Positions 1 through 64,000 of a stretch of 64,000 bases of DNA are shown here, piece after piece. Each line of letters opens with the position of its first letter. Within the stretch, counting starts at the first letter, position 1. The stretch lies in the IMG/VR virus record IMGVR_UViG_3300013901_000001. One strand, written 5' to 3'. This DNA is from a virus. The position numbers and the translations under genes were made by a program. The notes beneath the pieces are model-generated. The model was not told where the DNA came from and did no database searches. It saw only the letters and a list, made by a program, of their open reading frames with translations.

Positions 1-1
1 G

Positions 2-490
2 GAGAACAGAATTACTTCTATTCACTGGAAGAATCCTATTGAATATCACGATGAAGATATTTCTCTTTACACGGAAGATGAATGGAAGAATTACATGAAA
101 GAAAATCAGCCTTGCTTGCTCGGAATTGGCTTTAGAAAAAGTTTTAAAGAAGCATTTGTTACTTTTTACAAGGACAGTACAGGTAAAAACGGAACTGATT
201 TTACAAGAGCATTGTGTATGGGAGATACCATTTTTCCTATTACGTTTTCTTCTGTAAGAATTGAAGATACTCTTGTTCCGACTAATGAAATGTGCACAAC
301 CTCTGTTATACAGACACAGAATGTTTTTAGCGGTTGGAAATGCGATATTTTGATTAGTTGCGTTGATATTGTTTTCCCACCTGAAACAATCTTATCTGTT
401 ATTAATACAACAGGAAAATATATTGGCATTGGATCGCAACGCAAGAACGGGATGGGAAGATACCACATTGAAAATGTAAAAATGGTTTAG
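2..490 (+). CDS. hypothetical protein, 5'-truncated by window edge, C-terminal glycine-rich loop
   Basis: Frame of listed ORF 95..490 stays open back to nt 2, so the gene starts upstream of the window. It ends ...YIGIGSQRKNGMGRYHIENVKMV. Confidence 0.5.
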   Translation, partial: ENRITSIHWKNPIEYHDEDISLYTEDEWKNYMKENQPCLLGIGFRKSFKEAFVTFYKDSTGKNGTDFTRALCMGDTIFPITFSSVRIEDTLVPTNEMCTTSVIQTQNVFSGWKCDILISCVDIVFPPETILSVINTTGKYIGIGSQRKNGMGRYHIENVKMV

Positions 491-504
491 AAAGGAGTTT
501 TTTG

Positions 505-732
505 ATGAGAGTTATAAGTCAGGACGGAACACTTGATATTCCATATGAAGGTCATATATTCGGTGCAAGCACGGAAGAAAATTGCATAATAGCGGTACAT
601 TTTAAAAACCCTAGCCCATGTATGGATTGGTATTCTACGCAAGAAAAAGCACTTAAGGCTCTTAAAATGTTGCGCGAAGCGCGTAAAAACGGATGCGTAG
701 TATTTCAGTTTTCAAAGGAAGATGAGGTGTGA
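505..732 (+). CDS. small hypothetical protein
   Basis: ORF track 502..732. First ATG at 505 with aaaggag upstream. Tightly packed in a same-strand operon. Confidence 0.45.
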   Translation: MRVISQDGTLDIPYEGHIFGASTEENCIIAVHFKNPSPCMDWYSTQEKALKALKMLREARKNGCVVFQFSKEDEV

Positions 733-734
733 AA

Positions 735-1091
735 ATGAAGATTATTGAGGGAAAAGAAAAAGAATACAAGGAATGGTACGACAAAAACAGCGATTCTTAT
801 AGCAGAGCGTGTTTTACATTCGCTGAAAGATGGGCGGGACTTTTGGAAGAAAAAATAGACAACTCTTCCGATTGTCCGATGAAGGTAATTGTCGATAACG
901 CAAAACAATTAAGTGATGAAGCAAACACAGAAAGAATCACGGGATTTATGTATGGTTGTTCTGTTAATATTCTATCAAGAGTGTGGAAATACGGTGATGA
1001 ATTAAGAATGTGGCACAATGGAAAATACAATTATCAGGGCGAAGGAACTGTAAACCCGGCTATTCTTACGGTTGGTGGCAAAGATGATTAA
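735..1091 (+). CDS. hypothetical protein
   Basis: ORF track 729..1091. ATG at 735. Abuts neighbouring genes. Confidence 0.5.
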   Translation: MKIIEGKEKEYKEWYDKNSDSYSRACFTFAERWAGLLEEKIDNSSDCPMKVIVDNAKQLSDEANTERITGFMYGCSVNILSRVWKYGDELRMWHNGKYNYQGEGTVNPAILTVGGKDD

Positions 1092-1788
1092 TCTGAAATG
1101 CTTATCTTCCGGAAGTAAAGGAAATTGCTATCTTCTGGAAGCTGATAACGGAGAAGTCCTTATCATTGATGCCGGAATACCAATCATGGATATTAAGCGT
1201 GGTCTGAACTGGAATGTGAGAAGTGTAGTCGGTGCGGTTATTACGCACCGGCACACAGACCATAGTAAAAGCATTGATGATTTACGGCACATGGGAATAA
1301 GAGTTGTTGCACCGTATGAATCCGGAAACGTAAAGTCCATGAGTTTTTCACTGGGAAGTTTTAGAATACAGGCTTTTGATGTTTCGCACAACGGCTGTTG
1401 GAATAACGGATTTCTGATTAAGACTTCGGACGGACAGAAAATCTTGTATATGACCGATTTGGAGTACTGCCCGTATTCTTTCCGGAAGCAGAGCGTAGAC
1501 CATATGCTTATCGAGTGCAATTACATGAAATCACTGGTTGACACGGACGCTCCGAATTACGTCCACAAGATTCGAGGTCACTGTGAACTGGAAACGACAA
1601 AAGGAATTGTCAAGGAGAATGCGACAGATAGCCTTGTAAACGTTATATTGTGCCATTTAGGACGTGATACTTGCGAAGAGGACAAAGTTATCGAAGAAGT
1701 GAAAAAGATCGTTCCTAGAGTCATTGTGGACGTTGCGAAAGGCGGCAAGGAATGGATTTTAAGAAAGGTCGGTGAGTGTCCGTTTTGA
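1084..1788 (+). CDS. MBL-fold metallo-hydrolase
   Basis: HxHxDH motif (ITHRHTDHS) after an N-terminal GSKGNCYLL strand. Typical position next to ssb in phage recombination/replication modules. Confidence 0.75.
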   Translation: MINLKCLSSGSKGNCYLLEADNGEVLIIDAGIPIMDIKRGLNWNVRSVVGAVITHRHTDHSKSIDDLRHMGIRVVAPYESGNVKSMSFSLGSFRIQAFDVSHNGCWNNGFLIKTSDGQKILYMTDLEYCPYSFRKQSVDHMLIECNYMKSLVDTDAPNYVHKIRGHCELETTKGIVKENATDSLVNVILCHLGRDTCEEDKVIEEVKKIVPRVIVDVAKGGKEWILRKVGECPF

Positions 1789-1957
1789 GCGTTTGGATTT
1801 CTCTGATTGATGCAATATCAATGGTGTCTTGCAGTTTCTTGGTGGCATTTTGGTATTTGCAGTTTAAAAAGAACAATAAGTTAAAAGATTTGTTTTGGAT
1901 GATTATATTTTTGTCATTATTGATAAGAACAATTATTTGAAAGTGAGGTAAAACGCC

Positions 1958-2389
1958 ATGAACAAAGTAATTATATGCGGACGACTTGTCCGAGATCCGG
2001 AAGTGAGATATTCACAGGGAGAAAAGTCAACGGCTATCGCAAGGTACACGGTTGCGGTAGATCGGAAATTTAAGAAAGACGGAGAACAGAGCGCAGACTT
2101 CATTAGTTGCATTTCGTTTGGCAAGACCGCAGAATTTGCAGAAAAGTATCTCCGTAAGGGAATTAAGATGCTGATTGTCGGTCGCATTCAGACCGGAAGT
2201 TACACGAACAAGGACGGTCAGAAAGTCTACACGACAGACGTTGTTGTTGAGGAACAGGAGTTTTCAGAAAGTAAGAATTTTTCTCAATCTGCAAATCAGA
2301 ACACGCAAGCACCGCCCGTTGGGGAATCTACTGGCGATGAATTTATGAGCATTCCGGACGGAATCGACGAAGAACTACCATTTAACTAA
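1958..2389 (+). CDS. ssb: single-stranded DNA-binding protein
   Basis: N-terminal OB-fold pattern MNKVIICGRLVRDPEVRYSQ. Gly/Gln-rich linker and acidic tail ending DEELPFN. Confidence 0.9.
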   Translation: MNKVIICGRLVRDPEVRYSQGEKSTAIARYTVAVDRKFKKDGEQSADFISCISFGKTAEFAEKYLRKGIKMLIVGRIQTGSYTNKDGQKVYTTDVVVEEQEFSESKNFSQSANQNTQAPPVGESTGDEFMSIPDGIDEELPFN

Positions 2390-2401
2390 GGAGTGTGCGA
2401 T

Positions 2402-2788
2402 ATGAAGAAAAAGGAACTTGCATATACCATGCTTCAAGGTGGTGCATCCATTAATGAAGTGGCCGAAAAGACAGGATTCAGCAAAGTTTACGTTAGAGAA
2501 ATAAGAAGAAGCGCCATTCCCAAAATTACAATTTCGGATTATGAAGACAAAATTTGTTCCATGAGGGAAGACGGAAAATCATATGAAGAAATAGGCAGAG
2601 AAATCGGATATAGTTCATCGACAATCAAAAACTTCTTGCAGAAGGTTAGACAGGAAAGGAAGATCGTAGAAAACGCCGAGGAAGAAAGGGATCTTACATA
2701 CGCTTCCAATAAACCGCCAAGAAGCTATAGGGTTTCCTATCAGGGGAAACGGTATCTTTGTGAAAACGAGTTTTATATTCCGAGATAG
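2402..2788 (+). CDS. DNA-binding protein with two helix-turn-helix-like segments
   Basis: ASINEVAEKTGFSKVYVREI and SYEEIGREIGYSSSTIKNFL segments. ATG at 2402 inside listed ORF 2393..2788. Confidence 0.45.
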   Translation: MKKKELAYTMLQGGASINEVAEKTGFSKVYVREIRRSAIPKITISDYEDKICSMREDGKSYEEIGREIGYSSSTIKNFLQKVRQERKIVENAEEERDLTYASNKPPRSYRVSYQGKRYLCENEFYIPR

Positions 2789-3064
2789 GAGGGTGCTTCC
2801 GTGAATCAGATGAACATATTTGATTTAATTAGAAAACCTATACAGATTACAAAGCCGATTCGTCTCATAGAATTATTTGCCGGGTATGGAAGCCAATCAA
2901 TGGCATTGAAAAGAATTGGTGCAAACTTTGAGCATTATAGGGTTGTGGAATTTGATAAGTTTGCCATTGCAAGCTATAACGCAGTGCACGGAACAAATTT
3001 TCAAGCATTGGACATTACAAAAATTCATGCAAATGATTTGAACATCTGTGATACAGAATCATTC

Positions 3065-3087
3065 ACTTACTTACTTACTTACTTACT
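3065..3087 (+). repeat. tetranucleotide repeat (ACTT)x5.75 inside the C5-MTase gene
   Basis: Read directly as acttacttacttacttacttact. The reading frame changes from that of 2801.. to that of 3048.. across it. Loss of one unit would join the frames. Confidence 0.9.
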
Positions 3088-3560
3088 CGTTTCCTTGCAC
3101 AGATCTTTCCGTAGCTGGGAAACGAGCCGGAATGAGTAAAGAAAGTGGAACAAGATCTGGACTTCTGTGGGAAGTGGAAAGAATACTTACTGAAATCAAA
3201 GAAGAAAAAGAAGAACTTCCACAGATTTTATTTATGGAGAATGTACCACAAGTGCATAGTTCGGATAATATGCCGGATTTTAGAAAATGGATAGATTTTC
3301 TTGAAAGCCTTGGTTACAAAAATTATTATCAGGACCTTAACGCAAAAAATTATGGAGTGGCGCAAAACCGTGAACGATGTTTTATGTTTTCGTTTCTTGG
3401 AGAATATAATTACCATTTTCCACAGCCGTTTCCTCTTGAAAAGAAGTTAAAGGATTATTTGGAAGATAATGTTGATGAAAAGTATTACATCAATAATGAA
3501 AAATCCAAAAAGTTGATAAAGCAGCTTATTGACAACGGAACACTTCCTCAACACAATCTT

Positions 3561-3617
3561 GAGAGCAGAGCAGAGCAGAGCAGAGCAGAGCAGAGCAGAG
3601 CAGAGCAGAGCAGAGCA
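3561..3617 (+). repeat. pentanucleotide repeat (GAGCA)x11 inside the C5-MTase gene
   Basis: Read directly. Eleven full units span 3563-3617. The upstream frame ends 12 nt after the tract and the TRD-bearing frame continues. Gain of one unit would join them. Confidence 0.9.
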
Positions 3618-3906
3618 AACTTGCGTTGACGGAACAATCTGCAATCCACAAAGAAGAAAGATTGCGAACTGTATCATGGCAAGAGACTACGGAATCTCAA
3701 CACAGTCACAGACAGGAAACCTTGTTGTTAAAAGGAATGTCAAGTAATAAATACGATCCATATGCAGAAAAAGCAGATATTTCAAGAACCATATGCGCTA
3801 GGGATTATAAGGGCTTAAATAATTTTGGACAGAATGGAGTAATTGAATGGAAATCATAGGAAGTATATACACGGGAGTTTCAGACGGATATCAGCACGGA
3901 ATCTTA

Positions 3907-3916
3907 GGGGGGGGGG
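3907..3916 (+). repeat. G10 homopolymer inside the C5-MTase gene
   Basis: ttaggggggggggatt. G10 to G9 would join ...YQHGILGGG to ISRCVKAENHD. Confidence 0.9.
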
Positions 3917-4030
3917 ATTTCCCGTTGTGTCAAAGCTGAAAATCATGATTTAGGAGTAGTTATGGCAGATGTGAATGTTTTAGGTAGTCTTGAATCGAAA
4001 TTTGAGAGTACCAGTAGAATTTATGGAGTA

Positions 4031-4039
4031 GGGGGGGGG
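4031..4039 (+). repeat. G9 homopolymer inside the C5-MTase gene
   Basis: gtagggggggggtgag. G9 to G10 would join ...RIYGVGGG to VSPTLSTMQGG. Confidence 0.9.
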
Positions 4040-4601
4040 TGAGTCCTACGTTAAGCACAATGCAAGGTGGTAATCAAAAACCGAAAATACTTGAAGTAAA
4101 ACAGCTAGGATTTATGGAAAACGGAACTGGAAAACATCAGTCCAATACTGTATACGATGAAAACTCATTATCCCCTAGCATAACAACGGTTGAAAATGGT
4201 GGTACGCAACAGATTAAAATATGCGAAAGCCAAATAGTTGCCATGCGTGGAAGAAATCCAGATAATCCGTCCGACAGAACTGCAGGAAGTCCAACGGAAC
4301 AAAGACTTGAATTAAATAAACATGAAACAAGTAATTGCATTACAAGTGTTCAAAAAGACAATATGGTTATGGAAAATCCCACATATCGCATAAGAAAACT
4401 TACCCCGAGAGAATGCGGTAGACTTATGGATGTATCAGACGAAGATATTTCCAAAATGGAAAAGGTAAATAGCAACACGCAGCTATACAAACAGTTTGGA
4501 AATTCTATTGTAGTAGGTGTTATGTGCGAGATGTTTAAAAATTTAAACATAAATCAATAAGACCGGACAGTTCCGGTTTGCATAGTTTGGAGGAAAAGAA
4601 A

Positions 4602-5168
4602 ATGAAAGTAAAAAGAACAGTAACAATGAAAGTTAGCCATTTTGGGGTTGGAGACCAGATTACCGTAAAACTTCCAGAATACGGAAAGTTTACGGCTATG
4701 GCACATGAGATCACGGACAAAGGAACATTATTTATCTTCGATGATTGTGTTTGCGAAAGATGGATGAACAAAGAAAATACGAATGAAGGTGGATATTTGG
4801 AATCTGACCTTAGAAAGTTTGTAACACAGGAGTTGCTAAAGGCATTTCCAGATAAACTGCTTGTAAGGATGGTAAAGGACGATAACGGAGATCTACTTTC
4901 CATTCCGACTTACGGACAGGTTTTGGGTAAAGACTGGGACGATGAGTGGGATGAGAAAAACATTGAGATCGACAAGAGAGAACAATTGCCACTGATGCAG
5001 AAAAGAAAGAACCGGATTGCAGATTTACAAAACGAATGGACATGGTACTGGTTGCAAAATAAAGTCCGGTCGTCGTCTCACTTCGCTCGCGTCGATGGCG
5101 ATGGCCGTGCGGCCAACTACGGCGCGTCTGGCTCCGGCGGGGTTCGTCCGGCTTTCCTAATCAAGTAA
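4602..5168 (+). CDS. DGR target protein 1 (small protein with C-terminal variable C-type-lectin-like region)
   Basis: ATG at 4602 after ggaggaaaag. The C-terminus WYWLQNKVRSSSHFARVDGDGRAANYGASGSGGVRPAFLIK is encoded by VR1. Paralog of 11318..11887. Confidence 0.85.
   Translation: MKVKRTVTMKVSHFGVGDQITVKLPEYGKFTAMAHEITDKGTLFIFDDCVCERWMNKENTNEGGYLESDLRKFVTQELLKAFPDKLLVRMVKDDNGDLLSIPTYGQVLGKDWDDEWDEKNIEIDKREQLPLMQKRKNRIADLQNEWTWYWLQNKVRSSSHFARVDGDGRAANYGASGSGGVRPAFLIK
5064..5150 (+). repeat. DGR variable region VR1
   Basis: 87-nt hand alignment to TR 53002..53088. 19 differences, 18 at TR adenines. Confidence 0.85.
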
Positions 5169-5177
5169 TCATTAATC

Positions 5178-5196
5178 CGCGCCCCTTGTGGGCGTG
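5178..5196 (+). promoter_or_regulatory. GC-rich hairpin downstream of VR1 (DGR homing-associated stem-loop candidate)
   Basis: cgcgccc-cttgt-gggcgtg, 7 bp including one G-T pair. Identical copy after VR2 and a compensated copy after VR3. Confidence 0.6.
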
Positions 5197-5233
5197 GAAA
5201 TGGAAGTAAATTGAAGATTAATGGAGGTAAACC

Positions 5234-5542
5234 ATGAAATATTTAATTGAATTAGAGCCAATCAAAGGAACAAACCTTTATAAGGCGAAGGGATTTAACA
5301 CACTGGTTTTTGATGAATACGGATTGCAACAGCTTACACCGGTTGAAGAGTTTCATAGGATTCCGGTAGTCGGAGATACCATAAGAACAGAAAACGGAAC
5401 CACCCTTTATGAATTTAGAGGTTACGACGAAAACGGAAGAACCAATGCGGTAAATATAACAAATGGATCGTATGTGAATTTGAGAAGCGACCATATCATC
5501 GTTGTAGACGATAAAACTAATCCGGAAAAAATAGAGTGCTAA
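5234..5542 (+). CDS. hypothetical protein
   Basis: ORF track. ggaggtaaacc precedes the ATG. Confidence 0.55.
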   Translation: MKYLIELEPIKGTNLYKAKGFNTLVFDEYGLQQLTPVEEFHRIPVVGDTIRTENGTTLYEFRGYDENGRTNAVNITNGSYVNLRSDHIIVVDDKTNPEKIEC

Positions 5543-5558
5543 AGGAGAACGATGCAGA

Positions 5559-6143
5559 TTGAGTTATCAAGATATAAGAAAGCAAAAGGCGATAGAGCAG
5601 AAGAACCGGAAACGCCTGTTGGAAGTTAACGGGAGCCTTGATGATAGTAGCGGAATTTACTTTTTGACACGCACGGACGAAAACGGCATTAAATACGCCT
5701 ACATCGGACAGGCAAAGCACATTCTCACAAGGCTTGCACAGCACCTTGTCGGTTATCAGCATATCGACCTCTCGTTGAAGTCTCATGGTTTGTATTCTGT
5801 TGATAATATTTACGGTTGGAAGATTGGGTTTCTGCATTTTCCGTTAGAAAAACTGGACGAAAAAGAACAATATTACATAAGGCAGTATGCAGTGAATGGT
5901 TATCAGCTTCGGAACAAAACCGGTGGCGGTCAAGGAAAAGGGAAAGAGAAGATTGACGAATATCGACCGGCGAAAAGCTATTATGACGGCTTAAAACAGG
6001 GCAGAAAGAACCTTGCGAGGGAATTGTCCTGTATCATTGAAAAACACCTTGTTATTTCTTTGAAAGCGGAGAAACAGGGAAATAAGGTTTCACAGAAGCA
6101 GTACGAAAAGTTTATGGATTTGCTAAAGGTTGGTGATGAATGA
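5559..6143 (+). CDS. GIY-YIG domain nuclease
   Basis: SGIYFLTRTDENGIKYAYIGQAKHILTRLAQH (GIY ... YIG) followed by YYIRQY..GYQLRN. Confidence 0.7.
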   Translation: MSYQDIRKQKAIEQKNRKRLLEVNGSLDDSSGIYFLTRTDENGIKYAYIGQAKHILTRLAQHLVGYQHIDLSLKSHGLYSVDNIYGWKIGFLHFPLEKLDEKEQYYIRQYAVNGYQLRNKTGGGQGKGKEKIDEYRPAKSYYDGLKQGRKNLARELSCIIEKHLVISLKAEKQGNKVSQKQYEKFMDLLKVGDE

Positions 6144-6318
6144 CATGGAAGAGATCAAAGACGAAAGAGAGTATTGCGAATGGGAAGAGGTTTATACACC
6201 GAAAACACTTCCGTTTTTCAATACTTCATGTGGAAAAATTAGATTAAATTATTCCACAGGTTATGATATTTACTGCAATGCTTGCGGAAAGAAAATCAAG
6301 TTGATTAAGAAAAAATAA
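6130..6318 (+). CDS. small zinc-ribbon-like protein
   Basis: Cys pairs (YCEWE...NTSCGK...YCNACGKK). Overlaps the upstream stop. Confidence 0.4.
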   Translation: MVMNDMEEIKDEREYCEWEEVYTPKTLPFFNTSCGKIRLNYSTGYDIYCNACGKKIKLIKKK

Positions 6319-6370
6319 AGAAAGGAATAAGGTTGTGCGCACATAAAACCATGGTTTCCTTTCAAGAGAA

Positions 6371-7747
6371 ATGGATTACGAAGAGTTTTTAAAGAATAAA
6401 AGATTTGTTTTAGAAAGTAGTGGATTCGATATTGATAAATCCCAATTAAATCCGATGCTATACGACTTTCAGAAAGACATAGTTCGGTGGGCATTGAAGA
6501 AAGGAAAAGCCTGTATATTTGCAGATTGCGGACTTGGGAAAACACCTATGCAGTTATCGTGGGCGCATCAAGTTCACATGCATACTGGTGGGGATGTTCT
6601 TATTCTTACACCATTAGCTGTTGCCGAACAGACAAAGCGAGAGGCTGAAAAATTCGGATATGATGCAAAAGTAGTTGATAAACAGGATGATTGCATCAAC
6701 GGAATAAATATAACGAACTATGAAAAGCTGGACAGGTTTGCTGCGAATCATTTTTCCGGAATTGTTCTTGATGAGAGCAGTATTTTGAAATCTTACAGTG
6801 GAAAAGTAAGAACTGCCATTATTCAGAATTTCCATGAAGTTCCTTACAAATTAGCTTGCACAGCTACTCCAGCACCAAACGATTATATGGAATTGGGGAA
6901 TCATTCGGAATTTTGTGGAGTGATGACAAGACCAGAAATGCTATCAATGTTCTTTGTGCATGATGGTGGAGAAACATCGAAATGGAGATTGAAAGGTCAT
7001 GCAGAGGATGTGTTCTGGCAGTGGCTATCTACATTTAGCGTATTTGTTGATAATCCGAACAATATCGGATACGAGATTGATGGATATAATCTACCAGAAC
7101 TTAAAATAAAAGAAATAATTGTGGATGGGGATACGACAACAACAGAGAACTTGACATTAACAGAACGGAGACAAGCGAGAAAGGATAGCTTGCAAAAAAG
7201 ATGCGAATGTGCATCAGAACTTGTAAATAATTCTAATGAGCAATGGCTTGTATGGTGTGACTTGAATGATGAAAGCCATAAGCTGCATGAATTAATCGAA
7301 GAAAGCGTTGAAGTTGAGGGAAGTGATAAAGAACAACACAAGTCTTCAGCCATGCTTGATTTTAGCAATGGGAATATAAAGTGTCTTGTTACAAAACCTA
7401 AAATTGCCGGATTTGGGATGAATTGGCAGAACTGTCATAACATGATTTTTACCGGACTTTCGGATAGTTATGAGCAGTATTATCAGGCTCTCCGCAGATG
7501 TTGGAGATTTGGCCAGAGTGAACAGGTGAATGTTTATATTATCATTTCATCAAAAGAAGGATGCGTGAAAGAAAACATTGAAAGAAAGCAGAAAGACTTT
7601 GCAAAAATGCAGAAAGAAATGACAGAACTCACAAAGGAAATAACAAAAAAAGAACTAAGGAGTACGTGTAGGATTTCCACACCATATGAACCGCAAATAC
7701 ATCTAACTTTACCGATGTGGGATGAATTTAAGAAAGGAAATGAATAG
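6371..7747 (+). CDS. SNF2/DEAD-like superfamily 2 helicase
   Basis: Walker A ADCGLGKT, motif II LDESS, C-terminal helicase lobe (KPKIAGFGMNWQNCHNMIF...RCWRFGQ). Confidence 0.8.
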   Translation: MDYEEFLKNKRFVLESSGFDIDKSQLNPMLYDFQKDIVRWALKKGKACIFADCGLGKTPMQLSWAHQVHMHTGGDVLILTPLAVAEQTKREAEKFGYDAKVVDKQDDCINGINITNYEKLDRFAANHFSGIVLDESSILKSYSGKVRTAIIQNFHEVPYKLACTATPAPNDYMELGNHSEFCGVMTRPEMLSMFFVHDGGETSKWRLKGHAEDVFWQWLSTFSVFVDNPNNIGYEIDGYNLPELKIKEIIVDGDTTTTENLTLTERRQARKDSLQKRCECASELVNNSNEQWLVWCDLNDESHKLHELIEESVEVEGSDKEQHKSSAMLDFSNGNIKCLVTKPKIAGFGMNWQNCHNMIFTGLSDSYEQYYQALRRCWRFGQSEQVNVYIIISSKEGCVKENIERKQKDFAKMQKEMTELTKEITKKELRSTCRISTPYEPQIHLTLPMWDEFKKGNE

Positions 7748-8675
7748 AATGGACGTTTTAGCACAGACAATAGAAAAGAATTATGCAATTTACAATGGAG
7801 ATAGTTGCGAACTGATTAAGGCAATTCCGAATAATAGCATTCATTACACTATTTTTAGTCCACCATTTGCAAGCCTATATACTTACTCCAACAGTGATAG
7901 GGATATGGGAAACAGCAAGGGAGATGATGAATTTTACGAACACTTTAAATTCCTAGCAACAGAACTTTATAGGGTAACGATGCCTGGACGATTGCTTTCG
8001 TTTCACTGCATGGATTTACCACTAATGAAAGAAAGGGATGGCGTGATCGGATTAAAAGATTTCCCGGCACTTGTAAGACAGATTTTTGAAGATTGCGGTT
8101 TTATTTATCATAGTAAGGTGACGATTTGGAAAAATCCGGTCACAGAAATGCAGAGAACTAAGGCACATGGGCTTCTTCACAAGCAAATAAGGAAAGACAG
8201 TACAATGAACAGGCAAGGAATCCCAGATTACATTGTTACGATGCGGAAACCGGGCGAGAATCCAGAGAGAGTATCGCATACACATGAAACATTTCCTGTT
8301 GATGTGTGGCAGAATTACGCAAGTCCTGTATGGATGGATATTCGGCAGTCTGATACATTGCAAAAGAAGTCTGCAAGGGAAAACAAGGATGAGCGTCATA
8401 TCTGTCCGTTACAATTAGAAGTAATTCAAAGATGCATTGAATTATGGACGAATAAAAATGACATAGTTTTAGATCCGTTTGCCGGAATTGGCAGCAGCCC
8501 ATACGTTGCTGTTACGATGGGGAGACGTGGCATAGGATTTGAACTTAAAGAAAGCTACTATAAACAGGCTGTTGCAAACCTTGAAGCAGCAGTAAGTTTT
8601 AATAAGATGGATTGCCCGGTAGGTCAAATGTCAATTGAGGATTTTTTAGGGGAGAATGTCTTGCAGTGCAGTTAA
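7722..8675 (+). CDS. N6-adenine/N4-cytosine DNA methyltransferase (beta class)
   Basis: Catalytic SPPF (IFSPPFAS) lies upstream of the AdoMet motif VLDPFAGIGSS. The start may instead be the ATG at 7749. Confidence 0.85.
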   Translation: MNLRKEMNRMDVLAQTIEKNYAIYNGDSCELIKAIPNNSIHYTIFSPPFASLYTYSNSDRDMGNSKGDDEFYEHFKFLATELYRVTMPGRLLSFHCMDLPLMKERDGVIGLKDFPALVRQIFEDCGFIYHSKVTIWKNPVTEMQRTKAHGLLHKQIRKDSTMNRQGIPDYIVTMRKPGENPERVSHTHETFPVDVWQNYASPVWMDIRQSDTLQKKSARENKDERHICPLQLEVIQRCIELWTNKNDIVLDPFAGIGSSPYVAVTMGRRGIGFELKESYYKQAVANLEAAVSFNKMDCPVGQMSIEDFLGENVLQCS

Positions 8676-8745
8676 CCATATTCGATTATGAATAAAAATA
8701 TTCTGATTGGAATAAAAAAATTCATGGAACTTGAAAGGAGTAAAA

Positions 8746-9309
8746 ATGCCAAAACATTATGATGATCCACAGGAAATTGCAAGAATGATGTTGGAATTGA
8801 AGCGTTTACGGCAGACGGCGCAGAGAAGTCCGTTTACAGGATTGCTTACCATTTTCTGCTATGTCTTGTGGAAAGATTACAAATACAGTCAGACGAAACT
8901 TGCGAAATTCTGCGAGGACTTTTCAAAGTACGATGCAGAATATGACGGACAGAATATTTCCAAACTTGATAACGGGTTATGGGATTATGCCGATTGGAAA
9001 GTGGAATTTACGCCGTATACTGAAAAGGATTATCCGTTTTACAAGTCCCCTATGGCACAGAAAGTAGTACGGGAACAGGTGAAAGCCAACAACGAAATTA
9101 ATGAGAAAGCGACGAGGTATTTAACCTACGGATTTACGGTTTTGATGAATGACGGAACGAAGAAACAGAAGTTGACAAACATCAAAGATAAAATCCAGAA
9201 GCGCATTGATGAAGTGACCGCCGATGAAAGAGACAAGTGCATCATGGATTTGTGGAAAGAGTTGGTTGACGAAGCCGGAATTTACATTGAGAAACCGGTG
9301 ATCGATTAA
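8746..9309 (+). CDS. hypothetical protein
   Basis: ATG at 8746 after gaaaggag, inside listed ORF 8731..9309. Confidence 0.55.
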   Translation: MPKHYDDPQEIARMMLELKRLRQTAQRSPFTGLLTIFCYVLWKDYKYSQTKLAKFCEDFSKYDAEYDGQNISKLDNGLWDYADWKVEFTPYTEKDYPFYKSPMAQKVVREQVKANNEINEKATRYLTYGFTVLMNDGTKKQKLTNIKDKIQKRIDEVTADERDKCIMDLWKELVDEAGIYIEKPVID

Positions 9310-9328
9310 AGGAAAGGAGTTGTTATGA

Positions 9329-10024
9329 GTGAAAGGAAAACGAACGTTTGACATAAAGCTTGTTAGTTCCGACGCTTTTCTTAATATGCCGATATCTGCA
9401 CAATGTTTATTCTTCCACCTTTGCATCAGGGCAGACGATGAAGGATTTGTTGACCGTGTAAAAAGCATTATAAAACAGTGCGGTGCTACGGATGAAGATT
9501 TGGAAGTGTTGAAGAAAAAGAGATACGTTCTTACATTTCCAGAATCGAATGTCATCGTGATTAAACACTGGAAACTTCACAATCTGATTGACAAGGACGA
9601 GTTTGAACCTACGGTATATGCCGAGGAAAAGTCAAAACTGTACGAAAAAGAGAACGGTGCTTATACCTTTGATTCACGCAAGGCTGAAAAGTTGAGTGAA
9701 AAATTGAGTATCTGTGAACGGAAAACTCAATTAGATACTGTAAAAGAAGTGATTTCCTATTTAAACGAGAAATGCGGTACGAAATACCGTTACTCCACGC
9801 TTGCTAATCAGAGAGGAATCGTTGCAAGGCTTAATGAGGGAAATTACACCGTTGAAGATTTTAAGGCAGTGATTGATAAAAAGGTGGCTGATTGGGGCAA
9901 TAACCCTACAATGTGCACCTATTTACGACCGGAAACTTTGTTCGGAAACAAGTTTGAAAGCTATCTTAATCAGTTATCTTCTTCCGGAAAAACTGAATTT
10001 GACGAATGGGGTGATTGCCGTTGA
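9329..10024 (+). CDS. phage replisome organizer / DnaD-like replication protein
   Basis: C-terminal block VISYLNEKCGTKYRYS...IVARLNEGNYTVEDFKAVIDKKVADWGNNPTMCTYLRPETLFGNKFESYL resembles the conserved phage replication-protein C-terminus (from memory). Confidence 0.6.
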   Translation: MKGKRTFDIKLVSSDAFLNMPISAQCLFFHLCIRADDEGFVDRVKSIIKQCGATDEDLEVLKKKRYVLTFPESNVIVIKHWKLHNLIDKDEFEPTVYAEEKSKLYEKENGAYTFDSRKAEKLSEKLSICERKTQLDTVKEVISYLNEKCGTKYRYSTLANQRGIVARLNEGNYTVEDFKAVIDKKVADWGNNPTMCTYLRPETLFGNKFESYLNQLSSSGKTEFDEWGDCR

Positions 10025-10647
10025 CACGTGATGAAACAATAGAAATTTTGATGATGGTTCAAGCAGCTTACCCGAATTTTAACGTACCGGACAAAAAAGT
10101 CACGGTCAACACATGGTTTCTCTTCTTTGAGAATTACTCGGTTGATGTGATTAAGGGAGCATTAATGGCATACATCACAAGTGATAAGAACGGATTCGCT
10201 CCGGCAATCGGACAGATTATCGAAATTGCAGAGTCCATGACAAACGCACAGGAACTTGACAGTATGGCGGCGTGGTCTCTTGTCAGTAAGGCATTGCGAA
10301 ATGGATATTATCACGCAAGGGAAGAGTTTGAAAAACTGCCGAAACTGGTACAACAAGCGGTCGGAAGTCCGGACAATCTTCGAAATTGGAGTACATCGGA
10401 TTATAGTGCGATTGAAACCGTGATTCAAAGTAACTTCTTACGGTCTTACCGGATATGCGTTGAACGTGATAAGAAGATGCGTTGTATGCCGGAACAAATC
10501 AGAAACCAGATCGAAAACAATATACCTGTTTTTCATCTTCCGGAATCAGAACCGAAACCGATGATTGAGCAAAATAAAACGGACGGAATTTCAGAAAAAA
10601 CGGAAAAGTTGCTGGAAGAGTTTAAAAGAAAGGAAATGATGAATTGA
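10015..10647 (+). CDS. putative helicase loader (G39P-like)
   Basis: N-terminal pattern ETIEILMMVQAAYPNFNV...TVNTWFLFFENYSVDVIKGALMAYI resembles the SPP1 G39P family (from memory). Sits directly after the replisome organizer. Confidence 0.5.
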   Translation: MPLTRDETIEILMMVQAAYPNFNVPDKKVTVNTWFLFFENYSVDVIKGALMAYITSDKNGFAPAIGQIIEIAESMTNAQELDSMAAWSLVSKALRNGYYHAREEFEKLPKLVQQAVGSPDNLRNWSTSDYSAIETVIQSNFLRSYRICVERDKKMRCMPEQIRNQIENNIPVFHLPESEPKPMIEQNKTDGISEKTEKLLEEFKRKEMMN

Positions 10648-11054
10648 TGAAAGATTATTGTATTTTCCACGAACGAATGAAAAGCAGAATGAATCTTTGT
10701 TGTATGACCGGAAGAGAACTTTCCGAAAAGACGGGAATAACAGAAGTTTCAATAAGCAGATATTTAACAGGGCAAAGAGTTCCAAAAGCGACAGAAATAA
10801 TAAAAATTGCAAATGCTTTGAATTGCTCTTGTGATTATCTTTTAGGAAAAAATCCGAAGAAAAATTTATCCGTCAAAGAAGCTATCAATATTCTTGAATT
10901 AAATAGACCTTTTGAAGAAAATGAACTTCAAAATGCGCTTGATATTGCGATCGAATCGTTAAAAATGCAAATAAAAATGGAAAAAGAATGTTCTGCTTAT
11001 GATGAGTGCCGCAAGTGTAATATTTGCCTTAGCGATTTCATTATAGAAAAGTAA
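10644..11054 (+). CDS. XRE-family HTH protein
   Basis: MTGRELSEKTGITEVSISRYLTGQRVPKATEIIKIANALNCSCDYLLG. Confidence 0.7.
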   Translation: MMKDYCIFHERMKSRMNLCCMTGRELSEKTGITEVSISRYLTGQRVPKATEIIKIANALNCSCDYLLGKNPKKNLSVKEAINILELNRPFEENELQNALDIAIESLKMQIKMEKECSAYDECRKCNICLSDFIIEK

Positions 11055-11096
11055 ATGAACGGAAATATGAATATCCGGTATTGAGAAAGGATCTTT

Positions 11097-11300
11097 ATGA
11101 AGCAAACATTTATAGTAGGAATCGAAACTAATCACAAAAGTTTTAATTCTTGGATTGCGGAACATGACAAGACAGTAAGAGAGAAAGCACTCGATGATGC
11201 GATTCTTTATTTTGAAAAGCACGCACACGAGATATACGATCATGTGAGTGCAAGAGATTTTATTTGTGACAGGTTGGAAGAACTGAAAAACAAAAAATAA
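11097..11300 (+). CDS. hypothetical protein
   Basis: ORF track only. Confidence 0.45.
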   Translation: MKQTFIVGIETNHKSFNSWIAEHDKTVREKALDDAILYFEKHAHEIYDHVSARDFICDRLEELKNKK

Positions 11301-11317
11301 AAATGGAGGGTTTTAAA

Positions 11318-11887
11318 ATGAAAGCATGGAGAAAAGTAAAAATGGAGATCAAAAACTATAAGGTCGGAGATCAGATCGCGGTGAAACTCAAAGGTTTTGG
11401 GAAATTTACGGCTACGGCGCAGAGAGTTTATGACGATGGAAAAACGCTGTTTCTTTTCGATAACTGCGTTGCAGAACGGCATATGAACGAAAACGGTTCA
11501 AATTCCGGAGGTTTTTATGAATCCGACTTATGCAAGTGGATGAATACAAAATTGGTGAAAACTTTTCCTGCTAAACTTCTTGACCGCATGATTTATACGG
11601 ACGAAGAGCATGAATGTCTGCTTCGAATTCCGACAAGAAAGGAAATGTTCGGAGAGAATGAATATAGCGAAAATTACGAACCTGATTTAGACAAACAGCT
11701 TGAACTTATGAAAGACAGAAAAAATCGTGTATGCTCACTTCCTGATGATGAATATGCATGGTATTGGTTGATGAACGCGAATATCCGGTCGTCGTCTGGC
11801 TTCGCTTGTGTCCCTAGCCGTGGCACTGCGCTCACCGGCGACGCGTCTGCCTCCCTCGGGGTTCGTCCGGCTTTCCTAATCAAGTAA
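11318..11887 (+). CDS. DGR target protein 2 (paralog of 4602..5168)
   Basis: ATG at 11318 aligns with the paralog start (MKAWRKVKMEIKNYKVGDQ vs MKVKRTVTMKVSHFGVGDQ). The C-terminus WYWLMNANIRSSSGFACVPSRGTALTGDASASLGVRPAFLIK is encoded by VR2. Confidence 0.85.
   Translation: MKAWRKVKMEIKNYKVGDQIAVKLKGFGKFTATAQRVYDDGKTLFLFDNCVAERHMNENGSNSGGFYESDLCKWMNTKLVKTFPAKLLDRMIYTDEEHECLLRIPTRKEMFGENEYSENYEPDLDKQLELMKDRKNRVCSLPDDEYAWYWLMNANIRSSSGFACVPSRGTALTGDASASLGVRPAFLIK
11783..11869 (+). repeat. DGR variable region VR2
   Basis: Hand alignment to TR. 19 differences, all at TR adenines. Confidence 0.85.
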
Positions 11888-11896
11888 TCATTAATC

Positions 11897-11915
11897 CGCG
11901 CCCCTTGTGGGCGTG
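11897..11915 (+). promoter_or_regulatory. GC-rich hairpin downstream of VR2
   Basis: Same sequence as 5178..5196. About 60 nt from the VR 3' end through the hairpin is identical in both loci. Confidence 0.6.
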
Positions 11916-11953
11916 GAAATGGAAGTAAAATTAAAATTTCGGAGGTAAAGTAG

Positions 11954-12541
11954 ATGGCACGATATAGAGCAAAATCATGTGAAATTGAAGCAATTCAATG
12001 GACTGATAATACAAATGAAATAAAATCATTTTGTGGAAATAGTTGCACATATTCCGTAGAAGAACAGTGCATGGGAAGTTGGAAAGGCATTCCGATCGAG
12101 AGATTGGTTATTCACACATTGGAAGGAGATATGGTTGTAAGCAGAAACGACTACATCATAAAAGGATTGAAAGGTGAATTTTATCCATGCAAGCCAGATG
12201 TATTTAACCAAAAGTATAAATTAATAAATGATACTATGGAAATACAAGAAGAGCAGAGATGGATACCGGTAACTGAAAGGCTGCCGGAAGAACTTACACC
12301 AGTAAATATTACGTGGATAAATAGAAATCCTGAACAATATTATGCGGATATAAAGGATGTTCCTTTTTCCGCTACAGGAGTTTTTCATCGCGGAAAGTGG
12401 TATTGGTGGTCGGTAGTAGTTGTTGATTATCTTTCGGAATATGGAAGATATGACATGGATTTAGTAGATAAAGATATTGAAATTGTAGCATGGCAACCAT
12501 TACCGGATCCCTACAAAGGAGAAAATAACCACAATATGTAG
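11954..12541 (+). CDS. DUF551-like domain protein
   Basis: RWIPVTERLPEE...VAWQPLPDPY pattern typical of DUF551 (from memory). Confidence 0.55.
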   Translation: MARYRAKSCEIEAIQWTDNTNEIKSFCGNSCTYSVEEQCMGSWKGIPIERLVIHTLEGDMVVSRNDYIIKGLKGEFYPCKPDVFNQKYKLINDTMEIQEEQRWIPVTERLPEELTPVNITWINRNPEQYYADIKDVPFSATGVFHRGKWYWWSVVVVDYLSEYGRYDMDLVDKDIEIVAWQPLPDPYKGENNHNM

Positions 12542-12568
12542 CAATCCCGGATCGCAAGATTTGGTATG
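12526..12568 (+). repeat. 43-bp direct repeat, copy 1 (imperfect palindrome)
   Basis: taaccacaatatGtagcaatcccggatcgcaagatTttgGtatg. Matches 24986..25028 at about 40 of 43 positions, same orientation. Confidence 0.8.
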
Positions 12569-12584
12569 GAAAGAGAGGAAAATA

Positions 12585-12956
12585 ATGGCAAGGAGAAAAT
12601 TGTTACACATAAGTAAATTAAATGATTTTGGGGAATGGCTTGAAGAACAAGGATATATGATTTTACCAACGAGCAAAAATCCATATGAGGTTTTAAGAGC
12701 AAAAAAGGATAAGGATATAGTGATCATTTATTGCAAAGCAAGTAATAAGGAATATTTGTCCATAATGGATAAGGATTATTCCTTAATTCGTAGATTTATC
12801 AATGAAAGTAAGAAGCAAACCAATGCAGACCGGATCCGGAGCATGACGTATAAAGAGTTGGCGAGATTTCTTCTAGGATTTAAAAATACATTCGGTGAAG
12901 AATATGAAGGCGAATCGAGTTGCGTTGATTGGTTAAAATCAGAAAGTGAGGAATAA
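12585..12956 (+). CDS. hypothetical protein
   Basis: ATG at 12585 after agagagg, inside listed ORF 12561..12956. Confidence 0.5.
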   Translation: MARRKLLHISKLNDFGEWLEEQGYMILPTSKNPYEVLRAKKDKDIVIIYCKASNKEYLSIMDKDYSLIRRFINESKKQTNADRIRSMTYKELARFLLGFKNTFGEEYEGESSCVDWLKSESEE

Positions 12957-13163
12957 CATGAGCAAAACATATTATAAACCGCTTACGCCAAAATTAAGAG
13001 AAGAAATTAATGATGAGATAATTTCCAATATGGCAGAGTTACAAACTTGTCAAAGTAATGTGTTTGTAAACGCGCAGATGATTGGATATGAAGCGTTTTA
13101 AACTATTATCAATGCACTGCCAGACGGATATTTAATTCCATTTGAAAGAGAGTGAGGTATAGC

Positions 13164-13802
13164 ATGGAATATGGATATGTTAGAGTTTCTTCTAAAGAAC
13201 AAAATGAAGCTAGGCAACTTGACGCGCTACGCAAACAGGGCATAGAGGATTGTAATATCTACACGGACAAGCAATCCGGAAAAGATTTTAATAGACCAAA
13301 ATACAAAACTTTATATCGAAAATTAGGAAAAGGAGATATTTTGTACGTAAAAAGCATTGATCGTATGGGGAGAAATTACGACGAGATAATTCAAGAATGG
13401 CGTAGAATTACGAGATTCCGTGAGGCTGATATTGTAGTTCTAGATATGCCATTACTTGATACGAGACGAGGAAAGGATCTCATGGGTACATTCTTAAGTG
13501 ACATTGTTTTACAAGTTCTTTCTTTCGTGGCAGAAAATGAACGTACCAACATTAAGCAAAGGCAGGCAGAGGGAATTGCTGCAGCAAAAGCAAGGGGAGT
13601 GAAATTTGGTAGACCACCATTGCCAATACCGGAAAACTTTTATCAGATGTACAAAGACTGGCGGGCAGGGAAAATCACAATAGAAGAAGCTGCAAAGGCT
13701 TGTAATATGTGCCCTAAGACATTTTATAGTAAAGCTGTAAAATATGAAAGAGAGGAACAAGATGAACCAGTGTTGTGGAACGTGCAAATGGCACAGTTTT
13801 GA
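13164..13802 (+). CDS. small serine recombinase (resolvase/invertase family)
   Basis: MEYGYVRVSSKEQNEARQ catalytic-Ser N-terminus, ...DRMGRN..., C-terminal HTH (ITIEEAAKACNMCPKTFYSK). Confidence 0.85.
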   Translation: MEYGYVRVSSKEQNEARQLDALRKQGIEDCNIYTDKQSGKDFNRPKYKTLYRKLGKGDILYVKSIDRMGRNYDEIIQEWRRITRFREADIVVLDMPLLDTRRGKDLMGTFLSDIVLQVLSFVAENERTNIKQRQAEGIAAAKARGVKFGRPPLPIPENFYQMYKDWRAGKITIEEAAKACNMCPKTFYSKAVKYEREEQDEPVLWNVQMAQF

Positions 13803-14346
13803 AAATATCAGTGACGGTTGGGTATGTGTGAACAATGACAGTGATTATTGCTCGGACTGGACGGAATATGAGGACAGTTGCGAAGAATGGGGAGGGAAAG
13901 GAGTAGCCATGACAGAGAATGAAACAATAGAAATAATTGGCAATATTCCTATTGATGGAAAAGACAAGTGTTATACCATAGAGCAGTATCAGGACGCAAA
14001 AACAAAAGCAATCGAAGCACTGGAAGAGGTTAAGCAGTACCGTAGTCTTGGAACACCGAAAGAATGCCAGACCGCAATGGAACTTTATAAGGAAATGCAT
14101 AAGCGGAAGTTTACACTTGAAGCCGTGGAAGAGTACATGAAGTTTGAGGACGAACTTGTGGAACGCGGACTTACATTTAGTGACCTGATTGATCTTATGG
14201 AGAAGAATACACCGAAAAAACCGAAGTTTAACGGTAAAAACTGGTACAGATGTCACAATGGTTGCGAGGTTCATAAAAAGGAATTTGAAATGGATCGGTA
14301 TTGTCCGAAGTGCGGACAAAAAATTGGCTGGGAAGGGGTTAGATGA
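13762..14346 (+). CDS. hypothetical Cys-rich protein
   Basis: MNQCCGTCKWH... and C-terminal CHNGCEVH...YCPKCGQK zinc-ribbon-like pairs. Confidence 0.5.
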   Translation: MNQCCGTCKWHSFENISDGWVCVNNDSDYCSDWTEYEDSCEEWGGKGVAMTENETIEIIGNIPIDGKDKCYTIEQYQDAKTKAIEALEEVKQYRSLGTPKECQTAMELYKEMHKRKFTLEAVEEYMKFEDELVERGLTFSDLIDLMEKNTPKKPKFNGKNWYRCHNGCEVHKKEFEMDRYCPKCGQKIGWEGVR

Positions 14347-14848
14347 TGAAACGAAAAGAAGATTTTATGGATATTGACAAAGCAATAAGGATAGCACAAG
14401 AATACGGAAAGTGGATTTCGGTAGATAAGAGACTTCCAAAAAGAATAAGGGGGAAAAATGGAGAATATCTTCCGTCAAGTGATTATGTTGCTATATTGTC
14501 TGATTATGGAGGTGTATTTATTACTAAATACAATTTTGATTTTAAGACTTGGATAGGAAGATCGGATTATAAAATTACCCATTGGAAGCCAGTTAGGAAT
14601 AAAAAATATAGGCGCAGAAAACTAATTGATTTTATGTGGATTCCTGTTTCAAAAAGGCTACCGAAAGAAGATACTTATTGCACAAGGGATCAAGTAAACC
14701 TTGTTTAGTTGCGGCTGGAAAATACGGAGTTTTTGATGCATATTATTATTTTGAAAACCATGAATGGGTTTTTCTTGAAGAAGAATGCTATATTTCTACA
14801 AATGAAGTCACCCACTGGATGCCAATGCCAAAAGCACCGGTAAAATAA
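14343..14848 (+). pseudogene. tandem DUF551-like protein interrupted by a -1 frame change
   Basis: 14343..14708 holds WISVDKRLPK...ITHWKPV and then WIPVSKRLPKEDTY. The module continues in ORF 14636..14848 (LVAAGKYGVFDAYYYFENHEWVF...THWMPMPKAP). Confidence 0.5.
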
Positions 14849-14884
14849 AAATTATCTGCATAATAAAACAAATAATCTCATATA

Positions 14885-15115
14885 ATGAAAGGGAAACGGC
14901 TTATGAAGTTTTCAAGACTTACAAAGCCGGAACTTGAAAAAATACTTCAAAATGCCAATTTTACGAAAGACGAAGAAGAAATATTTAAGGACCTGTCTAG
15001 GGGAATTTCTGAAAAAGAAATATCCCTTAGACATTCTATATCCGTAAGTACGGTTGAAAGAAGAACACGCCGTATCAAGGAAAAAATAAAAAGATTAAAC
15101 AGGAGTGAGAAATGA
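14885..15115 (+). CDS. small sigma-70 region-4-like HTH regulator
   Basis: EEEIFKDLSRGISEKEISLRHSISVSTVERRTRRIKEKI. Overlaps the integrase start. Confidence 0.5.
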   Translation: MKGKRLMKFSRLTKPELEKILQNANFTKDEEEIFKDLSRGISEKEISLRHSISVSTVERRTRRIKEKIKRLNRSEK

Positions 15116-16359
15116 GTCTTTCTGATAACGAATTATTGAAGTATGCCGTTGAAAATGGTATGATTGACACGGCACTTTTACGAAAAGAATTAGAAATGCG
15201 CAGAAGAGAGGAGATATTATCAAAACACCCATATCGTATATGGCAAGGAAATGACGGAAGGTGGAGAACATATTTACTTCCGGAAGACGGTAAAAGGAAA
15301 ATGGTAAACCGTCAGACCGAAAAGGATTTAAAGGATGTTGTTGTTAGCTTTTATGAAGAAAACGAGAAGCATTCTTTTAAAAACCGATACGATGTATGGG
15401 TACAAAGACAAGAAAATTGTGGACGAGCAGAAAACACAATATACAAATACGAAACGGACTATGATCGTTTTTTCAAAGGAGATCCTTTTGAAAGAATGAA
15501 AGTAGAAAATATTACAGACGAAGATATTTCTTTAATGATTATTGACCTTTTAAAAAGAAAAGATATTCCATACAAGGCATTAAAGGGAATGTTTGGGTAC
15601 ATGAACGGAGTCTTTGAAAAGTGTATCATTGACAAAATTATCAAAGAAAATCCTTGTAAATACATAGATTTGCCGATATATAAGAAATACTGCAAGGAAT
15701 CAGGAGATAACAGAGTCGAAAGCAGAACATTATCTAGGGACGAAAGTAAAAGCCTTTTGGAGAAACTGGACGATTCTTACCAAAAGAAACCGAATTACAT
15801 TGTTCAATACGCTTTGGAATTTTCAATGTATACCGGAATGAGAGTGGGGGAGTTATCAGGGTTAAGTTGGGATTGCATTGATTTTGAAAGGAAGACATTG
15901 ACTATTTGCAAATCAGAAAAATTTAATCGGAAAAGCAAGACGTATTATATTTCTTCAACTAAAAATGACAAAACAAGGGTAATTCCTCTTACAAAACAAA
16001 TGGAAGAAGTGCTTTTAAAAGTCCGAAGTATAGAAGAGGAAAATGGGTTTTTAAGCGAATTTGTTTTTTCTGATTCAAACGGGAGAGTTCATTGCAGAAG
16101 AATTTCTGATTGTGCAAGAAACAGAACAATGTCGAAAGAATTTTCCAAGCCAAAAAGTATACACGCAATAAGGCGAACTGTAAACTCGGAATTACGTTGC
16201 AAAGGTGTTCCGGCAGTCGTAGCTGCATCACTTATTGGTAATACGGAAAGAGTCAACGAAAGCAATTACAGCTATGACATATCCGGAATGGAATATAAGT
16301 CTTCCGTATTCGCTGAAATAAACAAAGATATTCGTGATTACAGAAATAATCAAAAGTAA
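15112..16359 (+). CDS. int: tyrosine site-specific integrase
   Basis: Catalytic-domain landmarks (MYTGMRVGELSGLSWDCID, KSIHAIRRTVNSEL, TERVNESNYSYD). Followed directly by arm-type repeats and a tRNA 3'-end core. Confidence 0.85.
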   Translation: MSLSDNELLKYAVENGMIDTALLRKELEMRRREEILSKHPYRIWQGNDGRWRTYLLPEDGKRKMVNRQTEKDLKDVVVSFYEENEKHSFKNRYDVWVQRQENCGRAENTIYKYETDYDRFFKGDPFERMKVENITDEDISLMIIDLLKRKDIPYKALKGMFGYMNGVFEKCIIDKIIKENPCKYIDLPIYKKYCKESGDNRVESRTLSRDESKSLLEKLDDSYQKKPNYIVQYALEFSMYTGMRVGELSGLSWDCIDFERKTLTICKSEKFNRKSKTYYISSTKNDKTRVIPLTKQMEEVLLKVRSIEEENGFLSEFVFSDSNGRVHCRRISDCARNRTMSKEFSKPKSIHAIRRTVNSELRCKGVPAVVAASLIGNTERVNESNYSYDISGMEYKSSVFAEINKDIRDYRNNQK

Positions 16360-16539
16360 TCAAAAATAATCAAAATTTCAGCAAACGCGAAAGCCGAAAA
16401 ACCCAGTAAAATCAAGGGTTTGCGGACTTTTTAAAGAGTGCCGGCAGTGGGACTTGAACCCACACCGCGCCCCGAAACCCCAGTAAAATCAAGGGTTTCA
16501 GAAATGCGTGTAATCAAAATAATCAAGAAATAATCAAAA
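16347..16539 (+). other. attP-like recombination site
   Basis: Three TAATCAAAA arm repeats (16347, 16357, 16367), then a 20-nt repeat cccagtaaaatcaagggttt (16402-16421). A tRNA 3'-end core follows (16439-16469), then the same 20-nt repeat (16479-16498) and three TAATCAA(A/G)A repeats (16511, 16520, 16531). Confidence 0.7.
16439..16469 (-). other. tRNA 3'-end fragment (T arm plus 3' acceptor strand); not a complete tRNA
   Basis: The minus strand reads CGCGGT-GTGGG-TTCAAGT-CCCAC-TGCCGGC-A. No matching 5' acceptor, D arm or anticodon arm upstream. Confidence 0.7.
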
Positions 16540-16620
16540 ATTTATTACGAAAGGAGATTTCGTAAAAGTGCCGTAAATAAAAGGGTTGAGGGATATGTGA
16601 AGGAAAGTTGACGTAAAAGT

Positions 16621-16645
16621 GACGGTTTTACCGTCTTTTTTTATG
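16621..16645 (+). terminator. intrinsic terminator candidate
   Basis: gacgg-tttta-ccgtc followed by ttttttta. Confidence 0.55.
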
Positions 16646-16783
16646 TCAAAATTTAGTTACAAGGAGAAACAGTTATGTTATTTAATTTCAGTTCAGTAGA
16701 TTCTCCGGAACAACCACTTTTTCTTACGCAAGATGAAACGGACATTCTGGTAGAATCAGAAAAACTTGATAGGAGGTCAGATC

Positions 16784-17284
16784 ATGCAACCGTATGTAAA
16801 CCCGAACTACTTTAATTCTCAACCGCAATATGGAGTTGGCAATTATTATTCGTATCAACCGCAGAGGATTAATCCGGCAGAACAGAATTATACTTCTTAT
16901 GCTCCGCAGATGCAGACCGGTCCCATTCAGCAAAATCAAGGCATTCACGGAAAATTTATTCAGATGCCGGAAAACATCGTTGCAAATGATGTACCTATGG
17001 ACGGATCCGTTGCCATTTTTCCTATGCAGGATATGAGCAGTATATTTGTTAAAAGTTGGGGAGCAGACGGAAAAATCGCCACAATCGTTTTTAAGCCTGT
17101 TTTGAACGATAACCCTAACAATTTACCGTCCGATGCAGAAAAGGCGAAATTTGACCTATCAGACGAAGCCACAGCGGTATTTATGAAACGCTTTGATGAA
17201 TTGGAACAGAAGATTGAGCAGTTAAAAACTTCGCAGACGCAGAAGAAAAATTCAACTTCGCAGAGAAAGGATGACGCAGAATGA
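16784..17284 (+). CDS. hypothetical protein with Q/N/Y/P-rich N-terminus
   Basis: ATG at 16784 after ataggaggtcagatc. MQPYVNPNYFNSQPQYGVGNYYSYQPQRINPAEQNY... Confidence 0.55.
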   Translation: MQPYVNPNYFNSQPQYGVGNYYSYQPQRINPAEQNYTSYAPQMQTGPIQQNQGIHGKFIQMPENIVANDVPMDGSVAIFPMQDMSSIFVKSWGADGKIATIVFKPVLNDNPNNLPSDAEKAKFDLSDEATAVFMKRFDELEQKIEQLKTSQTQKKNSTSQRKDDAE

Positions 17285-17520
17285 TGAATATAAATCCAAT
17301 GCAGTTTATGCAGATGTTTAAAGGAAATCCACAACAGGCCATGCAACAGCTTATGGGAAATAGCCAGATCATGTCAAACCCAACAGCTAAAAACGCTTTG
17401 AATATGGCTCAAAAGGGAGATTTCAAGGGAATAGAGCAGATAGCAAGAAATATATGCAAAGAAAACGGTGTAAACCCGGAAGAAATGTACAACAACGTAA
17501 AAAATCGTTTTGGTATGTAG
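17281..17520 (+). CDS. hypothetical Q/M/N-rich small protein
   Basis: ORF track. ATGA overlap with the upstream gene. Confidence 0.5.
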   Translation: MMNINPMQFMQMFKGNPQQAMQQLMGNSQIMSNPTAKNALNMAQKGDFKGIEQIARNICKENGVNPEEMYNNVKNRFGM

Positions 17521-17587
17521 CATATTAGAGGTGCGCGCAAATCTTAAGACCTCTTTATGAAATAATTTTATTAAGGAGGACAATAAT

Positions 17588-18373
17588 ATGTTCGAATCAA
17601 ATACACCCTTTACAATGCCTGTAATGCCGGCAAATGCCGGTTATGGCAATGACGGAGCATGGGGAGACGGTGGCTGGTTATGGATTATCGTTGTGTTTGC
17701 TTTACTCTTTGGCTGGGGAAATAACGGCTGGGGAGGATTCGGCGGTGGCAACGGTGGCGGTTATGTCGCAACGGCAGCTACACAAGCAGACATTCAGCGT
17801 GGATTCGATAATTCCGCAGTAATCTCAAAACTTGACGGTATTACAAACGGATTATGTGATGGTTTCTATGCAGTAAATAACGGTATGCTTACCGGGTTTA
17901 ATGGAATCAACACAAACATCTTGCAGACCGGATACGGAATTCAACAGGCAATCAACGCAGACACAATAGCCAATATGCAGAACACAAACGCATTACAGGC
18001 TCAACTTGCGAACTGTTGCTGTGAAACACGTGAAGCTATTCAGGGCGTAAACTACAATATGGCGCAGAATGCCTGTGCATTGCAGAACACCATGAACAGT
18101 AACACAAGAGACATTATTGACAGTCAGAACGCAGGAACAAGAGCGGTGCTTGACTACTTATGTGCAAAAGAAAATGCTGATTTAAGAGATAAAGTTCAGA
18201 AACTTGAACTTGCTGCTTCTCAATCAGCACAGAACGCATATATTGCCGCTAATCAGGAAGCACAGACAGCGGAATTAATTCGTAGAATTAATCCTATGCC
18301 GGTTCCTTCATATAACGTTCCGGCACCATATCCTTATTCTGGATACGGTTGCAATGGAGGTTGCAATATTTAA
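17588..18373 (+). CDS. hypothetical membrane-anchored Gly/Trp-rich, Cys-containing protein
   Basis: aaggagg RBS. WLWIIVVFALLFGW hydrophobic segment flanked by G/W/N runs. Long Q/N/A-rich region with a CCC motif. C-terminus YGCNGGCNI. Confidence 0.6.
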   Translation: MFESNTPFTMPVMPANAGYGNDGAWGDGGWLWIIVVFALLFGWGNNGWGGFGGGNGGGYVATAATQADIQRGFDNSAVISKLDGITNGLCDGFYAVNNGMLTGFNGINTNILQTGYGIQQAINADTIANMQNTNALQAQLANCCCETREAIQGVNYNMAQNACALQNTMNSNTRDIIDSQNAGTRAVLDYLCAKENADLRDKVQKLELAASQSAQNAYIAANQEAQTAELIRRINPMPVPSYNVPAPYPYSGYGCNGGCNI

Positions 18374-18448
18374 TTTTCTGATTAGAAAATGCGGAATTGA
18401 GTTTGTGCCTAATTTCTGATATAATATATGTAAAAGGAGGTTAGGCAC

Positions 18449-19294
18449 ATGTCAATAAATGATTTATCAGGAAAAAGATTTGGTATTCTTACAGTATTGG
18501 AATACGAAGGAAAGAGCGGAAGAGGTTATAATTTTTGGAAGTGTAAATGTGATTGCGGAAATATTGTCACAAAAAATGAAAAATTATTGAAAAATGGACA
18601 CACAAAAAGTTGCGGTTGTATTCATAGGGCAAAAGACTTAACTGGAAGTAAATTTGGAAACTTGACTGTTATGGAAAAAGTTGGAAGAAAAAACCGTCAT
18701 ACGCAATGGCTATGCAAATGTGATTGTGGAAAAGAAGTTTTTTGCTATCAATATAATCTTGAAAGAGGAACTAGTACATCTTGTGGATGCCTTAGAAGCT
18801 ATTATGCCAGAAAAACAAGACCTTGTCATGGGGAATCCACGGGAAAACTTTATAAGAAATGGAGTTCTATAAAAACAAGATGTTACAATTCAAACACTCC
18901 GAGCTATAAAAATTATGGCGGAAGAGGAATAAAAATGTGTGATGAATGGCTTAAATTCTGGAATTTTAGAGAATGGGCATATTCAAATGGATATTCTGAA
19001 GGACTTACACTGGAAAGAATAGATGTTAATGGAAATTACGAACCTTCTAACTGCAAGTGGATACCGATGAAAGAGCAAGCTAGTAATAAGCGCAATAATT
19101 CATTTATAGAATATGGCGGTAAAAAACAAACTTTGTCTCAATGGTCAAAAGAACTTGGGGTTGGAAAAGAAGTTTTAAGTTATCGTTATAGAGCCGGTTG
19201 GAATCCGGAAGAATGTCTTTTTGGAAAAGAAACAAAAGGAAAACATCAACTTCCAAGAATTGAAATACCAAATTATTTAAAGAATCATGAATGA
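18449..19294 (+). CDS. hypothetical protein with duplicated Cys-knuckle modules
   Basis: WKCKCDCGN...SCGC and WLCKCDCGK...SCGC repeats, then a YGGRGIKMCDEW...NCKW block seen in many phage proteins (function unknown to me). Confidence 0.5.
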   Translation: MSINDLSGKRFGILTVLEYEGKSGRGYNFWKCKCDCGNIVTKNEKLLKNGHTKSCGCIHRAKDLTGSKFGNLTVMEKVGRKNRHTQWLCKCDCGKEVFCYQYNLERGTSTSCGCLRSYYARKTRPCHGESTGKLYKKWSSIKTRCYNSNTPSYKNYGGRGIKMCDEWLKFWNFREWAYSNGYSEGLTLERIDVNGNYEPSNCKWIPMKEQASNKRNNSFIEYGGKKQTLSQWSKELGVGKEVLSYRYRAGWNPEECLFGKETKGKHQLPRIEIPNYLKNHE

Positions 19295-19514
19295 TAACAA
19301 CAACGGGTGGTCCTTTCTCGATATGCTTACCGTGTTTTCGGTCTTATTGCAAATGCTTGGTTATCAAAGCGACCAGAAGCAAGCGTCCAATGACGATATT
19401 TTAAGAGAGTTGCAAAGACAGAATATGGATTATCTGGAAAAGATCACGGCACAACAAAAGAAAATCATGGAAATTTTATCTGAAATAAAGTCAGATTTCG
19501 CCAATAATGGCTGA
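19287..19514 (+). CDS. hypothetical protein
   Basis: ORF track. Overlaps the upstream stop. Confidence 0.45.
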   Translation: MNDNNNGWSFLDMLTVFSVLLQMLGYQSDQKQASNDDILRELQRQNMDYLEKITAQQKKIMEILSEIKSDFANNG

Positions 19515-19519
19515 TAACA

Positions 19520-19548
19520 AAGGGTAGGCGAAAGTCTACCCTTATTTT
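19520..19548 (+). terminator. intrinsic terminator candidate
   Basis: aagggtag-gcgaaagt-ctaccctt followed by atttt. Confidence 0.6.
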
Positions 19549-19569
19549 AATAACAGGAGGTAAAAATTT

Positions 19570-19998
19570 ATGGCTTGCAGAAATGTATGTAAATTGTGCG
19601 ACAATCTTATCATTTCCCAGTCGGTCACGTTTACAGACGGAAACCTTATCATCAATCTTCCGGCCGGAAGTTATGCAAACGGAAAGAAAGCCTGCATCGT
19701 TGTAGCACAGGCAATTCCAGATGCAACAACGATTAATGCTCCGGTGTACATTACCATCGGAACAGGAACGGTTCTTTATCCACTTACAAAGCGTAATTGC
19801 CGACAGGTAACGGCTTGTGGATTAAGAATACGGACAAGATACAGTACTTGCGTAGAAACCACACCTACAGGCGGTTTATTCCGACTTCTTGGAGATCCTT
19901 GCTGTTCTCCAAATAACAATCTTACATCAATTAATGGAACGGCTCCGGTTGCGCCGACAAATGATGTACAGACTCAAAGTGTGAAAGGAGTGAAGTAG
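19570..19998 (+). CDS. hypothetical Cys-rich protein
   Basis: caggaggtaaaaattt RBS. MACRNVCKLCDN... N-terminus and ...GDPCCSPNN near the C-terminus. Confidence 0.55.
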   Translation: MACRNVCKLCDNLIISQSVTFTDGNLIINLPAGSYANGKKACIVVAQAIPDATTINAPVYITIGTGTVLYPLTKRNCRQVTACGLRIRTRYSTCVETTPTGGLFRLLGDPCCSPNNNLTSINGTAPVAPTNDVQTQSVKGVK

Positions 19999-19999
19999 T

Positions 20000-20686
20000 A
20001 TGCATATCAAAAGAATCCACGAAATGTTAGAATGTCTTACCGAAGTGGCAAAGACACAACTTGATAAAGGAGCCAGTTGCGTAAACACGGACGAAATGGG
20101 TAAGGCGGTAGACATGATTAAAGACCTTACCGAAGCGGAATATCATGCCCTCATTGCAAAGTCCATGGAAGAATACGAAGAAGAAGAAAAGGAAGCCGAG
20201 AAATTCCGTCTACATCTTTTTGAGGAAAGATTTGGTGAAGATGAAGGAAGAAGATTTTACGACCATTACAGATACGCCAACGGAAGATTCGCCCCTAAAG
20301 GATCCGGGACATATAGACGTAATTATACTCCTTATCTTGGCAGTTCTTCTTTCATGCCCGAATGGAACGACAATGAACCCATGTCCCAAAGAAGAATGAG
20401 AGACATGGACCGGAACGACGGAAGAATGTATTACACAGAGCCGTCCTATCAAGGAAGCAACCGTGAATACAGTGAAAGCCGATATGACAAGGCAAGGCGT
20501 ATGTACACGGAAAGTAAGGAACTGCATAAGGCAAATACACAGACCGATAAAGACCAGAAGATGAAAGACCTTGAAAACTATTTCAAGGAAATTTCCGAGG
20601 ACTTGACCGATGTGATTTCTGACGCTACGGCAGAGGAAAAAGCCATGTTGCGGACAAAATTAACCGGACTTGCCGGACGCATTTAG
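20000..20686 (+). CDS. hypothetical acidic/basic low-complexity protein
   Basis: ORF track. Starts 1 nt after the upstream stop. Confidence 0.5.
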   Translation: MHIKRIHEMLECLTEVAKTQLDKGASCVNTDEMGKAVDMIKDLTEAEYHALIAKSMEEYEEEEKEAEKFRLHLFEERFGEDEGRRFYDHYRYANGRFAPKGSGTYRRNYTPYLGSSSFMPEWNDNEPMSQRRMRDMDRNDGRMYYTEPSYQGSNREYSESRYDKARRMYTESKELHKANTQTDKDQKMKDLENYFKEISEDLTDVISDATAEEKAMLRTKLTGLAGRI

Positions 20687-20690
20687 ATGA

Positions 20691-20716
20691 TAGGGGCAGA
20701 AATGCCCCTATTCTTG
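20691..20716 (+). terminator. intrinsic terminator candidate
   Basis: taggggca-gaaa-tgccccta followed by ttcttg. Confidence 0.55.
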
Positions 20717-20823
20717 CACATTGACAACTAAATAGTGGCTAGTGATTAAAGCGTCTAAAGTTGATTAATTTTATCGAATATGGTAGAATTTTTGCATCAT
20801 AAAAGAGAGGGGGATATATACAT

Positions 20824-22062
20824 ATGAAGATTTGTCCTATTTGTGGTGCGGAAAACGAAGATAACCGCATCATCTGTAAAGAATGCGGTTTTGGAATGGA
20901 ATTGGAGGAAGATACGCAACCAGTAATGCAACAGCAAAGCGTTCCTTATCGTAAACCAGAGAGGAAAACCGGTCTTGCACTTGCTTCGCTGATTTGTGGA
21001 ATTATCGGTTTGGTTCTTTCATGTGTCGTTATTGGCATGGTTCCGTCTGTAATCGCATTAATTCTTGGAATTATTGCACTTACCCTAACAGAAGTTAAAA
21101 AGCAGAAGGTAATGGCGATTGTAGGAATCTGCTGTTCCGTTCTTGCCACTTTGATTTCTATTGTGGCACTTGCGCTGTTTTTTGGTTCTGGCAGTTCTTC
21201 GAGTAGCGGAGATTCAAACAGCAAGGCAGACAACGACACCAAAGAAGAAACGATAATTGATATGATTCAAGGTGATTCCAAAGAGCAGTTTATTAGCGAA
21301 TGCGAGGACTTTAACTACAAAGATCTTGCCCGTGATCCGAACGGAAACATTGGAAAGAAGATCAAACTGGAAGTAAAGGTTCAACAGATTTTAACACAGG
21401 GCAAGAAAACCTATTACAGAGTCAATATGAACGATGAGTATGGATTCTGGGGCGGTGGCGAGTTTATCATGTGGGATAACCGCAAAGACGATGACATGAA
21501 AATCCTTGTCGATGATATTCTCATGGTTTATGCGGAATTTGACGGTACAGAAAGAATGGTAAGGGCATTTACAGACACCGAAGAAGATGTTCCGTCCATA
21601 AAGGCATATTATGTGGAACTTCTGGACGAAGATGATTACACCTATGATTTTACTGGTGGTTCAACGGCAAATACCTTAAGCGAAGAAGTTTTGAATGACG
21701 GTACGATTGATACGGATTTTGGAAACTTTACTCTGAAATATACCAGATATGAACTGTCGGAAGATTACGAGGGTAAGCAATGTGTCATAATCTATTTTGA
21801 CTACACGAATAATTCCGAAGAAAATTCCTGTTATTCATGGATGGCAAATGTGCAAGTGTTCCAGAATGGTATAGAATGTGGCGATGCATTTATACTGGAC
21901 GATGACAACAAAGCATTGAATAATGATATGACGGAAGTCAAGAAAGGAACAACTATCAGTGTCGCATCTGCATTTTATATTGACGGATTGGACGATATTG
22001 AACTTGAATGTGGTGTTCTTTACGGCGGTTCGGTCGATACCATGACAATACAATTACAATAG
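20824..22062 (+). CDS. zinc-ribbon membrane protein with extracellular C-terminal domain
   Basis: MKICPICGAENEDNRIICKECGF, two hydrophobic helices (LALASLICGIIGLVL..., VMAIVGICCSVLATLISIVALALFF), Ser-rich linker, about 270-aa soluble domain. Confidence 0.6.
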   Translation: MKICPICGAENEDNRIICKECGFGMELEEDTQPVMQQQSVPYRKPERKTGLALASLICGIIGLVLSCVVIGMVPSVIALILGIIALTLTEVKKQKVMAIVGICCSVLATLISIVALALFFGSGSSSSSGDSNSKADNDTKEETIIDMIQGDSKEQFISECEDFNYKDLARDPNGNIGKKIKLEVKVQQILTQGKKTYYRVNMNDEYGFWGGGEFIMWDNRKDDDMKILVDDILMVYAEFDGTERMVRAFTDTEEDVPSIKAYYVELLDEDDYTYDFTGGSTANTLSEEVLNDGTIDTDFGNFTLKYTRYELSEDYEGKQCVIIYFDYTNNSEENSCYSWMANVQVFQNGIECGDAFILDDDNKALNNDMTEVKKGTTISVASAFYIDGLDDIELECGVLYGGSVDTMTIQLQ

Positions 22063-22080
22063 GTGCAGAATAAGGGAATT

Positions 22081-22112
22081 GGGGCGGTTTAATCCGCTCC
22101 TTTTCTTTTTTT
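22081..22112 (+). terminator. intrinsic terminator
   Basis: ggggcgg-tttaat-ccgctcc followed by ttttcttttttt. Confidence 0.7.
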
Positions 22113-22185
22113 AAATTTGTGCTTGACTTTTTGTAGCGACAGTATTATATTTATTGTAGCGACAAAAAAGAAATGAGGTGAGAAG

Positions 22186-22371
22186 GTGTCGCCAGAAAGA
22201 GAAAGAGGAAGACCAAAATTAAACAATAAAAAAGACACTATGCTTAGAGTTCGTATTGATGATGATGTGGTTAAAAAATTGGAAATCGCTTCAAATAACT
22301 TGAACATAACAAAGTCTGATGTTGTTAGAAATGGTATAGAAAGTGAATACCAAAGGTCATTAAAAAAATAA
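22186..22371 (+). CDS. ribbon-helix-helix (CopG/Arc-like) protein
   Basis: TMLRVRIDDDVVKKLEIASNNLNITKSDVVRNGIE fits a beta-strand, helix, helix pattern. Confidence 0.5.
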   Translation: MSPERERGRPKLNNKKDTMLRVRIDDDVVKKLEIASNNLNITKSDVVRNGIESEYQRSLKK

Positions 22372-22496
22372 AGCGTTGCACCGCTACCAACGAAAACAAC
22401 GCTTTAAGAACCGAGATTTCTCTCATGTGAAATATTCTATCACATGGGTAAATCTCTTTCAAGTAAATTTTAATTTTTGAAAGGTGGTAGAATACT

Positions 22497-22736
22497 ATGA
22501 ACAAATTTTTAGAAATCATTTACATGAATCAGATTATGGACGAGGACTGGGACAAATGCGAAGAAAACTTCGCAAAGTTTAAGAACAGGCTGAAAGAAAT
22601 CGTCAGCGAAGAAGTTTTCGAGGAATTAGACGAACTTCTCACGGACTGCATCACCGAAAACAATGCCATGTATGCCGTAGACGGTATGAAACTTGCAATC
22701 GGCGTTCTTGACGGAACATTTATTCCGAAAGCGTAG
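22497..22736 (+). CDS. hypothetical protein
   Basis: ORF track. Confidence 0.45.
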   Translation: MNKFLEIIYMNQIMDEDWDKCEENFAKFKNRLKEIVSEEVFEELDELLTDCITENNAMYAVDGMKLAIGVLDGTFIPKA

Positions 22737-22882
22737 GAGGTGACCGACATGAAAACATATAAAATGGTTACCATTCCACAGGAAAGATATGATCGTATGG
22801 TGGAATCCTACGACAAGGCACTGAAAGAACTGGAAGAACTTGGGAAAGAGTTGGAACAGCTCAAGAAAGGCGGTGCTTGCTG

Positions 22883-23575
22883 ATGAACGAAGTAATTACC
22901 ATTGAAAACACCGAAATGCAGATAAGGGAGTACAACGGACAGAGAGTTGTCACGTTCAAGGATATTGACACGGTACATCAAAGAACAGACGGAACAGCTA
23001 GAAGAAACTTTAGGCAAAATAAAAAGCACTTTATAGAGGGAGAAGATTACATTATCGTACATAGGAATAATTCAATGGACGAATTTCGTCCATTGGATTT
23101 TCCCATTCCACCCAAAGGTATAACCCTTATAACAGAAAGCGGTTATTTGATGCTAGTAAAATCATTCAACGATGATCTGTCATGGAAAGTACAAAGGAGA
23201 TTAGTCAATTCCTATTTTAACGCCAGAGAACAACAGGTAACCTGTGAAGAGGTAGAAAAGGAAAACGATGCGGACATTGACTTGATCGAGGAAAAACCGC
23301 AAGTGCCACTTATCAAAGGGTGGCACAACCGTAACAAGGGCAGACTTGCAAGGATTCAGAGCCGGACCGGACTTACATTGACAAGGATTTATCATTGCAT
23401 CCTTAAGAATGTCGGTGAAAAATACGACCTTAAGGAAGCAAACAATATGTACAAGAAATGCACCGGAAAAGAACCGGAATACGCAATGGACATTGTAGAA
23501 TACTTTCCGGAACTTGCGGAAGCTGCTGACAGGTATCTGGACGGCGTAGAACGAGCATTGAACGCAAGGAGGTAG
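22883..23575 (+). CDS. ORF6N-domain antirepressor-like protein
   Basis: IREYNGQRVVTFKDIDTVHQRTDGTARRNFRQNKKHFIEGEDYIIV matches the ORF6N N-terminal pattern (from memory). Confidence 0.65.
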   Translation: MNEVITIENTEMQIREYNGQRVVTFKDIDTVHQRTDGTARRNFRQNKKHFIEGEDYIIVHRNNSMDEFRPLDFPIPPKGITLITESGYLMLVKSFNDDLSWKVQRRLVNSYFNAREQQVTCEEVEKENDADIDLIEEKPQVPLIKGWHNRNKGRLARIQSRTGLTLTRIYHCILKNVGEKYDLKEANNMYKKCTGKEPEYAMDIVEYFPELAEAADRYLDGVERALNARR

Positions 23576-23582
23576 ATAAACG

Positions 23583-23864
23583 ATGACAGAACCTAAAATA
23601 TTGAACTGTTGCCCGTTATGCGGTGCAAAACTGAAATATATGGCAGTTAAGCAATATGGGGAAGTCCACGAAATTACTTCAAGAGGTCACATCAAGGCAA
23701 ATTCAAGACGGGAAAGCATAGATTCGGTTAACACAAACTATCTGATCTGTTGCAATGATGAATGTAATTTCATAGCGGAAAATCTTCTGTTGGAAGATCA
23801 CCCAGAAATCAAGATTTTCAAAGAAAGAGGTACATTTTATTACACCATGGAGGATAAGGCATGA
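23583..23864 (+). CDS. zinc-ribbon protein
   Basis: CCPLCGAK ... CCNDECNF Cys pairs. Confidence 0.45.
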   Translation: MTEPKILNCCPLCGAKLKYMAVKQYGEVHEITSRGHIKANSRRESIDSVNTNYLICCNDECNFIAENLLLEDHPEIKIFKERGTFYYTMEDKA

Positions 23865-24181
23865 GAAAGAAATATCAGGATTTTCTGCTTGAAGCACTGG
23901 ACTTACTGGACTGCATACCTCCGGCAGAGGAAGATAGACCGCCGGAAATGGTAGCAAGGGACTACAGTAACGCCGTGTTCCTGATGCAGAGAATGAGACA
24001 GTACGTAGATGCCATGAACCGGATTGAACCGAAGATTTTACACGAAAGAAAGTATCGAAACGGAAAATACAACCTTGAAGAACTTACAGGAATGTTTAAC
24101 AAGTACGGGGAAGAAGCCGAAAAGGAAATGGTGCGGTACAAGGCTTTTATCAATCAGAGAAAAGCTGAGAAATGGAGATAG
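23861..24181 (+). CDS. hypothetical protein
   Basis: ORF track. ATGA overlap. Confidence 0.45.
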   Translation: MRKKYQDFLLEALDLLDCIPPAEEDRPPEMVARDYSNAVFLMQRMRQYVDAMNRIEPKILHERKYRNGKYNLEELTGMFNKYGEEAEKEMVRYKAFINQRKAEKWR

Positions 24182-24241
24182 CAGTAAAGACCACTAGCCA
24201 GTATTGGTTGGTGGTTTTTATTTTGACAAAGGAGGTAGAAG

Positions 24242-24565
24242 ATGTATTTTACAGTAAACAATAATTCGTGGGTGCTGAAATTCGTATACCCACACAGCAA
24301 AGACTTAAAGAGAAGTGACGGTACTTACACGTTCGGAGTCACGGACAACTCCGTGAAAACCGTATTTATCATGCGTGGAATGTCTCCGGAAATGACCGAA
24401 AGGGTGTTATGCCACGAAATCACACACGTTTTCTGCTTCGAGAATGGTATTTCTATTCCGATTGAACTGGAAGAACGGCTATGTAACTTCATGGCTGATT
24501 ATGGGAAAGAAATCATTTATCTGTTGGATGATTTGTTGAAAAACATTGAGAGGATCGCAATATAA
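24242..24565 (+). CDS. small HExxH zinc-metallopeptidase-like protein
   Basis: VLCHEITHVF motif. ggaggtagaag RBS. Confidence 0.45.
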   Translation: MYFTVNNNSWVLKFVYPHSKDLKRSDGTYTFGVTDNSVKTVFIMRGMSPEMTERVLCHEITHVFCFENGISIPIELEERLCNFMADYGKEIIYLLDDLLKNIERIAI

Positions 24566-24663
24566 GTAAAAATCGTAGTAATCGCGTACTAATGATTTTT
24601 AAGATTTTCCGTGAAAACCGATTTTCAAAAATCTCGGGAAAAACGCCAAAAAAAGATTCCACC

Positions 24664-24705
24664 CCAAAAAAGTCCGGGAGAAAAAAATTTCTTTCTTCCT
24701 CCCGG
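24664..24705 (-). terminator. intrinsic terminator candidate for minus-strand transcription
   Basis: On the minus strand, CCGGGAG-18 nt-CUCCCGG followed by ACUUUUUUGG. Confidence 0.55.
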
Positions 24706-24747
24706 CTCCCTTTGTCAACAACAACGGCAATGCGATTATATTGTACC

Positions 24748-24803
24748 CATACCGACTACACACCGGCGCAACTCCGGCATCATACCGGCGTCAATACGGC
24801 GGT
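24748..24803 (+). repeat. about five degenerate 11-bp tandem repeats with phased CCGG
   Basis: CCG/CCGG/CGG cores at 24752, 24763, 24774, 24785 and 24796, exactly 11 nt apart. Confidence 0.6.
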
Positions 24804-24985
24804 GGTTATGTACGCTACTACATAGGGCGTATTTAAACGCGTAGAAATCCGTACACCGCACTAGAGGGGCACAATCAGACCATACAGACATAAATATATT
24901 ATGGTATGGTACAATGCCATAATAAAGCCTATCGGTGGCGTTGTCAAGGTGCTATCTGTTCTCAAGTGTGACAATCTGACACTTT

Positions 24986-25028
24986 TAACCACAATATATA
25001 GCAATCCCGGATCGCAAGATATTGTATG
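24986..25028 (+). repeat. 43-bp direct repeat, copy 2 (imperfect palindrome)
   Basis: taaccacaatatAtagcaatcccggatcgcaagatAttgtatg. Internal inverted arms acaatat...atattgt. Confidence 0.8.
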
Positions 25029-25040
25029 ATTTTGAATAAA

Positions 25041-25084
25041 ACCACCGCCCGGAATCGAACCGGGCAAGCATCCAATACGGTGGT
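25041..25084 (-). ncRNA. tRNA-like acceptor/T-arm minihelix 1 (also terminator-like)
   Basis: Minus strand reads ACCACCG-UAUUGGAUGCUUG-CCCGG-UUCGAUU-CCGGG-CGGUGGU followed by UUUUAUU. The loop is a canonical T-loop. No D or anticodon arm. Confidence 0.55.
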
Positions 25085-25197
25085 TAACGCTCAAGTTCAA
25101 AGATCGCCCAACGCAAAGCTGCGACCGCTTCGGCGTCCTTTTCTTTCTCCGCTCTTTCTAGCAGGGTGTACAATGTATCTAGCTTTTTTCTTTCCAT
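25084..25197 (-). CDS. mini-ORF 4 (37 aa)
   Basis: aaaggagtatgaaacc RBS. MERKKLDTLYTLLERAEKEKDAEAVAALRWAIFELER. The stop codon overlaps the first nt of minihelix 1. Confidence 0.45.
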   Translation of the reverse strand: MERKKLDTLYTLLERAEKEKDAEAVAALRWAIFELER

Positions 25198-25229
25198 GGT
25201 TTCATACTCCTTTCTTTTATTTTGGATAT

Positions 25230-25276
25230 GGCAAAGCCGGGGAATCGAACCCCGGATAATACCGTCTATTCTTGCC
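25230..25276 (-). ncRNA. tRNA-like acceptor/T-arm minihelix 2
   Basis: Minus strand reads GGCAAG-AAUAGACGGUAUUAU-CCGGGG-UUCGAUU-CCCCGG-CUUUGCC. Same T-loop as minihelix 1 with different, compensated stems. Confidence 0.5.
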
Positions 25277-25318
25277 TAGGCCAAGATCATCCTAGCTGTA
25301 CTATACACACATTGACGG

Positions 25319-25549
25319 TTAAAACCGTGATGCTTGAAATCTCCAACGCTTGCGATTGTCTGTGCCGTGTTCGGATATTTCAAAAAAAAAAACCGTGAAA
25401 TACTTGTCGAGCAGATCGTCCGGACACTCTAAACAGTTTATTGCGCCCTGGATCTCGTTCTTGTTGCTGTTCTGATAGATCCCGTCAATCTTCACGCCTT
25501 TTTCTTCTTGTAATTGCTCTAATTTCTTTAGCATTTCGTATTTTGTCAT
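25319..25549 (-). CDS. mini-ORF 3 (76 aa) containing a T11 run
   Basis: Start MTKYEMLKKLEQ... at 25549 after gaaaggaag. The upstream part of listed ORF 25319..25621 overlaps the ribozyme-like spacer. The A11 run at 25382-25392 on the plus strand encodes VFFF. Confidence 0.55.
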   Translation of the reverse strand: MTKYEMLKKLEQLQEEKGVKIDGIYQNSNKNEIQGAINCLECPDDLLDKYFTVFFFEISEHGTDNRKRWRFQASRF

Positions 25550-25572
25550 AATATTTTCTTCCTTTCTGCCCT

Positions 25573-25630
25573 GTCTCATCGGTACAGGTGGGGCGGTTCC
25601 TGTAGACGGTGGATTTTCCACCGTTTCGAC
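25573..25630 (-). ncRNA. hammerhead type II-like motif B (core variant CCGAUGA)
   Basis: Minus strand reads GUC-GAA-ACGGUGG-AAAAU-CCACCGU-C-UACAGG-AACCGCCCCA-CCUGUA-CCGAUGA-GAC. Confidence 0.4.
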
Positions 25631-25800
25631 TAAATTAATTTTCCGTAACCGAGAATTTTCTCGGCTTCTGGAATCGCAAAAAACATCGCTCTATATTTTG
25701 CAACGAAAGAGCATTTATACACATTTCCGCTTTCGCATATGGCTAAAAAGTCGCCGTCTTTGTTTTCTTTTATAATGTCCTTAATACTGTAAAGATCCAT
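25630..25800 (-). CDS. mini-ORF 2 (56 aa)
   Basis: gaaaggagaacttagatc RBS. MDLYSIKDIIKENKDGDFLAICESGNVYKCSFVAKYRAMFFAIPEAEKILGYGKLI. Too short for the ORF track. Confidence 0.5.
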   Translation of the reverse strand: MDLYSIKDIIKENKDGDFLAICESGNVYKCSFVAKYRAMFFAIPEAEKILGYGKLI

Positions 25801-25826
25801 GATCTAAGTTCTCCTTTCGCTTGCTT

Positions 25827-25881
25827 GTCTCATCAGTGGCAAGGTTGCAACCCTACGCCAGACCGCCGAAGCGGTTTCGAC
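25827..25881 (-). ncRNA. hammerhead type II-like self-cleaving ribozyme candidate A
   Basis: Minus strand reads GUC-GAA-ACCGC-UUCG-GCGGU-C-UGGCGUAGGGUUGCAACCUUGCCA-CUGAUGA-GAC. All invariant core positions are present, including the GUC cleavage triplet. Stem II is only GUC/GAC. Confidence 0.6.
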
Positions 25882-25882
25882 T

Positions 25883-26080
25883 TTATGCACATAAAATATA
25901 TACATAGTATTCATCGTTTTCTTTGTATTCTGCTTCAACTTTTCTGTCGCCGTCTTCTGTTACAACATCACCGTTAAGGGTGTTATAATATCCAATCGAA
26001 AGACTTTTTAAAATCTTTCTGATATTATCGTTTATGCTTCCGGTTTTCCATTCAAACTTTCCTATATACATTTTTTCCAT
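25883..26080 (-). CDS. mini-ORF 1 (65 aa)
   Basis: ORF track. aaaaggagataaaacaat RBS. Confidence 0.55.
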   Translation of the reverse strand: MEKMYIGKFEWKTGSINDNIRKILKSLSIGYYNTLNGDVVTEDGDRKVEAEYKENDEYYVYILCA

Positions 26081-26134
26081 ATTGTTTTATCTCCTTTTTG
26101 GTTTGTTCTTTGTTATGGTCTTATTATATTGTAG

Positions 26135-26208
26135 TTATGTACATAACACAATAGGCAAGTTGCACAAAGTTGTGTACATAATATTGGTTGTTTTTGATAT
26201 GTACATAA
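26135..26208. promoter_or_regulatory. three TGTACA-centred palindromic operator candidates in a divergent control region
   Basis: ttatgtacataa (26135-26146, perfect palindrome), tgtgtacataat (26171-26182), atatgtacataa (26197-26208). Located between the minus-strand mini-ORF operon and a plus-strand RHH gene. Confidence 0.55.
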
Positions 26209-26256
26209 CATTTTAATATTGCTACAATGATACCTGATAAAAAGGAGGTATTTCTA

Positions 26257-26442
26257 ATGGCAATAACAGAAGAAAGACGAAAATATTTATACGATTACCA
26301 CAAGAACAACTTGAAGCGCGTGCCGCTTGATCTGCAATTATCAGACTATGAATTACTGAAAGCAGAAGCACAAAATGCCGGGGAATCGGTAAACGGTTTT
26401 ATAAAACAGGCGATAGCCGAAAAATTGGAACGAATGAATTAG
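26257..26442 (+). CDS. ribbon-helix-helix protein
   Basis: ATG at 26257 after aaaaggagg. KRVPLDLQLSDYELLKAEAQNAGESVNGFIKQAIAEKLE. Confidence 0.55.
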   Translation: MAITEERRKYLYDYHKNNLKRVPLDLQLSDYELLKAEAQNAGESVNGFIKQAIAEKLERMN

Positions 26443-26483
26443 GACGGGAAACCGCCCTTTTTCTTTGCGATTCTGGACGATAA

Positions 26484-26630
26484 CGCTATATAGAATGTTA
26501 TATAACAAGATATATAATAAGCTATATAATAATTCATATATGGTAATTCTTATATAGTAATTCTGTATGATATTTACTATATAATAATTCTGTGTTATAA
26601 TTACTATATAGTAATTCATATATAATAATC
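26484..26630 (+). repeat. AT-rich iteron array (about 7 copies of YTATATARTAATTC)
   Basis: Copies start near 26522, 26536, 26550, 26577, 26592 (degenerate), 26604 and 26618. Confidence 0.7.
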
Positions 26631-26648
26631 ACAACAGGAGGTTTTACA

Positions 26649-27023
26649 ATGCCATTACCAAAATACGTTAAAAATGCGCAGAATAACTATAATTCTAAGT
26701 TTGATCTTGTGCAGATTAAACTACCAAAAGGAACAAAGGAAAAGATCCGGGAAATAATCAAAGAAAATGATACTATAAGCGGATTCTGTTTAAAAGCTGT
26801 CCTAAATGCAATCGAAAACGGGGATCAGTTCAAAAAATACGACGAAAAGAAGCAACAGGACGAACTACAAGCCATGTTGGACGCTGCCAGGGCGAGACAC
26901 GCAGCCAATAATTACGAGGACAGTGAGCAGAAGCGCAGAGACACCATCGCGGCAGCTTCGGACATCAACGAAGGACTCGCTGACTACAAGAAACCCGACC
27001 CGGAGACCTACTTAAACGATTGA
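26649..27023 (+). CDS. ribbon-helix-helix-like protein with acidic tail
   Basis: FDLVQIKLPKGTKEKIREIIKENDTISGFCLKAVLNAIENG. caggaggttttacaatg RBS. Confidence 0.5.
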   Translation: MPLPKYVKNAQNNYNSKFDLVQIKLPKGTKEKIREIIKENDTISGFCLKAVLNAIENGDQFKKYDEKKQQDELQAMLDAARARHAANNYEDSEQKRRDTIAAASDINEGLADYKKPDPETYLND

Positions 27024-27335
27024 AATTCGCTTTTAACCCCTTAGGTGGATAAATTATCAAGAAAAAATTATGCTACCTTGAAACACGATGTTAAGAGTCT
27101 TTAAAGCGGTCTTTAAGGTGACGATACCACCATAAGAGAAAACCGGACAATTTTTTCTCAACCCGGCACTTTTATTCCTGATCTCTGCCCCTATTATATT
27201 TATAACAGTAGTGTATATTAAAGGTCTCTGTATGTAAATTCTTGGCTACTCACTACAGTTTAGAAAAAATATAGATTATGAGGGGGAATAATGGCCGGAG
27301 TTGCGGATGCAACCCGGAGCGCAGCGGAACATGGA

Positions 27336-27451
27336 GGATATAAATAAACATCTTTTCAGTTTATTTATATCCGACCGAGTGATAAATAAACATCTTTTCA
27401 GTTTATTTATCACGAGTACAGATATTGAACATCTTTTCAGTTCAATATCTG
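27336..27451 (+). repeat. three tandem hairpins sharing the loop ATCTTTTCA
   Basis: 27336-27372 (14-bp stem), 27379-27413 (13 bp), 27419-27451 (12 bp). The third stem has a different sequence, but the loop and the closing AAC/GTT are identical. Confidence 0.8.
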
Positions 27452-27475
27452 AACACTACTGATATACCTAAACAA

Positions 27476-27593
27476 TCTCAACGTAAATAAAGCCAATAAA
27501 CTATCGTTTAGCCAATACATTGTTTTTATAACACTCTCAACGTAAATACTACTAATAACTTACCGTGTAGCCAATAACTTATATTTATAACAC
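27476..27593 (+). repeat. two degenerate 59-bp tandem direct repeats
   Basis: Both units start tctcaacgtaaata, contain tagccaata and end tttataacac. Confidence 0.7.
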
Positions 27594-27943
27594 CATTATT
27601 TACACTGTATATATTATATATAAAGGGAGTGCACTTAAAACCGACAGATTGTTGACGAAAATTAGTTGTTGCATCATTTCGGTATTTAGCGTATCGTTAA
27701 ATCATAAGTTGAACATCGAAAACCTAATATCGTACAACACACATTAGTTTTACCAGTTATACAAGTTTTATTTTTGTTTGATTTACCAAAAGATTTTTAC
27801 AGTTTATAGTTACACCATTTACGATTTGATTACATTTGATTACCAAGGAAGTGTTGAGGAATGGACGCGAATATATTTCTATGCGTTTATTTCTTGATGC
27901 TTCCTTTTTGTTTACCCAAAATGCCGAGAAAGGAATCGGAACG

Positions 27944-28723
27944 ATGAGCGAAGAAAAGAAAGTTGAAGTTGTCAGTTTTGCAGATCAGGTAGAAGCCGAA
28001 TTTATCCGGCTTTATCAACAGTACCGCATAGCAGACGCCCCGGAGCGAAGAGTCCCGGACATGATCGACGCTATTTGGCCGAAGATCTACAAGAAGATCT
28101 TTGAACTGGACGAGTCCGAATCCTGGATCAATTGTAGCCATACCAGATTGAGAACTTGGAGATATTTAGACGTTGAATCTGTATGTGACACCTATATAAA
28201 TCTTTGCCGTGTATATGGTGGAAAGATAAAGATTAATTCTTTCTGTGAGTTAACCGGTATACATAGATATACTTTAGATCTATGGCACGAAAAGAATGTA
28301 AATAAAACCATTATATTTGAATTATCTGAAAAGGATATAGAAAAAGAATATAAGGAGACAGTATATATATTTAATAATATAAATGGCGAGGATGTTGTAA
28401 GGAGGCCTGAATGGAATGAGATGAGGCTAAGTACTAAAAGAATTGACGTGCGACAAAAAATTGTCACTGCCGCCCGTGAGCAGAGCCGAAACGCAAGGTC
28501 AATTGATACCGTCGGCAATATCCAGATGAGCAACAATGACGAAGAACTCGGTTTCCTGTATGATACTAAACGGGATTTCAGAAAGGAGAGCATCAGACAG
28601 GCGTTAACGGTGGATGATTTACCAAAACTGGGAAATCTTAACAGGAGCACAGAGATACAAGATATAGTATGTAACGCAATACCGAATACTACATATACGA
28701 AAATGACAGAAAATAGCGAATAA
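27944..28723 (+). CDS. putative terminase small subunit (HTH protein)
   Basis: ATG at 27944. The segment CDTYINLCRVYGGKIKINSFCELTGIHRYTLDLWHEKN resembles small-terminase HTH regions. Lies upstream of the packaging module but 3.2 kb from terL. Confidence 0.35.
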   Translation: MSEEKKVEVVSFADQVEAEFIRLYQQYRIADAPERRVPDMIDAIWPKIYKKIFELDESESWINCSHTRLRTWRYLDVESVCDTYINLCRVYGGKIKINSFCELTGIHRYTLDLWHEKNVNKTIIFELSEKDIEKEYKETVYIFNNINGEDVVRRPEWNEMRLSTKRIDVRQKIVTAAREQSRNARSIDTVGNIQMSNNDEELGFLYDTKRDFRKESIRQALTVDDLPKLGNLNRSTEIQDIVCNAIPNTTYTKMTENSE

Positions 28724-28950
28724 AAATAGGGTATGGTCTATTTTTACGCATGAAAAATTGTGCAATATGACTAACGAATCCGGAATGACTCCTTGACCAC
28801 CAGAAGCACCCGGGAGGGGGTTACACGGGAACCGCCGAAACCGCCCACTTAGCCCCTCAACCACCCCAAAAATCAAAAAGCCACTTATCCAAAACGGATA
28901 AACAAAGCAAGGATAATCCAATTCTTAAAAATTTTTTAAAAACAAAAAAA

Positions 28951-28960
28951 GGGGGGGGGG
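28951..28960 (+). repeat. intergenic G10 homopolymer preceded by A7
   Basis: aaaaaaagggggggggga read directly. Confidence 0.9.
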
Positions 28961-29040
28961 ATGAAATGAGAAAAATCACAGAAACACATACAGGGAAAGC
29001 TCCAAAATAAAAGACCTCTCCGAAGAGAAGTCCTTTACAA

Positions 29041-29199
29041 TTATTTCCCAATGCTTTTTAAATAAGCATCCAGGGATTTATCCAATATTTTACTCATTGG
29101 TATGCTACTTTCATCGGAATACTCCTTTAATCTCCGGTGTATTTCCTTGTCAAGAGAACTTGAAATGAAAATACGGTTTTTTAATCTTCTGTCAGCCAT
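29041..29199 (-). CDS. ribbon-helix-helix protein (52 aa)
   Basis: MADRRLKNRIFISSSLDKEIHRRLKEYSDESSIPMSKILDKSLDAYLKSIGK after an aaggaggtgattac RBS. Divergent from the recombinase gene. Confidence 0.5.
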   Translation of the reverse strand: MADRRLKNRIFISSSLDKEIHRRLKEYSDESSIPMSKILDKSLDAYLKSIGK

Positions 29200-29325
29200 G
29201 TAATCACCTCCTTTGGTGGATTATACAATAAAATTCCATACAGTTCAATAAGCTACTTGAAATTTCATTTGAAATGCTATATACTTATAGAAAAGTACAT
29301 AAGCATTTATGAAAAGGATTGAACT

Positions 29326-29910
29326 ATGAAGATTGGATATGTAAGAGTTTCAACAGTGGATCAGAATGAAGATCGACAGATTGAAGGACTTGAAAAGTAT
29401 GGGATTGAAAAGTGGTACATGGAAAAGGTTTCTGGAAAAAACATGAACCGGGAACAATTACAGGAAATGCTTTCCTGCATAAAAGAAGGAGATACGGTTT
29501 ACGTACATGATTTTAGCCGATTGGCAAGAAGCACCAAGGATTTGTTGGAAATTGTAGAATCCCTTAATAAAAAGAGCGTGCACCTTGTAAGCAATAAGGA
29601 AAACATTGATACATCTACTCCACAAGGAAAATTGATGGTGACAATGCTTGCTGCAATTTATGAGTTTGAGCGAACTAATATGCTTGAACGTCAGGCAGAG
29701 GGAATTGAAATTGCAAAGAGAAAAAAGGTTTACAAGGGAAGAAAGCCGAAAGATATTTCCAGAGAGCAAGTAATTGACGGTCTTAAGAGATACAAAGCCG
29801 GACTTGTTACGAAAAAGGATCTTGCAAAAGAAATCGGGGTTTCGATCCCCACACTTAACAAGAACTTTGATGAATTTGATTTTTGGAACAGTGAAGATGG
29901 TGAAGAATGA
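29326..29910 (+). CDS. small serine recombinase (Hin/Gin invertase-resolvase family)
   Basis: MKIGYVRVSTVDQNEDRQ, ...FSRLARSTKDLLEIV..., C-terminal HTH (TKKDLAKEIGVSIPTLNK). Confidence 0.85.
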   Translation: MKIGYVRVSTVDQNEDRQIEGLEKYGIEKWYMEKVSGKNMNREQLQEMLSCIKEGDTVYVHDFSRLARSTKDLLEIVESLNKKSVHLVSNKENIDTSTPQGKLMVTMLAAIYEFERTNMLERQAEGIEIAKRKKVYKGRKPKDISREQVIDGLKRYKAGLVTKKDLAKEIGVSIPTLNKNFDEFDFWNSEDGEE

Positions 29911-30053
29911 AAGTTTTTGGAAAAGAAATAAACGATGAATGTAAAAACTGCGGAAAGATTCTTGAATGCGAATTGTTCCGTCAAGGTCACGGGATTGGCG
30001 TTGAGCGTACCAACGTATCAGAAATGGTGCGCTGCCAACTAGACCACTATCAA

Positions 30054-30126
30054 AGGGATATCGCCAAGCGGTAAAGGCACAGGATTTTGATTCCTGTATT
30101 CGTGGGTTCGAATCCCACTATCCCCG
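30054..30126 (+). tRNA. tRNA-Gln (anticodon UUG), A1-C72 unpaired, no encoded CCA
   Basis: Hand-folded cloverleaf: AGGGATA-TC-GCC-AAGCGGTAAA-GGC-A-CAGGA-TTTTGAT-TCCTG-TATTC-GTGGG-TTCGAAT-CCCAC-TATCCCC-G. Anticodon at 30087-30089. Confidence 0.75.
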
Positions 30127-30590
30127 TTTGGGTTACTTGTTTCATAACCCATGACATTTTTCTCCTTTATACGTAAACCCACTAGCGGAAGGCTGTTAAG
30201 GATCGTCACAAGATCCGGTGGGATTTCTATGGATAGTGCATTCCATAACCGTAAAGACGGACACCAAAGAAATCCTTTCTAAGTGTGAAATAGCTAGTGC
30301 CGGTTCAGATGCACGGAGCCGGTGCGCATGGATAGTATGCAAACGGGCAAGCAGGAGGTCGAAAGACCAGATCAGCATTGCAAGGTTCGAGTCCTTGCCT
30401 ATCCATTCTCCGTAAGGCCATACGGAGCCTAGGAGCCAGTCATAGATCTGTTGCAAGCGAAAATGACGGTGAAAAACTTTATTCGTGGAGATAAGGAGAA
30501 AACGTGAGACAACATATCCGTTTGGTAGCGAATAGCATTCTTGAAGTTTCAAATGGGTTTATAGGGAATGCCATGGAAAGGGAGTGATTG
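30127..30590 (+). ncRNA. about 460-nt ORF-poor, stem-rich region (unclassified structured RNA candidate)
   Basis: Many local and long-range complementarities, including GGGTTA/TAACCC, CCCAC/GTGGG, GGATC-GTCACAA-GATCC, GGATTTCT/AGAAATCC, ATGGA/TCCAT, GGTC-GAAA-GACC and CTCCGTA-AGGCCA-TACGGAG. The only ORFs are short, overlapping and antisense. Confidence 0.45.
30330..30405 (+). ncRNA. 76-nt tRNA-like module lacking an anticodon loop
   Basis: GGATAGT-A-TGC-AAACGGGCAA-GCA-GGA-GGTC-GAAA-GACC-AGATCAGCATTG-CAAGG-TTCGAGT-CCTTG-CCTATCC-A. It has a 6-bp acceptor, a D-like arm with GGG and a canonical T arm. A GNRA hairpin stands where the anticodon arm should be. Confidence 0.45.
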
Positions 30591-30594
30591 AGGA

Positions 30595-31359
30595 ATGATC
30601 TTGAATTGCATAAACTGTGGTGCACCGATTGATAATACAAAAACAAAATGCCCGTATTGCGACACTCCATATAAGTTAAATGGATTTGCTGGTGAGATTT
30701 CAGAGGAAAGTAACTGCGGAGTGTTGAATATAGGCGGTCATTTCTACGATGACTATTTGTCCAGTGTAGAGGTAGGGGATTACGGATACATGGGATATAG
30801 GGATGCCACAGGAAGGTCGATAAGAGAAGTAAGAAACATTCACAGAACGTTACGTTGGAGACTTACTAACATGATGATAAATATTTTGTTTCTTGTGGAT
30901 TCAATAGAAGACGCTGCATTAGAAACATACATAACTGAAAATGTCGTGAAAGATAAACGAGGGATTTTTGACATTGATTACGAATATGCGATGATAAGCA
31001 TTAATAACATAAAAGTGTGGTTTTGCGCTCCAGAAGCTGAAAGATGCATTTCTCCAATATTGTTTTGTGATTGTGTAGTTGTAGATGTAAATACGGCTAA
31101 AGGAATTTTGGAAAAAGAAAATCTGCAAAGAATGCGTAAAACGATACCGTTTTATGACAGATCTTGTTTTTATAAGACAATGATTGACGAATGGGAGAGG
31201 AAGAACGTGAAAAAGAGTATTATTGACCGTTGGAAGAAGCATGGAGAATTTACAAGGCGTTGCATGATAGCCGGATTTTCAAAAGATTTTATTCCTACAC
31301 GGTTTGAATATGCAATTACAGGCACTAAACTTCATAAGTTAATCTATGGGAGAAACTAA
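30595..31359 (+). CDS. hypothetical protein with N-terminal zinc ribbon
   Basis: MILNCINCGAPIDNTKTKCPYCDTPY. Confidence 0.55.
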   Translation: MILNCINCGAPIDNTKTKCPYCDTPYKLNGFAGEISEESNCGVLNIGGHFYDDYLSSVEVGDYGYMGYRDATGRSIREVRNIHRTLRWRLTNMMINILFLVDSIEDAALETYITENVVKDKRGIFDIDYEYAMISINNIKVWFCAPEAERCISPILFCDCVVVDVNTAKGILEKENLQRMRKTIPFYDRSCFYKTMIDEWERKNVKKSIIDRWKKHGEFTRRCMIAGFSKDFIPTRFEYAITGTKLHKLIYGRN

Positions 31360-31704
31360 ATGAGAGGGATATTTAGATTAAAAAAGTGCAGAAAATGCCC
31401 AATGCACACAATTTATAAAAATGTAAAAGGAATACCGGAAGATTATTGCGTTCCAGTTCCATGGTTTTTCTTTAGTATTCCGTGTGTGAAAAGGTCAATA
31501 AAGGAATGCGAGGAAGTTAGAGATGATTATGAGGAGCATAAAAGGGGTATGACGAAATTTACAGAAAGAGAGATGAAATTGAAAATCGAAGAATGCGCCG
31601 AACAGATAGCTGAGTCTTTGTGCAAAGGTAAGGATATTGAGATTCGCAAGTCCACAAATGGAATCAGCGTTGCGGAAATAAGCAAGAAAGTTGTGAGACG
31701 ATGA
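31360..31704 (+). CDS. hypothetical protein
   Basis: ORF track. Starts directly after the upstream stop. Confidence 0.5.
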   Translation: MRGIFRLKKCRKCPMHTIYKNVKGIPEDYCVPVPWFFFSIPCVKRSIKECEEVRDDYEEHKRGMTKFTEREMKLKIEECAEQIAESLCKGKDIEIRKSTNGISVAEISKKVVRR

Positions 31705-31878
31705 AAAAGAAAATGGAACGGATTATTGACTTTTTGGATTCTTTTTTCTATTATCCAAAGATGAAGAGATATTTTATCAATAAGGGGTTGTTTAGCTACA
31801 ATCCTTGGCAAGATGAAAAATTTGCCAGAATAAAATATGCGTGGTGGCATTGTCATCACGGAAGATTGAGAGATTAAA
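31702..31878 (+). CDS. hypothetical 58-aa protein
   Basis: ATGA overlap with the upstream stop. MKKKMERIIDFLDSFFYYPKMKRYFINKGLFSYNPWQDEKFARIKYAWWHCHHGRLRD. Below the ORF-track length cutoff. Confidence 0.4.
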
Positions 31879-31960
31879 TCTAACGGCACAACAGATATGG
31901 TTGTTGTGCAACAAGTCAAAATGGAGACTTCTTTTATTTTGCAAAGGAGGTCTCTTTTTT

Positions 31961-33736
31961 ATGTCTGTTGAACTCCAACAAACAGTTCAAGGGTATGAAA
32001 ATTACATAAAACAAAACGGAATTGATGCACAAGCAATAGACGCATACGTTGAAGCGTGCAATTTTGCCATAAGAAAAGAAAAAGATATTTCATACGGATT
32101 GAAATTGACTAATCATGCTAAAAAGTTGATAGAAAATTATTGTGTTTCAAAAACCGGAGTTTCAATTTGGAAACTTGAAAAATATGCACAAGAAAATAAA
32201 TCTGAATACGGATTGATAGATCAATATTATGAACTGCTAAAACTGGAAAGCTTCTGGAAACTTGAAAGCTATATATTTTTTATGGAGCGTAAAAGACCTT
32301 GCGGAAAAAGGTTTTATTACCCAAGAAAGAAAACCTTAAAAAAGGTTTTGGACGATCTGGAAGATCTTGAAAACAGAGTTATCTCTTTTTATGGTTTATC
32401 ATTGCCGTCAAGAACCGGAAAATCAACTTTATGTATCTTTTTTCTTTCGTGGATAGCATTAAAAAGACCTAACAGCCATTCCGCTATGGGAGGTCATTCC
32501 GGAATACTTGCAAAAGGATTCTATAAAGAATTAATGAATCTTTTTACGACAAACGAATATTGTTTTGCAGAATTATATTACTTCTGGCATCCGGAATATG
32601 AAAACACTATTATACCAACAGATAAAAGCGCAGATGAATATACAATTACTTTAGGTGATCCGGATAGATTTGCAACGATTACTTGCAGAGGTATTGACGG
32701 AACATGGACGGGAGCTGTTGATGTATCAGGGGACGGATATTTGTACGTAGACGATTTAGTAAGAGACAGAGAGCATTCATTAAGTCCGTCACGTATGGAA
32801 AATACATATCAAGAGTACTTGAACAAAATGGTTGACCGAAAAAATGACGGTTCCCGTGAATTAATGGTTGGTACTTTGTGGAATGTGCTTGATCCTCTTG
32901 AAAGATTAAGAAAACAGTATGACGGAAACCCAAAATACAGATTCAGAAAGATTCCGGCGCTTGATGATAATGATGAGAGCAATTTTGACTATGAAATAAA
33001 TGGATTTTCAACAGAATACTACCGCGATATGAGAGAGAAACTTGATAAAGCAGAATGGGAAGCAAAATTTATGCAACGTCCTTTTGTACGAGAAGGACTG
33101 CTGTTTCCTACTGATGAATTAAGATATTTTAACGGAATTTTACCAGAGGGAGATTTTAGAAGAATTGGTGTTACTGATATTGCGTGGGGAGGTGGAGATA
33201 GCCTGTCGATGCCTATCGGAGCGGAATATGAAAACGGAGACGTATATATTTATGACTGGGTATTTAATTCCGGGCCAAAAGAAGTAACAATTCCTCTTGT
33301 CGTCGGAAGAATCATGGGAAATGAGATACGACAAACAAGATTTGAGGGAAACGTTGGTGGAGATCTTTATTGCCAGTACGTAGATGAAAAACTGCAAGAA
33401 CAAAATTACAAATGCTCTTGTACAAGCAAAAAAGCGTCAAATAAAATCGAAAAATTATCCAAAATCATCGCATATTCTGGAGATATAAAGCGAAAGTTTA
33501 TATTTCTTGAAAGCAAAAAGCCTACACAAGAAGAACTTGAACACGATGCAGAAATGGGAATTGTACGATACAGACGTACAGATGAGTACCAAAAAGCAAT
33601 GGACGAATTGACAATGTTTGTAAGTATTGGAGGAAATGAACATGACGATGCGGCGGACGGACTTACACAGCTTGAAATGTTCATTGAAAATCCGGCATCG
33701 GTAAAAGTAGCAAAAATTATTCAGAGTCCAATTTAA
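31961..33736 (+). CDS. terL: terminase large subunit
   Basis: ATG at 31961 after aaaggagg. Walker A LPSRTGKSTL. Acidic nuclease-half motifs (DIAWGGGDSLS, GGNEHDDAADGL). Portal gene follows. Confidence 0.8.
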   Translation: MSVELQQTVQGYENYIKQNGIDAQAIDAYVEACNFAIRKEKDISYGLKLTNHAKKLIENYCVSKTGVSIWKLEKYAQENKSEYGLIDQYYELLKLESFWKLESYIFFMERKRPCGKRFYYPRKKTLKKVLDDLEDLENRVISFYGLSLPSRTGKSTLCIFFLSWIALKRPNSHSAMGGHSGILAKGFYKELMNLFTTNEYCFAELYYFWHPEYENTIIPTDKSADEYTITLGDPDRFATITCRGIDGTWTGAVDVSGDGYLYVDDLVRDREHSLSPSRMENTYQEYLNKMVDRKNDGSRELMVGTLWNVLDPLERLRKQYDGNPKYRFRKIPALDDNDESNFDYEINGFSTEYYRDMREKLDKAEWEAKFMQRPFVREGLLFPTDELRYFNGILPEGDFRRIGVTDIAWGGGDSLSMPIGAEYENGDVYIYDWVFNSGPKEVTIPLVVGRIMGNEIRQTRFEGNVGGDLYCQYVDEKLQEQNYKCSCTSKKASNKIEKLSKIIAYSGDIKRKFIFLESKKPTQEELEHDAEMGIVRYRRTDEYQKAMDELTMFVSIGGNEHDDAADGLTQLEMFIENPASVKVAKIIQSPI

Positions 33737-33750
33737 ATGGGAGGCATTTT

Positions 33751-34161
33751 ATGACAACACAGGAATACTTAAGTCAGGTAGAAAGATATAACCGCATGAT
33801 TAAAAACAAACTGGAAGATATTGGAAAACTTCGGGCAATGGCTACGTCCATTACTTTAAGTCCAAAAGATGTTGATGTTCAGAAAACAACAGAAAAAGAT
33901 AAAATCGGATCCGTTGTTGTAAAAATTATCGACATGGAAAAAGAAGTTGACGCCCTGATTGACAAAAGATGCCGAATTATTAATCAGATTGAAAGCGTGA
34001 CGGATCAGAATATGTATGAGGTTCTTGCGCAGAGATACATAAAAAACATTCAGCCTAAGTCAATTTGTATTGAAAAAATTGGTTCGGAGAGACACATTCG
34101 CCGGATTTTAAGATCAGCAGAGACGGAATTTGAGCGTATGTATGGAGCGGAATATATGTAA
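33751..34161 (+). CDS. sigma-70 region-4-like / DUF1492-like putative late regulator
   Basis: N-terminal YLSQVERYNRMIKNKLEDIGKLRAMA and C-terminal HTH MYEVLAQRYIKNIQPKSICIEKIGSERHIRRIL. Confidence 0.4.
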   Translation: MTTQEYLSQVERYNRMIKNKLEDIGKLRAMATSITLSPKDVDVQKTTEKDKIGSVVVKIIDMEKEVDALIDKRCRIINQIESVTDQNMYEVLAQRYIKNIQPKSICIEKIGSERHIRRILRSAETEFERMYGAEYM

Positions 34162-34331
34162 TGTCCGCAGATGTCCGCATTTGTCATTATATGTCAGTTG
34201 AAATACGAAAAACCGTATTTTATAATTAAAATCGAAATAGTACCGATAGAAGTATTCCTCATTTGTATCACCCCAATGTGAAAGCACCGTCTTTATGGAT
34301 GGTGCTTTTTGCATGTTGAAAAGAGGTTTTT

Positions 34332-34529
34332 ATGAAATACAAACCAAAAACCATATACTGTCCACAATGCAACCGCAAGGTAGGAACACATGATGGACGA
34401 TCAACAAACAATCTTATTTGCAGATGTAAGAAGTGTAAAAAGAGAGTTATTTATTATCCAGCAACTATGGAAACGGAAGTAAAGCCACTTCCGAAAAGAA
34501 CCACAAGCAGCGGAATGACATTTATCTAG
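34332..34529 (+). CDS. Com-like zinc-finger protein
   Basis: YCPQCNRKVG...LICRCKKCKKRVIY arrangement resembles Mu Com (from memory). Confidence 0.45.
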   Translation: MKYKPKTIYCPQCNRKVGTHDGRSTNNLICRCKKCKKRVIYYPATMETEVKPLPKRTTSSGMTFI

Positions 34530-34537
34530 GAGTAATT

Positions 34538-36073
34538 ATGCAGACAGGAAGAACCGTTTTATACACTGATGTGCCAGAAATTACATACGATAACGTTATT
34601 GAAGTCTTAAGAAAAGCAATGTCGGGGCATACAGTCAATTCTGCAAGAATAAAGTTTTTGCTTGAATATGATGCCGGATATCAGCCGATTTTAAGAAAGA
34701 AAATAGTACGTCCTGAAATTGATTGTCAATGCGTAGATAACGTGGCAAATGAAATAACAGAATTTTGGTGTGGTTTTTGTGGAGGAAATCCGATTACCTT
34801 AGTCCAGAATGGAGATAGCACTAATCCTAGAATTGCAGAAGGAATCAAGGCATTAAATAAAGAATACGATTTAGCAAAGATAAAAACCAAAACGCAAGAA
34901 ACATTTCGATATATGTTTGTTTGCGGAATTGGCTATGTACTGATTGACGTAAATACGGAATGGAAAAAAGGAAAAAGCCATTTTACTTACGATGTTCTTG
35001 ATCCTAGAACAGCATTCGTTGTTAAGTCAAGTTATTATCCGGATCACAGGGTAATGCTTGGAGTTACTTATAGACATGATGATTCATCCGGAAATACATA
35101 CTTTACTTGCTATAGCAAAGATGAGCGATATGAAATCAAGAATCAAGTAGAGCATATGGAAAGAAGCGGAGAAATCAATTTATTAGGAACCATTCCAATT
35201 ATTGAATATTTCAGATCCTATGATCGTATGGGAGTATGGGAAAGACAGATTCCGGAAATGGATAACTTGAATTTAATGATATCTGATTTTTCCAATGATG
35301 TAGACCAGAACACACAGGCTATTTTTCATTCAAACGATATAGAATTTCCTAAAGTTACTGTAGAAAATGAAGATGGAACAGTTACAGAAGAAGTTAAAAA
35401 GCCCAAAAACGGTGACTGGCTACAAACTTTTACTACGTCAGAAGGAAAAACACCAATTATTGAACCAATATCAATAGATTATGATTATTCTGGAATGCTG
35501 AATAACATACAAGTAAGAAGGCAAATGATATTGGAAAAATGCAACGTTCCACAAAGAAATGATAATTCCGGTGGAAGTACGGGAGTTGCCATGAGTGACG
35601 CTACCGGGTGGAGTCATGCGGAAATGGCAGCTTCAAAGCAGCAGATGATTATTGATTCCTGCAAAATGGAAGAAGTAGAAGTTGTTCTCGCAGCTATTAA
35701 TATTTCTCAAGAAGTGGAACAGGAGAATCCACTTAGGGAACTTAGCTTGGAAGATATAGAGCCAAACATTAAACGGCAAAAAACATATGAAATGTCTACA
35801 AAAGTTAATTCTATGGCAACTTTGTTAAGCCATGGATTTAGCCTTGAAGATGCTGTCAATTCAATTCCTTTCTTTGATGATCCAAATGAGGTTTGCTTGA
35901 GAAGCGGAGAAGGAATAAAGAAATATCAAGATAGCATATTTAATAAAACTTCACAGAATCAAGCGCAAGGTGGAGATGGAGAACAAAAACCAAACTCTGA
36001 CAGGACAATGCAGGATCTTTCCGATCAGGTTTCCAATAGTCCGGTAATTGATAAGAGCCGAACAGATAAGTAG
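34538..36073 (+). CDS. portal protein
   Basis: 511 aa. Lies between terL and the head-morphogenesis gene. Confidence 0.7.
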   Translation: MQTGRTVLYTDVPEITYDNVIEVLRKAMSGHTVNSARIKFLLEYDAGYQPILRKKIVRPEIDCQCVDNVANEITEFWCGFCGGNPITLVQNGDSTNPRIAEGIKALNKEYDLAKIKTKTQETFRYMFVCGIGYVLIDVNTEWKKGKSHFTYDVLDPRTAFVVKSSYYPDHRVMLGVTYRHDDSSGNTYFTCYSKDERYEIKNQVEHMERSGEINLLGTIPIIEYFRSYDRMGVWERQIPEMDNLNLMISDFSNDVDQNTQAIFHSNDIEFPKVTVENEDGTVTEEVKKPKNGDWLQTFTTSEGKTPIIEPISIDYDYSGMLNNIQVRRQMILEKCNVPQRNDNSGGSTGVAMSDATGWSHAEMAASKQQMIIDSCKMEEVEVVLAAINISQEVEQENPLRELSLEDIEPNIKRQKTYEMSTKVNSMATLLSHGFSLEDAVNSIPFFDDPNEVCLRSGEGIKKYQDSIFNKTSQNQAQGGDGEQKPNSDRTMQDLSDQVSNSPVIDKSRTDK

Positions 36074-36080
36074 GTGACCT

Positions 36081-36677
36081 ATGGACAAATTAAATGCATT
36101 GTCGTTTGATCGGTATTTTGGAGAAATGGAACTATCCGAAAGCCAAAAGAAAATGAGAATTGAAGAAGCAGACCAGTTTGAAGAAATGATGTTTTTTATC
36201 TTTGAACTGGTTTCTATTATGTCAGATTACCAGTACATAAACAAGGGATATCTGGAACAAGAACTGAAACAGCGTTATTTAAATATAGCTGAAAAGTATT
36301 CCGGCATTGATGATTATGTAGAGGATTATGCACGTGAATTTGCTTCTTTAACCATTCAGGTTACATTAGAAAACCTGTCCGATGATTATTATACGTCAGA
36401 AGAGAGAGCAACGCTGATAGCGGAAAATGAAGCCAATAGCAATATAAATTATTTTGACATGAAACAGGCTATTGAAGAAAGAAAAACAAAAAAGCGTTGG
36501 AAAACACAACGGGATAAGAAAGTAAGGGAAACACATAGACGGATTGACGGACAAGAAATTGACATTGAAGACGCTTTTCTTGTAGGTGACAGTTTAATGA
36601 GGTTTCCAAAAGACATTTATTACGGTGCAAGACTTGAAGAGATAGCCGGATGTAGATGTGTAGTTGAATATTTATGA
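36081..36677 (+). CDS. minor head / head morphogenesis protein (SPP1 gp7 / Mu F-like)
   Basis: KKRWKTQRDKKVRETHRRIDGQEIDIEDAF matches the W.T..D..VR..H...DG signature. Confidence 0.65.
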   Translation: MDKLNALSFDRYFGEMELSESQKKMRIEEADQFEEMMFFIFELVSIMSDYQYINKGYLEQELKQRYLNIAEKYSGIDDYVEDYAREFASLTIQVTLENLSDDYYTSEERATLIAENEANSNINYFDMKQAIEERKTKKRWKTQRDKKVRETHRRIDGQEIDIEDAFLVGDSLMRFPKDIYYGARLEEIAGCRCVVEYL

Positions 36678-36681
36678 TATC

Positions 36682-36714
36682 AAGCCATTAGGAATTTTTC
36701 TAGTGGCTTTTTAT
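36682..36714 (+). terminator. intrinsic terminator candidate
   Basis: aagccattag-8 nt-ctagtggctt followed by tttat. Confidence 0.55.
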
Positions 36715-36803
36715 ATGCCCCAGAGAAGGGGTTTTTAAATTTCGCAAACGTCAGAGAAAGACGGAATAACGAGCAAAATTATTGAAAGAACGAGGTAAAA
36801 AAC

Positions 36804-37409
36804 ATGGAAGCAACAGAAACCAAAACACAGTTACCAGATCAGCAGGTAAAGACGGATGTAAAACAGGTTCCGGAAGATTCTTCAAAAGAAAAGAATCAGG
36901 AAACTCCTAAAGCACCAAGCGTAGAGGAACTTATGGCACAGCTTGCCGCACAGAAAGCAGAAACTGAAAAATACAAAAATCAGTACAACAAAGCCAGTTC
37001 CGAAGCAGCAGAATCCAAGAAGCAGTTAAGGTCTAAGCAGACAGCAGAGGAAATTGAAGCGGCTGCAAAAGCCGAAGCGGAGAGAATCAAGGACGAAAAA
37101 CTTGAAGCCATGAGCAAAGAACTTAATCACATTAAGGCTGTTGCTGCTTATAAGAATGTTTCTGAAAAATCAATTGAAACCTTAATTGAAGCGGTTTCTG
37201 AAAACGACCATGCAGCAATCGCAACCATTATTGAAAACGAAGTGAAAGCTGGAATCACGAACGCACAGGCAGAATGGATGAAGAGCAGACCGAGAGTAAA
37301 TGCCGGGAACACTGCTTATTCCGGAATGACTGCGGATCAGATCATGGCTATCGAGGATAGAAGCGAAAGAAGAAAAGCAATCGCTTTAAATCCGGAATTA
37401 TTCACCTAA
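36804..37409 (+). CDS. scaffolding protein
   Basis: Lys/Glu/Ala-rich coiled-coil protein immediately upstream of the capsid gene. Confidence 0.65.
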   Translation: MEATETKTQLPDQQVKTDVKQVPEDSSKEKNQETPKAPSVEELMAQLAAQKAETEKYKNQYNKASSEAAESKKQLRSKQTAEEIEAAAKAEAERIKDEKLEAMSKELNHIKAVAAYKNVSEKSIETLIEAVSENDHAAIATIIENEVKAGITNAQAEWMKSRPRVNAGNTAYSGMTADQIMAIEDRSERRKAIALNPELFT

Positions 37410-37425
37410 AACAGGAGGTTAGGAA

Positions 37426-38571
37426 ATGGCAGCAGAAGAGAATTTAATTAAGAAAGAAGACCTTGCGAGAGCAAGAGAGATTGAATTTGTAAACCTTTTT
37501 GGATATTCCATTAAAAAGTTAATGGAAGCATTAGGGGTTACTAGAAAGATTCCGAAGGAAGCCGGGACTGTACTTAAGTCTTACAAGGCTACCGGAACAT
37601 TGCAGGACGGAAACGTTGCAGAAGGTGAGATTATTCCACTTTCCAAGTATAAGACCGAACCTGTCAACTATGATGAAATTACATTGAAGAAGTGGAGAAA
37701 AGCCACTTCCGCAGAAGCAATTATTGAGAGAGGTTACGATCAGGCAGTCCAGATGACAATGGATAAAATGCTTCAAGATGTGCAGAAGGGAATCAGAAAG
37801 AATTTCTTTGATTTTCTTTCTACTGGAACCGGATCTTGTTCAGGAAAAACATTCCAGGCAGCTTTAGCACAGGCTTGGGGACAGTTGCAGGTTTTGTTTG
37901 AGGATGATGAAATCGGAGCGGTTTATTTTATGAATCCGCTTGATGTAGCTGATTATCTTGCAACAGCGCAGATCACCATTCAGACTGCTTTTGGTATGAC
38001 TTACGTTGAAAACTTCCTGAATCTCGGAACCGTTATTTTTAACGCTTCCGTACCAAAGGGAACTATCTACGCAACGGCAAAGGATAATATTGTCCTTTAC
38101 TACATTCCTACCAACGGAGCAGATCTTGATGAGGTATTCTCCTTTACCAGTGACCCGACCGGATATATCGGAGTGCATGAAAGTCCGGATTACGACAACA
38201 TGACCGCAAAAGACACCGTAATTTCCGGTATTGTTTTGTTTGCAGAAAGAATTGACGGTATCGTTGTTTCTACAATTACCGGTGACAACACCCTTGGAAC
38301 ACTTACTGTAAACAGTGTTGCAGGAACAGCGGTTGGAGATACAAAAGTAACCGTAAGTCCGTCTCTTACAAGTGGAAATTCCTATAAGTACAAGGTTGCA
38401 GACACAGAGCAGGAAGTGACCTATGGAAAGAGCGTACAGGTATGGAGTGCTTGGAACGGAACCTCTGATATCACCGCAGAATCCGGAAAGGTAATTACGG
38501 TCGTTGAGTGCGACAGTGCTTACAAGGCAGTAAAAGCCGGTCACGCAACAGTAACATCTAAGCAGTCTTAA
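37426..38571 (+). CDS. major capsid protein with C-terminal Ig-like extension
   Basis: Size and position after the scaffold gene. C-terminal TLTVNSVAGTAVGDTKVTVSPSL...KYKVAD segment. Confidence 0.7.
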   Translation: MAAEENLIKKEDLARAREIEFVNLFGYSIKKLMEALGVTRKIPKEAGTVLKSYKATGTLQDGNVAEGEIIPLSKYKTEPVNYDEITLKKWRKATSAEAIIERGYDQAVQMTMDKMLQDVQKGIRKNFFDFLSTGTGSCSGKTFQAALAQAWGQLQVLFEDDEIGAVYFMNPLDVADYLATAQITIQTAFGMTYVENFLNLGTVIFNASVPKGTIYATAKDNIVLYYIPTNGADLDEVFSFTSDPTGYIGVHESPDYDNMTAKDTVISGIVLFAERIDGIVVSTITGDNTLGTLTVNSVAGTAVGDTKVTVSPSLTSGNSYKYKVADTEQEVTYGKSVQVWSAWNGTSDITAESGKVITVVECDSAYKAVKAGHATVTSKQS

Positions 38572-38581
38572 GGAGTAGATT

Positions 38582-38959
38582 ATGTCAGCATACACAGTAT
38601 TGGAACAGGTAAAGATCCGTTTAAAACAATTTCATATGGAAACGGTTGAAAGCGATGGCTTTACTTCCAGTACTGTGATGTTTGACCGTAAGGAAGATAA
38701 TCCACTTTTGGAGCAGTTAATCAATCAAGCTACGGAAGATATCAAGAACAAAAGAAGATATCCAAGCGATTATACAAAAGAAGAAATCGAGGAAGACCTT
38801 AAGCGGTATGAATCCGTTCTTATCAATGTTGTCGTTTATGACCGTATGAAGTTGGGGGGAGATTTCCAACAGTCAGACAGTGAGAATGGGAAATCGAGAA
38901 CATGGGTTGACCGAAATACGTTATTCAAAGAGATATATCCGATAGCTAGGATTGTTTAG
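38582..38959 (+). CDS. head-tail connector (gp6-like)
   Basis: Size and position. N-terminal LEQVKIRLKQ pattern. Confidence 0.5.
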   Translation: MSAYTVLEQVKIRLKQFHMETVESDGFTSSTVMFDRKEDNPLLEQLINQATEDIKNKRRYPSDYTKEEIEEDLKRYESVLINVVVYDRMKLGGDFQQSDSENGKSRTWVDRNTLFKEIYPIARIV

Positions 38960-39065
38960 AAGATTGAGCGTTATGTTTTGCTGAAAACGGCAGAATGTAG
39001 CAGGGCGCATACTTTTAAGTGGCGGTGGGCAGTATGCAAAATAAACGAGAAAGGCGGTATATGAT

Positions 39066-39380
39066 GTGACTATAGAAATTTCTACGGCAATCATTATCAG
39101 CGTTTTATCGCTTGGTTTTTCTGTATTTATGGGTTTGAAGAACAGCAAGAGAACAGATACAAAAGACATTGAAGAGAGAGTAAAGGAAAATACTCGTATC
39201 AACATGAAACTTGACGGAATCACCAGTAATACGGCAGAAATCAAAGCTGAACTTTCTGAAATGAGAAAAGAGATTAATTCTCACGATTCAAGACTTGTAA
39301 AGATTGAAGAAAGCGTTAAGTCGGCGCATCACCGGATTGACGGAATTGAAAAAGCGGTTCGGTGTGAAAAAGAGGAATAG
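39066..39380 (+). CDS. membrane-anchored coiled-coil protein
   Basis: GTG start. TAIIISVLSLGFSVFMGL hydrophobic helix, then heptad-like sequence. Unusual inside a head-tail joining module. Confidence 0.45.
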   Translation: MTIEISTAIIISVLSLGFSVFMGLKNSKRTDTKDIEERVKENTRINMKLDGITSNTAEIKAELSEMRKEINSHDSRLVKIEESVKSAHHRIDGIEKAVRCEKEE

Positions 39381-39382
39381 CG

Positions 39383-39814
39383 ATGCTTGATATTAATAAG
39401 CAGAAAATGTTTTATTCGCTGATTGGCGGTAAAGTACCAGTTTACGAACTGGGTAAAGACGGAAAAGTTAAGACGGTTATTGTTGACGGTAAAGAAGTTC
39501 CGAAGACAACAGGAGAGTATCGGACAGGTTATGGAAAGCCTATCTGTTTTTATGCCAATATCAGCAATAAATTAGATGAAGCACTTGCTAAGTCTTTTGG
39601 TATTGATGATTCAACCAACTATGTGCAGATTTGCGCAGAAAAGAATGAACTGCCGTTGACCGTAGGAAGCGTAATTTGGAAAAGATCTGTAGTAGCATAT
39701 GAAGATGCCGACCAAACGATTGTAGACGCTCTATCAGCCGATTACACGGTTAAGGGCGTAGCTGATGAAGGACTTACCGTTGATTTGTTCTTATTACAGA
39801 GAAATGTAAAGTAG
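39383..39814 (+). CDS. head-tail joining protein
   Basis: Position and size only. Confidence 0.4.
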   Translation: MLDINKQKMFYSLIGGKVPVYELGKDGKVKTVIVDGKEVPKTTGEYRTGYGKPICFYANISNKLDEALAKSFGIDDSTNYVQICAEKNELPLTVGSVIWKRSVVAYEDADQTIVDALSADYTVKGVADEGLTVDLFLLQRNVK

Positions 39815-39822
39815 GTAACCGT

Positions 39823-40371
39823 ATGTCAAAGACAATCAACGTAAACATTTTATCGCAAAAATCCATACAGAACGCCATTAAAGAAATCCGTGATTATCAG
39901 AATGACTTCCACAGAAAATTGGAAGTTTTTGTTTCGCGACTTGCAGATGCCGGAATTGAAGTGGCACAGAACAACGTTGGCGGTTTTGGAAGATACATTG
40001 TCTTTTCAAAAGAAGTTGACCCAAAAGAAACAGGGTGCACGGTTATTATTCATGCGAAAGAAACCGGAAAGATTATTAGCAGTTGGCAGACAAAAGACGG
40101 AGTTAAAAGTGCAGAAGTATCACCATTGCTTATGGCAGAGTTCGGATCCGGTTTCGGTGCTGAAAATCCCCAAAACATTCCGGGAGTAGGACAAGGAACA
40201 TTCCCGGAACAGAAACATGCTTTTGATAAAGAAGGTTGGTATTGGAAAGATTTAGACGGAAATCTGCATCATTCCAGAGGAATAGAAGCCAGAATGCCAA
40301 TGTACAAGGCAAGCCTTGAAATCATTGAGCAGTGCGGAAGAATTGCAAAGGAGGTGTTTTCCAATGGTTAG
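39823..40371 (+). CDS. head-tail joining protein
   Basis: Position and size only. Confidence 0.4.
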   Translation: MSKTINVNILSQKSIQNAIKEIRDYQNDFHRKLEVFVSRLADAGIEVAQNNVGGFGRYIVFSKEVDPKETGCTVIIHAKETGKIISSWQTKDGVKSAEVSPLLMAEFGSGFGAENPQNIPGVGQGTFPEQKHAFDKEGWYWKDLDGNLHHSRGIEARMPMYKASLEIIEQCGRIAKEVFSNG

Positions 40372-40792
40372 GGAAGATAACTGGGCGTTTGAAATCGAAT
40401 CGGAAATCTTTACAACCGTAAAAGCGAAAGCAATGCCGATTTTGCAAGAACAATTTCCGGACACAGATTTTTCAGAATCTTTTACGAATGTTAAGGGAAG
40501 CCTTGATAAAGCTGTTTTTCCAACAATTTACATTCACGAATTGCCAGGAGTGCAAAAGGGGCAAGCACTTGATGTAGTTGGAATTGATGCAGTCCTTGAA
40601 AGTTTTCAAGTCGATGTTATCACAAATACAAGTCAAGGAGATACAAAAAAGATTCTCGGAATTATCTTGAACGTTTTTAGTATGCTTCGGTTTTCCGTAA
40701 CGGCAATGCCGGAGTTTAACAATGAAAGTGAAAAGAAATTCCGATGTACGGGAAGAGTACGGCGTCTGATTGGCGCAAGCGATTCTTTATAA
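40364..40792 (+). CDS. tail completion/terminator-like protein
   Basis: ATG at 40364 after aaggagg. The listed start at 40316 overlaps the upstream gene by 56 nt. Confidence 0.4.
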   Translation: MVREDNWAFEIESEIFTTVKAKAMPILQEQFPDTDFSESFTNVKGSLDKAVFPTIYIHELPGVQKGQALDVVGIDAVLESFQVDVITNTSQGDTKKILGIILNVFSMLRFSVTAMPEFNNESEKKFRCTGRVRRLIGASDSL

Positions 40793-40804
40793 AAACAGTA
40801 ACAA

Positions 40805-40829
40805 AGAGCCGATAGGCTCTATTTTTTTA
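40805..40829 (+). terminator. intrinsic terminator
   Basis: agagcc-gata-ggctct followed by attttttt. Confidence 0.75.
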
Positions 40830-40852
40830 TGCAAATTTAAGGAGGTATAGAT

Positions 40853-41326
40853 ATGGCAGTAGCTGGTTTAGCGTCACTCGGCATTAGACTGGGTTATGCA
40901 GTAGAATCAACAAAAGATACGAAGCCGACCGCGTTTACTGGTCTTACCAGAATTAATACGATCGGTGGAATTACCATTGATCCGGAGACAATTGATGCGT
41001 CTGCATTGGAAGATCTGATTACACGTAACATTAAGGGACGCGCGGACACAGGCGGTTCATGGCCGGTAACCGTAAATATCACAGATGATACGATTACAGA
41101 ATGGACTACACTGATTGCGGCTTACAAGGCATTGACTGGCGGAAAACGTATGTGGTTTGAGGTTTACCACCCGGATCTTGAAAAAGCGTTTTTTGTTATT
41201 GCACAGCCACCGGAACACATCCCGATGCCTGAAAGTTCTCAAAATGCTCTTTGGACGGTTGACATGAACCTTGTCATTGAAGAGTATAAGGGACTTGATA
41301 CAAAGGTAGAAGTATCGGGGGAATAA
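40853..41326 (+). CDS. major tail protein
   Basis: aaggaggtatagat RBS. 157 aa. Directly upstream of the chaperone pair and the tape measure gene. Confidence 0.6.
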   Translation: MAVAGLASLGIRLGYAVESTKDTKPTAFTGLTRINTIGGITIDPETIDASALEDLITRNIKGRADTGGSWPVTVNITDDTITEWTTLIAAYKALTGGKRMWFEVYHPDLEKAFFVIAQPPEHIPMPESSQNALWTVDMNLVIEEYKGLDTKVEVSGE

Positions 41327-41464
41327 GTAGTCAATCACGCTCCAAGAAAAGCAAAGCCGTTGTGATTGACGAAGAAGAAACGGCAGACACTTATTGACAG
41401 AGTTTAGGGCGGTCTCCGGACTGCCCTTTTCCCTATAACTAGGGAGGGAAAAGCGAGGTAGAAT

Positions 41465-41797
41465 ATGAAAACATTTGAAATCAACGGGAAAAAGTACAAG
41501 TCAAAGGAATTTGACCTTAACATGATCTGCGATCTGGAAGACATGGGAATTTCCATGGAAGATGCGGAAAAGAAGCCTATGTCCATGGTGCGTGCATATT
41601 TTGGGCTTTGCGCCGGATTTAACAAGGAAAAAGCCGGAAAAGAGATTCAGGAACACATGATTTCCGGTGGTAAGTTTGACGGAATCATGGAAGCTATGGG
41701 GGATGAAATGAATAACTCCGATTTTTTTCGCGCTCTCTCAGAGAAGAAGAAAGAGGAAAATCCAGAGGGAGAGACAACGGAGAATACGGAGAAATAA
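41465..41797 (+). CDS. tail assembly chaperone (gpG-like)
   Basis: Position upstream of the tape measure gene. Acidic C-terminus. Confidence 0.65.
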   Translation: MKTFEINGKKYKSKEFDLNMICDLEDMGISMEDAEKKPMSMVRAYFGLCAGFNKEKAGKEIQEHMISGGKFDGIMEAMGDEMNNSDFFRALSEKKKEENPEGETTENTEK

Positions 41798-42192
41798 CAA
41801 GAAAACGATACGGTTCGTTCCGGGAACTGTTTTTAGACCTGTGGTATCCGGAGTTGTACCCAATGGGAATAACGTTGGAACAATTCTGGAGTTTAAACCC
41901 ACGGAAAATAAAGGCAATTCTTAAGGGGCATAACAATCTGCTTAAGGAAAGAGATCGTGAGAATTGGATTAACGGTCAATATATGATATCTGCCATTGCT
42001 ACGGCATTTAACAGCAAGGCAAAGTATATTGAAGAGCCGCTTCTTGAAAAGGCTGAAAGGGAAAACAAACCATTTAGCCATGAAGAGCAAATGGAAAAGG
42101 TTAAGAGGGTATTCCAGTCCTTACAGATTATGCAGAGTAACTTTGAATTGTCGAAGATGAAAAAAGAAAATGAGGGCGGCGTGGTGTCATAG
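41465..42192 (+). CDS. tail assembly chaperone frameshift product (gpGT-like, -1 shift at 41722-41728)
   Basis: The -1 frame is open from 41716 to 42192 and includes listed ORF 41854..42192. A T7 slippery run sits in the X_XXY_YYZ phase of the zero frame. Confidence 0.6.
41722..41728 (+). promoter_or_regulatory. -1 programmed ribosomal frameshift slippery heptamer U_UUU_UUU
   Basis: ga-ttttttt-cg. Zero-frame codons are gat ttt ttt cgc. Confidence 0.6.
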
Positions 42193-42221
42193 CTATGCCG
42201 TCTATTTTGCGAGGTGAGATT

Positions 42222-45200
42222 ATGGCAGAAATTGATGATTTAACCGTGAAAGTCAATGCCGATGCGAAACAAGCGGATAGTGCACTAGAAAAACTGGTAT
42301 CTCAATTAGAAACAGTCAACAGCGCACTTGGCAAGATCATGTCTGGAAATGCTTTTTCAAATATGGAAGAGAGTGCAAAAGCGGCATCTGCATCTATGCA
42401 AGGTATATCTACCTCTACAAAGCGTGTATCAGACGAAATAGGCTCTCAAATGAAAAAGGCAAGCAATTCTATTAAGGGAGTTGAAACGCCCGTAAAAGAG
42501 ACGTTTAAGAGCATTGAGGACGTTATTGCCAAGCTTGGACAGAAGTCTATTGATATAAAGCCACAAATTGACACTGCCAATCTTGCCGGAGAACAGAAGA
42601 AATACACTGAACAGTTAAAAAATATGCAGAATGGAATCAACCGTGTTTTAAATTCTGCACATCCGGAAAAGAAAATCGGAACTTTAGATTCTCTTGTTGT
42701 GAAGCTAAATGAAGCAAAGAATGCTTTGAAAGAAATTGAGAGTCTTCAAGGTTCTGTATCGACTTCTACATCGGAAATTCCGGAACCACATTTTTACTGG
42801 GAAGATACAAGAGATCCTAAAGATGTTATAGAGGATTATAAAAACAGCCTTGAAAGTTGGAAAAGCTATCTTGAAAACTTTAATCAAGGAAGCTACAATG
42901 CTCCGACAACCGGATTTGTGGAATCCGTAGAAAGAAGCATAGAAGAATTAAAAGCAAAATTTCCAGATGCAAAATCGCTTATTGCCGAATATGAAAAATT
43001 ATTCGAGGATCTTTCTGCCGTTGCAGTTCCTAAAGTAGAAACAAGCAATGTGGAAATTGAAAGTCCGTTAAAGAATATAGAAAATGAAGTTGATAATTTT
43101 AAAAAAACCATTGATTCCATTAAGCCACTTGAATTTACTGGAAACTTCTATGAAATGGAAAAGTGGGTAGACGATCTAAACACCAAACTTATATCTTTAC
43201 TTGATAAAAGAGAAAAGTTGACGGATTTAGGTGCAAATATGGACACTCAAAGAATCCAGTCCATGACGTACGACATTGAACAGCTTTCAAAGACCATTGA
43301 GAAATACGAAGTCAAGGTTGAAGAAGCACGGAAAGCCGGACAACTCGACATTAAGATTCCGAGTATTGATGAATCGCTGTCTAAAACTGGACTTTCTGCA
43401 CAGAAATCTGCATCTAAAGTAGCGGAAATCTTTAAAAATAATAAAATCATTGTTCAAACTGACGGATTTAAAAAAGTTCAGAGTGAGATACAGAAAGTAA
43501 AGAGGCAGTACGAAGAACTTGTAAAAACCATTCAGTTAAAGTCTCAAACCATAAGTTTTTATGGTGCAAGTAGTGATTTCAAAAAGAAACAGACAGAGTT
43601 GGCCGCTTTGCGTGAAGATTATCAGAGATTAATCAATAAGCAGAAAGAAATGGCTATTCTGCGATTTGATTCTAAAGGATTTACTGACGGTCTTACAAAA
43701 CTGCAAGGATTTGTTTCTAAGACCTCAAACACACTTGGAAGAATTAACAAGAGAATTAATGAGTTTGGAAGAAAGCTATTATCCCTTGTAGCACCAACAC
43801 AGAAAGCTAGAGCGGCACTTAAGGGATTAGATGTTACCAATATCGGACTTGCAAACAGTCTACTCCGCACAACCAAAATGTTAAAGCTGATGATTGTAAG
43901 AATGGCTTTGCGTGGTGTGATTGACGGAGTAAAAACCGGAATGCAGAACCTGGCAATGTATTCGGACGAAACGAATGCAAGCCTTTCTCTGCTAATGAAC
44001 AGCCTTAATCAGCTTAAAAATTCCTTTGCGGCGGCAGTAGCACCTATTTTGAATGCCTTTGCACCGGCATTAGATAAGATTATTCAGTTATGCATTAAAG
44101 CCGTAAATGCCATTAATCAAGTGATTTCCGCATTACTTGGAAATGGTACTTTTATTCGTGCTAAAAAACTGACAGACAGTTATAGGGATTCTATCAGTGG
44201 CGCATCAAGCGCGGCAGAAGAACTTAATAAGCAGTTACAGGGATTTGATAAATTAAATAATCTTACCACTTCAAAAAGCGGCGGTGGAGCCGGTTCTACA
44301 ACAACGAATCCGGAAGATATGTTTGAAACTGTCAACATTGAAGATAAGTGGAAAGATTTGGCAGATAAAATCAAGAATATCTTAAGCAAAATTTTCGATC
44401 CGTTAAAAGAAGCGTGGAAACGTGCCGGAGATTTTGTAATGAAGTCTTGGAAGTTTGCGCTTCAAGAAGTATGGAAACTGGTTAAAAGCATTGCAAAAGA
44501 TTTTCTTGAGGTATGGAATGAAGAAGAGACCATACAGGTTCTTGAAAATATACTTCTGATTATTGGAGATATTGGTTTAACAATCGGATATCTTGCACAA
44601 GGATTTCGTGAAGCGTGGGAAGAAAACGACACCGGACTTCATATTTTGCAGAATATCCGAGACATTATCGGAGTAATCGTTGAGAACATTCTTCATGCGG
44701 CTGACGCAACGGTTGAATGGGCAAAAAACCTTGATTTTTCACCATTACTTACAAAGATCGAAGAATGGACTGCATCATTAGTTACGGTATTCGATAATTT
44801 ATCCGGAATTGTTACTGATTTTTATGAAAAAGTTTTACTTCCACTTGCAAAATGGACGCTAGAAAAAGGTCTTCCTGACTTGCTACAAGTGTTTATTGAT
44901 TTCAACGAAAAAGTTGACTGGGAGAAACTTCGTAATAATTTAAAGACTTTGTGGGAACACGTAGAGCCGTTTGCAGAAACAATCGGAGAAGGGTTGATTA
45001 TTTTTGTAAGGGATATATCAGATGCTCTTGCAAATTTTATAAACAGTCAGGAATTTGAGGATTTTCTGACAAAAATTGAAGAGTGGATGGACAACGTTTC
45101 TGCAGAGGATGTAGCAAATACTTTGAAAGATATAGCCGCCGGAATTCTTGTCTTAAAAGTCGCAACAGCAACGTTTAGTACATTATCACCGGCTATTGAA

Positions 45201-46526
45201 GTTATCAAGTCACTTGTAAACGTTTTAAGTGGAATCAAAATGGCAAAAGCCTTACAGAACCTTGCTAAATTAGGCGGTGGCGGTGCAACTGCATCGGCAT
45301 CTACCGGAGGCGTACTTAGCAGTCTTGGTGGGCTTAAAGGATTGCTTTTTGGTGATCTTGGCACTATTTTCGGTGCCGGAACAGCAACAGAAATTGCAGC
45401 CACAATAGGAGTTGGTCTTACTGGTTCATTAGCGGCGTGGTTTGTTGGAAATTGGACAGGAAAGCAGTTAGGCGCACTTCTTTTCCCGGAAATGAAAGAA
45501 GAATACCTAAACTTCCATTGGCTTGGCGAAGGTGGATTTTTTGATCAGTTATTTGATAAAGAGGATTTTGCATCATTTGATAGCATTAAAGATAAATTCA
45601 AAGAGTTATCCGATGCTTGGGATATGATGAAATCTGATTTTGCAGACAACCCATTAATTGCTTCGTTTACAACATTTATAGATACTACAGTAAACAGTCA
45701 AAATCATTTAGGAAATTTGATTGAAAAAATAAAAGAAGTTCCGGAAGCGTGGGAAACAGCAAAAACGCAGTTTTTGGAAATTGTAGAATCTGTGAAAGCA
45801 AAGTGGGAAGAAATCAAGACAGGGTTTACAGACACCGTAGAAGAATGGAAGCAAAAAGCACTTGACCTAAAAGAGAATATCCAACAAAAAATCACAGATT
45901 TTGTAGACGGAATTAAGGAAAAATGGGAAAACATCAAGGCAGACTTTGATGAACTGAAAGAATCTATCGTACAAAAGTACGAAGATTTCAAAGAAAAAGT
46001 CGCAAACAAGTTAGATGAAATGAAGCAGTCATGGAATGATACGTGGTCTGCAATTGGAGAAGCCGTAGGCGGTACAGTAAAATCTATCATTGATGCAGTT
46101 ACCAGTGCAATTTCGTGGATTCAGAGTTTGATTGGAAACATCAACGCAATTCCGCAAACGGTAAACATCGGCGTGAATATGGGTACGGAAATCGGAAAGA
46201 ACGCCGCAAAAAAAGTCCGAGGTTATGCTTCCGGTGGATTTATCGAACCGGCAACGTACTTCAAAGCCGGAGAAAACGGTGTACCGGAAATCCTTGGAAC
46301 AGTCGGTGGTAAGTCGGCGGTAGCAGGTGGACAGGAAATCACCGGAATTTCCAATGCGATTTACAGTACAGGACAGACCGAAGCACAGCTTTTGTCAGCG
46401 GCGGTACAGTTTTTACAGACTATTGCGCAAAAAGATTTCAGCATCAATTCTTCCGATGCGTTCAACGCAATTCGGGAAGAAGCGCATTCATACGAGAAGC
46501 GGACAGGAGATAAGGCATTCACTTAA
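42222..46526 (+). CDS. tape measure protein
   Basis: About 1430 aa, coiled-coil rich with hydrophobic central segments. ATG at 42222 after gaggtgagatt. Confidence 0.85.
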   Translation: MAEIDDLTVKVNADAKQADSALEKLVSQLETVNSALGKIMSGNAFSNMEESAKAASASMQGISTSTKRVSDEIGSQMKKASNSIKGVETPVKETFKSIEDVIAKLGQKSIDIKPQIDTANLAGEQKKYTEQLKNMQNGINRVLNSAHPEKKIGTLDSLVVKLNEAKNALKEIESLQGSVSTSTSEIPEPHFYWEDTRDPKDVIEDYKNSLESWKSYLENFNQGSYNAPTTGFVESVERSIEELKAKFPDAKSLIAEYEKLFEDLSAVAVPKVETSNVEIESPLKNIENEVDNFKKTIDSIKPLEFTGNFYEMEKWVDDLNTKLISLLDKREKLTDLGANMDTQRIQSMTYDIEQLSKTIEKYEVKVEEARKAGQLDIKIPSIDESLSKTGLSAQKSASKVAEIFKNNKIIVQTDGFKKVQSEIQKVKRQYEELVKTIQLKSQTISFYGASSDFKKKQTELAALREDYQRLINKQKEMAILRFDSKGFTDGLTKLQGFVSKTSNTLGRINKRINEFGRKLLSLVAPTQKARAALKGLDVTNIGLANSLLRTTKMLKLMIVRMALRGVIDGVKTGMQNLAMYSDETNASLSLLMNSLNQLKNSFAAAVAPILNAFAPALDKIIQLCIKAVNAINQVISALLGNGTFIRAKKLTDSYRDSISGASSAAEELNKQLQGFDKLNNLTTSKSGGGAGSTTTNPEDMFETVNIEDKWKDLADKIKNILSKIFDPLKEAWKRAGDFVMKSWKFALQEVWKLVKSIAKDFLEVWNEEETIQVLENILLIIGDIGLTIGYLAQGFREAWEENDTGLHILQNIRDIIGVIVENILHAADATVEWAKNLDFSPLLTKIEEWTASLVTVFDNLSGIVTDFYEKVLLPLAKWTLEKGLPDLLQVFIDFNEKVDWEKLRNNLKTLWEHVEPFAETIGEGLIIFVRDISDALANFINSQEFEDFLTKIEEWMDNVSAEDVANTLKDIAAGILVLKVATATFSTLSPAIEVIKSLVNVLSGIKMAKALQNLAKLGGGGATASASTGGVLSSLGGLKGLLFGDLGTIFGAGTATEIAATIGVGLTGSLAAWFVGNWTGKQLGALLFPEMKEEYLNFHWLGEGGFFDQLFDKEDFASFDSIKDKFKELSDAWDMMKSDFADNPLIASFTTFIDTTVNSQNHLGNLIEKIKEVPEAWETAKTQFLEIVESVKAKWEEIKTGFTDTVEEWKQKALDLKENIQQKITDFVDGIKEKWENIKADFDELKESIVQKYEDFKEKVANKLDEMKQSWNDTWSAIGEAVGGTVKSIIDAVTSAISWIQSLIGNINAIPQTVNIGVNMGTEIGKNAAKKVRGYASGGFIEPATYFKAGENGVPEILGTVGGKSAVAGGQEITGISNAIYSTGQTEAQLLSAAVQFLQTIAQKDFSINSSDAFNAIREEAHSYEKRTGDKAFT

Positions 46527-46561
46527 AAGGTGGGTGCCTTTTTCGTTATGGAGGTAAGCCA

Positions 46562-46966
46562 GTGAGTTATCAAGGATATATGTTTCAATTTGGTTCATAC
46601 AAGTTTTCCAAAATGATTCGGGCAGATACTTACAAGATTACCCCGAATGCAAGACAGGATTTGGATTCATACCGTGACGCAAACGGAGAATTGCACCGGA
46701 CGGCATTAGACCACACGGCAACAAGCGTCACATTTACCATTCCGGCGCATAAAGAAAGAGAGCACGAAGAAATGATGTCTGCTATTCGTAGCAGCTACAT
46801 TAACGAAAAAGAGCGTGATGCACAGTGTTCTTATTATGATCCGGAGACTTGCACCTACAAGACCGGACATTTTTACATTGACTCAAACTGGACTTTTCAA
46901 GTCTATGGAACATATGACGGACAGATTACGTTTCAAGAATACGAGGTTAGTTTTGTTGAGTATTAA
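46562..46966 (+). CDS. tail component in the distal-tail-protein position
   Basis: First gene after the tape measure gene. GTG start. Only 134 aa, which is short for a Dit. Confidence 0.4.
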   Translation: MSYQGYMFQFGSYKFSKMIRADTYKITPNARQDLDSYRDANGELHRTALDHTATSVTFTIPAHKEREHEEMMSAIRSSYINEKERDAQCSYYDPETCTYKTGHFYIDSNWTFQVYGTYDGQITFQEYEVSFVEY

Positions 46967-46981
46967 TCAGAGGGAAAAGGC

Positions 46982-48325
46982 ATGAACGTATCAGATGCAA
47001 CCAAAACAGAATACAGAAATTCCAGTGTTCATAAGAACCTGACTATTAAATTTCCGGAACTTGGACTCACGATTGATAACACAAAAATTTATCAAGAAAG
47101 CATGAAATTGAAAGAGTCCATTCTGGAAAAGAATAACATTGAGTTTGTCGGTTGCATCGCCAGTTCCTTTTCCGTCCAGATTCAAGGACTTAAGGAAGAT
47201 GTTAAGGGAAAGAAAATTGAAGCATCTATTACCACGGACGGAAGCACCGATGAGCCGATACCGTTGTTTCATGGCATCGTAGACAGTGCCGTATTGCAAG
47301 ACAACCGGTTGAGCAAGACCATAACGGCATATGACATTCTTTATACCAAAGGAAATACAGAGGTTTCCGGTTGGTACAATTCTCTGACATTTCCTATCAC
47401 TATAAAGCAGTTTCGGGATTCCCTGTTTTCTTACCTTGGGATTACACAGGACGAAACATCACTTGTCAACGATGATATTTCCATAAGCAAGCAGTACGAT
47501 CCAAAGACGCTTAAGGCTTTGAACGTGATTAAGGCTATCTGCCAGATAAACGGAGTTTTTGGGATCATTAACCGTGACGGTATCTTTGAATACCGGACAA
47601 CGCAAAGCGGTCTTTATCCGTCTGGAAACCTTTATCCGTCCGATGATTTGTACCCTTTTTCCGGTGAAGAAACGGAACTTACCGAAGAAGAAGTTGCGGA
47701 AGCAATGCAGTATTACAAGAAAATCCGGTATGAGGAATTTAAGGTAAAGCCGGTTGACAAAATCACTATTCGGCAGAACGAAAACGATGACGGAGTGACT
47801 TATGGAAGCGGAACAAACAACTACATCATTCAAGGAAATATGTTCACCTACGGACTTTCCAATGAAACGCTTTTGCAAATGGCACAGAACATTTATCCGT
47901 ATGTCGAAGGCTATTCCTACTATCCGTTTCAGGCATCAAACATGGGATTGCCGTTTGTGGAGTGCGGTGTTGATATTTTGTCCTACAAGGTGCGAAACCT
48001 TGACACCGGAGAAACGGAAAAGAAGTATTACAACGTGTTTAGCCGTGAGTTGACCGGAATACAGGCGTTGAGTGACAGTTACACGGCAAAGGGTGAAGAG
48101 TACCAAAGTGAGTTTATTACAGACTTGCAGACTTCGATTGATGTTATCAAGCAACAAGACCAACAGTATCAGCAGACTTTTAATGACTTTGATTCAAGGA
48201 TTTCTGCATTGGAAAAAGGCGGCGGTGGTGGCGGTGGAATCAATATAGTTTCCGTTGATGTATTACCGGCTATCACAGCTGCAAATACAGTTTATCTGAT
48301 TCAAGGAATTGTGGTGGTGGAATAG
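46982..48325 (+). CDS. tail-associated protein (Tal position) with C-terminal coiled coil and Gly7 hinge
   Basis: Second gene after the tape measure gene. ...ISALEKGGGGGGGINIVSVD... Confidence 0.45.
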   Translation: MNVSDATKTEYRNSSVHKNLTIKFPELGLTIDNTKIYQESMKLKESILEKNNIEFVGCIASSFSVQIQGLKEDVKGKKIEASITTDGSTDEPIPLFHGIVDSAVLQDNRLSKTITAYDILYTKGNTEVSGWYNSLTFPITIKQFRDSLFSYLGITQDETSLVNDDISISKQYDPKTLKALNVIKAICQINGVFGIINRDGIFEYRTTQSGLYPSGNLYPSDDLYPFSGEETELTEEEVAEAMQYYKKIRYEEFKVKPVDKITIRQNENDDGVTYGSGTNNYIIQGNMFTYGLSNETLLQMAQNIYPYVEGYSYYPFQASNMGLPFVECGVDILSYKVRNLDTGETEKKYYNVFSRELTGIQALSDSYTAKGEEYQSEFITDLQTSIDVIKQQDQQYQQTFNDFDSRISALEKGGGGGGGINIVSVDVLPAITAANTVYLIQGIVVVE

Positions 48326-48330
48326 AAATA

Positions 48331-49548
48331 ATGGGAAAACAAAGTTCGAGAATTTATTTTCAAGGAAAAGACCATAAGGATATTTATTTTAATACATATT
48401 ACAGTTCGTCAATGGTGGTTAATAATGAAGTTTTTTGGAAAAAAATTTACGAATTAAATGGAATATATCAGAACGATGTTCCGGCTTCACGTAGGTGGTT
48501 TTGCAATTATATTGACAAAAAACAATATAAAATATACGGAACAGGAAAAACAAGTTCCTTGATATATTACTATCCTATATCAAATGGATTTGCATTTTGT
48601 TATAAGTCGGAATCAAGAAATTACAAAAATGTAATAGCAACCACCGGTGATCTTGCTGTTTTTAAAGAGGCTTGTGTGCTCGAGGAAGACTTCGATTATG
48701 ATGAGACTGTAATAATTGATGATGATGTTTTGTGTATGTGCAATGTGTCTCGTTATAGTAGTATAAAAAAAGATATTACATTTTTGTTGTATTCATTTTC
48801 TCAAAAAAAATTAAAAAAGTATGTAATACAAAACGCAAGATTAGTAGAAAACGTAAACGAAGAAATTAGCAATCGTTATGGAAAGGCTGTTTATTTAATT
48901 GAAATTGGAAATGATGATTATGAGTATTTGTCAATTGACATGGAAGGCTACACACTTACAAAATGTTATATGTTAGATGAATATAATGATAAGAGAGCTC
49001 CATTTTTATATTATAATGATAATTTCTACTATATAAAACAGACAATAGAAAAGGTAGGGACTGGTTCAAAAGCGTATAAAACGACGTATAAAGTATGTTG
49101 TTTTGATACAAACAATGAAGAGCGTACCTTGTGTAGCATAAAAGAACTATTTAGTTCGAGCCAATATACGTATTATGAAACCAGTGAAATGTTAAGAAGA
49201 TATACAACAAGAGTAAACAACAATACCTACATTTTATTTGACAGAGTAATAAGGTTTAATGATGAAAAAACTTCTGCTACAACAGAGGAATTTACGGGCG
49301 TAAACTTTGAAATAGATAAATATAAAGAACAAAAAAAGGTAGGAACTATCAATTATTCGTTTGAAGAAAGCACGGCTGGAAATCTTTATAGCGGCCCTTA
49401 TGTAATAGAAAACGGGCAAGTCAATAGGAATTGTATGGTCGATTATATGACTAAAAATGAAAACGGAGAAAGGACAAGTTATATTGTTTTAGTTAAGGAC
49501 TTATTTGAGAGTGATAACAATATAGCCATTTGCATTGATGAATTATAG
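48331..49548 (+). CDS. hypothetical protein, markedly AT-rich gene in the tail module
   Basis: ORF track. Asn/Tyr/Lys/Ile-rich. Composition visibly differs from flanking genes (by eye). Confidence 0.55.
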   Translation: MGKQSSRIYFQGKDHKDIYFNTYYSSSMVVNNEVFWKKIYELNGIYQNDVPASRRWFCNYIDKKQYKIYGTGKTSSLIYYYPISNGFAFCYKSESRNYKNVIATTGDLAVFKEACVLEEDFDYDETVIIDDDVLCMCNVSRYSSIKKDITFLLYSFSQKKLKKYVIQNARLVENVNEEISNRYGKAVYLIEIGNDDYEYLSIDMEGYTLTKCYMLDEYNDKRAPFLYYNDNFYYIKQTIEKVGTGSKAYKTTYKVCCFDTNNEERTLCSIKELFSSSQYTYYETSEMLRRYTTRVNNNTYILFDRVIRFNDEKTSATTEEFTGVNFEIDKYKEQKKVGTINYSFEESTAGNLYSGPYVIENGQVNRNCMVDYMTKNENGERTSYIVLVKDLFESDNNIAICIDEL

Positions 49549-49562
49549 AAAGGTGGTAGAAC

Positions 49563-50426
49563 ATGGCATATGTAAAGCAAACGTGGACTGACAGACCGTC
49601 AAAGACAACGCCGATTAATGCGGCACGGCTTAACTACATGGAACAGGGGATTTATGATGCAAGTCAAGGAAGTGACTTGTTTAATTCAAACGGCATTAGT
49701 TTTGGTAGAAAAGACGGAACAACAGCCGGATATAGAAGCACGGCAGAAGGTTTTAACACGACAGCTTCTGATACATATACACATGCCGAGGGTTTTCAAT
49801 CTGTGGCAAGTAGCATTTCAAGTCATGCCGAAGGTCAAAACTCCGAAGCCAGCGGATATTATTCACACGCGGAAGGGTACGGAACAAAAGCCACAGAAGA
49901 AGCTACTCATGCGGAAGGATATTACACAGAAGCATCCGGTTCGGACGGTGCACATGCCGAAGGTTATTATACAAAAGCAACCGGTTCAAACTCTCATGCC
50001 GAAGGACGTGAATCGGTGTCTTCCGGATATTATTCCCATGCCGAAGGTTATAAGTCTAAAGCGCAAGGTGACGGTTCGCACGCGGAAGGTCAGAAAACAA
50101 CGGCTTCTGCTTACGGATCCCATGCAGAGGGAGAAGAAACCACAGCTTCTGGAAGCGATTCACATGCGGAAGGCAGAGGAACTATTGCCAAAGGAATGTA
50201 TCAGCACGCGGAAGGAAAATACAACATTGAAGATACACAAAATCAATATGCGCATATTGTAGGCGGAGGTTCAGAGTCGGAAAAAAAGAATATTCATACT
50301 CTTGATTGGGACGGAAATGCGGTGTTTGCCGGAGATGTGACAAATGGTGAAGGAATTACCATGAACGGATTAAAGTCACTAATTGATGCTTTGCAAGTAG
50401 AAGTAGATGCGTTAAAAACAACATAA
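49563..50426 (+). CDS. tail fibre protein with about 11 tandem SHAEG-type repeats
   Basis: A period of roughly 14 aa (xxHAEGxxxxAxGxxS) between residues 70 and 215 resembles Hep_Hag/YadA-head repeats (from memory). Confidence 0.6.
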   Translation: MAYVKQTWTDRPSKTTPINAARLNYMEQGIYDASQGSDLFNSNGISFGRKDGTTAGYRSTAEGFNTTASDTYTHAEGFQSVASSISSHAEGQNSEASGYYSHAEGYGTKATEEATHAEGYYTEASGSDGAHAEGYYTKATGSNSHAEGRESVSSGYYSHAEGYKSKAQGDGSHAEGQKTTASAYGSHAEGEETTASGSDSHAEGRGTIAKGMYQHAEGKYNIEDTQNQYAHIVGGGSESEKKNIHTLDWDGNAVFAGDVTNGEGITMNGLKSLIDALQVEVDALKTT

Positions 50427-50442
50427 AGCGAGGTGATGTTTT

Positions 50443-50751
50443 ATGAAACGAGGTACAACGCCAACTCTTGAAATAGCGGTAGACGGCGTAAAGGTCACGG
50501 ATTTGTCAAATATCTATGTCACGTTCAAACAAGATGATTTGATAATCACAAAGTCCGGAGAGGACATACAAGTAAATGAAGAGGATAATTTGTTAGGAGT
50601 TTCTTTAAGTCAAAAGGAAACTCTTTTTTTTCGCCCCGGATTCGTTTACTTGCAGATGCGAGCGGTTACAAGCGGTGGAAATGCCATTGCAACAGATGTT
50701 CAGAAAATGGATGCATTGGAAATCTTGCAAGAGGGGGTAATTGACCTATGA
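50443..50751 (+). CDS. hypothetical tail-module protein
   Basis: ORF track. Confidence 0.5.
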   Translation: MKRGTTPTLEIAVDGVKVTDLSNIYVTFKQDDLIITKSGEDIQVNEEDNLLGVSLSQKETLFFRPGFVYLQMRAVTSGGNAIATDVQKMDALEILQEGVIDL

Positions 50752-50969
50752 GTTGCGGATGTGGAATCAAGTTAACGGTTTCTGAAAAATTTCAAGAAGT
50801 AATTGGAACTGATACCTACAAAGGGGATTACACTGTTATTCCCAAAGTGGAAGAACAAGTAATGGAAACAAAAAATAAAACAATGACCGACAACGTGAAA
50901 GTTTTAAAAATACCTTACAGCGAGGTTGATAACTTGTCTGGCGGTCAAACAATTACCATAGGAGGTTAA
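50748..50969 (+). CDS. hypothetical tail-module protein
   Basis: ORF track. ATGA overlap. Confidence 0.45.
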   Translation: MSCGCGIKLTVSEKFQEVIGTDTYKGDYTVIPKVEEQVMETKNKTMTDNVKVLKIPYSEVDNLSGGQTITIGG

Positions 50970-50973
50970 AAAC

Positions 50974-51546
50974 ATGGCAGTTAACAAAGTAGTTTACGGA
51001 GAAGAGGTACTTATTGATTTAACAGGAGATTCCGTTACGGAAGATACTCTTGCAAAAGGAATCACTGCACATGATAAGTCCGGCGCAGTTATTACCGGTA
51101 CAAGCACAAAAGATGTGGATTCCGCAGATGCAACAGCGGCAGTGGCTGAAATTCTTCTCGGAAAAACCGCATACGCAAGAGGTCAGAAGCTGACAGGTAC
51201 AATGCCGAATAACGGAGCGGTTACAGGAGAAATCACTGATAAAAATACGGATTACACGGTTCCTCTTGGTTTCCATGACGGATCCGGAAAAGTCGGAATC
51301 GCAACGGCAGAAAAGGCAAAGATTATTGCCGGAAATATTAAGCAAGGCGTAACCCTTCTTGGAGTTGAAGGGACATATTCTGGTGAGGGGGTAAATTTAC
51401 AGGCTAAAACGGTTACTCCGTCAAAAACCGCACAGACGGTACAGGCAGATGCCGGATACGATGCCTTATCATCTGTTACTGTAAATGCGATTCCTTACAC
51501 GGAAACAGATAATGCCGCCGGAGGAAAGACGGCAACAATCGGTTAA
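50974..51546 (+). CDS. tail fibre/receptor-binding module protein
   Basis: Shares its N-terminal module with the next gene (MAVNKVVYGEEVLIDLTGDSVTEDTLAKGITAHDKSGAVITG vs MAINKVEYSGNTLIDLTSDSVTPESLLSGVTAHDASGNLIIG). Confidence 0.55.
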   Translation: MAVNKVVYGEEVLIDLTGDSVTEDTLAKGITAHDKSGAVITGTSTKDVDSADATAAVAEILLGKTAYARGQKLTGTMPNNGAVTGEITDKNTDYTVPLGFHDGSGKVGIATAEKAKIIAGNIKQGVTLLGVEGTYSGEGVNLQAKTVTPSKTAQTVQADAGYDALSSVTVNAIPYTETDNAAGGKTATIG

Positions 51547-51560
51547 AGGAGCAACGGATT

Positions 51561-52400
51561 ATGGCAATTAATAAAGTGGAATATAGCGGAAATACATTAA
51601 TTGACTTGACTTCTGACAGCGTAACACCGGAATCTTTACTTTCCGGCGTTACCGCACATGATGCGTCTGGAAATTTGATTATAGGAGAACTTAATCCGCA
51701 AAGAATATTTGATAATGCCGGATATCACAACAGTATTTTTCGTGGAAAGAACTTGGGAACGGCTGTTCCGGAAGAACAATACGAAGCTATTTCTTCCGGA
51801 GAGTTCACGGATTTGTATGTAGGTGATTACTGGACTTTAAACAACGTTGTTTACCGTATTGCCGGATTTGATCTGTTTTTACATACGGGGGATACAGAGT
51901 TAACAACGCATCATGTTGTTATTGTGCCGGATAAAAATATGTACAGTCACGTGATGAATGATACAAATGTGACCACCGGCGGTTACTACAATAGCAAAAT
52001 GAAACAAAGTGGTCTGACACAGGCTCTGACTACGGTAAAGGCGGCATTCGGTGAAAGCCACATAGTAAAAAGAAGAGTAATTTTAACAAATGCCACAAAT
52101 GGAGATAATCCATCCGGATGGGCGTGGTACGATACCTACATTGACCTTATGACAGAACGGCAGGTATATGGATCTCCTGCATGGGGACAGGCGGCACATA
52201 ATGGATATGATGCCGGATGTGAGTATTCAAGACTTCCGTTGTTTGCACTTGCACCGGAATTTATCACAAATAGAGAATGGTATTGGCTACGAGATATCCG
52301 GTCGTCGTCTGGCTTCGCTGGTGTCTCTGGCCAGGGCCGTGCGACCGACGCCGACGCGTCTCGCTTCGGCGGGGTTCGTCCGCTTTTTTTAATCTCTTAA
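51561..52400 (+). CDS. DGR target protein 3 (tail-fibre-like, C-terminal variable lectin-like region)
   Basis: The C-terminus WYWLRDIRSSSGFAGVSGQGRATDADASRFGGVRPLFLIS is encoded by VR3. Confidence 0.85.
   Translation: MAINKVEYSGNTLIDLTSDSVTPESLLSGVTAHDASGNLIIGELNPQRIFDNAGYHNSIFRGKNLGTAVPEEQYEAISSGEFTDLYVGDYWTLNNVVYRIAGFDLFLHTGDTELTTHHVVIVPDKNMYSHVMNDTNVTTGGYYNSKMKQSGLTQALTTVKAAFGESHIVKRRVILTNATNGDNPSGWAWYDTYIDLMTERQVYGSPAWGQAAHNGYDAGCEYSRLPLFALAPEFITNREWYWLRDIRSSSGFAGVSGQGRATDADASRFGGVRPLFLIS
52296..52382 (+). repeat. DGR variable region VR3
   Basis: Hand alignment to TR. 21 differences, 19 at TR adenines. Confidence 0.85.
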
Positions 52401-52410
52401 TCGTCAATCA

Positions 52411-52427
52411 CCGCCCCATGTGGGCGG
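52411..52427 (+). promoter_or_regulatory. GC-rich hairpin downstream of VR3
   Basis: ccgccc-catgt-gggcgg. Confidence 0.6.
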
Positions 52428-52450
52428 AGTTGACGAAGAAAGGAGCATAT

Positions 52451-52978
52451 ATGTCAGAAATACCAAAGTCAAGAAGAAAAGAATCAAAATTAGAAGTAAT
52501 TCACAAAGCGTATAAATTACGAGCTAGAATAACAAATGAACTAATATGCAGCTTCGGATATTCTCAAAAGAAATATGAAGCACATTTAAACAAAGCGGTA
52601 AGACATATTCGGGACGAAACAGAACGCGAGGAAAAGAAAGAAGTTCTGCGCAAAATGGAAGGAAATTTTGATTTCTGGATTATTGAAAAAGAAAGAGACG
52701 ATATTCTACATTACACAAAAGGAATCGTAAATCATCTTATATCTGCAAACACAATATATCCGGTTAATGTATCGGAATATGAAGAACGCAGATTGGAAAT
52801 GGATAGAGCGTTGGTGTGTTGCACGTGTCTTCAACAGGAATTGCAGTACATCGCAGAAGTTCTTCCGTCTGACAAGAATAAGTACATGAACATAGTGCTT
52901 GAAATTCAAACGATCCGAGAAATGATAAAAGGGCTTCGCCAATCCGACAACAGATTTTTAAGAGATATCAATAAATAA
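52451..52978 (+). CDS. DGR accessory protein candidate (Avd-like)
   Basis: ATG at 52451 after gaaaggagcatat. Basic, helical 175-aa protein between VR3 and TR. The upstream part of listed ORF 52277..52978 overlaps VR3. Confidence 0.5.
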   Translation: MSEIPKSRRKESKLEVIHKAYKLRARITNELICSFGYSQKKYEAHLNKAVRHIRDETEREEKKEVLRKMEGNFDFWIIEKERDDILHYTKGIVNHLISANTIYPVNVSEYEERRLEMDRALVCCTCLQQELQYIAEVLPSDKNKYMNIVLEIQTIREMIKGLRQSDNRFLRDINK

Positions 52979-53001
52979 ATAGCACATTGGGTAACCTTTG
53001 T

Positions 53002-53088
53002 ATCCAGTCGTCGTCTAACTTCGCTAATGTCAATAGCAATGGCAATGCGAACAACAACGACGCGTCTAACTCCAACGGGGTTCGTCCG
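53002..53088 (+). repeat. DGR template repeat (TR)
   Basis: atccagtcgtcgtctAActtcgctAAtgtcAAtAgcAAtggcAAtgcgAAcAAcAAcgAcgcgtctAActccAAcggggttcgtccg. It has 24 adenines, mostly in AAY codons. Confidence 0.85.
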
Positions 53089-53223
53089 ATTTCACAACTA
53101 CCTACTTGACATAGATTCTACTGGTAGCAATGGGAAAGGAAAGGTTATCCGTTCAGCGGAAGCTGATAAAAGAAAATTCCGATATGCCGAGTTACGACAA
53201 GGTATTAGAAACGGGGTTAAAAT

Positions 53224-54447
53224 ATGAATCCATTAATAGATGCAAATAGTTTATATGACGCCGGAACATTGGCGATAAAAAGTAGCAGCTTCAAGTACAA
53301 AACGCAATTATTTGAAATGAACCATCTTTTGGAAACTGCATTATTACAGAAAGAATTGCAAGAAGGAACGTACAGACCGGAAAAAGGAACAAAATTTCTG
53401 ATCCATGAAAGAGGAAAAATCAGATACATCACAAGCAATACCATGAGAGATAAAACAGTCAATCATGTGTTGTGTGATGAAATCGTCACACCATCCATAG
53501 AAAAATATTTGATCTATGATAATAGTGCTTCACAGAAAGGCAAGGGGATTTCTTTTGCCAGAAAGAGACTGGAAGAACATTTGCATAGTTATTATAGGAA
53601 ATACGGGACAAATGACGGCTACATCTTGTTGATGGATTTTTCAGGTTATTATGCGAATATTCCACACGATAAATGCAAGGACATTCTGTATAGAATGGTT
53701 TTCCGAGACGGACTTGAAGAAGAACCGACCAAAGCAGTGATTGAAAATATTTTTAAATCCTACGAAATGGATGTTTCATATATGTCTGATAAAGAAATAA
53801 AAGTCTTGTATAGCACAAAGGTAGATCCTGTAATGAACCAAAACGTTCCGAAAGAATTGCTTACAGAACAAAAGATGCTAAAGAAAGGAGCGGACATAGG
53901 AAATCAGCTTGCTCAAGCAATAGGAATTACTTTTCCTTATAAGATTGATAATTATGTGAAAATCGTAAGAGGATGCAAATTTTACGCCAGATATACGGAT
54001 GACAGCTATATTATTTCGAGCGATAGGGAATTTTTGTTTGATGTTTTGGACGGTATTAAAGAAATTGCGGATGAACATGGAATCATATTGAACAAAAAGA
54101 AAACGAGGATAGTAAAGATTTCCTCGTTTTTCAGATTTATGCAGATAGGATATTCCCTAACTGCCACAGGAAAAGTGATAAAGAAAATAAATCCTAAAAA
54201 TGTGAGAAGGGAAAGGGTGAAGCTGAAAAAATATAAAAATTTGTTAGATAATGGAAAAATGACATATGCAGACATAGAAAATTGCTTTAAGTCTTGGATA
54301 TGTACATACTGGAAAATTATGTCGCACCAACAATTATACAATATGAACGCCCTGTATAAGGAGCTGTTTGGAAAGGGAATAAAATGGAAAACGAAAAATT
54401 CACGATTACATTGGCTGATGGAACACAAATCACCGGACTTTCGATGA
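53224..54447 (+). CDS. DGR reverse transcriptase
   Basis: RT motifs include IGNQLAQ (DGR-type [ILV]GxxxSQ-like motif 4) and YARYTDDSYIIS (YxDD). Confidence 0.85.
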   Translation: MNPLIDANSLYDAGTLAIKSSSFKYKTQLFEMNHLLETALLQKELQEGTYRPEKGTKFLIHERGKIRYITSNTMRDKTVNHVLCDEIVTPSIEKYLIYDNSASQKGKGISFARKRLEEHLHSYYRKYGTNDGYILLMDFSGYYANIPHDKCKDILYRMVFRDGLEEEPTKAVIENIFKSYEMDVSYMSDKEIKVLYSTKVDPVMNQNVPKELLTEQKMLKKGADIGNQLAQAIGITFPYKIDNYVKIVRGCKFYARYTDDSYIISSDREFLFDVLDGIKEIADEHGIILNKKKTRIVKISSFFRFMQIGYSLTATGKVIKKINPKNVRRERVKLKKYKNLLDNGKMTYADIENCFKSWICTYWKIMSHQQLYNMNALYKELFGKGIKWKTKNSRLHWLMEHKSPDFR

Positions 54448-54683
54448 ATGGAAATTGTTTTATCAGCAACACGGAGATTGAGGAATACAAACTTACTGAC
54501 GACAACCTTTTGACTGTCACAATTAATGAAGAAACATATGAGAATATGACTTGCGACAACCTTTGGGAGGACAACGGCGAGTGGTGGTTTATTCTCCGTG
54601 AAAAGACAAAAGAAGAATTAAAAGAATTGGAATTGAATGCAAAGATTGAGTTTTTGATGGCTATGCAAGGGGTGATCGAATGA
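54384..54683 (+). CDS. hypothetical protein
   Basis: ORF track. Overlaps the RT 3' end. Confidence 0.45.
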   Translation: MENEKFTITLADGTQITGLSMNGNCFISNTEIEEYKLTDDNLLTVTINEETYENMTCDNLWEDNGEWWFILREKTKEELKELELNAKIEFLMAMQGVIE

Positions 54684-54814
54684 GTAAGAATTTTAAAAAA
54701 GTACAGATGTACTACAAGATGGGTATTTACAATAAGCAGATGGTTAAAATGCTCGTTTGGAAACTTATTACTTCTGATGAATACGAACTAATTACCGGAG
54801 AAAAGTATGAATAG
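54680..54814 (+). CDS. XkdX-like small protein (44 aa)
   Basis: MSKNFKKVQMYYKMGIYNKQMVKMLVWKLITSDEYELITGEKYE. The ...IT..EY..ITGE ending is typical of XkdX (from memory). Confidence 0.5.
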   Translation: MSKNFKKVQMYYKMGIYNKQMVKMLVWKLITSDEYELITGEKYE

Positions 54815-55046
54815 CACAGAAGAAAGATTCACAAGATCCGATGTGGAGATTGCGATAGAAGAAGCAATTGACAGCTATACGTTGCGCCTTATGGTTGCGG
54901 GTAGTAAAAAGCCGGATCTTCTTATCCAATCATACAAAAGACTATATGAAAGCGGAAAGATATTAAAGAAAGATCTTCTGGATCGCGTGATTTGGGAAAT
55001 TATCACACGGGAAGAATACAATTACATAACCGGACAGGAGGTATAG
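54807..55046 (+). CDS. XkdX-like protein
   Basis: Ends ...VIWEIITREEYNYITGQEV. Confidence 0.5.
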   Translation: MNSTEERFTRSDVEIAIEEAIDSYTLRLMVAGSKKPDLLIQSYKRLYESGKILKKDLLDRVIWEIITREEYNYITGQEV

Positions 55047-55048
55047 TT

Positions 55049-55414
55049 ATGGAAGAATGTATTAAATTAATCGTTGTATTGGCAATCTTAGCGTTAGCCA
55101 ACATCGTCGGCGGCGTTGTAAACAATGTTAAGCTGAAAAAGTTTTCTTTTAGTTGGAAAAAACTGTTGAATGGAGTGATTCAGTTTCTTGGAATTGGCTT
55201 CATGTTTGTGGCGTTGGCATACTGCATAGAAACTATTCCGGAGATTGGGAATGCTCTTGGCGTGCAACCGAAAACAATGATCTTGGCCGCCATTACCATA
55301 TATGCAAAAAAGATTTTCGAGCAGCTTAATGACTTTATCAATTTGAAGAAGGAAATCAAGGCAAATTTGGAAGAAGAAAAAGAAGAAGTAGACACAGAAT
55401 ACATGGATATGTGA
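55049..55414 (+). CDS. holin
   Basis: ATG at 55049 after ggaggtatagtt. Three hydrophobic segments and a charged tail. Directly upstream of the endolysin. Confidence 0.65.
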   Translation: MEECIKLIVVLAILALANIVGGVVNNVKLKKFSFSWKKLLNGVIQFLGIGFMFVALAYCIETIPEIGNALGVQPKTMILAAITIYAKKIFEQLNDFINLKKEIKANLEEEKEEVDTEYMDM

Positions 55415-55424
55415 GGTGGTAGAT

Positions 55425-56735
55425 ATGGAAGTAAAAGAGTTTATTGAACTTATAGCACCAATTGCGGTTAAAGATTGGAAAGAAAGAAAAAATGTTCTTC
55501 CGTCACTTACCATTGCACAATGTATTAAAGAATCCGGGCACGGAACATCTGAACTGGCAACAAAAGCCAATGCATTGTGTGGAATTAAAGCCGGAAATAA
55601 CTGGACAGGTGCTACATATACTAAGGTTTCCAAAGAATGGGAAAATGGCAAGTATGTGGATAAAAAGAGTACATTCAGGGCGTATACAAGTTGGGGAGAG
55701 TCTGTTGTAGATCACAATTCTTACATTGCGGAGCAAAAGATCGGAAAACAGAAAGAGCCAAACTTTAAAGAGGTTGTTGGGGAAACCAATGTAAAAAAGG
55801 CAATAGCCGGATTGGTTGGAAATGGCTGTCGAGAAGATAATATTGCAAGTTGTACGGATTCCGAACTGGCTGAATTTGTAAAGAACGGAAAAACAGAATA
55901 CACATATGCAACAGCACCAAACTATGCTCAATCCTTACTTACAGATTACATTGAAAAATACAACCTCACGCAGTATGATTCCGATGCGGACCAGTCCGCA
56001 GAGCCGGAACAACAGAAAAAGATTCGGTCATTCAATGTTCATGCTGGGCATAACCCTAGCGGTAAAGTCGCTTGCGGTTCGGTTGGTTATCTGAACGAGT
56101 CCGATGAAAACCGGAATGTCTGCAATGGATTGATTGAGAAGATCAAAAATGCCGGGCACGTAGCTTATAACTGCACCTGTGATGACGGTATAAGCCAAAA
56201 AGATGTATTGCAAAAGATTGTAGCAAAGTGCAATCAACATACGGTTGATCTTGATATTTCCGTTCACTTCAATGCCTTGTCAAAGGAATACATTTCAGAC
56301 GGTAAGACAAAGGGCGTTGAGGTGTGGATTCATCCGAATAACAGAGGAAAAGAAGTCGAAAAAACCGCACAGGCAATTTGTAACAGTGTTGCTAAATTGG
56401 GATTTACAAACCGTGGCGTCAAGTATTCCGACGGCCTTTACGTGATTAAAAACACAAAATCTCCGGCGATGCTGATTGAATGTTGCTTTGTAGACGATGT
56501 AGACGATTTCCAACTTTATGAATGTTCAAAAATGGTACAGGCTATTTATGACGGTCTTTCCATTGAAACAGTGGAAGATAAGGAAGAAAAGAAGTTGTAC
56601 TATGTCATTGCCGGGGTATATTCTTCGGAAGAAAACGCAAAGGCATTTGCAGAATCGCTTGCAAGCAAGGGATACCTGATGAACGCAGACGGAAATCTTA
56701 TCCGTGGAATTACAACGCAGATTAAAGAAATGTAA
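55425..56735 (+). CDS. multidomain endolysin (glucosaminidase, MurNAc-L-Ala amidase, SPOR-like)
   Basis: AQCIKESGHGTSELATKANALCGIKA (GH73-like). HAGHNPSG...ISVHFNA...GVEVWIH (Amidase_3-like). YYVIAGVYSSEENAKAFAESLASKGY (SPOR-like). Confidence 0.8.
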   Translation: MEVKEFIELIAPIAVKDWKERKNVLPSLTIAQCIKESGHGTSELATKANALCGIKAGNNWTGATYTKVSKEWENGKYVDKKSTFRAYTSWGESVVDHNSYIAEQKIGKQKEPNFKEVVGETNVKKAIAGLVGNGCREDNIASCTDSELAEFVKNGKTEYTYATAPNYAQSLLTDYIEKYNLTQYDSDADQSAEPEQQKKIRSFNVHAGHNPSGKVACGSVGYLNESDENRNVCNGLIEKIKNAGHVAYNCTCDDGISQKDVLQKIVAKCNQHTVDLDISVHFNALSKEYISDGKTKGVEVWIHPNNRGKEVEKTAQAICNSVAKLGFTNRGVKYSDGLYVIKNTKSPAMLIECCFVDDVDDFQLYECSKMVQAIYDGLSIETVEDKEEKKLYYVIAGVYSSEENAKAFAESLASKGYLMNADGNLIRGITTQIKEM

Positions 56736-56742
56736 GAAAAAT

Positions 56743-56774
56743 GGGGATGTCATTACGGCATCCCCTTATTTTTA
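56743..56774. terminator. bidirectional terminator between the endolysin and repressor genes
   Basis: ggggatg-tcattacg-gcatcccc with a T-run on the plus side. Confidence 0.65.
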
Positions 56775-57566
56775 TCTTACACCTAAAGTTCCGTCAGAAT
56801 TTAGAAATCCGACAATATATCCAATTTTATCATCAATGTCTTTCTCCCTGAATACAAGGTTGCTGTTGATAACGGAAATGTATTCCCACATTTTCTTTCC
56901 ATTAACAATTTTACGGATTTTCTGAACCAGATAGATATATCCGTCAAGGGTAACTATGCACAGTTCGTTATTAAGTGCGTCACGGTCAGCAGAAATCAAG
57001 ATAATTTCGCCTTGCATAAAATGTGGCATATAATAGTCGCATGGCATTTTCAGACCGCAGTAAACCTTATTTCTAATGGATTCGGGTAAGTCATTGATGC
57101 ATAGAGTTTCCGTAACATTGGTTGTCATTAAGTGACTGTCAAGATATTTGGGAGTAAAGATGGAAATGTATTTTTTCTTCCATTCAAGTTTTGAGTATAT
57201 TTTCTGTTGATGCCGGATAAAATATCTTACCATATACAAGGAATGTTCCGGAAGCGTTTTGCATATGGCAATAGATTCTTGCGTAACCGGGTTGATACAA
57301 TTTGCGCCAATCAAATCGTCAACACTAATTTTAAGAGCCTTTGCAATGGAAACGACCGTTGATAACTGAATATCCTTTTTCCTCTTATCATAAAGGATAT
57401 TGTTTAGCGTTGCAGTAGATATTCCGGTAAGGTCTGCAAATTCGCTTTGCGTCATATCCGGTTGTCTGGTATACAACATGATGTTGTTTCTCAAATTCTC
57501 GATACAATTTTCCGAATCATTTGAGAGTTTTGTCGATAAATAACGTATTCTTTCTTCCGATAGCAT
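56772..57566 (-). CDS. CI-like repressor (XRE HTH plus LexA/S24-like C-terminal domain)
   Basis: Start MLSEERIRYL at 57566 after gaaagggg. HTH MTQSEFADLTGISTATLNNILY. C-terminal beta-rich domain, catalytic Ser/Lys not verified. Confidence 0.65.
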   Translation of the reverse strand: MLSEERIRYLSTKLSNDSENCIENLRNNIMLYTRQPDMTQSEFADLTGISTATLNNILYDKRKKDIQLSTVVSIAKALKISVDDLIGANCINPVTQESIAICKTLPEHSLYMVRYFIRHQQKIYSKLEWKKKYISIFTPKYLDSHLMTTNVTETLCINDLPESIRNKVYCGLKMPCDYYMPHFMQGEIILISADRDALNNELCIVTLDGYIYLVQKIRKIVNGKKMWEYISVINSNLVFREKDIDDKIGYIVGFLNSDGTLGVR

Positions 57567-57898
57567 AGTTTTCCCCTTTCGTAAACGTGTTAAGATGTAA
57601 GTGTCTTCCAAAAGGAAGATACAAGTTCCGGTTTGAGGGCGGTGTTTATTGGCGTTTTCACCGTCCTCATTTAAAATATTATAAATCGGTAAGAAAAATC
57701 GCACAAGAAAAGATTGTGTAAAATATTGCATTATGTGATAAATTGTTTAATAATTTAACTGTGCAGAAAGGGAATTGAGAGGTGCGAAGTGGAAGAAGAT
57801 TACAAAAAACATATAATTGATATGATAAATAAAATAAATGATGCAGGTACATTAGAATACCTGCATACATTCATAAGGTTATTTTTGATGAAATGGGG

Positions 57899-58276
57899 TT
57901 AGTCCTCGTTTTTACTTCTGGATAACATTGATTCTATCATGTCCATTACAATTTCCTTATCTCTTTGGGAAAGCAAAGAGTATTTATAATAGAAATCAAA
58001 ATCTTGTTCTGCTTTAGCGGCAGAATCTTTTCTTTCAAAAGGAACATCAAAACCCATTAGCCATGCTTCCGTTACGTTAAGAGCCATACCGAGCATAACT
58101 AGTTTATCTTGGCTTGGTTCTGATTTCCCAGAAAGATATTGGCTAATATCAGATTTATTCATCTTAACATCAAATTTTGCGCAATATGGAAGTGCTTTAT
58201 TAAGAATATCCACTTGCCTTAAATTCTGTTCTTCCATTATCTGTTTTAATCTTTCCGAGGTAGTGAACCTTTTCAT
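57899..58276 (-). CDS. XRE-family repressor
   Basis: LRQVDILNKALPYCAKFDVKMNKSDISQYLSGKSEPSQDKLVMLGMALNVTEAWLMG. Confidence 0.7.
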   Translation of the reverse strand: MKRFTTSERLKQIMEEQNLRQVDILNKALPYCAKFDVKMNKSDISQYLSGKSEPSQDKLVMLGMALNVTEAWLMGFDVPFERKDSAAKAEQDFDFYYKYSLLSQRDKEIVMDMIESMLSRSKNED

Positions 58277-58314
58277 TGTTTATAACCTCCTTTCCAATAA
58301 GAATATATCATTGT

Positions 58315-58330
58315 TTGAACAAAAGTTCAA
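58315..58330. promoter_or_regulatory. palindromic operator candidate TTGAAC-AAAA-GTTCAA
   Basis: Perfect 6+4+6 palindrome in the repressor/cro intergenic region. Confidence 0.5.
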
Positions 58331-58370
58331 GATATAAAACTTAAAAAGTTAAAATAATTGAATTTTTATA

Positions 58371-58399
58371 TTGACATGGCTTATGTGTGGTGATACTAT
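58371..58399 (+). promoter_or_regulatory. sigma-70-type early promoter candidate
   Basis: TTGACA (58371-58376), 17-nt spacer, TACTAT (58394-58399), about 40 nt upstream of the cro-like ATG. Confidence 0.5.
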
Positions 58400-58440
58400 A
58401 CAATTAGTTAAAAGAATTGAACTTGAAGGGAGGTTTGAGG

Positions 58441-58665
58441 ATGGCTTTTAATTATAGCAAGTTAAAGGGAAGAATAGTGGAAAAGTATTCGAATCAATCC
58501 AATTTTGCAAAAGCATTTGGATGTTCGGAGCGTACACTATCTTTAAAAATGAACGGAAAGAGACCTTGGAAGCAACAGGAAATCTTGAATGCTATTAAAC
58601 TTCTTGATTTATCAGAGAATGATATACAGGAATATTTTTTTACCACAGAAGTTCAAAACATTTAA
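58441..58665 (+). CDS. Cro-like HTH protein
   Basis: ATG at 58441 after gggaggtttgagg. QSNFAKAFGCSERTLSLKMNGKRPW. Confidence 0.6.
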   Translation: MAFNYSKLKGRIVEKYSNQSNFAKAFGCSERTLSLKMNGKRPWKQQEILNAIKLLDLSENDIQEYFFTTEVQNI

Positions 58666-58698
58666 CTTTCCGGTAGAAAAATTTAGCGAAGAGTTGAG

Positions 58699-58923
58699 AT
58701 GTCCGAAAAACGGACATCCGGAATTGAAGAAGTGGATAATGGGGGAACGAGAATGCAAATTTATAGTATTGATGATTTAAAAGGAACTCTCTACCAACAG
58801 TTGCAGCTATTGGCAGAGAGAAGCAAAAAAGAGGATATATCGGTGAAAGAACTTTGCGATATATCTAACGAAATGAACAAACTGGTAAGTGCTATTTACG
58901 GATTAAGCGTTCGTTCAATATAG
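58699..58923 (+). CDS. hypothetical protein
   Basis: ORF track. Confidence 0.4.
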   Translation: MSEKRTSGIEEVDNGGTRMQIYSIDDLKGTLYQQLQLLAERSKKEDISVKELCDISNEMNKLVSAIYGLSVRSI

Positions 58924-59086
58924 ATTGAATGTCGCTAATATTTCTTTGGATTGCTGGTAGTTCGGTAAGCATATCGTTTTGAGCCATATTTTGAACTGCA
59001 CAACATTTCCTATTAAGACTATTAAAATACCAAGCGCATTTATCTTTAATGCAATCTTGGAAGTTGTTCATAGGACATTTAGACAC
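58892..59086 (-). CDS. hypothetical Cys-rich small protein
   Basis: ORF track. aaggaggtgatac RBS on the minus strand. Confidence 0.45.
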   Translation of the reverse strand: MSKCPMNNFQDCIKDKCAWYFNSLNRKCCAVQNMAQNDMLTELPAIQRNISDIQSILNERLIRK

Positions 59087-59135
59087 AGTATCACCTCCTT
59101 ATAGGAGAGTATAGCACACGGAAAGGAGAAACGAA

Positions 59136-59936
59136 ATGAAGGAACTTGTTAAGTCAGATATGAAAACGCCTATTGAGATTGCCCTTGGCGTAGACGAGAA
59201 CGGAACGACTACTGCAAGAGCGTTATATGAGTTTTTGGAACTTGCACAGGGGCAGTTTTCCAGATGGGCGAAAGCCAATATCGAATCCAACGAATTTTAT
59301 GAAGAAAACAAGGATTGGTGGGGGTTCGACATCGTGTCGAACGGTAATAATTGCAAAGATTATCGTTTGACTACTGATTTTGCAAAGCATCTTTCTATGG
59401 AGAGTCATTCTGAAAGAGGTAAGGAAGCAAGGCGGTATTTTATTGCCATTGAGGACAGGGCAAAACAGGAAGTAATAAATCGTTCACAGCTTTCTCCGCA
59501 GACACAACTTATTTTGCAGTTGGCACAAAGCATTGCCAATAAGGAAATGGAAGACAAGGAAAGAGACCGGAAGATTGCCATTGCACAGGAAACAGCACAA
59601 AAGGCGGTAGAAACAACCAACAACATCAAGGAAGCCGTAAAGCCTGTCCTAGATAATTGGCGAGCAGAGATAAAAAGCAGAATAGCGAAGATAGCGCCTA
59701 AAGCGAACATGAACTACGGAATCTTACAGGCAGAAATGTACAAGGAACTCGAACGTAGGGCAGGTGTTGATTTGAATAGGCGTGTCAACAATATGAAACA
59801 GAGAGCCAAAGATTCTTGCAGTACAAAGAAACAGGTAGATGATATCAGAAAAATTGATGTGATTGAACAGGATAAGAAGTTGCGCGAGATTTACTCCAAA
59901 ATTGTTACTGAATACGAAATCAGATATTGTGCTTAG
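59136..59936 (+). CDS. AntA/AntB-type antirepressor-like protein
   Basis: TARALYEFLELAQGQFSRWAKANIESNEFYEENKDW...DYRLTTDFAKHLSM...ARRYFI. Confidence 0.65.
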   Translation: MKELVKSDMKTPIEIALGVDENGTTTARALYEFLELAQGQFSRWAKANIESNEFYEENKDWWGFDIVSNGNNCKDYRLTTDFAKHLSMESHSERGKEARRYFIAIEDRAKQEVINRSQLSPQTQLILQLAQSIANKEMEDKERDRKIAIAQETAQKAVETTNNIKEAVKPVLDNWRAEIKSRIAKIAPKANMNYGILQAEMYKELERRAGVDLNRRVNNMKQRAKDSCSTKKQVDDIRKIDVIEQDKKLREIYSKIVTEYEIRYCA

Positions 59937-59951
59937 GAAAGGGGTGAAATT

Positions 59952-60164
59952 ATGAAGAAAAATGAAGCATTGGCGGTGTTCAATTCAAGAATTGTAAATA
60001 ATCAGGTTGAAACTGAATTTTTGCATGACAAGCAGGAACTTAAAAGTGAAATAAGAAAACTTTCAAATAATGATGAGGGTTTTGAGGACGTAGTTTTTGA
60101 ACTGGGATGCTCTGTATTGGCAAAGGAATACTTAAAGCAGATCAACAATAACGAATCGGAATAA
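59952..60164 (+). CDS. hypothetical protein
   Basis: ORF track. Confidence 0.45.
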   Translation: MKKNEALAVFNSRIVNNQVETEFLHDKQELKSEIRKLSNNDEGFEDVVFELGCSVLAKEYLKQINNNESE

Positions 60165-60186
60165 CGATTCTTAGAAAGGAGCAGAA

Positions 60187-60600
60187 ATGAAAAACCGAGA
60201 GAAATACGCAGATTTTCTTATTGAGTGTGCGATACGTGGAACAGGTGTTGCGGTCACAAAGGACGGCAAGCCTTGTAATTGCATGGATTTAGAGTGCGAA
60301 GATTGTCTTTTTAACAATCCGTCTGTGGATTGTGCAGAAATGACGAGAAAATGGGCGGACGCAGAGTACGAAGAACCGAAAGTCGATTGGAGTAAAGTGC
60401 CGGTTGATACGAAGATGTGGGTTAGGGATGAATTTTCAGATAAATGGCTTCCGAGATATTTTTCGGGAGATGTAACCGAAGACGGAAAACCATCTGTGTT
60501 TTTAGACGGAAGAACTTTATTTTCTTGCGATAGAAATGTAAATGGATTTCCATTTACAGCAACATTTCCGTACTACAAACTTGCGGAGGATATCTTATGA
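60187..60600 (+). CDS. hypothetical protein
   Basis: ORF track. Confidence 0.5.
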   Translation: MKNREKYADFLIECAIRGTGVAVTKDGKPCNCMDLECEDCLFNNPSVDCAEMTRKWADAEYEEPKVDWSKVPVDTKMWVRDEFSDKWLPRYFSGDVTEDGKPSVFLDGRTLFSCDRNVNGFPFTATFPYYKLAEDIL

Positions 60601-61004
60601 GAAAGAAATTGATTGTGTTTCTTCCTATTATAATGGCGTTTCTTTTATCCATTCCGGTCAAAGCTAATAACGAACCGTTTGTGATGCACACCACGGCATA
60701 TTGTCAGGGAACGATAACTGCAAGTGGTACAAAGGTCAGACGTGGCATATGCGCTGTGAAAAGGGAGTGGATAGGAAAACTCGCCATTGTCTACGAATAC
60801 AAGGATGGAGAGATTGGAGATGTTATCGGATATTATGAATGCCTTGATACAGGATTTGGTGGTGATTCTGACGGTGACGGTATTGGAAGCATAGAAGCCG
60901 GAAGGTGCATTGATATTTATTTTCCAACTTTGGAAGAATGTAAGGATTGGATGAAGCAGACAGGTGGAAAGGTCTATGTTCAGCTTGTGGATGCAGAAGG
61001 TTAG
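60597..61004 (+). CDS. secreted 3D-domain protein
   Basis: Signal-like N-terminus (KKLIVFLPIIMAFLLSIPVKA). TAYCQGTITASGTKVRRGICAV...LDTGFGGDSDGDGIG...IDIYF. Confidence 0.6.
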   Translation: MRKKLIVFLPIIMAFLLSIPVKANNEPFVMHTTAYCQGTITASGTKVRRGICAVKREWIGKLAIVYEYKDGEIGDVIGYYECLDTGFGGDSDGDGIGSIEAGRCIDIYFPTLEECKDWMKQTGGKVYVQLVDAEG

Positions 61005-61346
61005 GGAGAAGGTGAAGAAATGTACATACCACCGTTTTGGTGCGGAGTGATTGCGACAATCTTATTTGAACTGGCAGTAACAATTATTATGGCATTTGCC
61101 GTAAGGACGAAATCAGAGAAAGGAGAGGAAGACGATGATCGTAACTAATTTTAATGAAATGAGCATTGAAGAACTGGAAGCTATTTGTGACACGCTCCAC
61201 ATGGAATTATCCATCAACGATGGAAAGATCGTAGGGGCAGAGAAATAGCACCTACAACGACCGGTAATCAGAATAGGTGCTATAAAGTGAATCAGCTATT
61301 GCTTTTTCATGCCCTATTATACCGGAGAAAGGAGAAAAAGTCAAAC

Positions 61347-61715
61347 GTGACAAAGGATAGGATAGAAAAAATTCTTATGAATATGGGGATATATCCATAT
61401 CATGTTGGGTTTAAGTATCTTGTAGAAGCGATCCCGTTAGCTTTTGAAACTTTAGGAAAAACGTCGTTTGCAATGTATATCTATTGCGAGGTTGGAGAGA
61501 AATGCGGAGTTGATTACAGGTGCGTAGAACGTGGAATAAGAGAGTCGCTAAAGAACATCAAAAGAGATAGCAGCGATTTCAAAAAGTACATCGGGATTAA
61601 CGAAAATGAAAAGGTCACCACAAAGAAATTTCTTTCCATGTTTGCATACAATTCTTTAAAAGAAAGGGGTGAAAGAATTGAACGAGATACAAATAACAGG
61701 AACGGTACAGGATAA
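61347..61715 (+). CDS. Spo0A C-terminal (DNA-binding) domain homolog
   Basis: IEKILMNMGIYPYHVGFKYLVEAI...YRCVERGIRESLKNI...KKFLSMFAYNSL parallels B. subtilis Spo0A [21 protein letters not shown]...ASRVERAIRHAIEVA...SEFIAMVADKL (from memory). The GTG start at 61347 is tentative. Confidence 0.6.
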   Translation: MTKDRIEKILMNMGIYPYHVGFKYLVEAIPLAFETLGKTSFAMYIYCEVGEKCGVDYRCVERGIRESLKNIKRDSSDFKKYIGINENEKVTTKKFLSMFAYNSLKERGERIERDTNNRNGTG

Positions 61716-62292
61716 TCCAAAGTACTCACATTCGATCGGAGATTGCGTGATTTATTCATTTCCACTTGCGACCAGAAGGTTAAGCAGAAATGTAGATTAT
61801 GTAACGGTACATATTTACGAAGAAATTAAAGACCAGTTTTACTTCGGTAAAAAGATTTCTATTTCTGGCGAAATGAGAACTTACAGGGGAAGAGGGGATG
61901 ACGATAAACTTCACCTTCACCTTTATATAATGCCCTATGCAATAGATACAAATTCGGAGTTAATTGGAGAGGACGAAGACACCGGAGTTATCGAAGGGGA
62001 AATTCAATGGATTATTCCCTTGAGGAAGACTCCCAGAGGTCGAACAATCGTTGATTTTTGCTTGAAAAGCAAAAGGTTTAACGGAAAATACGACACCATT
62101 CCTTGTATTGCATGGGAAGAAAATGCGAAAGATATTTCCTTACTAAAGACGGGACATAAATTGAAAGTGAAAGGACGGTTGCAGAGCCGTGAATATGTAA
62201 AGAAATTTGAAAGTGGAGAAGTGGAAGTGAGAACCGCATATGAATTTTCTGTTTTCAAAATAGAAGGGAGAGGAAATGAAGATGAAAATTAA
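61669..62292 (+). CDS. OB-fold ssDNA-binding-like protein (two OB-like halves)
   Basis: IQITGTVQDNPKYSH... and ...VKGRLQSREYVKKFESGEVEVRTAYEFSVFKIE patterns. Confidence 0.45.
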   Translation: MKELNEIQITGTVQDNPKYSHSIGDCVIYSFPLATRRLSRNVDYVTVHIYEEIKDQFYFGKKISISGEMRTYRGRGDDDKLHLHLYIMPYAIDTNSELIGEDEDTGVIEGEIQWIIPLRKTPRGRTIVDFCLKSKRFNGKYDTIPCIAWEENAKDISLLKTGHKLKVKGRLQSREYVKKFESGEVEVRTAYEFSVFKIEGRGNEDEN

Positions 62293-64000
62293 ACACGTAT
62301 TTGCACAGAATTTCTGCAAGTTTACAGGAACAAAGACGATTGACTTTGATTTTTCGGACAAGACGATCGTTTCCGGAGCAAATGAAGCCGGAAAGTCTAC
62401 GATTAAGACATTGATTTACTGGATCCTGAATTGCCGTGATGAAAACGGTAAGGAGATTACCGGAATCAGACCGCATGATAAAGACGGCGTGTACATGGAC
62501 AACGTGGAAACGGTCGGTTCGGTCACCTTTGATATTGACGGTGAAGAAAAAACCATGAAAAAGGTATTTCGGCAGAATATCAATAAGAAAGGCGAGTTTA
62601 CCGGAAATGTTACAGATTATTACGTCAATGATATTCCGAAAAAAGCCACGGATTATGCGGATTTCATTAGTGAACGGATTGTTTCTGACGGTAAATTACC
62701 GTACTGCATTAATTCTATGACGTTACTGCTTAAAAATTCCACAGAACAGCGTGCGATGTTGCATGATACGTTCGGTCAACATACCGATGCGGATATCTGC
62801 GATATGTTCCCGGAATTTGAACCGTTGAAATCCATTCTTTCAGACGGAACAATCGAGGAACTGAAAAAGCGTTGCAACACACAGTTGAACGGAACAAGAG
62901 GTAAGAACGGCAGTAAGGGATTGAACGACTTACTTGACGAGATCCCTAGCCGTATTGATGAAGTCAGCCGACAGAAAGTTGACCTTGATTTTGCAGAACT
63001 GGAACTGCAAAAGAACGAGATCCTTGAAAGAATTGCACAGATTGACAAGTCATTATCAGACAATGAAGAACTTCTTGAAGAGGAAAAGAAGAAATCCGAC
63101 GGCATTCTGGAATTAAAATTTAAGGTTTCGGAATTGCAGAACAAAGCCAACAATGAAAATGACAAGAAACGTGCTGATATCCGGTCAAAGATCAGTCGTT
63201 TGGCGAACAACAGAGTGCAGTTAGATGCCGAAATTAAGGATCTTACTTTCAAGGACAAGTATCTTTCCAATTCGATTCTTGAGAAAGCAGAAGAACGTAA
63301 GAAACTTGCGGAGAAATGGAAGACGGAACATGACCGTGTATTTGACGATTCTACACTGGTTTGCCCTTATTGCGGTCAAGAATACCCAGAAGAGAAAAAA
63401 GACCAGTTAAAGGCTGAATTTCAGCAACACAAGGCTGATGAATTGAAGCGCATCGAAGAAGAGGGCATGAATCTGAAATCTTATATTGATGACGGAAATG
63501 CAGAGATTTCAAAGATGCATGAGTCTATTGAAGAAAAGAACACAGAATTGCAGAAAATTCTTGATGAGATTGCAAATCTGAACGCAGAATACAATGCAAT
63601 TCCGGCTGTCGTGGATATTTCCGATACGGAAGAGGTAAAGGAAATACAGAAACAGATTTTGGAAATGGAAGCTGCGATGAAAAAAGAAAATTCCATTGAT
63701 GATATCAGAGTGAAACACAAAGCAGAAAGAGACCTTGTGAATGCAGAATTGGCAGAGGTTCAAGCTAAAATTGCGAAGTCGGCGTTCAATGCACAATTAG
63801 ATGACAGAATCGCAGAACTGGAAGAGGAAAAGAGAGATATTGCACAGAAAATCACAGACGTTCAGGCACAACTTGACCTGTTGAAACGGTTTAGCTGGAA
63901 GAAAAATGAACTTCTGGAAGCTGATGTGAACAGTTACTTGAATTTCTGCAAGGTGAAAATGTTCCGTCCTCTTATTAACGGTGACACAGAAGAATGCTGT
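62276..64000 (+). CDS. SMC/SbcC-like AAA ATPase, 3'-truncated by window edge
   Basis: ATG at 62276. Walker A GANEAGKST, then long coiled-coil sequence. Open to nt 64000, so absent from the ORF track. Confidence 0.7.
   Translation, partial: MKMKIKHVFAQNFCKFTGTKTIDFDFSDKTIVSGANEAGKSTIKTLIYWILNCRDENGKEITGIRPHDKDGVYMDNVETVGSVTFDIDGEEKTMKKVFRQNINKKGEFTGNVTDYYVNDIPKKATDYADFISERIVSDGKLPYCINSMTLLLKNSTEQRAMLHDTFGQHTDADICDMFPEFEPLKSILSDGTIEELKKRCNTQLNGTRGKNGSKGLNDLLDEIPSRIDEVSRQKVDLDFAELELQKNEILERIAQIDKSLSDNEELLEEEKKKSDGILELKFKVSELQNKANNENDKKRADIRSKISRLANNRVQLDAEIKDLTFKDKYLSNSILEKAEERKKLAEKWKTEHDRVFDDSTLVCPYCGQEYPEEKKDQLKAEFQQHKADELKRIEEEGMNLKSYIDDGNAEISKMHESIEEKNTELQKILDEIANLNAEYNAIPAVVDISDTEEVKEIQKQILEMEAAMKKENSIDDIRVKHKAERDLVNAELAEVQAKIAKSAFNAQLDDRIAELEEEKRDIAQKITDVQAQLDLLKRFSWKKNELLEADVNSYLNFCKVKMFRPLINGDTEECC

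Follow-up and report, generated by a model that had tools for sequence, protein, structure and literature searches.

The gene at positions 2801-4560 of the 64,000-nucleotide stretch of viral DNA analysed here (IMG/VR virus record IMGVR_UViG_3300013901_000001; the window) is probably part of a DNA-modification locus of a temperate, Lachnospiraceae-type gut phage, in which a split, six-module cytosine-5 (C5) methyltransferase carries hypermutable repeats that give rise to variable methylation. We observe a defined anatomy, repeat tracts of polymorphic length, tract positions and two fixed frame changes that are conserved throughout the clade, and purifying selection. A previous reading of this DNA, made from the letters and ORF translations (the sequence-only reading), had described one multispecific methyltransferase ORF of 585 aa broken at six sites and gated by four simple-sequence repeats; the enzyme and its repeats stand, and the single ORF does not.

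Results

Motifs and recognition modules

When the six edits proposed in the sequence-only reading are applied, the fragments join into a product of 586 aa that matches Pfam PF00145 (E = 1.8e-56). The frame path is the one that reading had traced: frame 0 from 2801 to the ACTT repeat, frame 1 to the GAGCA repeat, frame 2 through module A and frame 0 through module B, then frame 2 from 3847 to G10, frame 0 to G9, and frame 2 to the stop at 4560. The C5 motifs appear in the order I, IV, VI, VIII, IX, X, spread over three frames in the window (Table 1), and the best solved relatives of the core are M.HhaI (E = 1e-28), M.HaeIII and M.MpeI. The region between motifs VIII and IX holds six modules, whose cores all resemble the TL/ARDYKG type usual for recognition, and all six cores quoted previously were located where expected. 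The predicted product is a phage C5 methyltransferase with one catalytic core and six tandem recognition modules. Homologs of 322-600 aa share a common core, with modules of ~40-50 aa present or absent as units, and ORF calls in relatives begin at the same GTG codon (the protein of P0012 starts MNQMNIFD). Each module presumably has its own DNA target; in our attempt to assign targets, the solved structures and the named phage enzymes matched the core only. A scan for promoters and terminators gave no signal exceeding background within the gene. The hairpin directly 3' of the stop may be a terminator, a weak reading because the scan scored it on the minus strand and only TTT follows it on the plus strand.

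Table 1. Features of the methyltransferase locus, with positions in the window
Feature	Position	Strand	Remarks
Ribosome-binding site AGGAGG of ORF1	2787-2792	+	Read from sequence
GTG start of ORF1	2801-2803	+	Read from sequence
ORF1 first segment	2801-3064	+	Frame 0; with motif I
Motif I ELFAGYGSQ	2870-2896	+	ORF1, frame 0
(ACTT)5.75	3065-3087	+	Just before motif IV
Catalytic core	3087-3561	+	Frame 1; motifs IV, VI, VIII, then conserved stretch to DNGTLPQHN
Motif IV SFPCTDLS	3087-3110	+	Frame 1
Motif VI ENVPQV	3234-3254	+	Frame 1
Motif VIII QNRERCFM	3363-3386	+	Frame 1
SSR1, (AGAGC)11.2	3562-3617	+	SRAEQ-repeat linker; equals GAGCA x11 at 3563-3617
Module A TCVDGTICNPQRRKIANCIMARDYGISTQSQTGNLVV	3619-3747	+	Frame 2; core 3661-3693; TAA 3745-3747
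Stop-free spacer LALTEQSAIHKEERLRTVSWQETTESQHSHRQ	3620-3715	+	Frame 0; same DNA as module A; leads SSR1 into module B
Module B ETLLLKGMSSNKYDPYAEKADISRTICARDYKGLNNFGQNGVIE	3716-3859	+	Frame 0; core 3779-3814; ORF1 stop TAG 3857-3859
A4	3730-3733	+	
Junction GGAGTAATTGAATGGAAATCATAG	3836-3859	+	GGAG 3836-3839; ORF2 ATG 3847-3849; ORF1 stop 3857-3859
ORF2 start and first half of module C MEIIGSIYTGVSDGYQHGIL	3847-3906	+	Frame 2
A3	3851-3853	+	
First poly-G tract, G10	3907-3916	+	Encodes Gly-Gly-Gly just before module C core
Module C core and first half of module D	3917-4030	+	Frame 0; core ISRCVKAENHD 3917-3949
Internal GGAG, then ATG	3953-3956, 3962-3964	+	Inside the 3917-4030 segment
Second poly-G tract, G9	4031-4039	+	Just before module D core
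ORF2 C-terminal part	4039-4560	+	Frame 2; stop 4558-4560
Module D core	4042-4071	+	Frame 2
Module E core	4171-4203	+	Frame 2
Module F core	4330-4362	+	Frame 2
Motif IX RIRKLTPRECGRLM	4384-4428	+	Frame 2
Motif X QFGNSIVV	4492-4515	+	Frame 2
Short G+C-rich hairpin directly 3' of stop	4562-4577	.	Possible terminator, weak

Repeat tracts in the window, the strain and the clade

Tandem Repeats Finder and regular-expression scans of the 64-kb window recovered all four repeats at the positions previously given, except that the GAGCA tract, whose 11 units are indeed present, had been made to start 1-2 nt too early (it begins at 3563, or at 3562 if read as AGAGC); A4 and A3 also lie where that reading had placed them. 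The window (38.7% G+C) holds no other perfect array of 4- or 5-nt units with at least five copies, and its one further G run of at least 7 nt is an intergenic G10 at 28951-28960. The repeat unit is 4 nt in one tract, 5 nt in another and 1 nt in the remaining two, never a multiple of 3, and all the tracts lie inside coding sequence; in the window all four are non-productive, that is, out of frame. At 4.75 units the ACTT tract encodes an in-frame TYLLTY ahead of motif IV, and the one extra unit in the window shifts the frame, so that ORF1 stops at 3139.

We gathered same-strain copies by exact protein look-ups; tract lengths are those of the assembly consensus, not of variants within a population. 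In 11 independent same-strain assemblies, from at least three datasets, the gene shows 0-1 SNP in ~1.8 kb and the copies differ at all four tracts, which are the sole differences between otherwise identical copies. The ACTT tract has 4.75 or 5.75 units (one unit, 4 nt, shorter in four assemblies; the window length in the window assembly and L086), the GAGCA tract 4, 5, 6, 7 or 11 units, the first G tract G8-G10 and the second G7-G9. No same-strain assembly is productive at every tract, and the second G tract is at G8, out of frame, in 8 of the 11. At the first G tract the same-strain alleles are G8, G9, G10, G8AG and G9AG; the interruptions in some copies may mark the onset of tract decay.

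The same picture extends to relatives, a comparison that the sequence-only reading had proposed as a check: tract lengths vary, and at the same sites. Some 110 distinct related gut-phage contigs carry two poly-G tracts at the same two places and, at the SSR1 site, (GACA)3-23 or (AGAGC)3-11. The pattern recurs across ENA, Logan, IMG/VR and JGI data, and at least 315 IMG/VR contigs encode a relative. The ACTT tract is the exception: among 80 relatives it is fixed at 19 nt (the in-frame 4.75 units) in 69 and is never longer, and its length varies only within the window strain, which does not support a clade-wide switch. The intergenic G tract at 28951 varies among relatives as well (G7, G8, G10), and poly-G length variation alone is therefore no proof of selection. 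An exact-pattern scan of metagenome contigs for the stretch immediately upstream of the first G tract returned no match.

SSR1 and the overlapping modules A and B

With the 11 units of SSR1 found in the window, the core frame stops at 3627-3629 (state X, reaching neither module); the other two frames lead into module A (state A) or through the spacer into module B (state L). As module A overlaps the stop-free spacer frame that runs into module B, SSR1 would select A, B or neither, and every slippage step would change the frame, the unit length being 4 or 5 nt. SSR1 thus appears to be a three-way frame selector that shifts the ribosome among module A, module B via the spacer, and an immediate stop, and not the simple ON/OFF gate that had been suggested for the pentanucleotide repeat. 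All three states occur within the window strain (4 and 7 units, L; 6 units, A; 5 and 11 units, X). In a second strain cluster, whose proteins are otherwise identical, state A is found with 1, 2, 3 or 4 SRAEQ units and state L with a partial SRAEQ unit or with three units. For an unbiased sample of states we used 80 relatives picked by the core alone: 28 are in state L, 20 in A and 17 in X. Another 12 of the 80 contigs stop before the state can be read, 10 of them inside SSR1; such ends fit heterogeneity of the repeat, and equally a repeat that exceeds the k-mer length.

Both modules have counterparts elsewhere. Several single-ORF relatives (P0017, P0018, P0026, L075) carry homologs of module A in frame, and module B is seen in P0012, P0124 and P0002, its EWK-stop ending being kept in relatives of 70-86% identity. 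The boundary between the two modules reads AAA GGA TAT in relatives, against AAA AGG in the window. Over the module A DNA, 40 of 41 unique relatives have an open spacer frame and none of the 41 has an open third frame; dN/dS is 0.26 in the module A frame and 0.90 in the spacer frame, which implies that the amino-acid sequence of the spacer is unconstrained. Synonymous recoding leaves the spacer frame open in 14% of cases. That figure is the chance of an open frame for a single sequence, and the relatives are not independent of one another.

The ORF1/ORF2 junction

The A4 and A3 sites, previously counted among six breaks in one 585-aa ORF, are of another kind. All 12 same-strain copies agree exactly at the A4 site and the junction, both of which are conserved in the clade as well, and consequently no correction of tract lengths yields one ORF. 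A4 falls in a segment shared by two overlapping frames. The A3 "frameshift" is, on comparison of the relatives, a conserved stop/start overlap that would split the enzyme into two ORFs, as in M.AquI. In the window GGAG stands 7 nt upstream of the ORF2 ATG at 3847; clade-wide, GGAG-N7-ATG is conserved with the ORF1 stop 10-19 nt downstream. Of the 80 core-matched relatives, 51 have the junction motif GGAGTRATTGAATGGAA; modules of four different types begin with ME at the ORF2 ATG, and fused, single-ORF loci make up only 3 of ~68 clade members. The layout matches the M.AquI type, with motifs I-VIII on ORF1, motifs IX-X on an ORF2 that has its own start, and the split within the variable region. 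The two polypeptides presumably assemble into an active enzyme; we know of no precedent for activity when a multi-module enzyme is split so that each half carries modules.

ORF2 and the poly-G tracts

The single-ORF relative P0018 has a homolog of the first half of module C, IVGSIYTEVSDRFQKGII. A length of 9 nt puts the first G tract in frame, and two same-strain copies (L087 and L091) are back in frame through their G9; relatives have G6-G9 at the same site, where P0018 has KSG. The second is in frame at 7 or 10 nt, with G7 in the same-strain copy L002 giving an ORF of 198 aa; among relatives, G7 keeps the frame in 14 of 17 cases and G8 breaks it in 13 of 13. Read from the junction ATG, ORF2 is complete in 18 of 52 loci, and in 31 of the 34 truncated cases the break falls immediately after a G tract. 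Where a Gly at a module boundary is followed by an in-frame ATG, its codon is GGA in 59 of 59 instances, compared with 28% in the core, and internal starts may rescue the downstream modules. For a restart after the second G tract, no conserved signal was found among relatives; the G8 state alone puts an ATG-ATG in frame there (MMWGG...), the other states having none. Another idea, that a second leader frame is built into the DNA ahead of the first G tract, we rejected: started by TTG, this frame is open for 21 codons in the ISRCV-type module and closed in the ICPTL-type module.

Discussion

Proposed mechanism and alternative explanations

If the locus operates as we propose, ORF1 would comprise motifs I-VIII, the SSR1 linker and then either module A or module B, and ORF2, starting at the ATG at 3847 inside the end of ORF1, would supply modules C-F and motifs IX-X. 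One SSR1 frame would read module A and then stop, a second would pass through the spacer to module B, and a third would stop at once. Each poly-G tract of ORF2 would decide whether translation from the ORF2 start reaches the catalytic C-terminus, and slippage of the ACTT tract ahead of motif IV would, in the window strain, kill ORF1. Through replication slippage, phage or prophage populations would come to express different subsets of modules, or none, and methylation patterns would then differ between individual genomes. Such populations may hedge their bets between hosts whose restriction is blocked by 5-methylcytosine and hosts that cut methylated DNA, and the ecological benefit of switching would presumably lie there. 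In its fullest form the proposal makes the slippage repeats a combinatorial module selector, with G tracts and internal starts adding or dropping modules so that one genotype yields progeny of varied methylation; we offer this form tentatively, as a possibility that falls somewhat short of probable.

A plainer switch would do with less: one active setting per tract, with the choice between modules A and B, and module-level control altogether, being functionally meaningless. Classic contingency loci are indeed ON/OFF, and an ORF2 truncated before motifs IX-X should lose activity, given the roles of these motifs in C5 enzymes (PMC3404938). Even so we regard this simpler switch as unlikely, though it deserves some weight, since each of the two frames after SSR1 arrives at a module that can be recognised and the spacer frame stays free of stops, the three SSR1 states occur at nearly equal frequency, three or four serial tracts exceed what an ON/OFF switch needs, and the uniform GGA at boundary Gly codons hints at internal starts. 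One could also retain a single polypeptide of ~585 aa, gated by the four repeats, by supposing that programmed ribosomal frameshifting spans the fixed changes near 3730 and 3851. In some homologs (P0002-P0011, L020, L023, L075) modules in the same order are fused into a single ORF, and GTT AAA AGG at 3728-3736 permits a +1 slip of Lys-tRNA on A4 before AGG. However, the A4/AGG context is not conserved, and after ATGGAA the relatives continue differently (AAATCATAG, GTGA, GTAATAG, AAAACTAA, AAAAATAA, CAAAGAAGATTAG) with no shared slippery heptamer, the conserved element being GGAG-N7-ATG; the fused relatives lack the post-junction module (NGVIEVMADV) and resemble deletions between repeated boundary sequences. 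As the relatives share no slippery sequence at A4 or A3, we rejected programmed frameshifting at these sites, and the bridged polypeptide as a whole seems to us very unlikely.

The gene might instead be decaying, as the sequence-only reading had allowed: the enzyme would no longer be needed, the breaks would be accumulated damage, and the repeats would merely mutate fast. The out-of-frame state of every tract in the window and of some tract in each same-strain copy would fit, as would the A-interrupted G tracts, the variable intergenic G tract, a subclade of six relatives that all have motif I interrupted by a common 8-nt insertion, and one relative whose core contains a nonsense codon. Apart from that insertion and that codon, scattered lesions and relaxed selection are not what we find. 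In ~110 distinct contigs the breaks are restricted to the same three or four sites, whose positions are conserved and whose lengths differ between near-identical genomes, including back-and-forth states, and in the same strain the gene shows its 0-1 SNP while the flanks diverge by 1-3%. All 66 relatives in which the C-terminal part (module F and motifs IX-X) is present have it as an intact ORF, and dN/dS is 0.077 for module F and 0.067 for motifs IX-X (58 unique relatives; dS ~0.68) regardless of tract state, which argues against decay, and the value of 0.26 for module A holds even where the assembled state leaves that module untranslated. Decay is thus improbable. Still less do we favour a sequencing or assembly artefact, in which mis-called tract lengths would conceal one intact ORF. 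Runs of G9-G10 are error-prone, and the many contigs that break inside SSR1 indicate that assemblers struggle there, but over 6,522 nt the window matches, at 100% identity, a contig with a SPAdes-style name (NODE_27, ERZ808271; 23x coverage). The naming suggests a short-read assembly and makes the long-read homopolymer error raised previously an unlikely source. In addition, SSR1 differs between assemblies by whole units, the A4 and A3 changes are present in all copies and conserved at 70-86% identity, and the same pattern appears in four data collections, so that an artefact is highly improbable.

Relation to known systems

The multispecific C5 enzymes of Bacillus phages (M.SPRI, M.Phi3TI, M.Rho11sI, M.H2I and M.(phi)BssHII; Wilke et al. 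1988 and Sethmann et al. 1999, as cited in PMC8936443) were named as a parallel in the sequence-only reading, and the tandem-module layout is indeed shared. As in those enzymes, the gene is phage-borne and without a partner nuclease, one core carries modules in a row between motifs VIII and IX, and module content varies between related phages. Unlike them, the locus is split into two ORFs, has hypermutable repeats where modules meet and places two of its modules in frames that overlap. Any kinship would be distant: a tblastn comparison with a phi3T-SPbeta hybrid phage gave ~31% identity, in the core only, no closer than to many monospecific phage enzymes.

Among bacterial methyltransferases that vary in phase through simple-sequence repeats (Type III mod phasevarions, Type I hsdM/hsdS repeats, and the Campylobacter Type IIG gene cj0031; PMC7383803, PMC4889913), we find the same coding tetra-, penta- and mononucleotide tracts, varying in length between otherwise identical genomes and shifting the frame. 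Those systems, however, are chromosomal adenine methyltransferases in which each tract switches the whole enzyme ON or OFF, whereas here a phage C5 enzyme has three or four tracts per locus, one of which would choose between alternative modules. A nearer functional parallel is the Type I system NgoAV of Neisseria gonorrhoeae, in which a poly-G tract in hsdS1 alters the recognition domain that is joined, and hence the sequence recognised (PMC9577141). In both cases the length of a homopolymer or repeat would change which recognition domain is joined, rather than cause simple loss. NgoAV has one tract, with two useful states, by which the separate specificity subunit of its Type I adenine methyltransferase is fused or truncated; in the phage locus the tract separates the core of a C5 enzyme from its modules and would work on overlapping frames. 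[quoted passage not shown] The adjacent ORFs of our locus are likewise split within the variable region. In contrast to M.AquI and M.EcoHK31I, which have one target and no repeats, whole modules would lie on both halves, in a split that is conserved in a phage clade.

To our knowledge, phase-variable methyltransferases are known almost only from bacterial pathogens, as ON/OFF switches, and multi-target phage methyltransferases from a few Bacillus phages. The locus described here unites phase variation with a multi-target phage enzyme, in a common group of human-gut phages; within the full-text literature collection that we covered, no repeat-switched multi-target C5 enzyme of a phage is described. 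If our reading is correct, these phages would possess a counterpart of the restriction systems that vary in bacteria, an inbuilt source of epigenetic diversity through which host range could widen or shift with the rest of the genome unchanged. It would also be a natural case in which the same stretch of DNA codes for a module in one frame and is merely kept clear of stops in another, and a source of ready-made modules for engineering methyltransferase specificity. For annotation, the consequence is that automated pipelines label such loci as fragments or pseudogenes, and genome assemblies of these phages often break exactly at SSR1.

Among the neighbouring genes no nuclease gene adjoins the methyltransferase. 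The neighbours encode Tad4, an MBL-fold/Apyc1-like protein, SSB, a helicase and a second, N6/N4 methyltransferase, and integrase and portal genes are present.

Repeat tracts and identity of the methyltransferase gene

To verify the tracts proposed in the sequence-only reading, we used Tandem Repeats Finder and direct pattern searches, which recovered all four simple-sequence repeats (see table), while three-frame translation gave the frame path as proposed and each of the six peptide cores quoted. With the six edits proposed to restore the frame, the product is 586 aa long and matches the C5-methyltransferase family at E=1.8e-56, in agreement with the identity first assigned; its closest solved relatives are M.HhaI, M.HaeIII and M.MpeI, with the similarity confined to the core. 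Apart from the ACTT tract and SSR1 (the GAGCA/AGAGC repeat after the catalytic core), the 64-kb window (38.7% G+C) has no perfect array of 4- or 5-nt units with at least five copies, and it contains just one G run of 7 nt or more besides the two in this gene. All four tracts have a non-productive length in the window.

Features of the window, with tract alleles among same-strain assemblies
Feature	Position	Strand	Basis	Same-strain alleles
ACTT tract, (ACTT)5.75	3065-3087	+	Tandem Repeats Finder, direct pattern searches	one unit shorter, in frame (4 assemblies); window length (window assembly and L086)
SSR1, (AGAGC)11.2	3562-3617	+	Tandem Repeats Finder, direct pattern searches	4.2, 5.2, 6.2, 11.2 units; 7-unit allele known as protein P0124
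A4 run	3730-3733	+		invariant
GGAGTRATTGAA-type module boundaries	3836-3849, 3953-3964	+
A3 run, surroundings ATGGAAATCATA	3851-3853	+		invariant
First G tract, G10	3907-3916	+	Tandem Repeats Finder, direct pattern searches	G8, G9, G10, G8AG, G9AG
Candidate internal start	GGAG 3953-3956, ATG 3962	+	boundary GGA pattern
Second G tract, G9	4031-4039	+	Tandem Repeats Finder, direct pattern searches	G7, G8, G9
Second DNA methyltransferase gene	7722-8675		Pfam N6_N4_Mtase, E=6e-22
DUF6273 gene 3' end	5065-5231
Copy of DUF6273 gene 3' end	11784-11949		84-88% identity
Intergenic A7G10 run	28944-28960
RHH gene	29041-29199	-
Serine recombinase gene	29326-29910
254-aa ORF	30595-31359

Assembly error and gene decay

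The frameshifts had also been considered as possible errors of long-read assembly, which is very unlikely, since 6.5 kb of the window are 100% identical to NODE_27 of ERZ808271, a contig with a SPAdes-style name and 23x coverage. Exact-protein look-ups in ENA and Logan assemblies gave 11 further same-strain contigs, one of which is the window's own source, and the independent same-strain assemblies total 11. Apart from tract length (see table), gene copies in this set differ by 0-1 substitutions per ~1.8 kb, and their flanks diverge by 1-3%. One assembly (L086) has the long ACTT tract of the window, yet its flanks are nearer to those of L002, which has the short tract; therefore, tract length does not follow the flanking phylogeny.

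The second alternative, a decaying pseudogene, does not hold. Module F (the last of the six tandem target-recognition modules, A-F) and motifs IX-X form an uninterrupted ORF in 66/66 relatives containing them, whatever the state of the tracts upstream, with a dN/dS of 0.077 for module F and 0.067 for motifs IX-X (dS ~0.68). The exceptions are a nonsense codon in the core of one relative and an 8-nt insertion, GGC-TGAmC-GGC, in motif I, common to six relatives. The A4 and A3 runs, listed earlier as frameshift sites, are identical in all same-strain copies, and these two fixed frame changes belong to the architecture of the gene and are not damage.

The motif I insertion, GGC-TGA(C/A)C-GGC inside ELFAG|YGSQ (~locus position 4085), occurs in a subclade (L037, L045, L046, L057, L065 and L083) and puts a TGA immediately behind a GGC codon, while another GGC lies 8 nt farther on; the remainder of the gene is open in all six contigs. 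The insertion may have inactivated the gene and then been inherited, or it may be a candidate site of a short ribosomal hop, which would restore ELFAGYGSQ exactly.

Two open reading frames and their junction

Homologous proteins number in the thousands (322-600 aa), sharing the core and differing by whole modules of ~40-50 aa. We compared 80 relatives from IMG/VR, which show 70-86% identity and are mostly phage contigs of 50-61 kb. In these, the ORF that encodes motifs I-VIII (ORF1) terminates almost always in ...NGVIEWK(N/K/Y/S)-stop, 10-19 nt downstream of an ATG internal to the junction DNA, GGAGTRATTGAATGGAA, and this ATG starts a second ORF (ORF2) in the -1 frame. The Met-Glu encoded there is the start of four unrelated module types: MEKLTDAIG...ICPTLRANK, MEVIGSIYT...ISRCVKAEKHD, MEVIQIGNIAEEKNF and MEQRRLGNLYGDD. 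Because the sequences after ATGGAA vary among relatives, there is no shared slippery site at the junction. A single fused ORF, reading NGVIEVMADV and without the module that otherwise follows the junction, is present in only 3 of ~68 clade members. The natural comparison for this two-ORF layout is M.AquI, in which the small subunit comprises the remainder of the variable region and motifs IX-X (PMC3404938).

Near-identical sequences of the GGAGTRATTGAA type, with an in-frame ATG behind them, flank all recognition modules (L116-L195 and the window), and the fused relatives resemble deletions between two such boundaries; this suggests that cassettes are exchanged by recombination, besides slippage.

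Reading frames downstream of SSR1

Where the window has (AGAGC)11, the relatives have either (GACA)n or (AGAGC)n. A second search, made with the core as the only query so as to avoid bias, gave 80 contigs; SSR1, where present, has 3-23 units. The core frame then has three outcomes: 28 contigs enter the spacer frame (module A DNA read in the frame that leads to module B), 20 enter module A, and 17 meet a stop at once; three have no repeat at the site, and the state is unreadable in 12 because the contig ends earlier, in 10 of these inside the repeat. The module A frame gives ...QTCVDGTINKPQQREVANCIKARYDCGISNLRSDGNLVV and a stop ~10 codons on, and the other open frame of the same DNA gives LALTEQSISHNREKL...EYQTCGQMETWLL, continuing into module B and the junction.

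Module A is genuine and is found in frame in single-ORF enzymes (P0017, P0018, P0020, P0026 and L075). Its frame has a dN/dS of 0.26, is stop-free in 41/41 unique sequences, and shows the peak of nucleotide diversity at its third codon position; the spacer frame has a dN/dS of 0.90 and is stop-free in 40/41, and the third frame is stop-free in 0/41. When the window's module A is recoded synonymously, the spacer frame stays open in only 14% of cases; it is interrupted by stops in two relatives without a working repeat (L047 and L099). These dN/dS values, counts, recodings and stops indicate that the spacer frame is held open, yet is unconserved as protein.

Within the window strain, SSR1 alleles of 4 and 7 units lead to the spacer and module B, 6 units to module A, and 5 and 11 units to a stop. 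In a second strain cluster, proteins that are otherwise identical have one, two, three or four SRAEQ units when module A is read, and either three units or a partial one when module B is read. In addition, in-frame changes of SSR1 make the DRQT/SRAEQ linker longer or shorter.

Assemblies of these phages also break frequently at SSR1: at least 10 of the 80 IMG/VR contigs start or stop inside it (L129, L132, L141, L143, L148, L152, L167, L169, L176 and others), as do five same-strain ENA/Logan contigs (L088-L092).

Poly-G tracts, the ACTT tract and possible internal starts

At both G-tract sites, relatives have G6-G9 coding for Gly-Gly just before the module core (GGICPTL or GGISRCV at the first site, GGCSPTLS at the second). 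At the second site, G7 is in frame in 14/17 relatives, and G8, G6 and G9 are out of frame in 13/13, 8/11 and 4/5, respectively. ORF2 is intact from the junction ATG to motif X in 18/52 loci; the other 34 are truncated, 31 of them directly after a G tract. Less closely related homologs read KSG, VWG or VRG at the tract sites, and the tracts are therefore derived features of this clade. Variation in G-run length is general here and is not by itself proof of function, since a control, the intergenic G10 at 28951, is G7 or G8 in relatives. The A7G10 run containing it lies directly before a tiny ATG-AAA-TGA ORF and upstream of the RHH and serine recombinase genes, and reads A5-A6 and G7-G8 in near-identical contigs.

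TYLLTY, the peptide encoded by the ACTT run, directly precedes the catalytic Pro-Cys motif. The run measures 19 nt in 69/80 relatives and is longer in none. Of the four-tract switch proposed at first, three tracts are indeed hypermutable clade-wide, but the extra ACTT unit occurs only in two assemblies of the window strain, the window included, and ACTT is better described as a weaker slippage site than as a clade-wide switch.

The glycine codon at the G-V-(I/V)-...-M module boundaries is GGA in 59/59 cases, versus 28% GGA in the core, and creates a GGAG 5-11 nt upstream of an in-frame ATG. This hints that the catalytic C-terminus could be translated from a later boundary when an upstream G tract is out of frame, in which case a G tract would remove single modules and not the whole enzyme; the GGA conservation could equally reflect a conserved recombination junction. 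We found no conserved start after the second G tract in the relatives compared.

A model for module selection

The locus combines two ORFs with three hypermutable tracts that are clade-wide and one more at strain level; reading frames overlap downstream of SSR1, the first of the clade-wide tracts, and there is purifying selection. We infer that the products of ORF1 and ORF2 would assemble as in M.AquI, with SSR1 setting whether module A, module B or neither closes the N-terminal product, and the G tracts setting how much of ORF2 gets made. The outcome would be heterogeneous methylation of phage or prophage DNA, which may be useful against hosts that differ in 5mC-blocked restriction systems and in nucleases that cut 5mC-DNA.

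Pathogens have well-documented repeat-switched methyltransferases of Type III, Type I and Type IIG (PMC7383803, PMC4889913); the poly-G tract of NgoAV alters specificity through fusion or truncation of the specificity subunit (PMC9577141), and multi-target C5 enzymes are known in Bacillus phages (cited in PMC8936443). A full-text literature search returned no report of a phage C5 enzyme with repeats selecting recognition modules.

Genomic context

The methyltransferase gene is surrounded by a Tad4-like gene, an MBL-fold (Apyc1-like) gene, SSB, an HTH protein, DUF6273, a helicase and a second N6/N4 methyltransferase, with an integrase-family gene, an SPP1-type portal and a tape-measure-sized ORF farther along; no nuclease gene is adjacent to it. 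Genes just upstream (window ~1-1788, via L085/L086) have Pfam matches to Tad4, an anti-Thoeris family, and to an MBL-fold protein, the latter also matching Apyc1 (anti-Pycsar) faintly, and the methyltransferase therefore looks like part of an anti-defence gene cluster. The second methyltransferase gene, 3 kb downstream and right after the helicase gene, is without repeats. Relatives are found in Lachnospiraceae and Roseburia MAGs, one on a 141-kb contig, and the nearest named phage is Dulem virus 39 (lemur faeces).

The DUF6273 gene has, at its 3' end, a ~165-nt segment with a second copy 6.7 kb downstream, where it again lies at the end of an ORF, one of similar size. The 254-aa ORF is split into pieces of 91 aa and 147-162 aa in several near-identical contigs by a T2/T3 difference (indel near 30849) linked to two nearby SNPs; this is frameshift polymorphism of the ordinary kind and involves no long repeat.

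Follow-up and report, generated by a model that had tools for sequence, protein, structure and literature searches.

One DGR is present in the window, the 64-kb stretch of phage DNA that we analyzed (64,000 nucleotides), and its avd-like gene, template repeat (TR) and reverse transcriptase (RT) are located at 52.4-54.4 kb, with tail genes on one side and lysis genes on the other. Variable repeats (VRs) that match this TR were found in a tail-side gene adjoining the cassette, T3, and in two genes for small DUF6273 proteins, T1 and T2. The features are listed below, with VR mismatches counted against the TR.

4602-5168, plus strand: T1, stand-alone DUF6273 protein of 188 aa, DGR target 1 (PF19789; phrog_21980, E=6.6e-54)
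5064-5150, plus strand: VR1, 19 mismatches in an ungapped alignment, 18 at TR adenines and 1 at T
5139-5210, plus strand: 3' homing module of T1, with GC-rich IMH-like end, stop codon and GC hairpin (core 5176-5198)
11318-11887, plus strand: T2, stand-alone DUF6273 protein of 189 aa, DGR target 2 (PF19789, E=2.5e-11; phrog_21980, E=5e-45)
11783-11869, plus strand: VR2, 19/19 mismatches at TR adenines in an ungapped alignment
11858-11929, plus strand: 3' homing module of T2 (hairpin core 11895-11917)
51561-52400, plus strand: T3, 279-aa tail-side DGR target, adjoining avd/TR/RT and upstream of avd
52296-52382, plus strand: VR3, in T3, 21 mismatches, 19 of them at TR adenines
52401-52436, plus strand: hairpin 3' of VR3 (z = -3.8)
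52451-52978, plus strand: avd-like accessory gene (weak match to phrog_3206 'Avd protein of DGR', E=1e-4)
53002-53088, plus strand: TR, 87 nt with 24 adenines, carried by 14 codons; encodes IQSSSNFANVNSNGNANNNDASNSNGVRP
53224-54447, plus strand: DGR RT (Pfam RVT_1, E=7e-13; phrog_1423, E=1e-50)

The RT translation contains IGNQLAQ and YTDD motifs. The avd-like ORF had no match in a Pfam profile search; it is placed upstream of the TR, as expected, and is 53% identical to the gene upstream of the TR in phage Fontainebleau. Altogether, the locus has several features by which a DGR is recognized: adenine-specific TR/VR differences, an RT adjoining the TR, an Avd-like gene, homing signals on the VR side and VR diversification. 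In T3, an N-terminal module also found in the neighboring ORF 50974-51546 precedes a DUF6273-like domain with homology to T1 (T1 residues 36-188 aligned with T3 residues 113-279). Its repeat, VR3, is additional to the two VRs described in an earlier, sequence-only reading of this DNA.

The window matches a circular 67,304-bp assembly at 100% identity, and its source is a temperate siphovirus-like phage of gut Clostridia with a circular 67.3-kb genome. A temperate lifestyle is indicated by an integrase (15112-16359) and, near 57-58 kb, by a divergent repressor region, and related phages are present as prophages in Lachnospiraceae. Because the genome is circular, the TR-VR distances of 48 and 41 kb given in the sequence-only reading were an artefact of linearisation; on the circle, VR1 and VR2 lie 19,366 and 26,085 nt downstream of the TR, i.e. 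19.4 and 26.1 kb.

Adenine bias, homing module and natural variation

Previously, hand alignment had suggested that VR1 and VR2 match the TR codon for codon and that adenines of the TR account for 18 of the 19 differences in VR1 and all 19 in VR2. Formal alignment was gap-free over the 87 nt and in frame, and it returned the same counts (hypergeometric P = 1.2e-12 for VR1 and 6e-15 for VR2; 6e-15 to 1e-12 across all three VRs). Both repeats are located at the 3' ends of their ORFs, and none of the VRs contains a stop codon.

It had also been noted that T1 and T2 share an IMH-like end, a stop codon and a downstream stretch of ~45 nt with a GC hairpin. We found that 72 nt are identical (5139-5210 and 11858-11929), starting at the homing-like end GGGGTTCGTCCG and taking in the stop codon and the 42 nt 3' of it. 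The hairpin of this module has a 9-bp stem and a folding energy of -11.4 kcal/mol (z of -2.1 and -2.4). A GC-rich homing end and a GC hairpin at the same downstream offset are common to all three VRs, whereas the TR is without these elements, the same folding analysis having revealed no hairpin 3' of it; GGGGTTCGTCCG itself is shared, and the sequences diverge 3' of it. Outside the module, no blastn similarity between T1 and T2 was detectable. The identity of the module in genes whose scaffolds have diverged past blastn detection shows concerted evolution of the homing module.

By analogy with Bordetella phage BPP-1, one TR would rewrite three VRs, that of the adjacent T3 and, in trans, those of T1 and T2. 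The TR RNA would be reverse-transcribed with adenine-specific errors, and the cDNA would replace any VR having the GC-rich homing end and downstream GC hairpin.

Variation in natural populations was assessed with near-identical orthologs from many metagenomes, compared across assemblies. In orthologs of both T1 and T2, variation was almost confined to the 12-14 codons that hold template adenines. Three 90%-identity clusters of T1 orthologs (1, 2 and 6) had 4-8 alleles at each of ~12 VR codons and 0-2 alleles at the other ~170 residues. The 90% cluster of T2 itself contained 14 distinct sequences, differing at 12-13 VR codons and one other site, and T2 orthologs including the protein of the window had 5-9 alleles at VR codons. 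In a comparison with a contig of 90-96% identity, differences were present at 50% of adenine sites in T1 and at 92% in T2, against a background of 7-9%. Outside the VR, the scaffold had a dN/dS of 0.12-0.16, indicating purifying selection. The VR1 allele was identical in four assemblies, which means that turnover need not be rapid in this lineage.

T1 and T2 are both actively diversified in natural populations. The adenine-specific mismatches, shared 3' homing module and population variation bear out the proposal that they are remote targets of the DGR, and we consider it at the least nearly certain that both are active targets. Thus, a phage DGR diversifies two small stand-alone early-operon proteins in addition to a tail-side protein.

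The T1 and T2 proteins and their gene neighborhood

T1 and T2 are paralogs with 50% amino acid identity, and both score above the gathering threshold of Pfam PF19789 (23.5 bits; T1, 35.7 bits; T2, 44.2 bits). Their homologs include WAK78934.1 (Fontainebleau) and YP_009797461.1 (Toutatis). The AF2 model of T1 had a pLDDT of 82.7. A fold search returned DUF6273 structures only, with neither a C-type-lectin fold nor Mtd among the matches, and the BFVD neighbors were likewise DUF6273 proteins, the domains belonging to long tail or Ig-containing phage proteins.

The sequence-only reading, which saw no signal peptide or tail-fibre N-terminal module in T1 and T2, was correct on both points. Maximum N-terminal hydropathy was 0.38 in T1 and 0.28 in T2, compared to 2.95 in a secreted protein of the same phage, and no signal peptide or membrane segment was found in T1, T2 or 87 stand-alone representatives of the family. 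The extra N-terminal module, that shared with ORF 50974-51546, is present in T3 alone. PADLOC defence-system models did not match T1, T2 or T3. Judged by sequence, T1 and T2 are each a single, predicted soluble DUF6273 domain with no secretion signal or virion-anchor module, and their C-terminal surface-variable segment has a capacity of roughly 10^14 sequences.

Annotation of the neighboring genes agreed with the earlier placement of T1 and T2 among replication, methylase and regulator genes. Both are located within a co-directional early/replication/anti-defence gene array that encodes Tad4 (3.5 kb upstream of T1; Pfam E=2.2e-31), an MBL hydrolase, SSB, a C5 methylase, an SNF2 helicase, an N6/N4 methylase, a DnaD-like protein, a loader and an XRE regulator; the C5 methylase precedes T1, and the N6/N4 methylase lies between T1 and T2. 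The intergenic gaps upstream of T1 and T2 are 41 and 17 nt, and no promoter or terminator signal of their own was found for these genes, which are tightly packed behind methylase and regulator genes. Within 1-17 kb, the sole plus-strand terminator is at 16.6 kb. T1 and T2 would probably be co-transcribed with the early genes, and gene order suggests that they would be expressed early. Early regions also encode proteins that act extracellularly, e.g. the secreted 3D-domain protein at 60597-61004, and secreted cell-wall-active proteins.

In every lineage inspected, including the cultured phages Fontainebleau and Toutatis (gp24) as well as L100/L104, L102, L105 and L106, relatives of T1 and T2 were encoded in an early or replication operon; none was adjacent to virion genes. 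The placement is maintained in phages whose replication modules are unrelated, and the parallel with Toutatis gp24 extends it to a myovirus. The TR, the tail-side VR and the small early VR are all present in L100 and L041, while L092 has the TR and the small early VR only. In L102, the helicase and methylase are kept at 80-87% identity, and its virion genes gave no match to TerL, portal or MCP of this phage. The argument for a mosaic module is weakened in that the homolog of L102 may be a frozen relic.

Possible roles of T1 and T2

As the likeliest role, we propose that T1 and T2 are produced early in infection as binders that are not part of the virion and whose target in the phage-host conflict is a variable host component, e.g. 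host immunity proteins; we put this at slightly short of an even chance. An intracellular counter-defence role is plausible. The more specific idea, that the stand-alone early-operon DUF6273 proteins are intracellular hypervariable binders whose DGR variants are selected to neutralise or hijack variable cytoplasmic host proteins (e.g. immunity systems), is tentative and in our view rather unlikely. If true, the phage would possess an antibody-like repertoire made at the start of infection, and, through gene duplication, a single template would serve two independent specificities in addition to the tail adhesin.

Several points count against a non-virion role and lend weight to another possibility, which we take seriously while judging it somewhat improbable, that T1 and T2, though encoded outside the structural module, associate with the virion as accessory receptor-binding or decoration proteins. 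The DUF6273 scaffold would then attach directly to the capsid or tail, and its variable face would be exposed to ligands of the host surface or mucosa, giving three independently diversified adhesins. To our knowledge, all experimentally characterized phage DGR targets are virion proteins, and small decoration proteins can attach to virions without a separate anchor domain. T1 and T2 are paralogous to the tail-side target and carry the same TR-coded binding segment; their BFVD neighbors are the domains of long tail or Ig-containing proteins noted above, and the same early regions encode proteins acting outside the cell. Elsewhere, phage DUF6273 domains occur in tail-fibre-like or Ig-decorated proteins (PMC10743442), and two published groups read the small DUF6273 targets as receptor-binding, Mtd-like proteins (PMC10743442; bioRxiv 10.1101/2024.10.15.618418). 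However, the early or replication placement in every inspected lineage, retained across unrelated replication modules and in a myovirus, argues against virion association, as do the tight packing of T1 and T2 after methylase and regulator genes, the lack of promoter or terminator signals belonging to them and the absence of an anchor module such as that of T3.

It is improbable that T1 and T2 act outside the infected cell as free lectin-like binders, released at lysis or produced by lysogens, which might mask receptors against competing phages, prevent the adsorption of progeny to debris, or bind mucus or immunoglobulin. The phage is temperate, its early region also encodes secreted cell-wall-active proteins, and the only solved DUF6273 structure is that of the N-terminal domain in an IgA protease secreted by a gut bacterium (PMC12402451), all of which would suit such a role; the absence of a signal peptide or membrane segment from T1, T2 and the 87 representatives does not.

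Finally, T1 and T2 are very unlikely to be bystander or decaying copies that are hit via a retained homing module, whether functionless or a reservoir of VR alleles for the tail-side gene: concerted evolution of the 72-nt module, identical VR alleles in T1-type and T2-type proteins and frozen VRs in some lineages are in keeping with this, but full-length ORFs are intact across hundreds of clusters, the scaffold is under purifying selection, the VRs are free of stop codons, genomic position is conserved, and a published study reports that the small target remains a core gene even in the absence of a DGR (bioRxiv 10.1101/2024.10.15.618418).

Comparison with known systems

The arrangement had been thought unusual among phage DGRs. 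However, second or non-structural DGR targets have already been described (2021, 2024), in Quimbyvirus (PMC8008677) and in Toutatisvirus and Lelie (bioRxiv 10.1101/2024.10.15.618418; PMC11792537), and thus the arrangement of T1 and T2 is not unprecedented. The 2024 studies reported small remote DUF6273 targets in Toutatisvirus and Lelie, whose DGR has a 'large' and a 'small' DUF6273 target. As here, a single TR lies between avd and RT at the tail end; it supplies two VRs there, and the distal one is found ~17.5 kb off around the circle, in a stand-alone small DUF6273 protein encoded by a core gene. Toutatis gp24 (11505-12152) is encoded among early genes (methylases, a 3D-domain protein and a replication initiator), and its mismatches to the TR are adenine-specific. 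Unlike T1, gp24 belongs to another subfamily with BLASTP similarity limited to the VR, and its VR lies short of the extreme C-terminus. Toutatisvirus also differs in having a Faecalibacterium host, a myovirus virion, one small target rather than two paralogs, and a Hoc-like proximal target downstream of RT, whereas the tail-side gene here is upstream of avd.

In the Bacteroides phage Quimbyvirus, one target is structural and the other is distal, in a defence/counter-defence island amid DNA methyltransferases and a nuclease; the distal target was proposed to be non-structural with a role in phage-host conflict, and variation among near-identical genomes was adenine-specific (Benler et al. 2021, PMC8008677). 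T1 and T2 are likewise adenine-diversified, lie away from the structural module and have methyltransferase genes as neighbors. Quimbyvirus differs in its Bacteroidota host, a single distal target on the opposite strand, and an RT split by frameshifts.

Fontainebleau (ON453893), an Acutalibacter phage, is an inducible prophage of the OMM12 strain A. muris. Its orthologs share 57% (RT), 53% (Avd), 54% (tail-side target) and 45% (small target) identity with those described here. The small target (9330-9899) is encoded between DNA polymerase I and a helicase, and its VR and the proximal VR both match a TR upstream of the RT. The genome is smaller (39 kb), with a different replication module and a single small target. 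We looked for DGR terms in PMC10197239, where the Fontainebleau DGR is unmentioned.

BPP-1, the paradigm of DGRs, resembles this system in its avd-TR-RT cassette, adenine mutagenesis and VR at the C-terminus of the target. As here, it has a GC-rich homing end with a downstream hairpin. Its target Mtd is a 381-aa trimeric protein of the tail-fibre tip, with N-terminal attachment domains and a tail-module gene beside the cassette, whereas T1 and T2 are single domains of 188-189 aa, encoded in an early operon 19-26 kb from the cassette. The DGRs of multicellular bacteria, whose cytoplasmic targets are putative antigen sensors, provide a precedent for intracellular conflict binders (PMC10907252); those targets are bacterial and fused to signalling or effector domains, whereas T1 and T2 are encoded by a phage and contain nothing beyond the one domain.

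One template repeat and three variable repeats

The diversity-generating retroelement (DGR) of this genome and the genes around it comprise the following features:

4602-5168, T1, a small DGR target of 188 aa, with variable repeat VR1 in frame at its 3' end
5064-5150, VR1; 19 mismatches to the template repeat (TR), 18 of the 19 on TR adenines
11318-11887, T2, a small DGR target of 189 aa, with VR2 in frame at its 3' end
11783-11869, VR2; 19 mismatches to TR, all 19 on TR adenines
42195-46526, tape measure, a tail gene on one side of the DGR cassette
51561-52400, T3, the tail-side target of 279 aa, directly upstream of the Avd-like gene, TR and reverse transcriptase (RT)
52296-52382, VR3, inside T3; 19 of 21 mismatches on adenines
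52451-52978, Avd-like gene (phrog_3206, E=1e-4)
53002-53088, TR; 87 nt, 24 adenines
53224-54447, RT (RVT_1 and phrog_1423 matches)
55416-56735, endolysin, on the other side of the cassette

The adenine bias that a sequence-only reading had described for VR1 and VR2 was borne out, the probability of its arising by chance being ~1e-12 and ~6e-15, respectively. A scan of both strands of the window for TR copies recovered a single further copy, VR3, and no fourth VR was found in the 3.3 kb of genome beyond the window. The genome has a single DGR with three targets, and its cassette is positioned between the tail genes and the endolysin. A metagenomic contig of 67,423 bp, which matches the window at 100% identity, links window position 64000 to position 1 via 3,304 nt and, with a terminal overlap of k = 119, yields a circle of 67,304 bp; from a second sample came a 67,353-bp contig whose break point lies elsewhere. 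On the circle, and in the probable order of the prophage, VR1 and VR2 lie 19,366 and 26,085 nt downstream of TR, values that replace the 48 and 41 kb of the sequence-only reading. Apart from these distances and VR3, which it overlooked, the structural claims of that reading stood. We rejected chance or an assembly artefact as the origin of the repeats, because they are highly significant and because identical sequence was assembled independently in two samples. The T1/T2 finding is real, significant and biologically active.

TR and the VRs have a GC-rich end, GGGGTTCGTCCG, in common, beyond which the TR and VR sequences diverge. A GC hairpin is found 3' of every VR, at an identical offset in all three; the hairpins after VR1 and VR2 have a 9-bp stem (-11.4 kcal/mol), that after VR3 reaches -15.8 kcal/mol (z = -3.8), and the sequence 3' of TR shows no fold (z = +1.0). 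In Bordetella phage BPP-1, a layout of homing end plus hairpin directs mutagenic homing, and the VRs of T1, T2 and T3 appear to share a layout of this type. It is almost certain, in our judgement, that one template, copied with adenine-specific errors, would replace the three VRs, all of which bear these two elements, and that VR1 and VR2 would be replaced in trans, across 19-26 kb.

T1 and T2 have an identical 72-nt stretch that extends from the homing end to include the hairpin (5139-5210 and 11858-11929). Because the two scaffolds have diverged to the point that blastn finds no match between them and synonymous sites are saturated, the identity of this homing module is maintained by constraint or gene conversion. 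The suggestion that the module was duplicated together with the gene is reasonable, but the 72-nt identity must have been maintained since. Identical VR alleles, e.g. SSSAFANVDSDGSANGVGASDSGG, also occur in T1-type and T2-type proteins of different contigs, which would suggest either VR exchange between paralogs across the identical flanks or chimeric assembly.

Small DUF6273 targets and their diversification

T1 and T2 (50% mutual identity) both have matches to Pfam DUF6273 and PHROG 21980. They amount to the binding domain of the tail-side target on its own, since T1 residues 36-188 align to T3 residues 113-279 (31% identity) and the additional N-terminal region is present in T3 only. Over its first 42 residues, T3 matches the beginning of the adjacent tail-region ORF (50974-51546) at 60% identity. 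A hydrophobic N-terminus is absent from T1 and T2 (hydropathy of 0.38 and 0.28, respectively, vs. 2.95 in a secreted protein of the same phage), in agreement with the earlier observation that neither has a signal peptide. No PADLOC defence-system model matched T1, T2 or T3.

With an alignment of 40 sequences, the first structure model was poor (pLDDT 57); it was superseded by an AlphaFold2 model from 84 homologs (pLDDT 82.7, pTM 0.81), which is confident except in the VR. Foldseek searches with this model matched only other DUF6273 domains, those among predicted viral structures being DUF6273 proteins of gut phages, and a PDB fold search retrieved no structure of the C-type-lectin, FGE or Mtd type. 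When 1.84 billion cluster representatives were searched with a profile, 4,252 relatives were returned, 220 of them at E<=1e-30. The best 150 of the 4,252 include 87 proteins that stand alone (161-215 aa), 52 that are extended at the N-terminus as T3 is, and 5 giant repeat proteins; none of these 87 stand-alone relatives has a signal-peptide-like start. Stand-alone proteins are a common form.

Natural populations show active diversification of both paralogs. Among T1 orthologs, in three clusters drawn at 90% identity, 4-8 different residues were found at each of ~12 TR-adenine codons, the VR pattern being SSSxFAxVxxxGxAxxxxASxSxG, and 0-2 alleles were found at ~170 positions outside these codons. 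The window's own T2 cluster (14 distinct sequences) has 5-9 alleles at 12-13 TR-adenine codons and 1 variable site elsewhere, and a second T2 cluster showed the same pattern. At the DNA level, comparison with a 90-96% identical contig showed that 50% (T1) and 92% (T2) of adenine sites differed, vs. 7-9% elsewhere. Outside the VR, a dN/dS of 0.12-0.16 shows purifying selection on the scaffolds and hence functional genes. The VR1 allele of this genome is unchanged in four assemblies. Some related lineages (T1 ortholog clusters 3-5) have frozen VRs that are invariant across many contigs, one of them nearly identical to the template (NFAYVNGNGNANHGDASNSRG); in these lineages the DGR may be inactive, or the VR may have been recently reset.

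Early-gene setting and recurrence in other phages

T1 and T2 belong to a single array of co-directional genes, at 41 and 17 nt from their upstream genes, respectively. The order is Tad4, MBL-fold hydrolase, SSB, HTH protein, C5 methylase and T1, followed by two ORFs, SNF2 helicase, N6/N4 methylase, one ORF, DnaD-like initiator, helicase loader, XRE regulator, a small ORF and T2, and then by a DUF551 protein, further ORFs, resolvase and tyrosine integrase. The Tad4 gene (729-1091; Pfam PF25186, E=2.2e-31), a clear homolog of this type I Thoeris inhibitor, lies 3.5 kb upstream of T1. Promoter-like and terminator-like sites occurred at chance frequency in our scan, which supports neither separate transcription units nor proof of co-transcription; the single plus-strand intrinsic terminator within 1-17 kb lies 3' of the integrase, at 16.6 kb. 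From the gene array we reasonably infer early co-expression of T1 and T2.

Several other features of the genome were observed. For the MBL-fold hydrolase that follows Tad4 (1072-1788), the anti-Pycsar Apyc1 family gives only a faint precomputed match. Directly before T1, the C5 DNA methylase (3048-4560) contains an SRAEQ x3 repeat and is broken up into three or four ORFs. Gene calling gave two ORFs for it in a 99.6% identical contig of a different sample (L003), where there are four indels over 5.2 kb, and the split could reflect frameshift or phase variation, or assembly error. A 43-nt direct repeat (12526-12568 and 24986-25028, 93% identical), whose copies could be recombination or regulatory sites, flanks a 12.5-kb block that holds the resolvase/invertase (13152-13802) and tyrosine integrase (15112-16359). 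Where the early region gives way to the packaging region, genes are sparse, and two tandem 59-nt units, 78% identical, occupy 27471-27588. The early region also encodes a 3D-domain protein with a strong signal peptide (60597-61004), as does Toutatis; therefore, not all early-region gene products are intracellular.

Among GenBank phages, megablast with the early region gave no match, and a protein search retrieved Fontainebleau only. A tblastn gene panel from this phage, Fontainebleau and Toutatis annotated few of ~90 related loci because these are too divergent, and lineage context was read from precomputed Pfam neighbourhoods of selected homologs. Acutalibacter phage Fontainebleau (ON453893) has an ortholog (45% identity) between DNA polymerase I and helicase, and the VR of this ortholog and a tail-side VR both match a TR adjoining an RT that is 57% identical to that of the window. 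This full two-target DGR (9330-9899, 34380-34489 and about 35095-35215) is annotated in GenBank just as 'reverse transcriptase' and hypothetical proteins, and a search of one Fontainebleau paper (PMC10197239) for DGR terms found no mention of the element. In Faecalibacterium phage Toutatis, gp24 is encoded among methylases and replication genes, and its mismatches to a distant TR are adenine-specific.

At related loci L100/L104, L102, L105 and L106, a small DUF6273 gene either follows the lysogeny switch or is embedded among genes for helicase, primase and methylase. A tail-side VR, an adenine-rich TR and a small early VR ~9 kb downstream of TR are all present at two loci; a further locus, L092, whose stored flank begins at avd, has the TR and small early VR. 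L102 shares its helicase and methylase with this phage (80-87% identity), and its virion genes gave no match to the terminase, portal and capsid of this phage; the L102 VR may be frozen, which would weaken this point. Early-operon placement is conserved across unrelated replication modules. Hosts of the prophage copies are mostly Lachnospiraceae and other Clostridia. At another locus, L008, whose T1 homolog is 64% identical, the early region has an RT-like ORF (13701-14759) that lies 3 kb downstream of this homolog, and no TR matching the L008 VR occurs within 10 kb.

Possible roles and precedents

Phage DGRs are understood as host-range changers that act through tail proteins. Here, a large conserved family of small DGR targets is encoded in early operons, beside counter-defence genes, without secretion signals or virion anchors, which suggests a second use of targeted hypermutation by phages. 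We tentatively favour a non-virion role for T1 and T2, because the gene belongs to an early operon in every lineage inspected and because the two proteins have neither the anchor module of the tail-side paralog nor an export signal and adjoin counter-defence genes. Within this view, T1 and T2 may be intracellular binders selected against variable host proteins, a version that we consider less likely than not.

The main rival, that T1 and T2 are accessory virion adhesins encoded away from the structural genes, is a possible explanation that we place second. To our knowledge, every characterised phage DGR target is a virion protein, which this explanation fits, and published authors have assumed it for similar small targets. 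If T1 and T2 prove to be virion parts, this would be an ordinary multi-adhesin DGR. Release at lysis or expression by the lysogen is improbable, less likely than either a non-virion role or an adhesin; a role as bystanders or an allele reservoir is highly improbable, and the purifying selection on the scaffold disfavours bystanders. The role is directly testable in inducible cultured phages with the same architecture, i.e., Fontainebleau (Acutalibacter muris) and Toutatis/Lelie (Faecalibacterium).

The claim that such targets are unusual holds in part, but precedents exist in Quimbyvirus, Toutatisvirus, Lelie and CP11. In Quimbyvirus, four methyltransferases and a nuclease surround a second DGR target, for which a non-structural role in conflict with the host was proposed (Benler et al. 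2021, PMC8008677). Two 2024 studies described second targets that are small DUF6273 proteins for Toutatisvirus, Lelie and CP11, in one case at 17.5 kb from the TR (bioRxiv 10.1101/2024.10.15.618418; PMC11792537), and two-target cassettes with DUF6273 domains were also reported (Baykov et al. 2023, PMC10743442). Remote targets were beyond detection in the survey of Roux et al. 2021 (PMC8144416). New here, relative to these systems, are a template that serves two early paralogs as well as a tail-side target, early-operon placement shown to be conserved between phages whose replication modules are unrelated, the size of the family of stand-alone proteins that lack a signal, and recognition of the same architecture in Fontainebleau, which is inducible and whose host is a cultured OMM12 strain.
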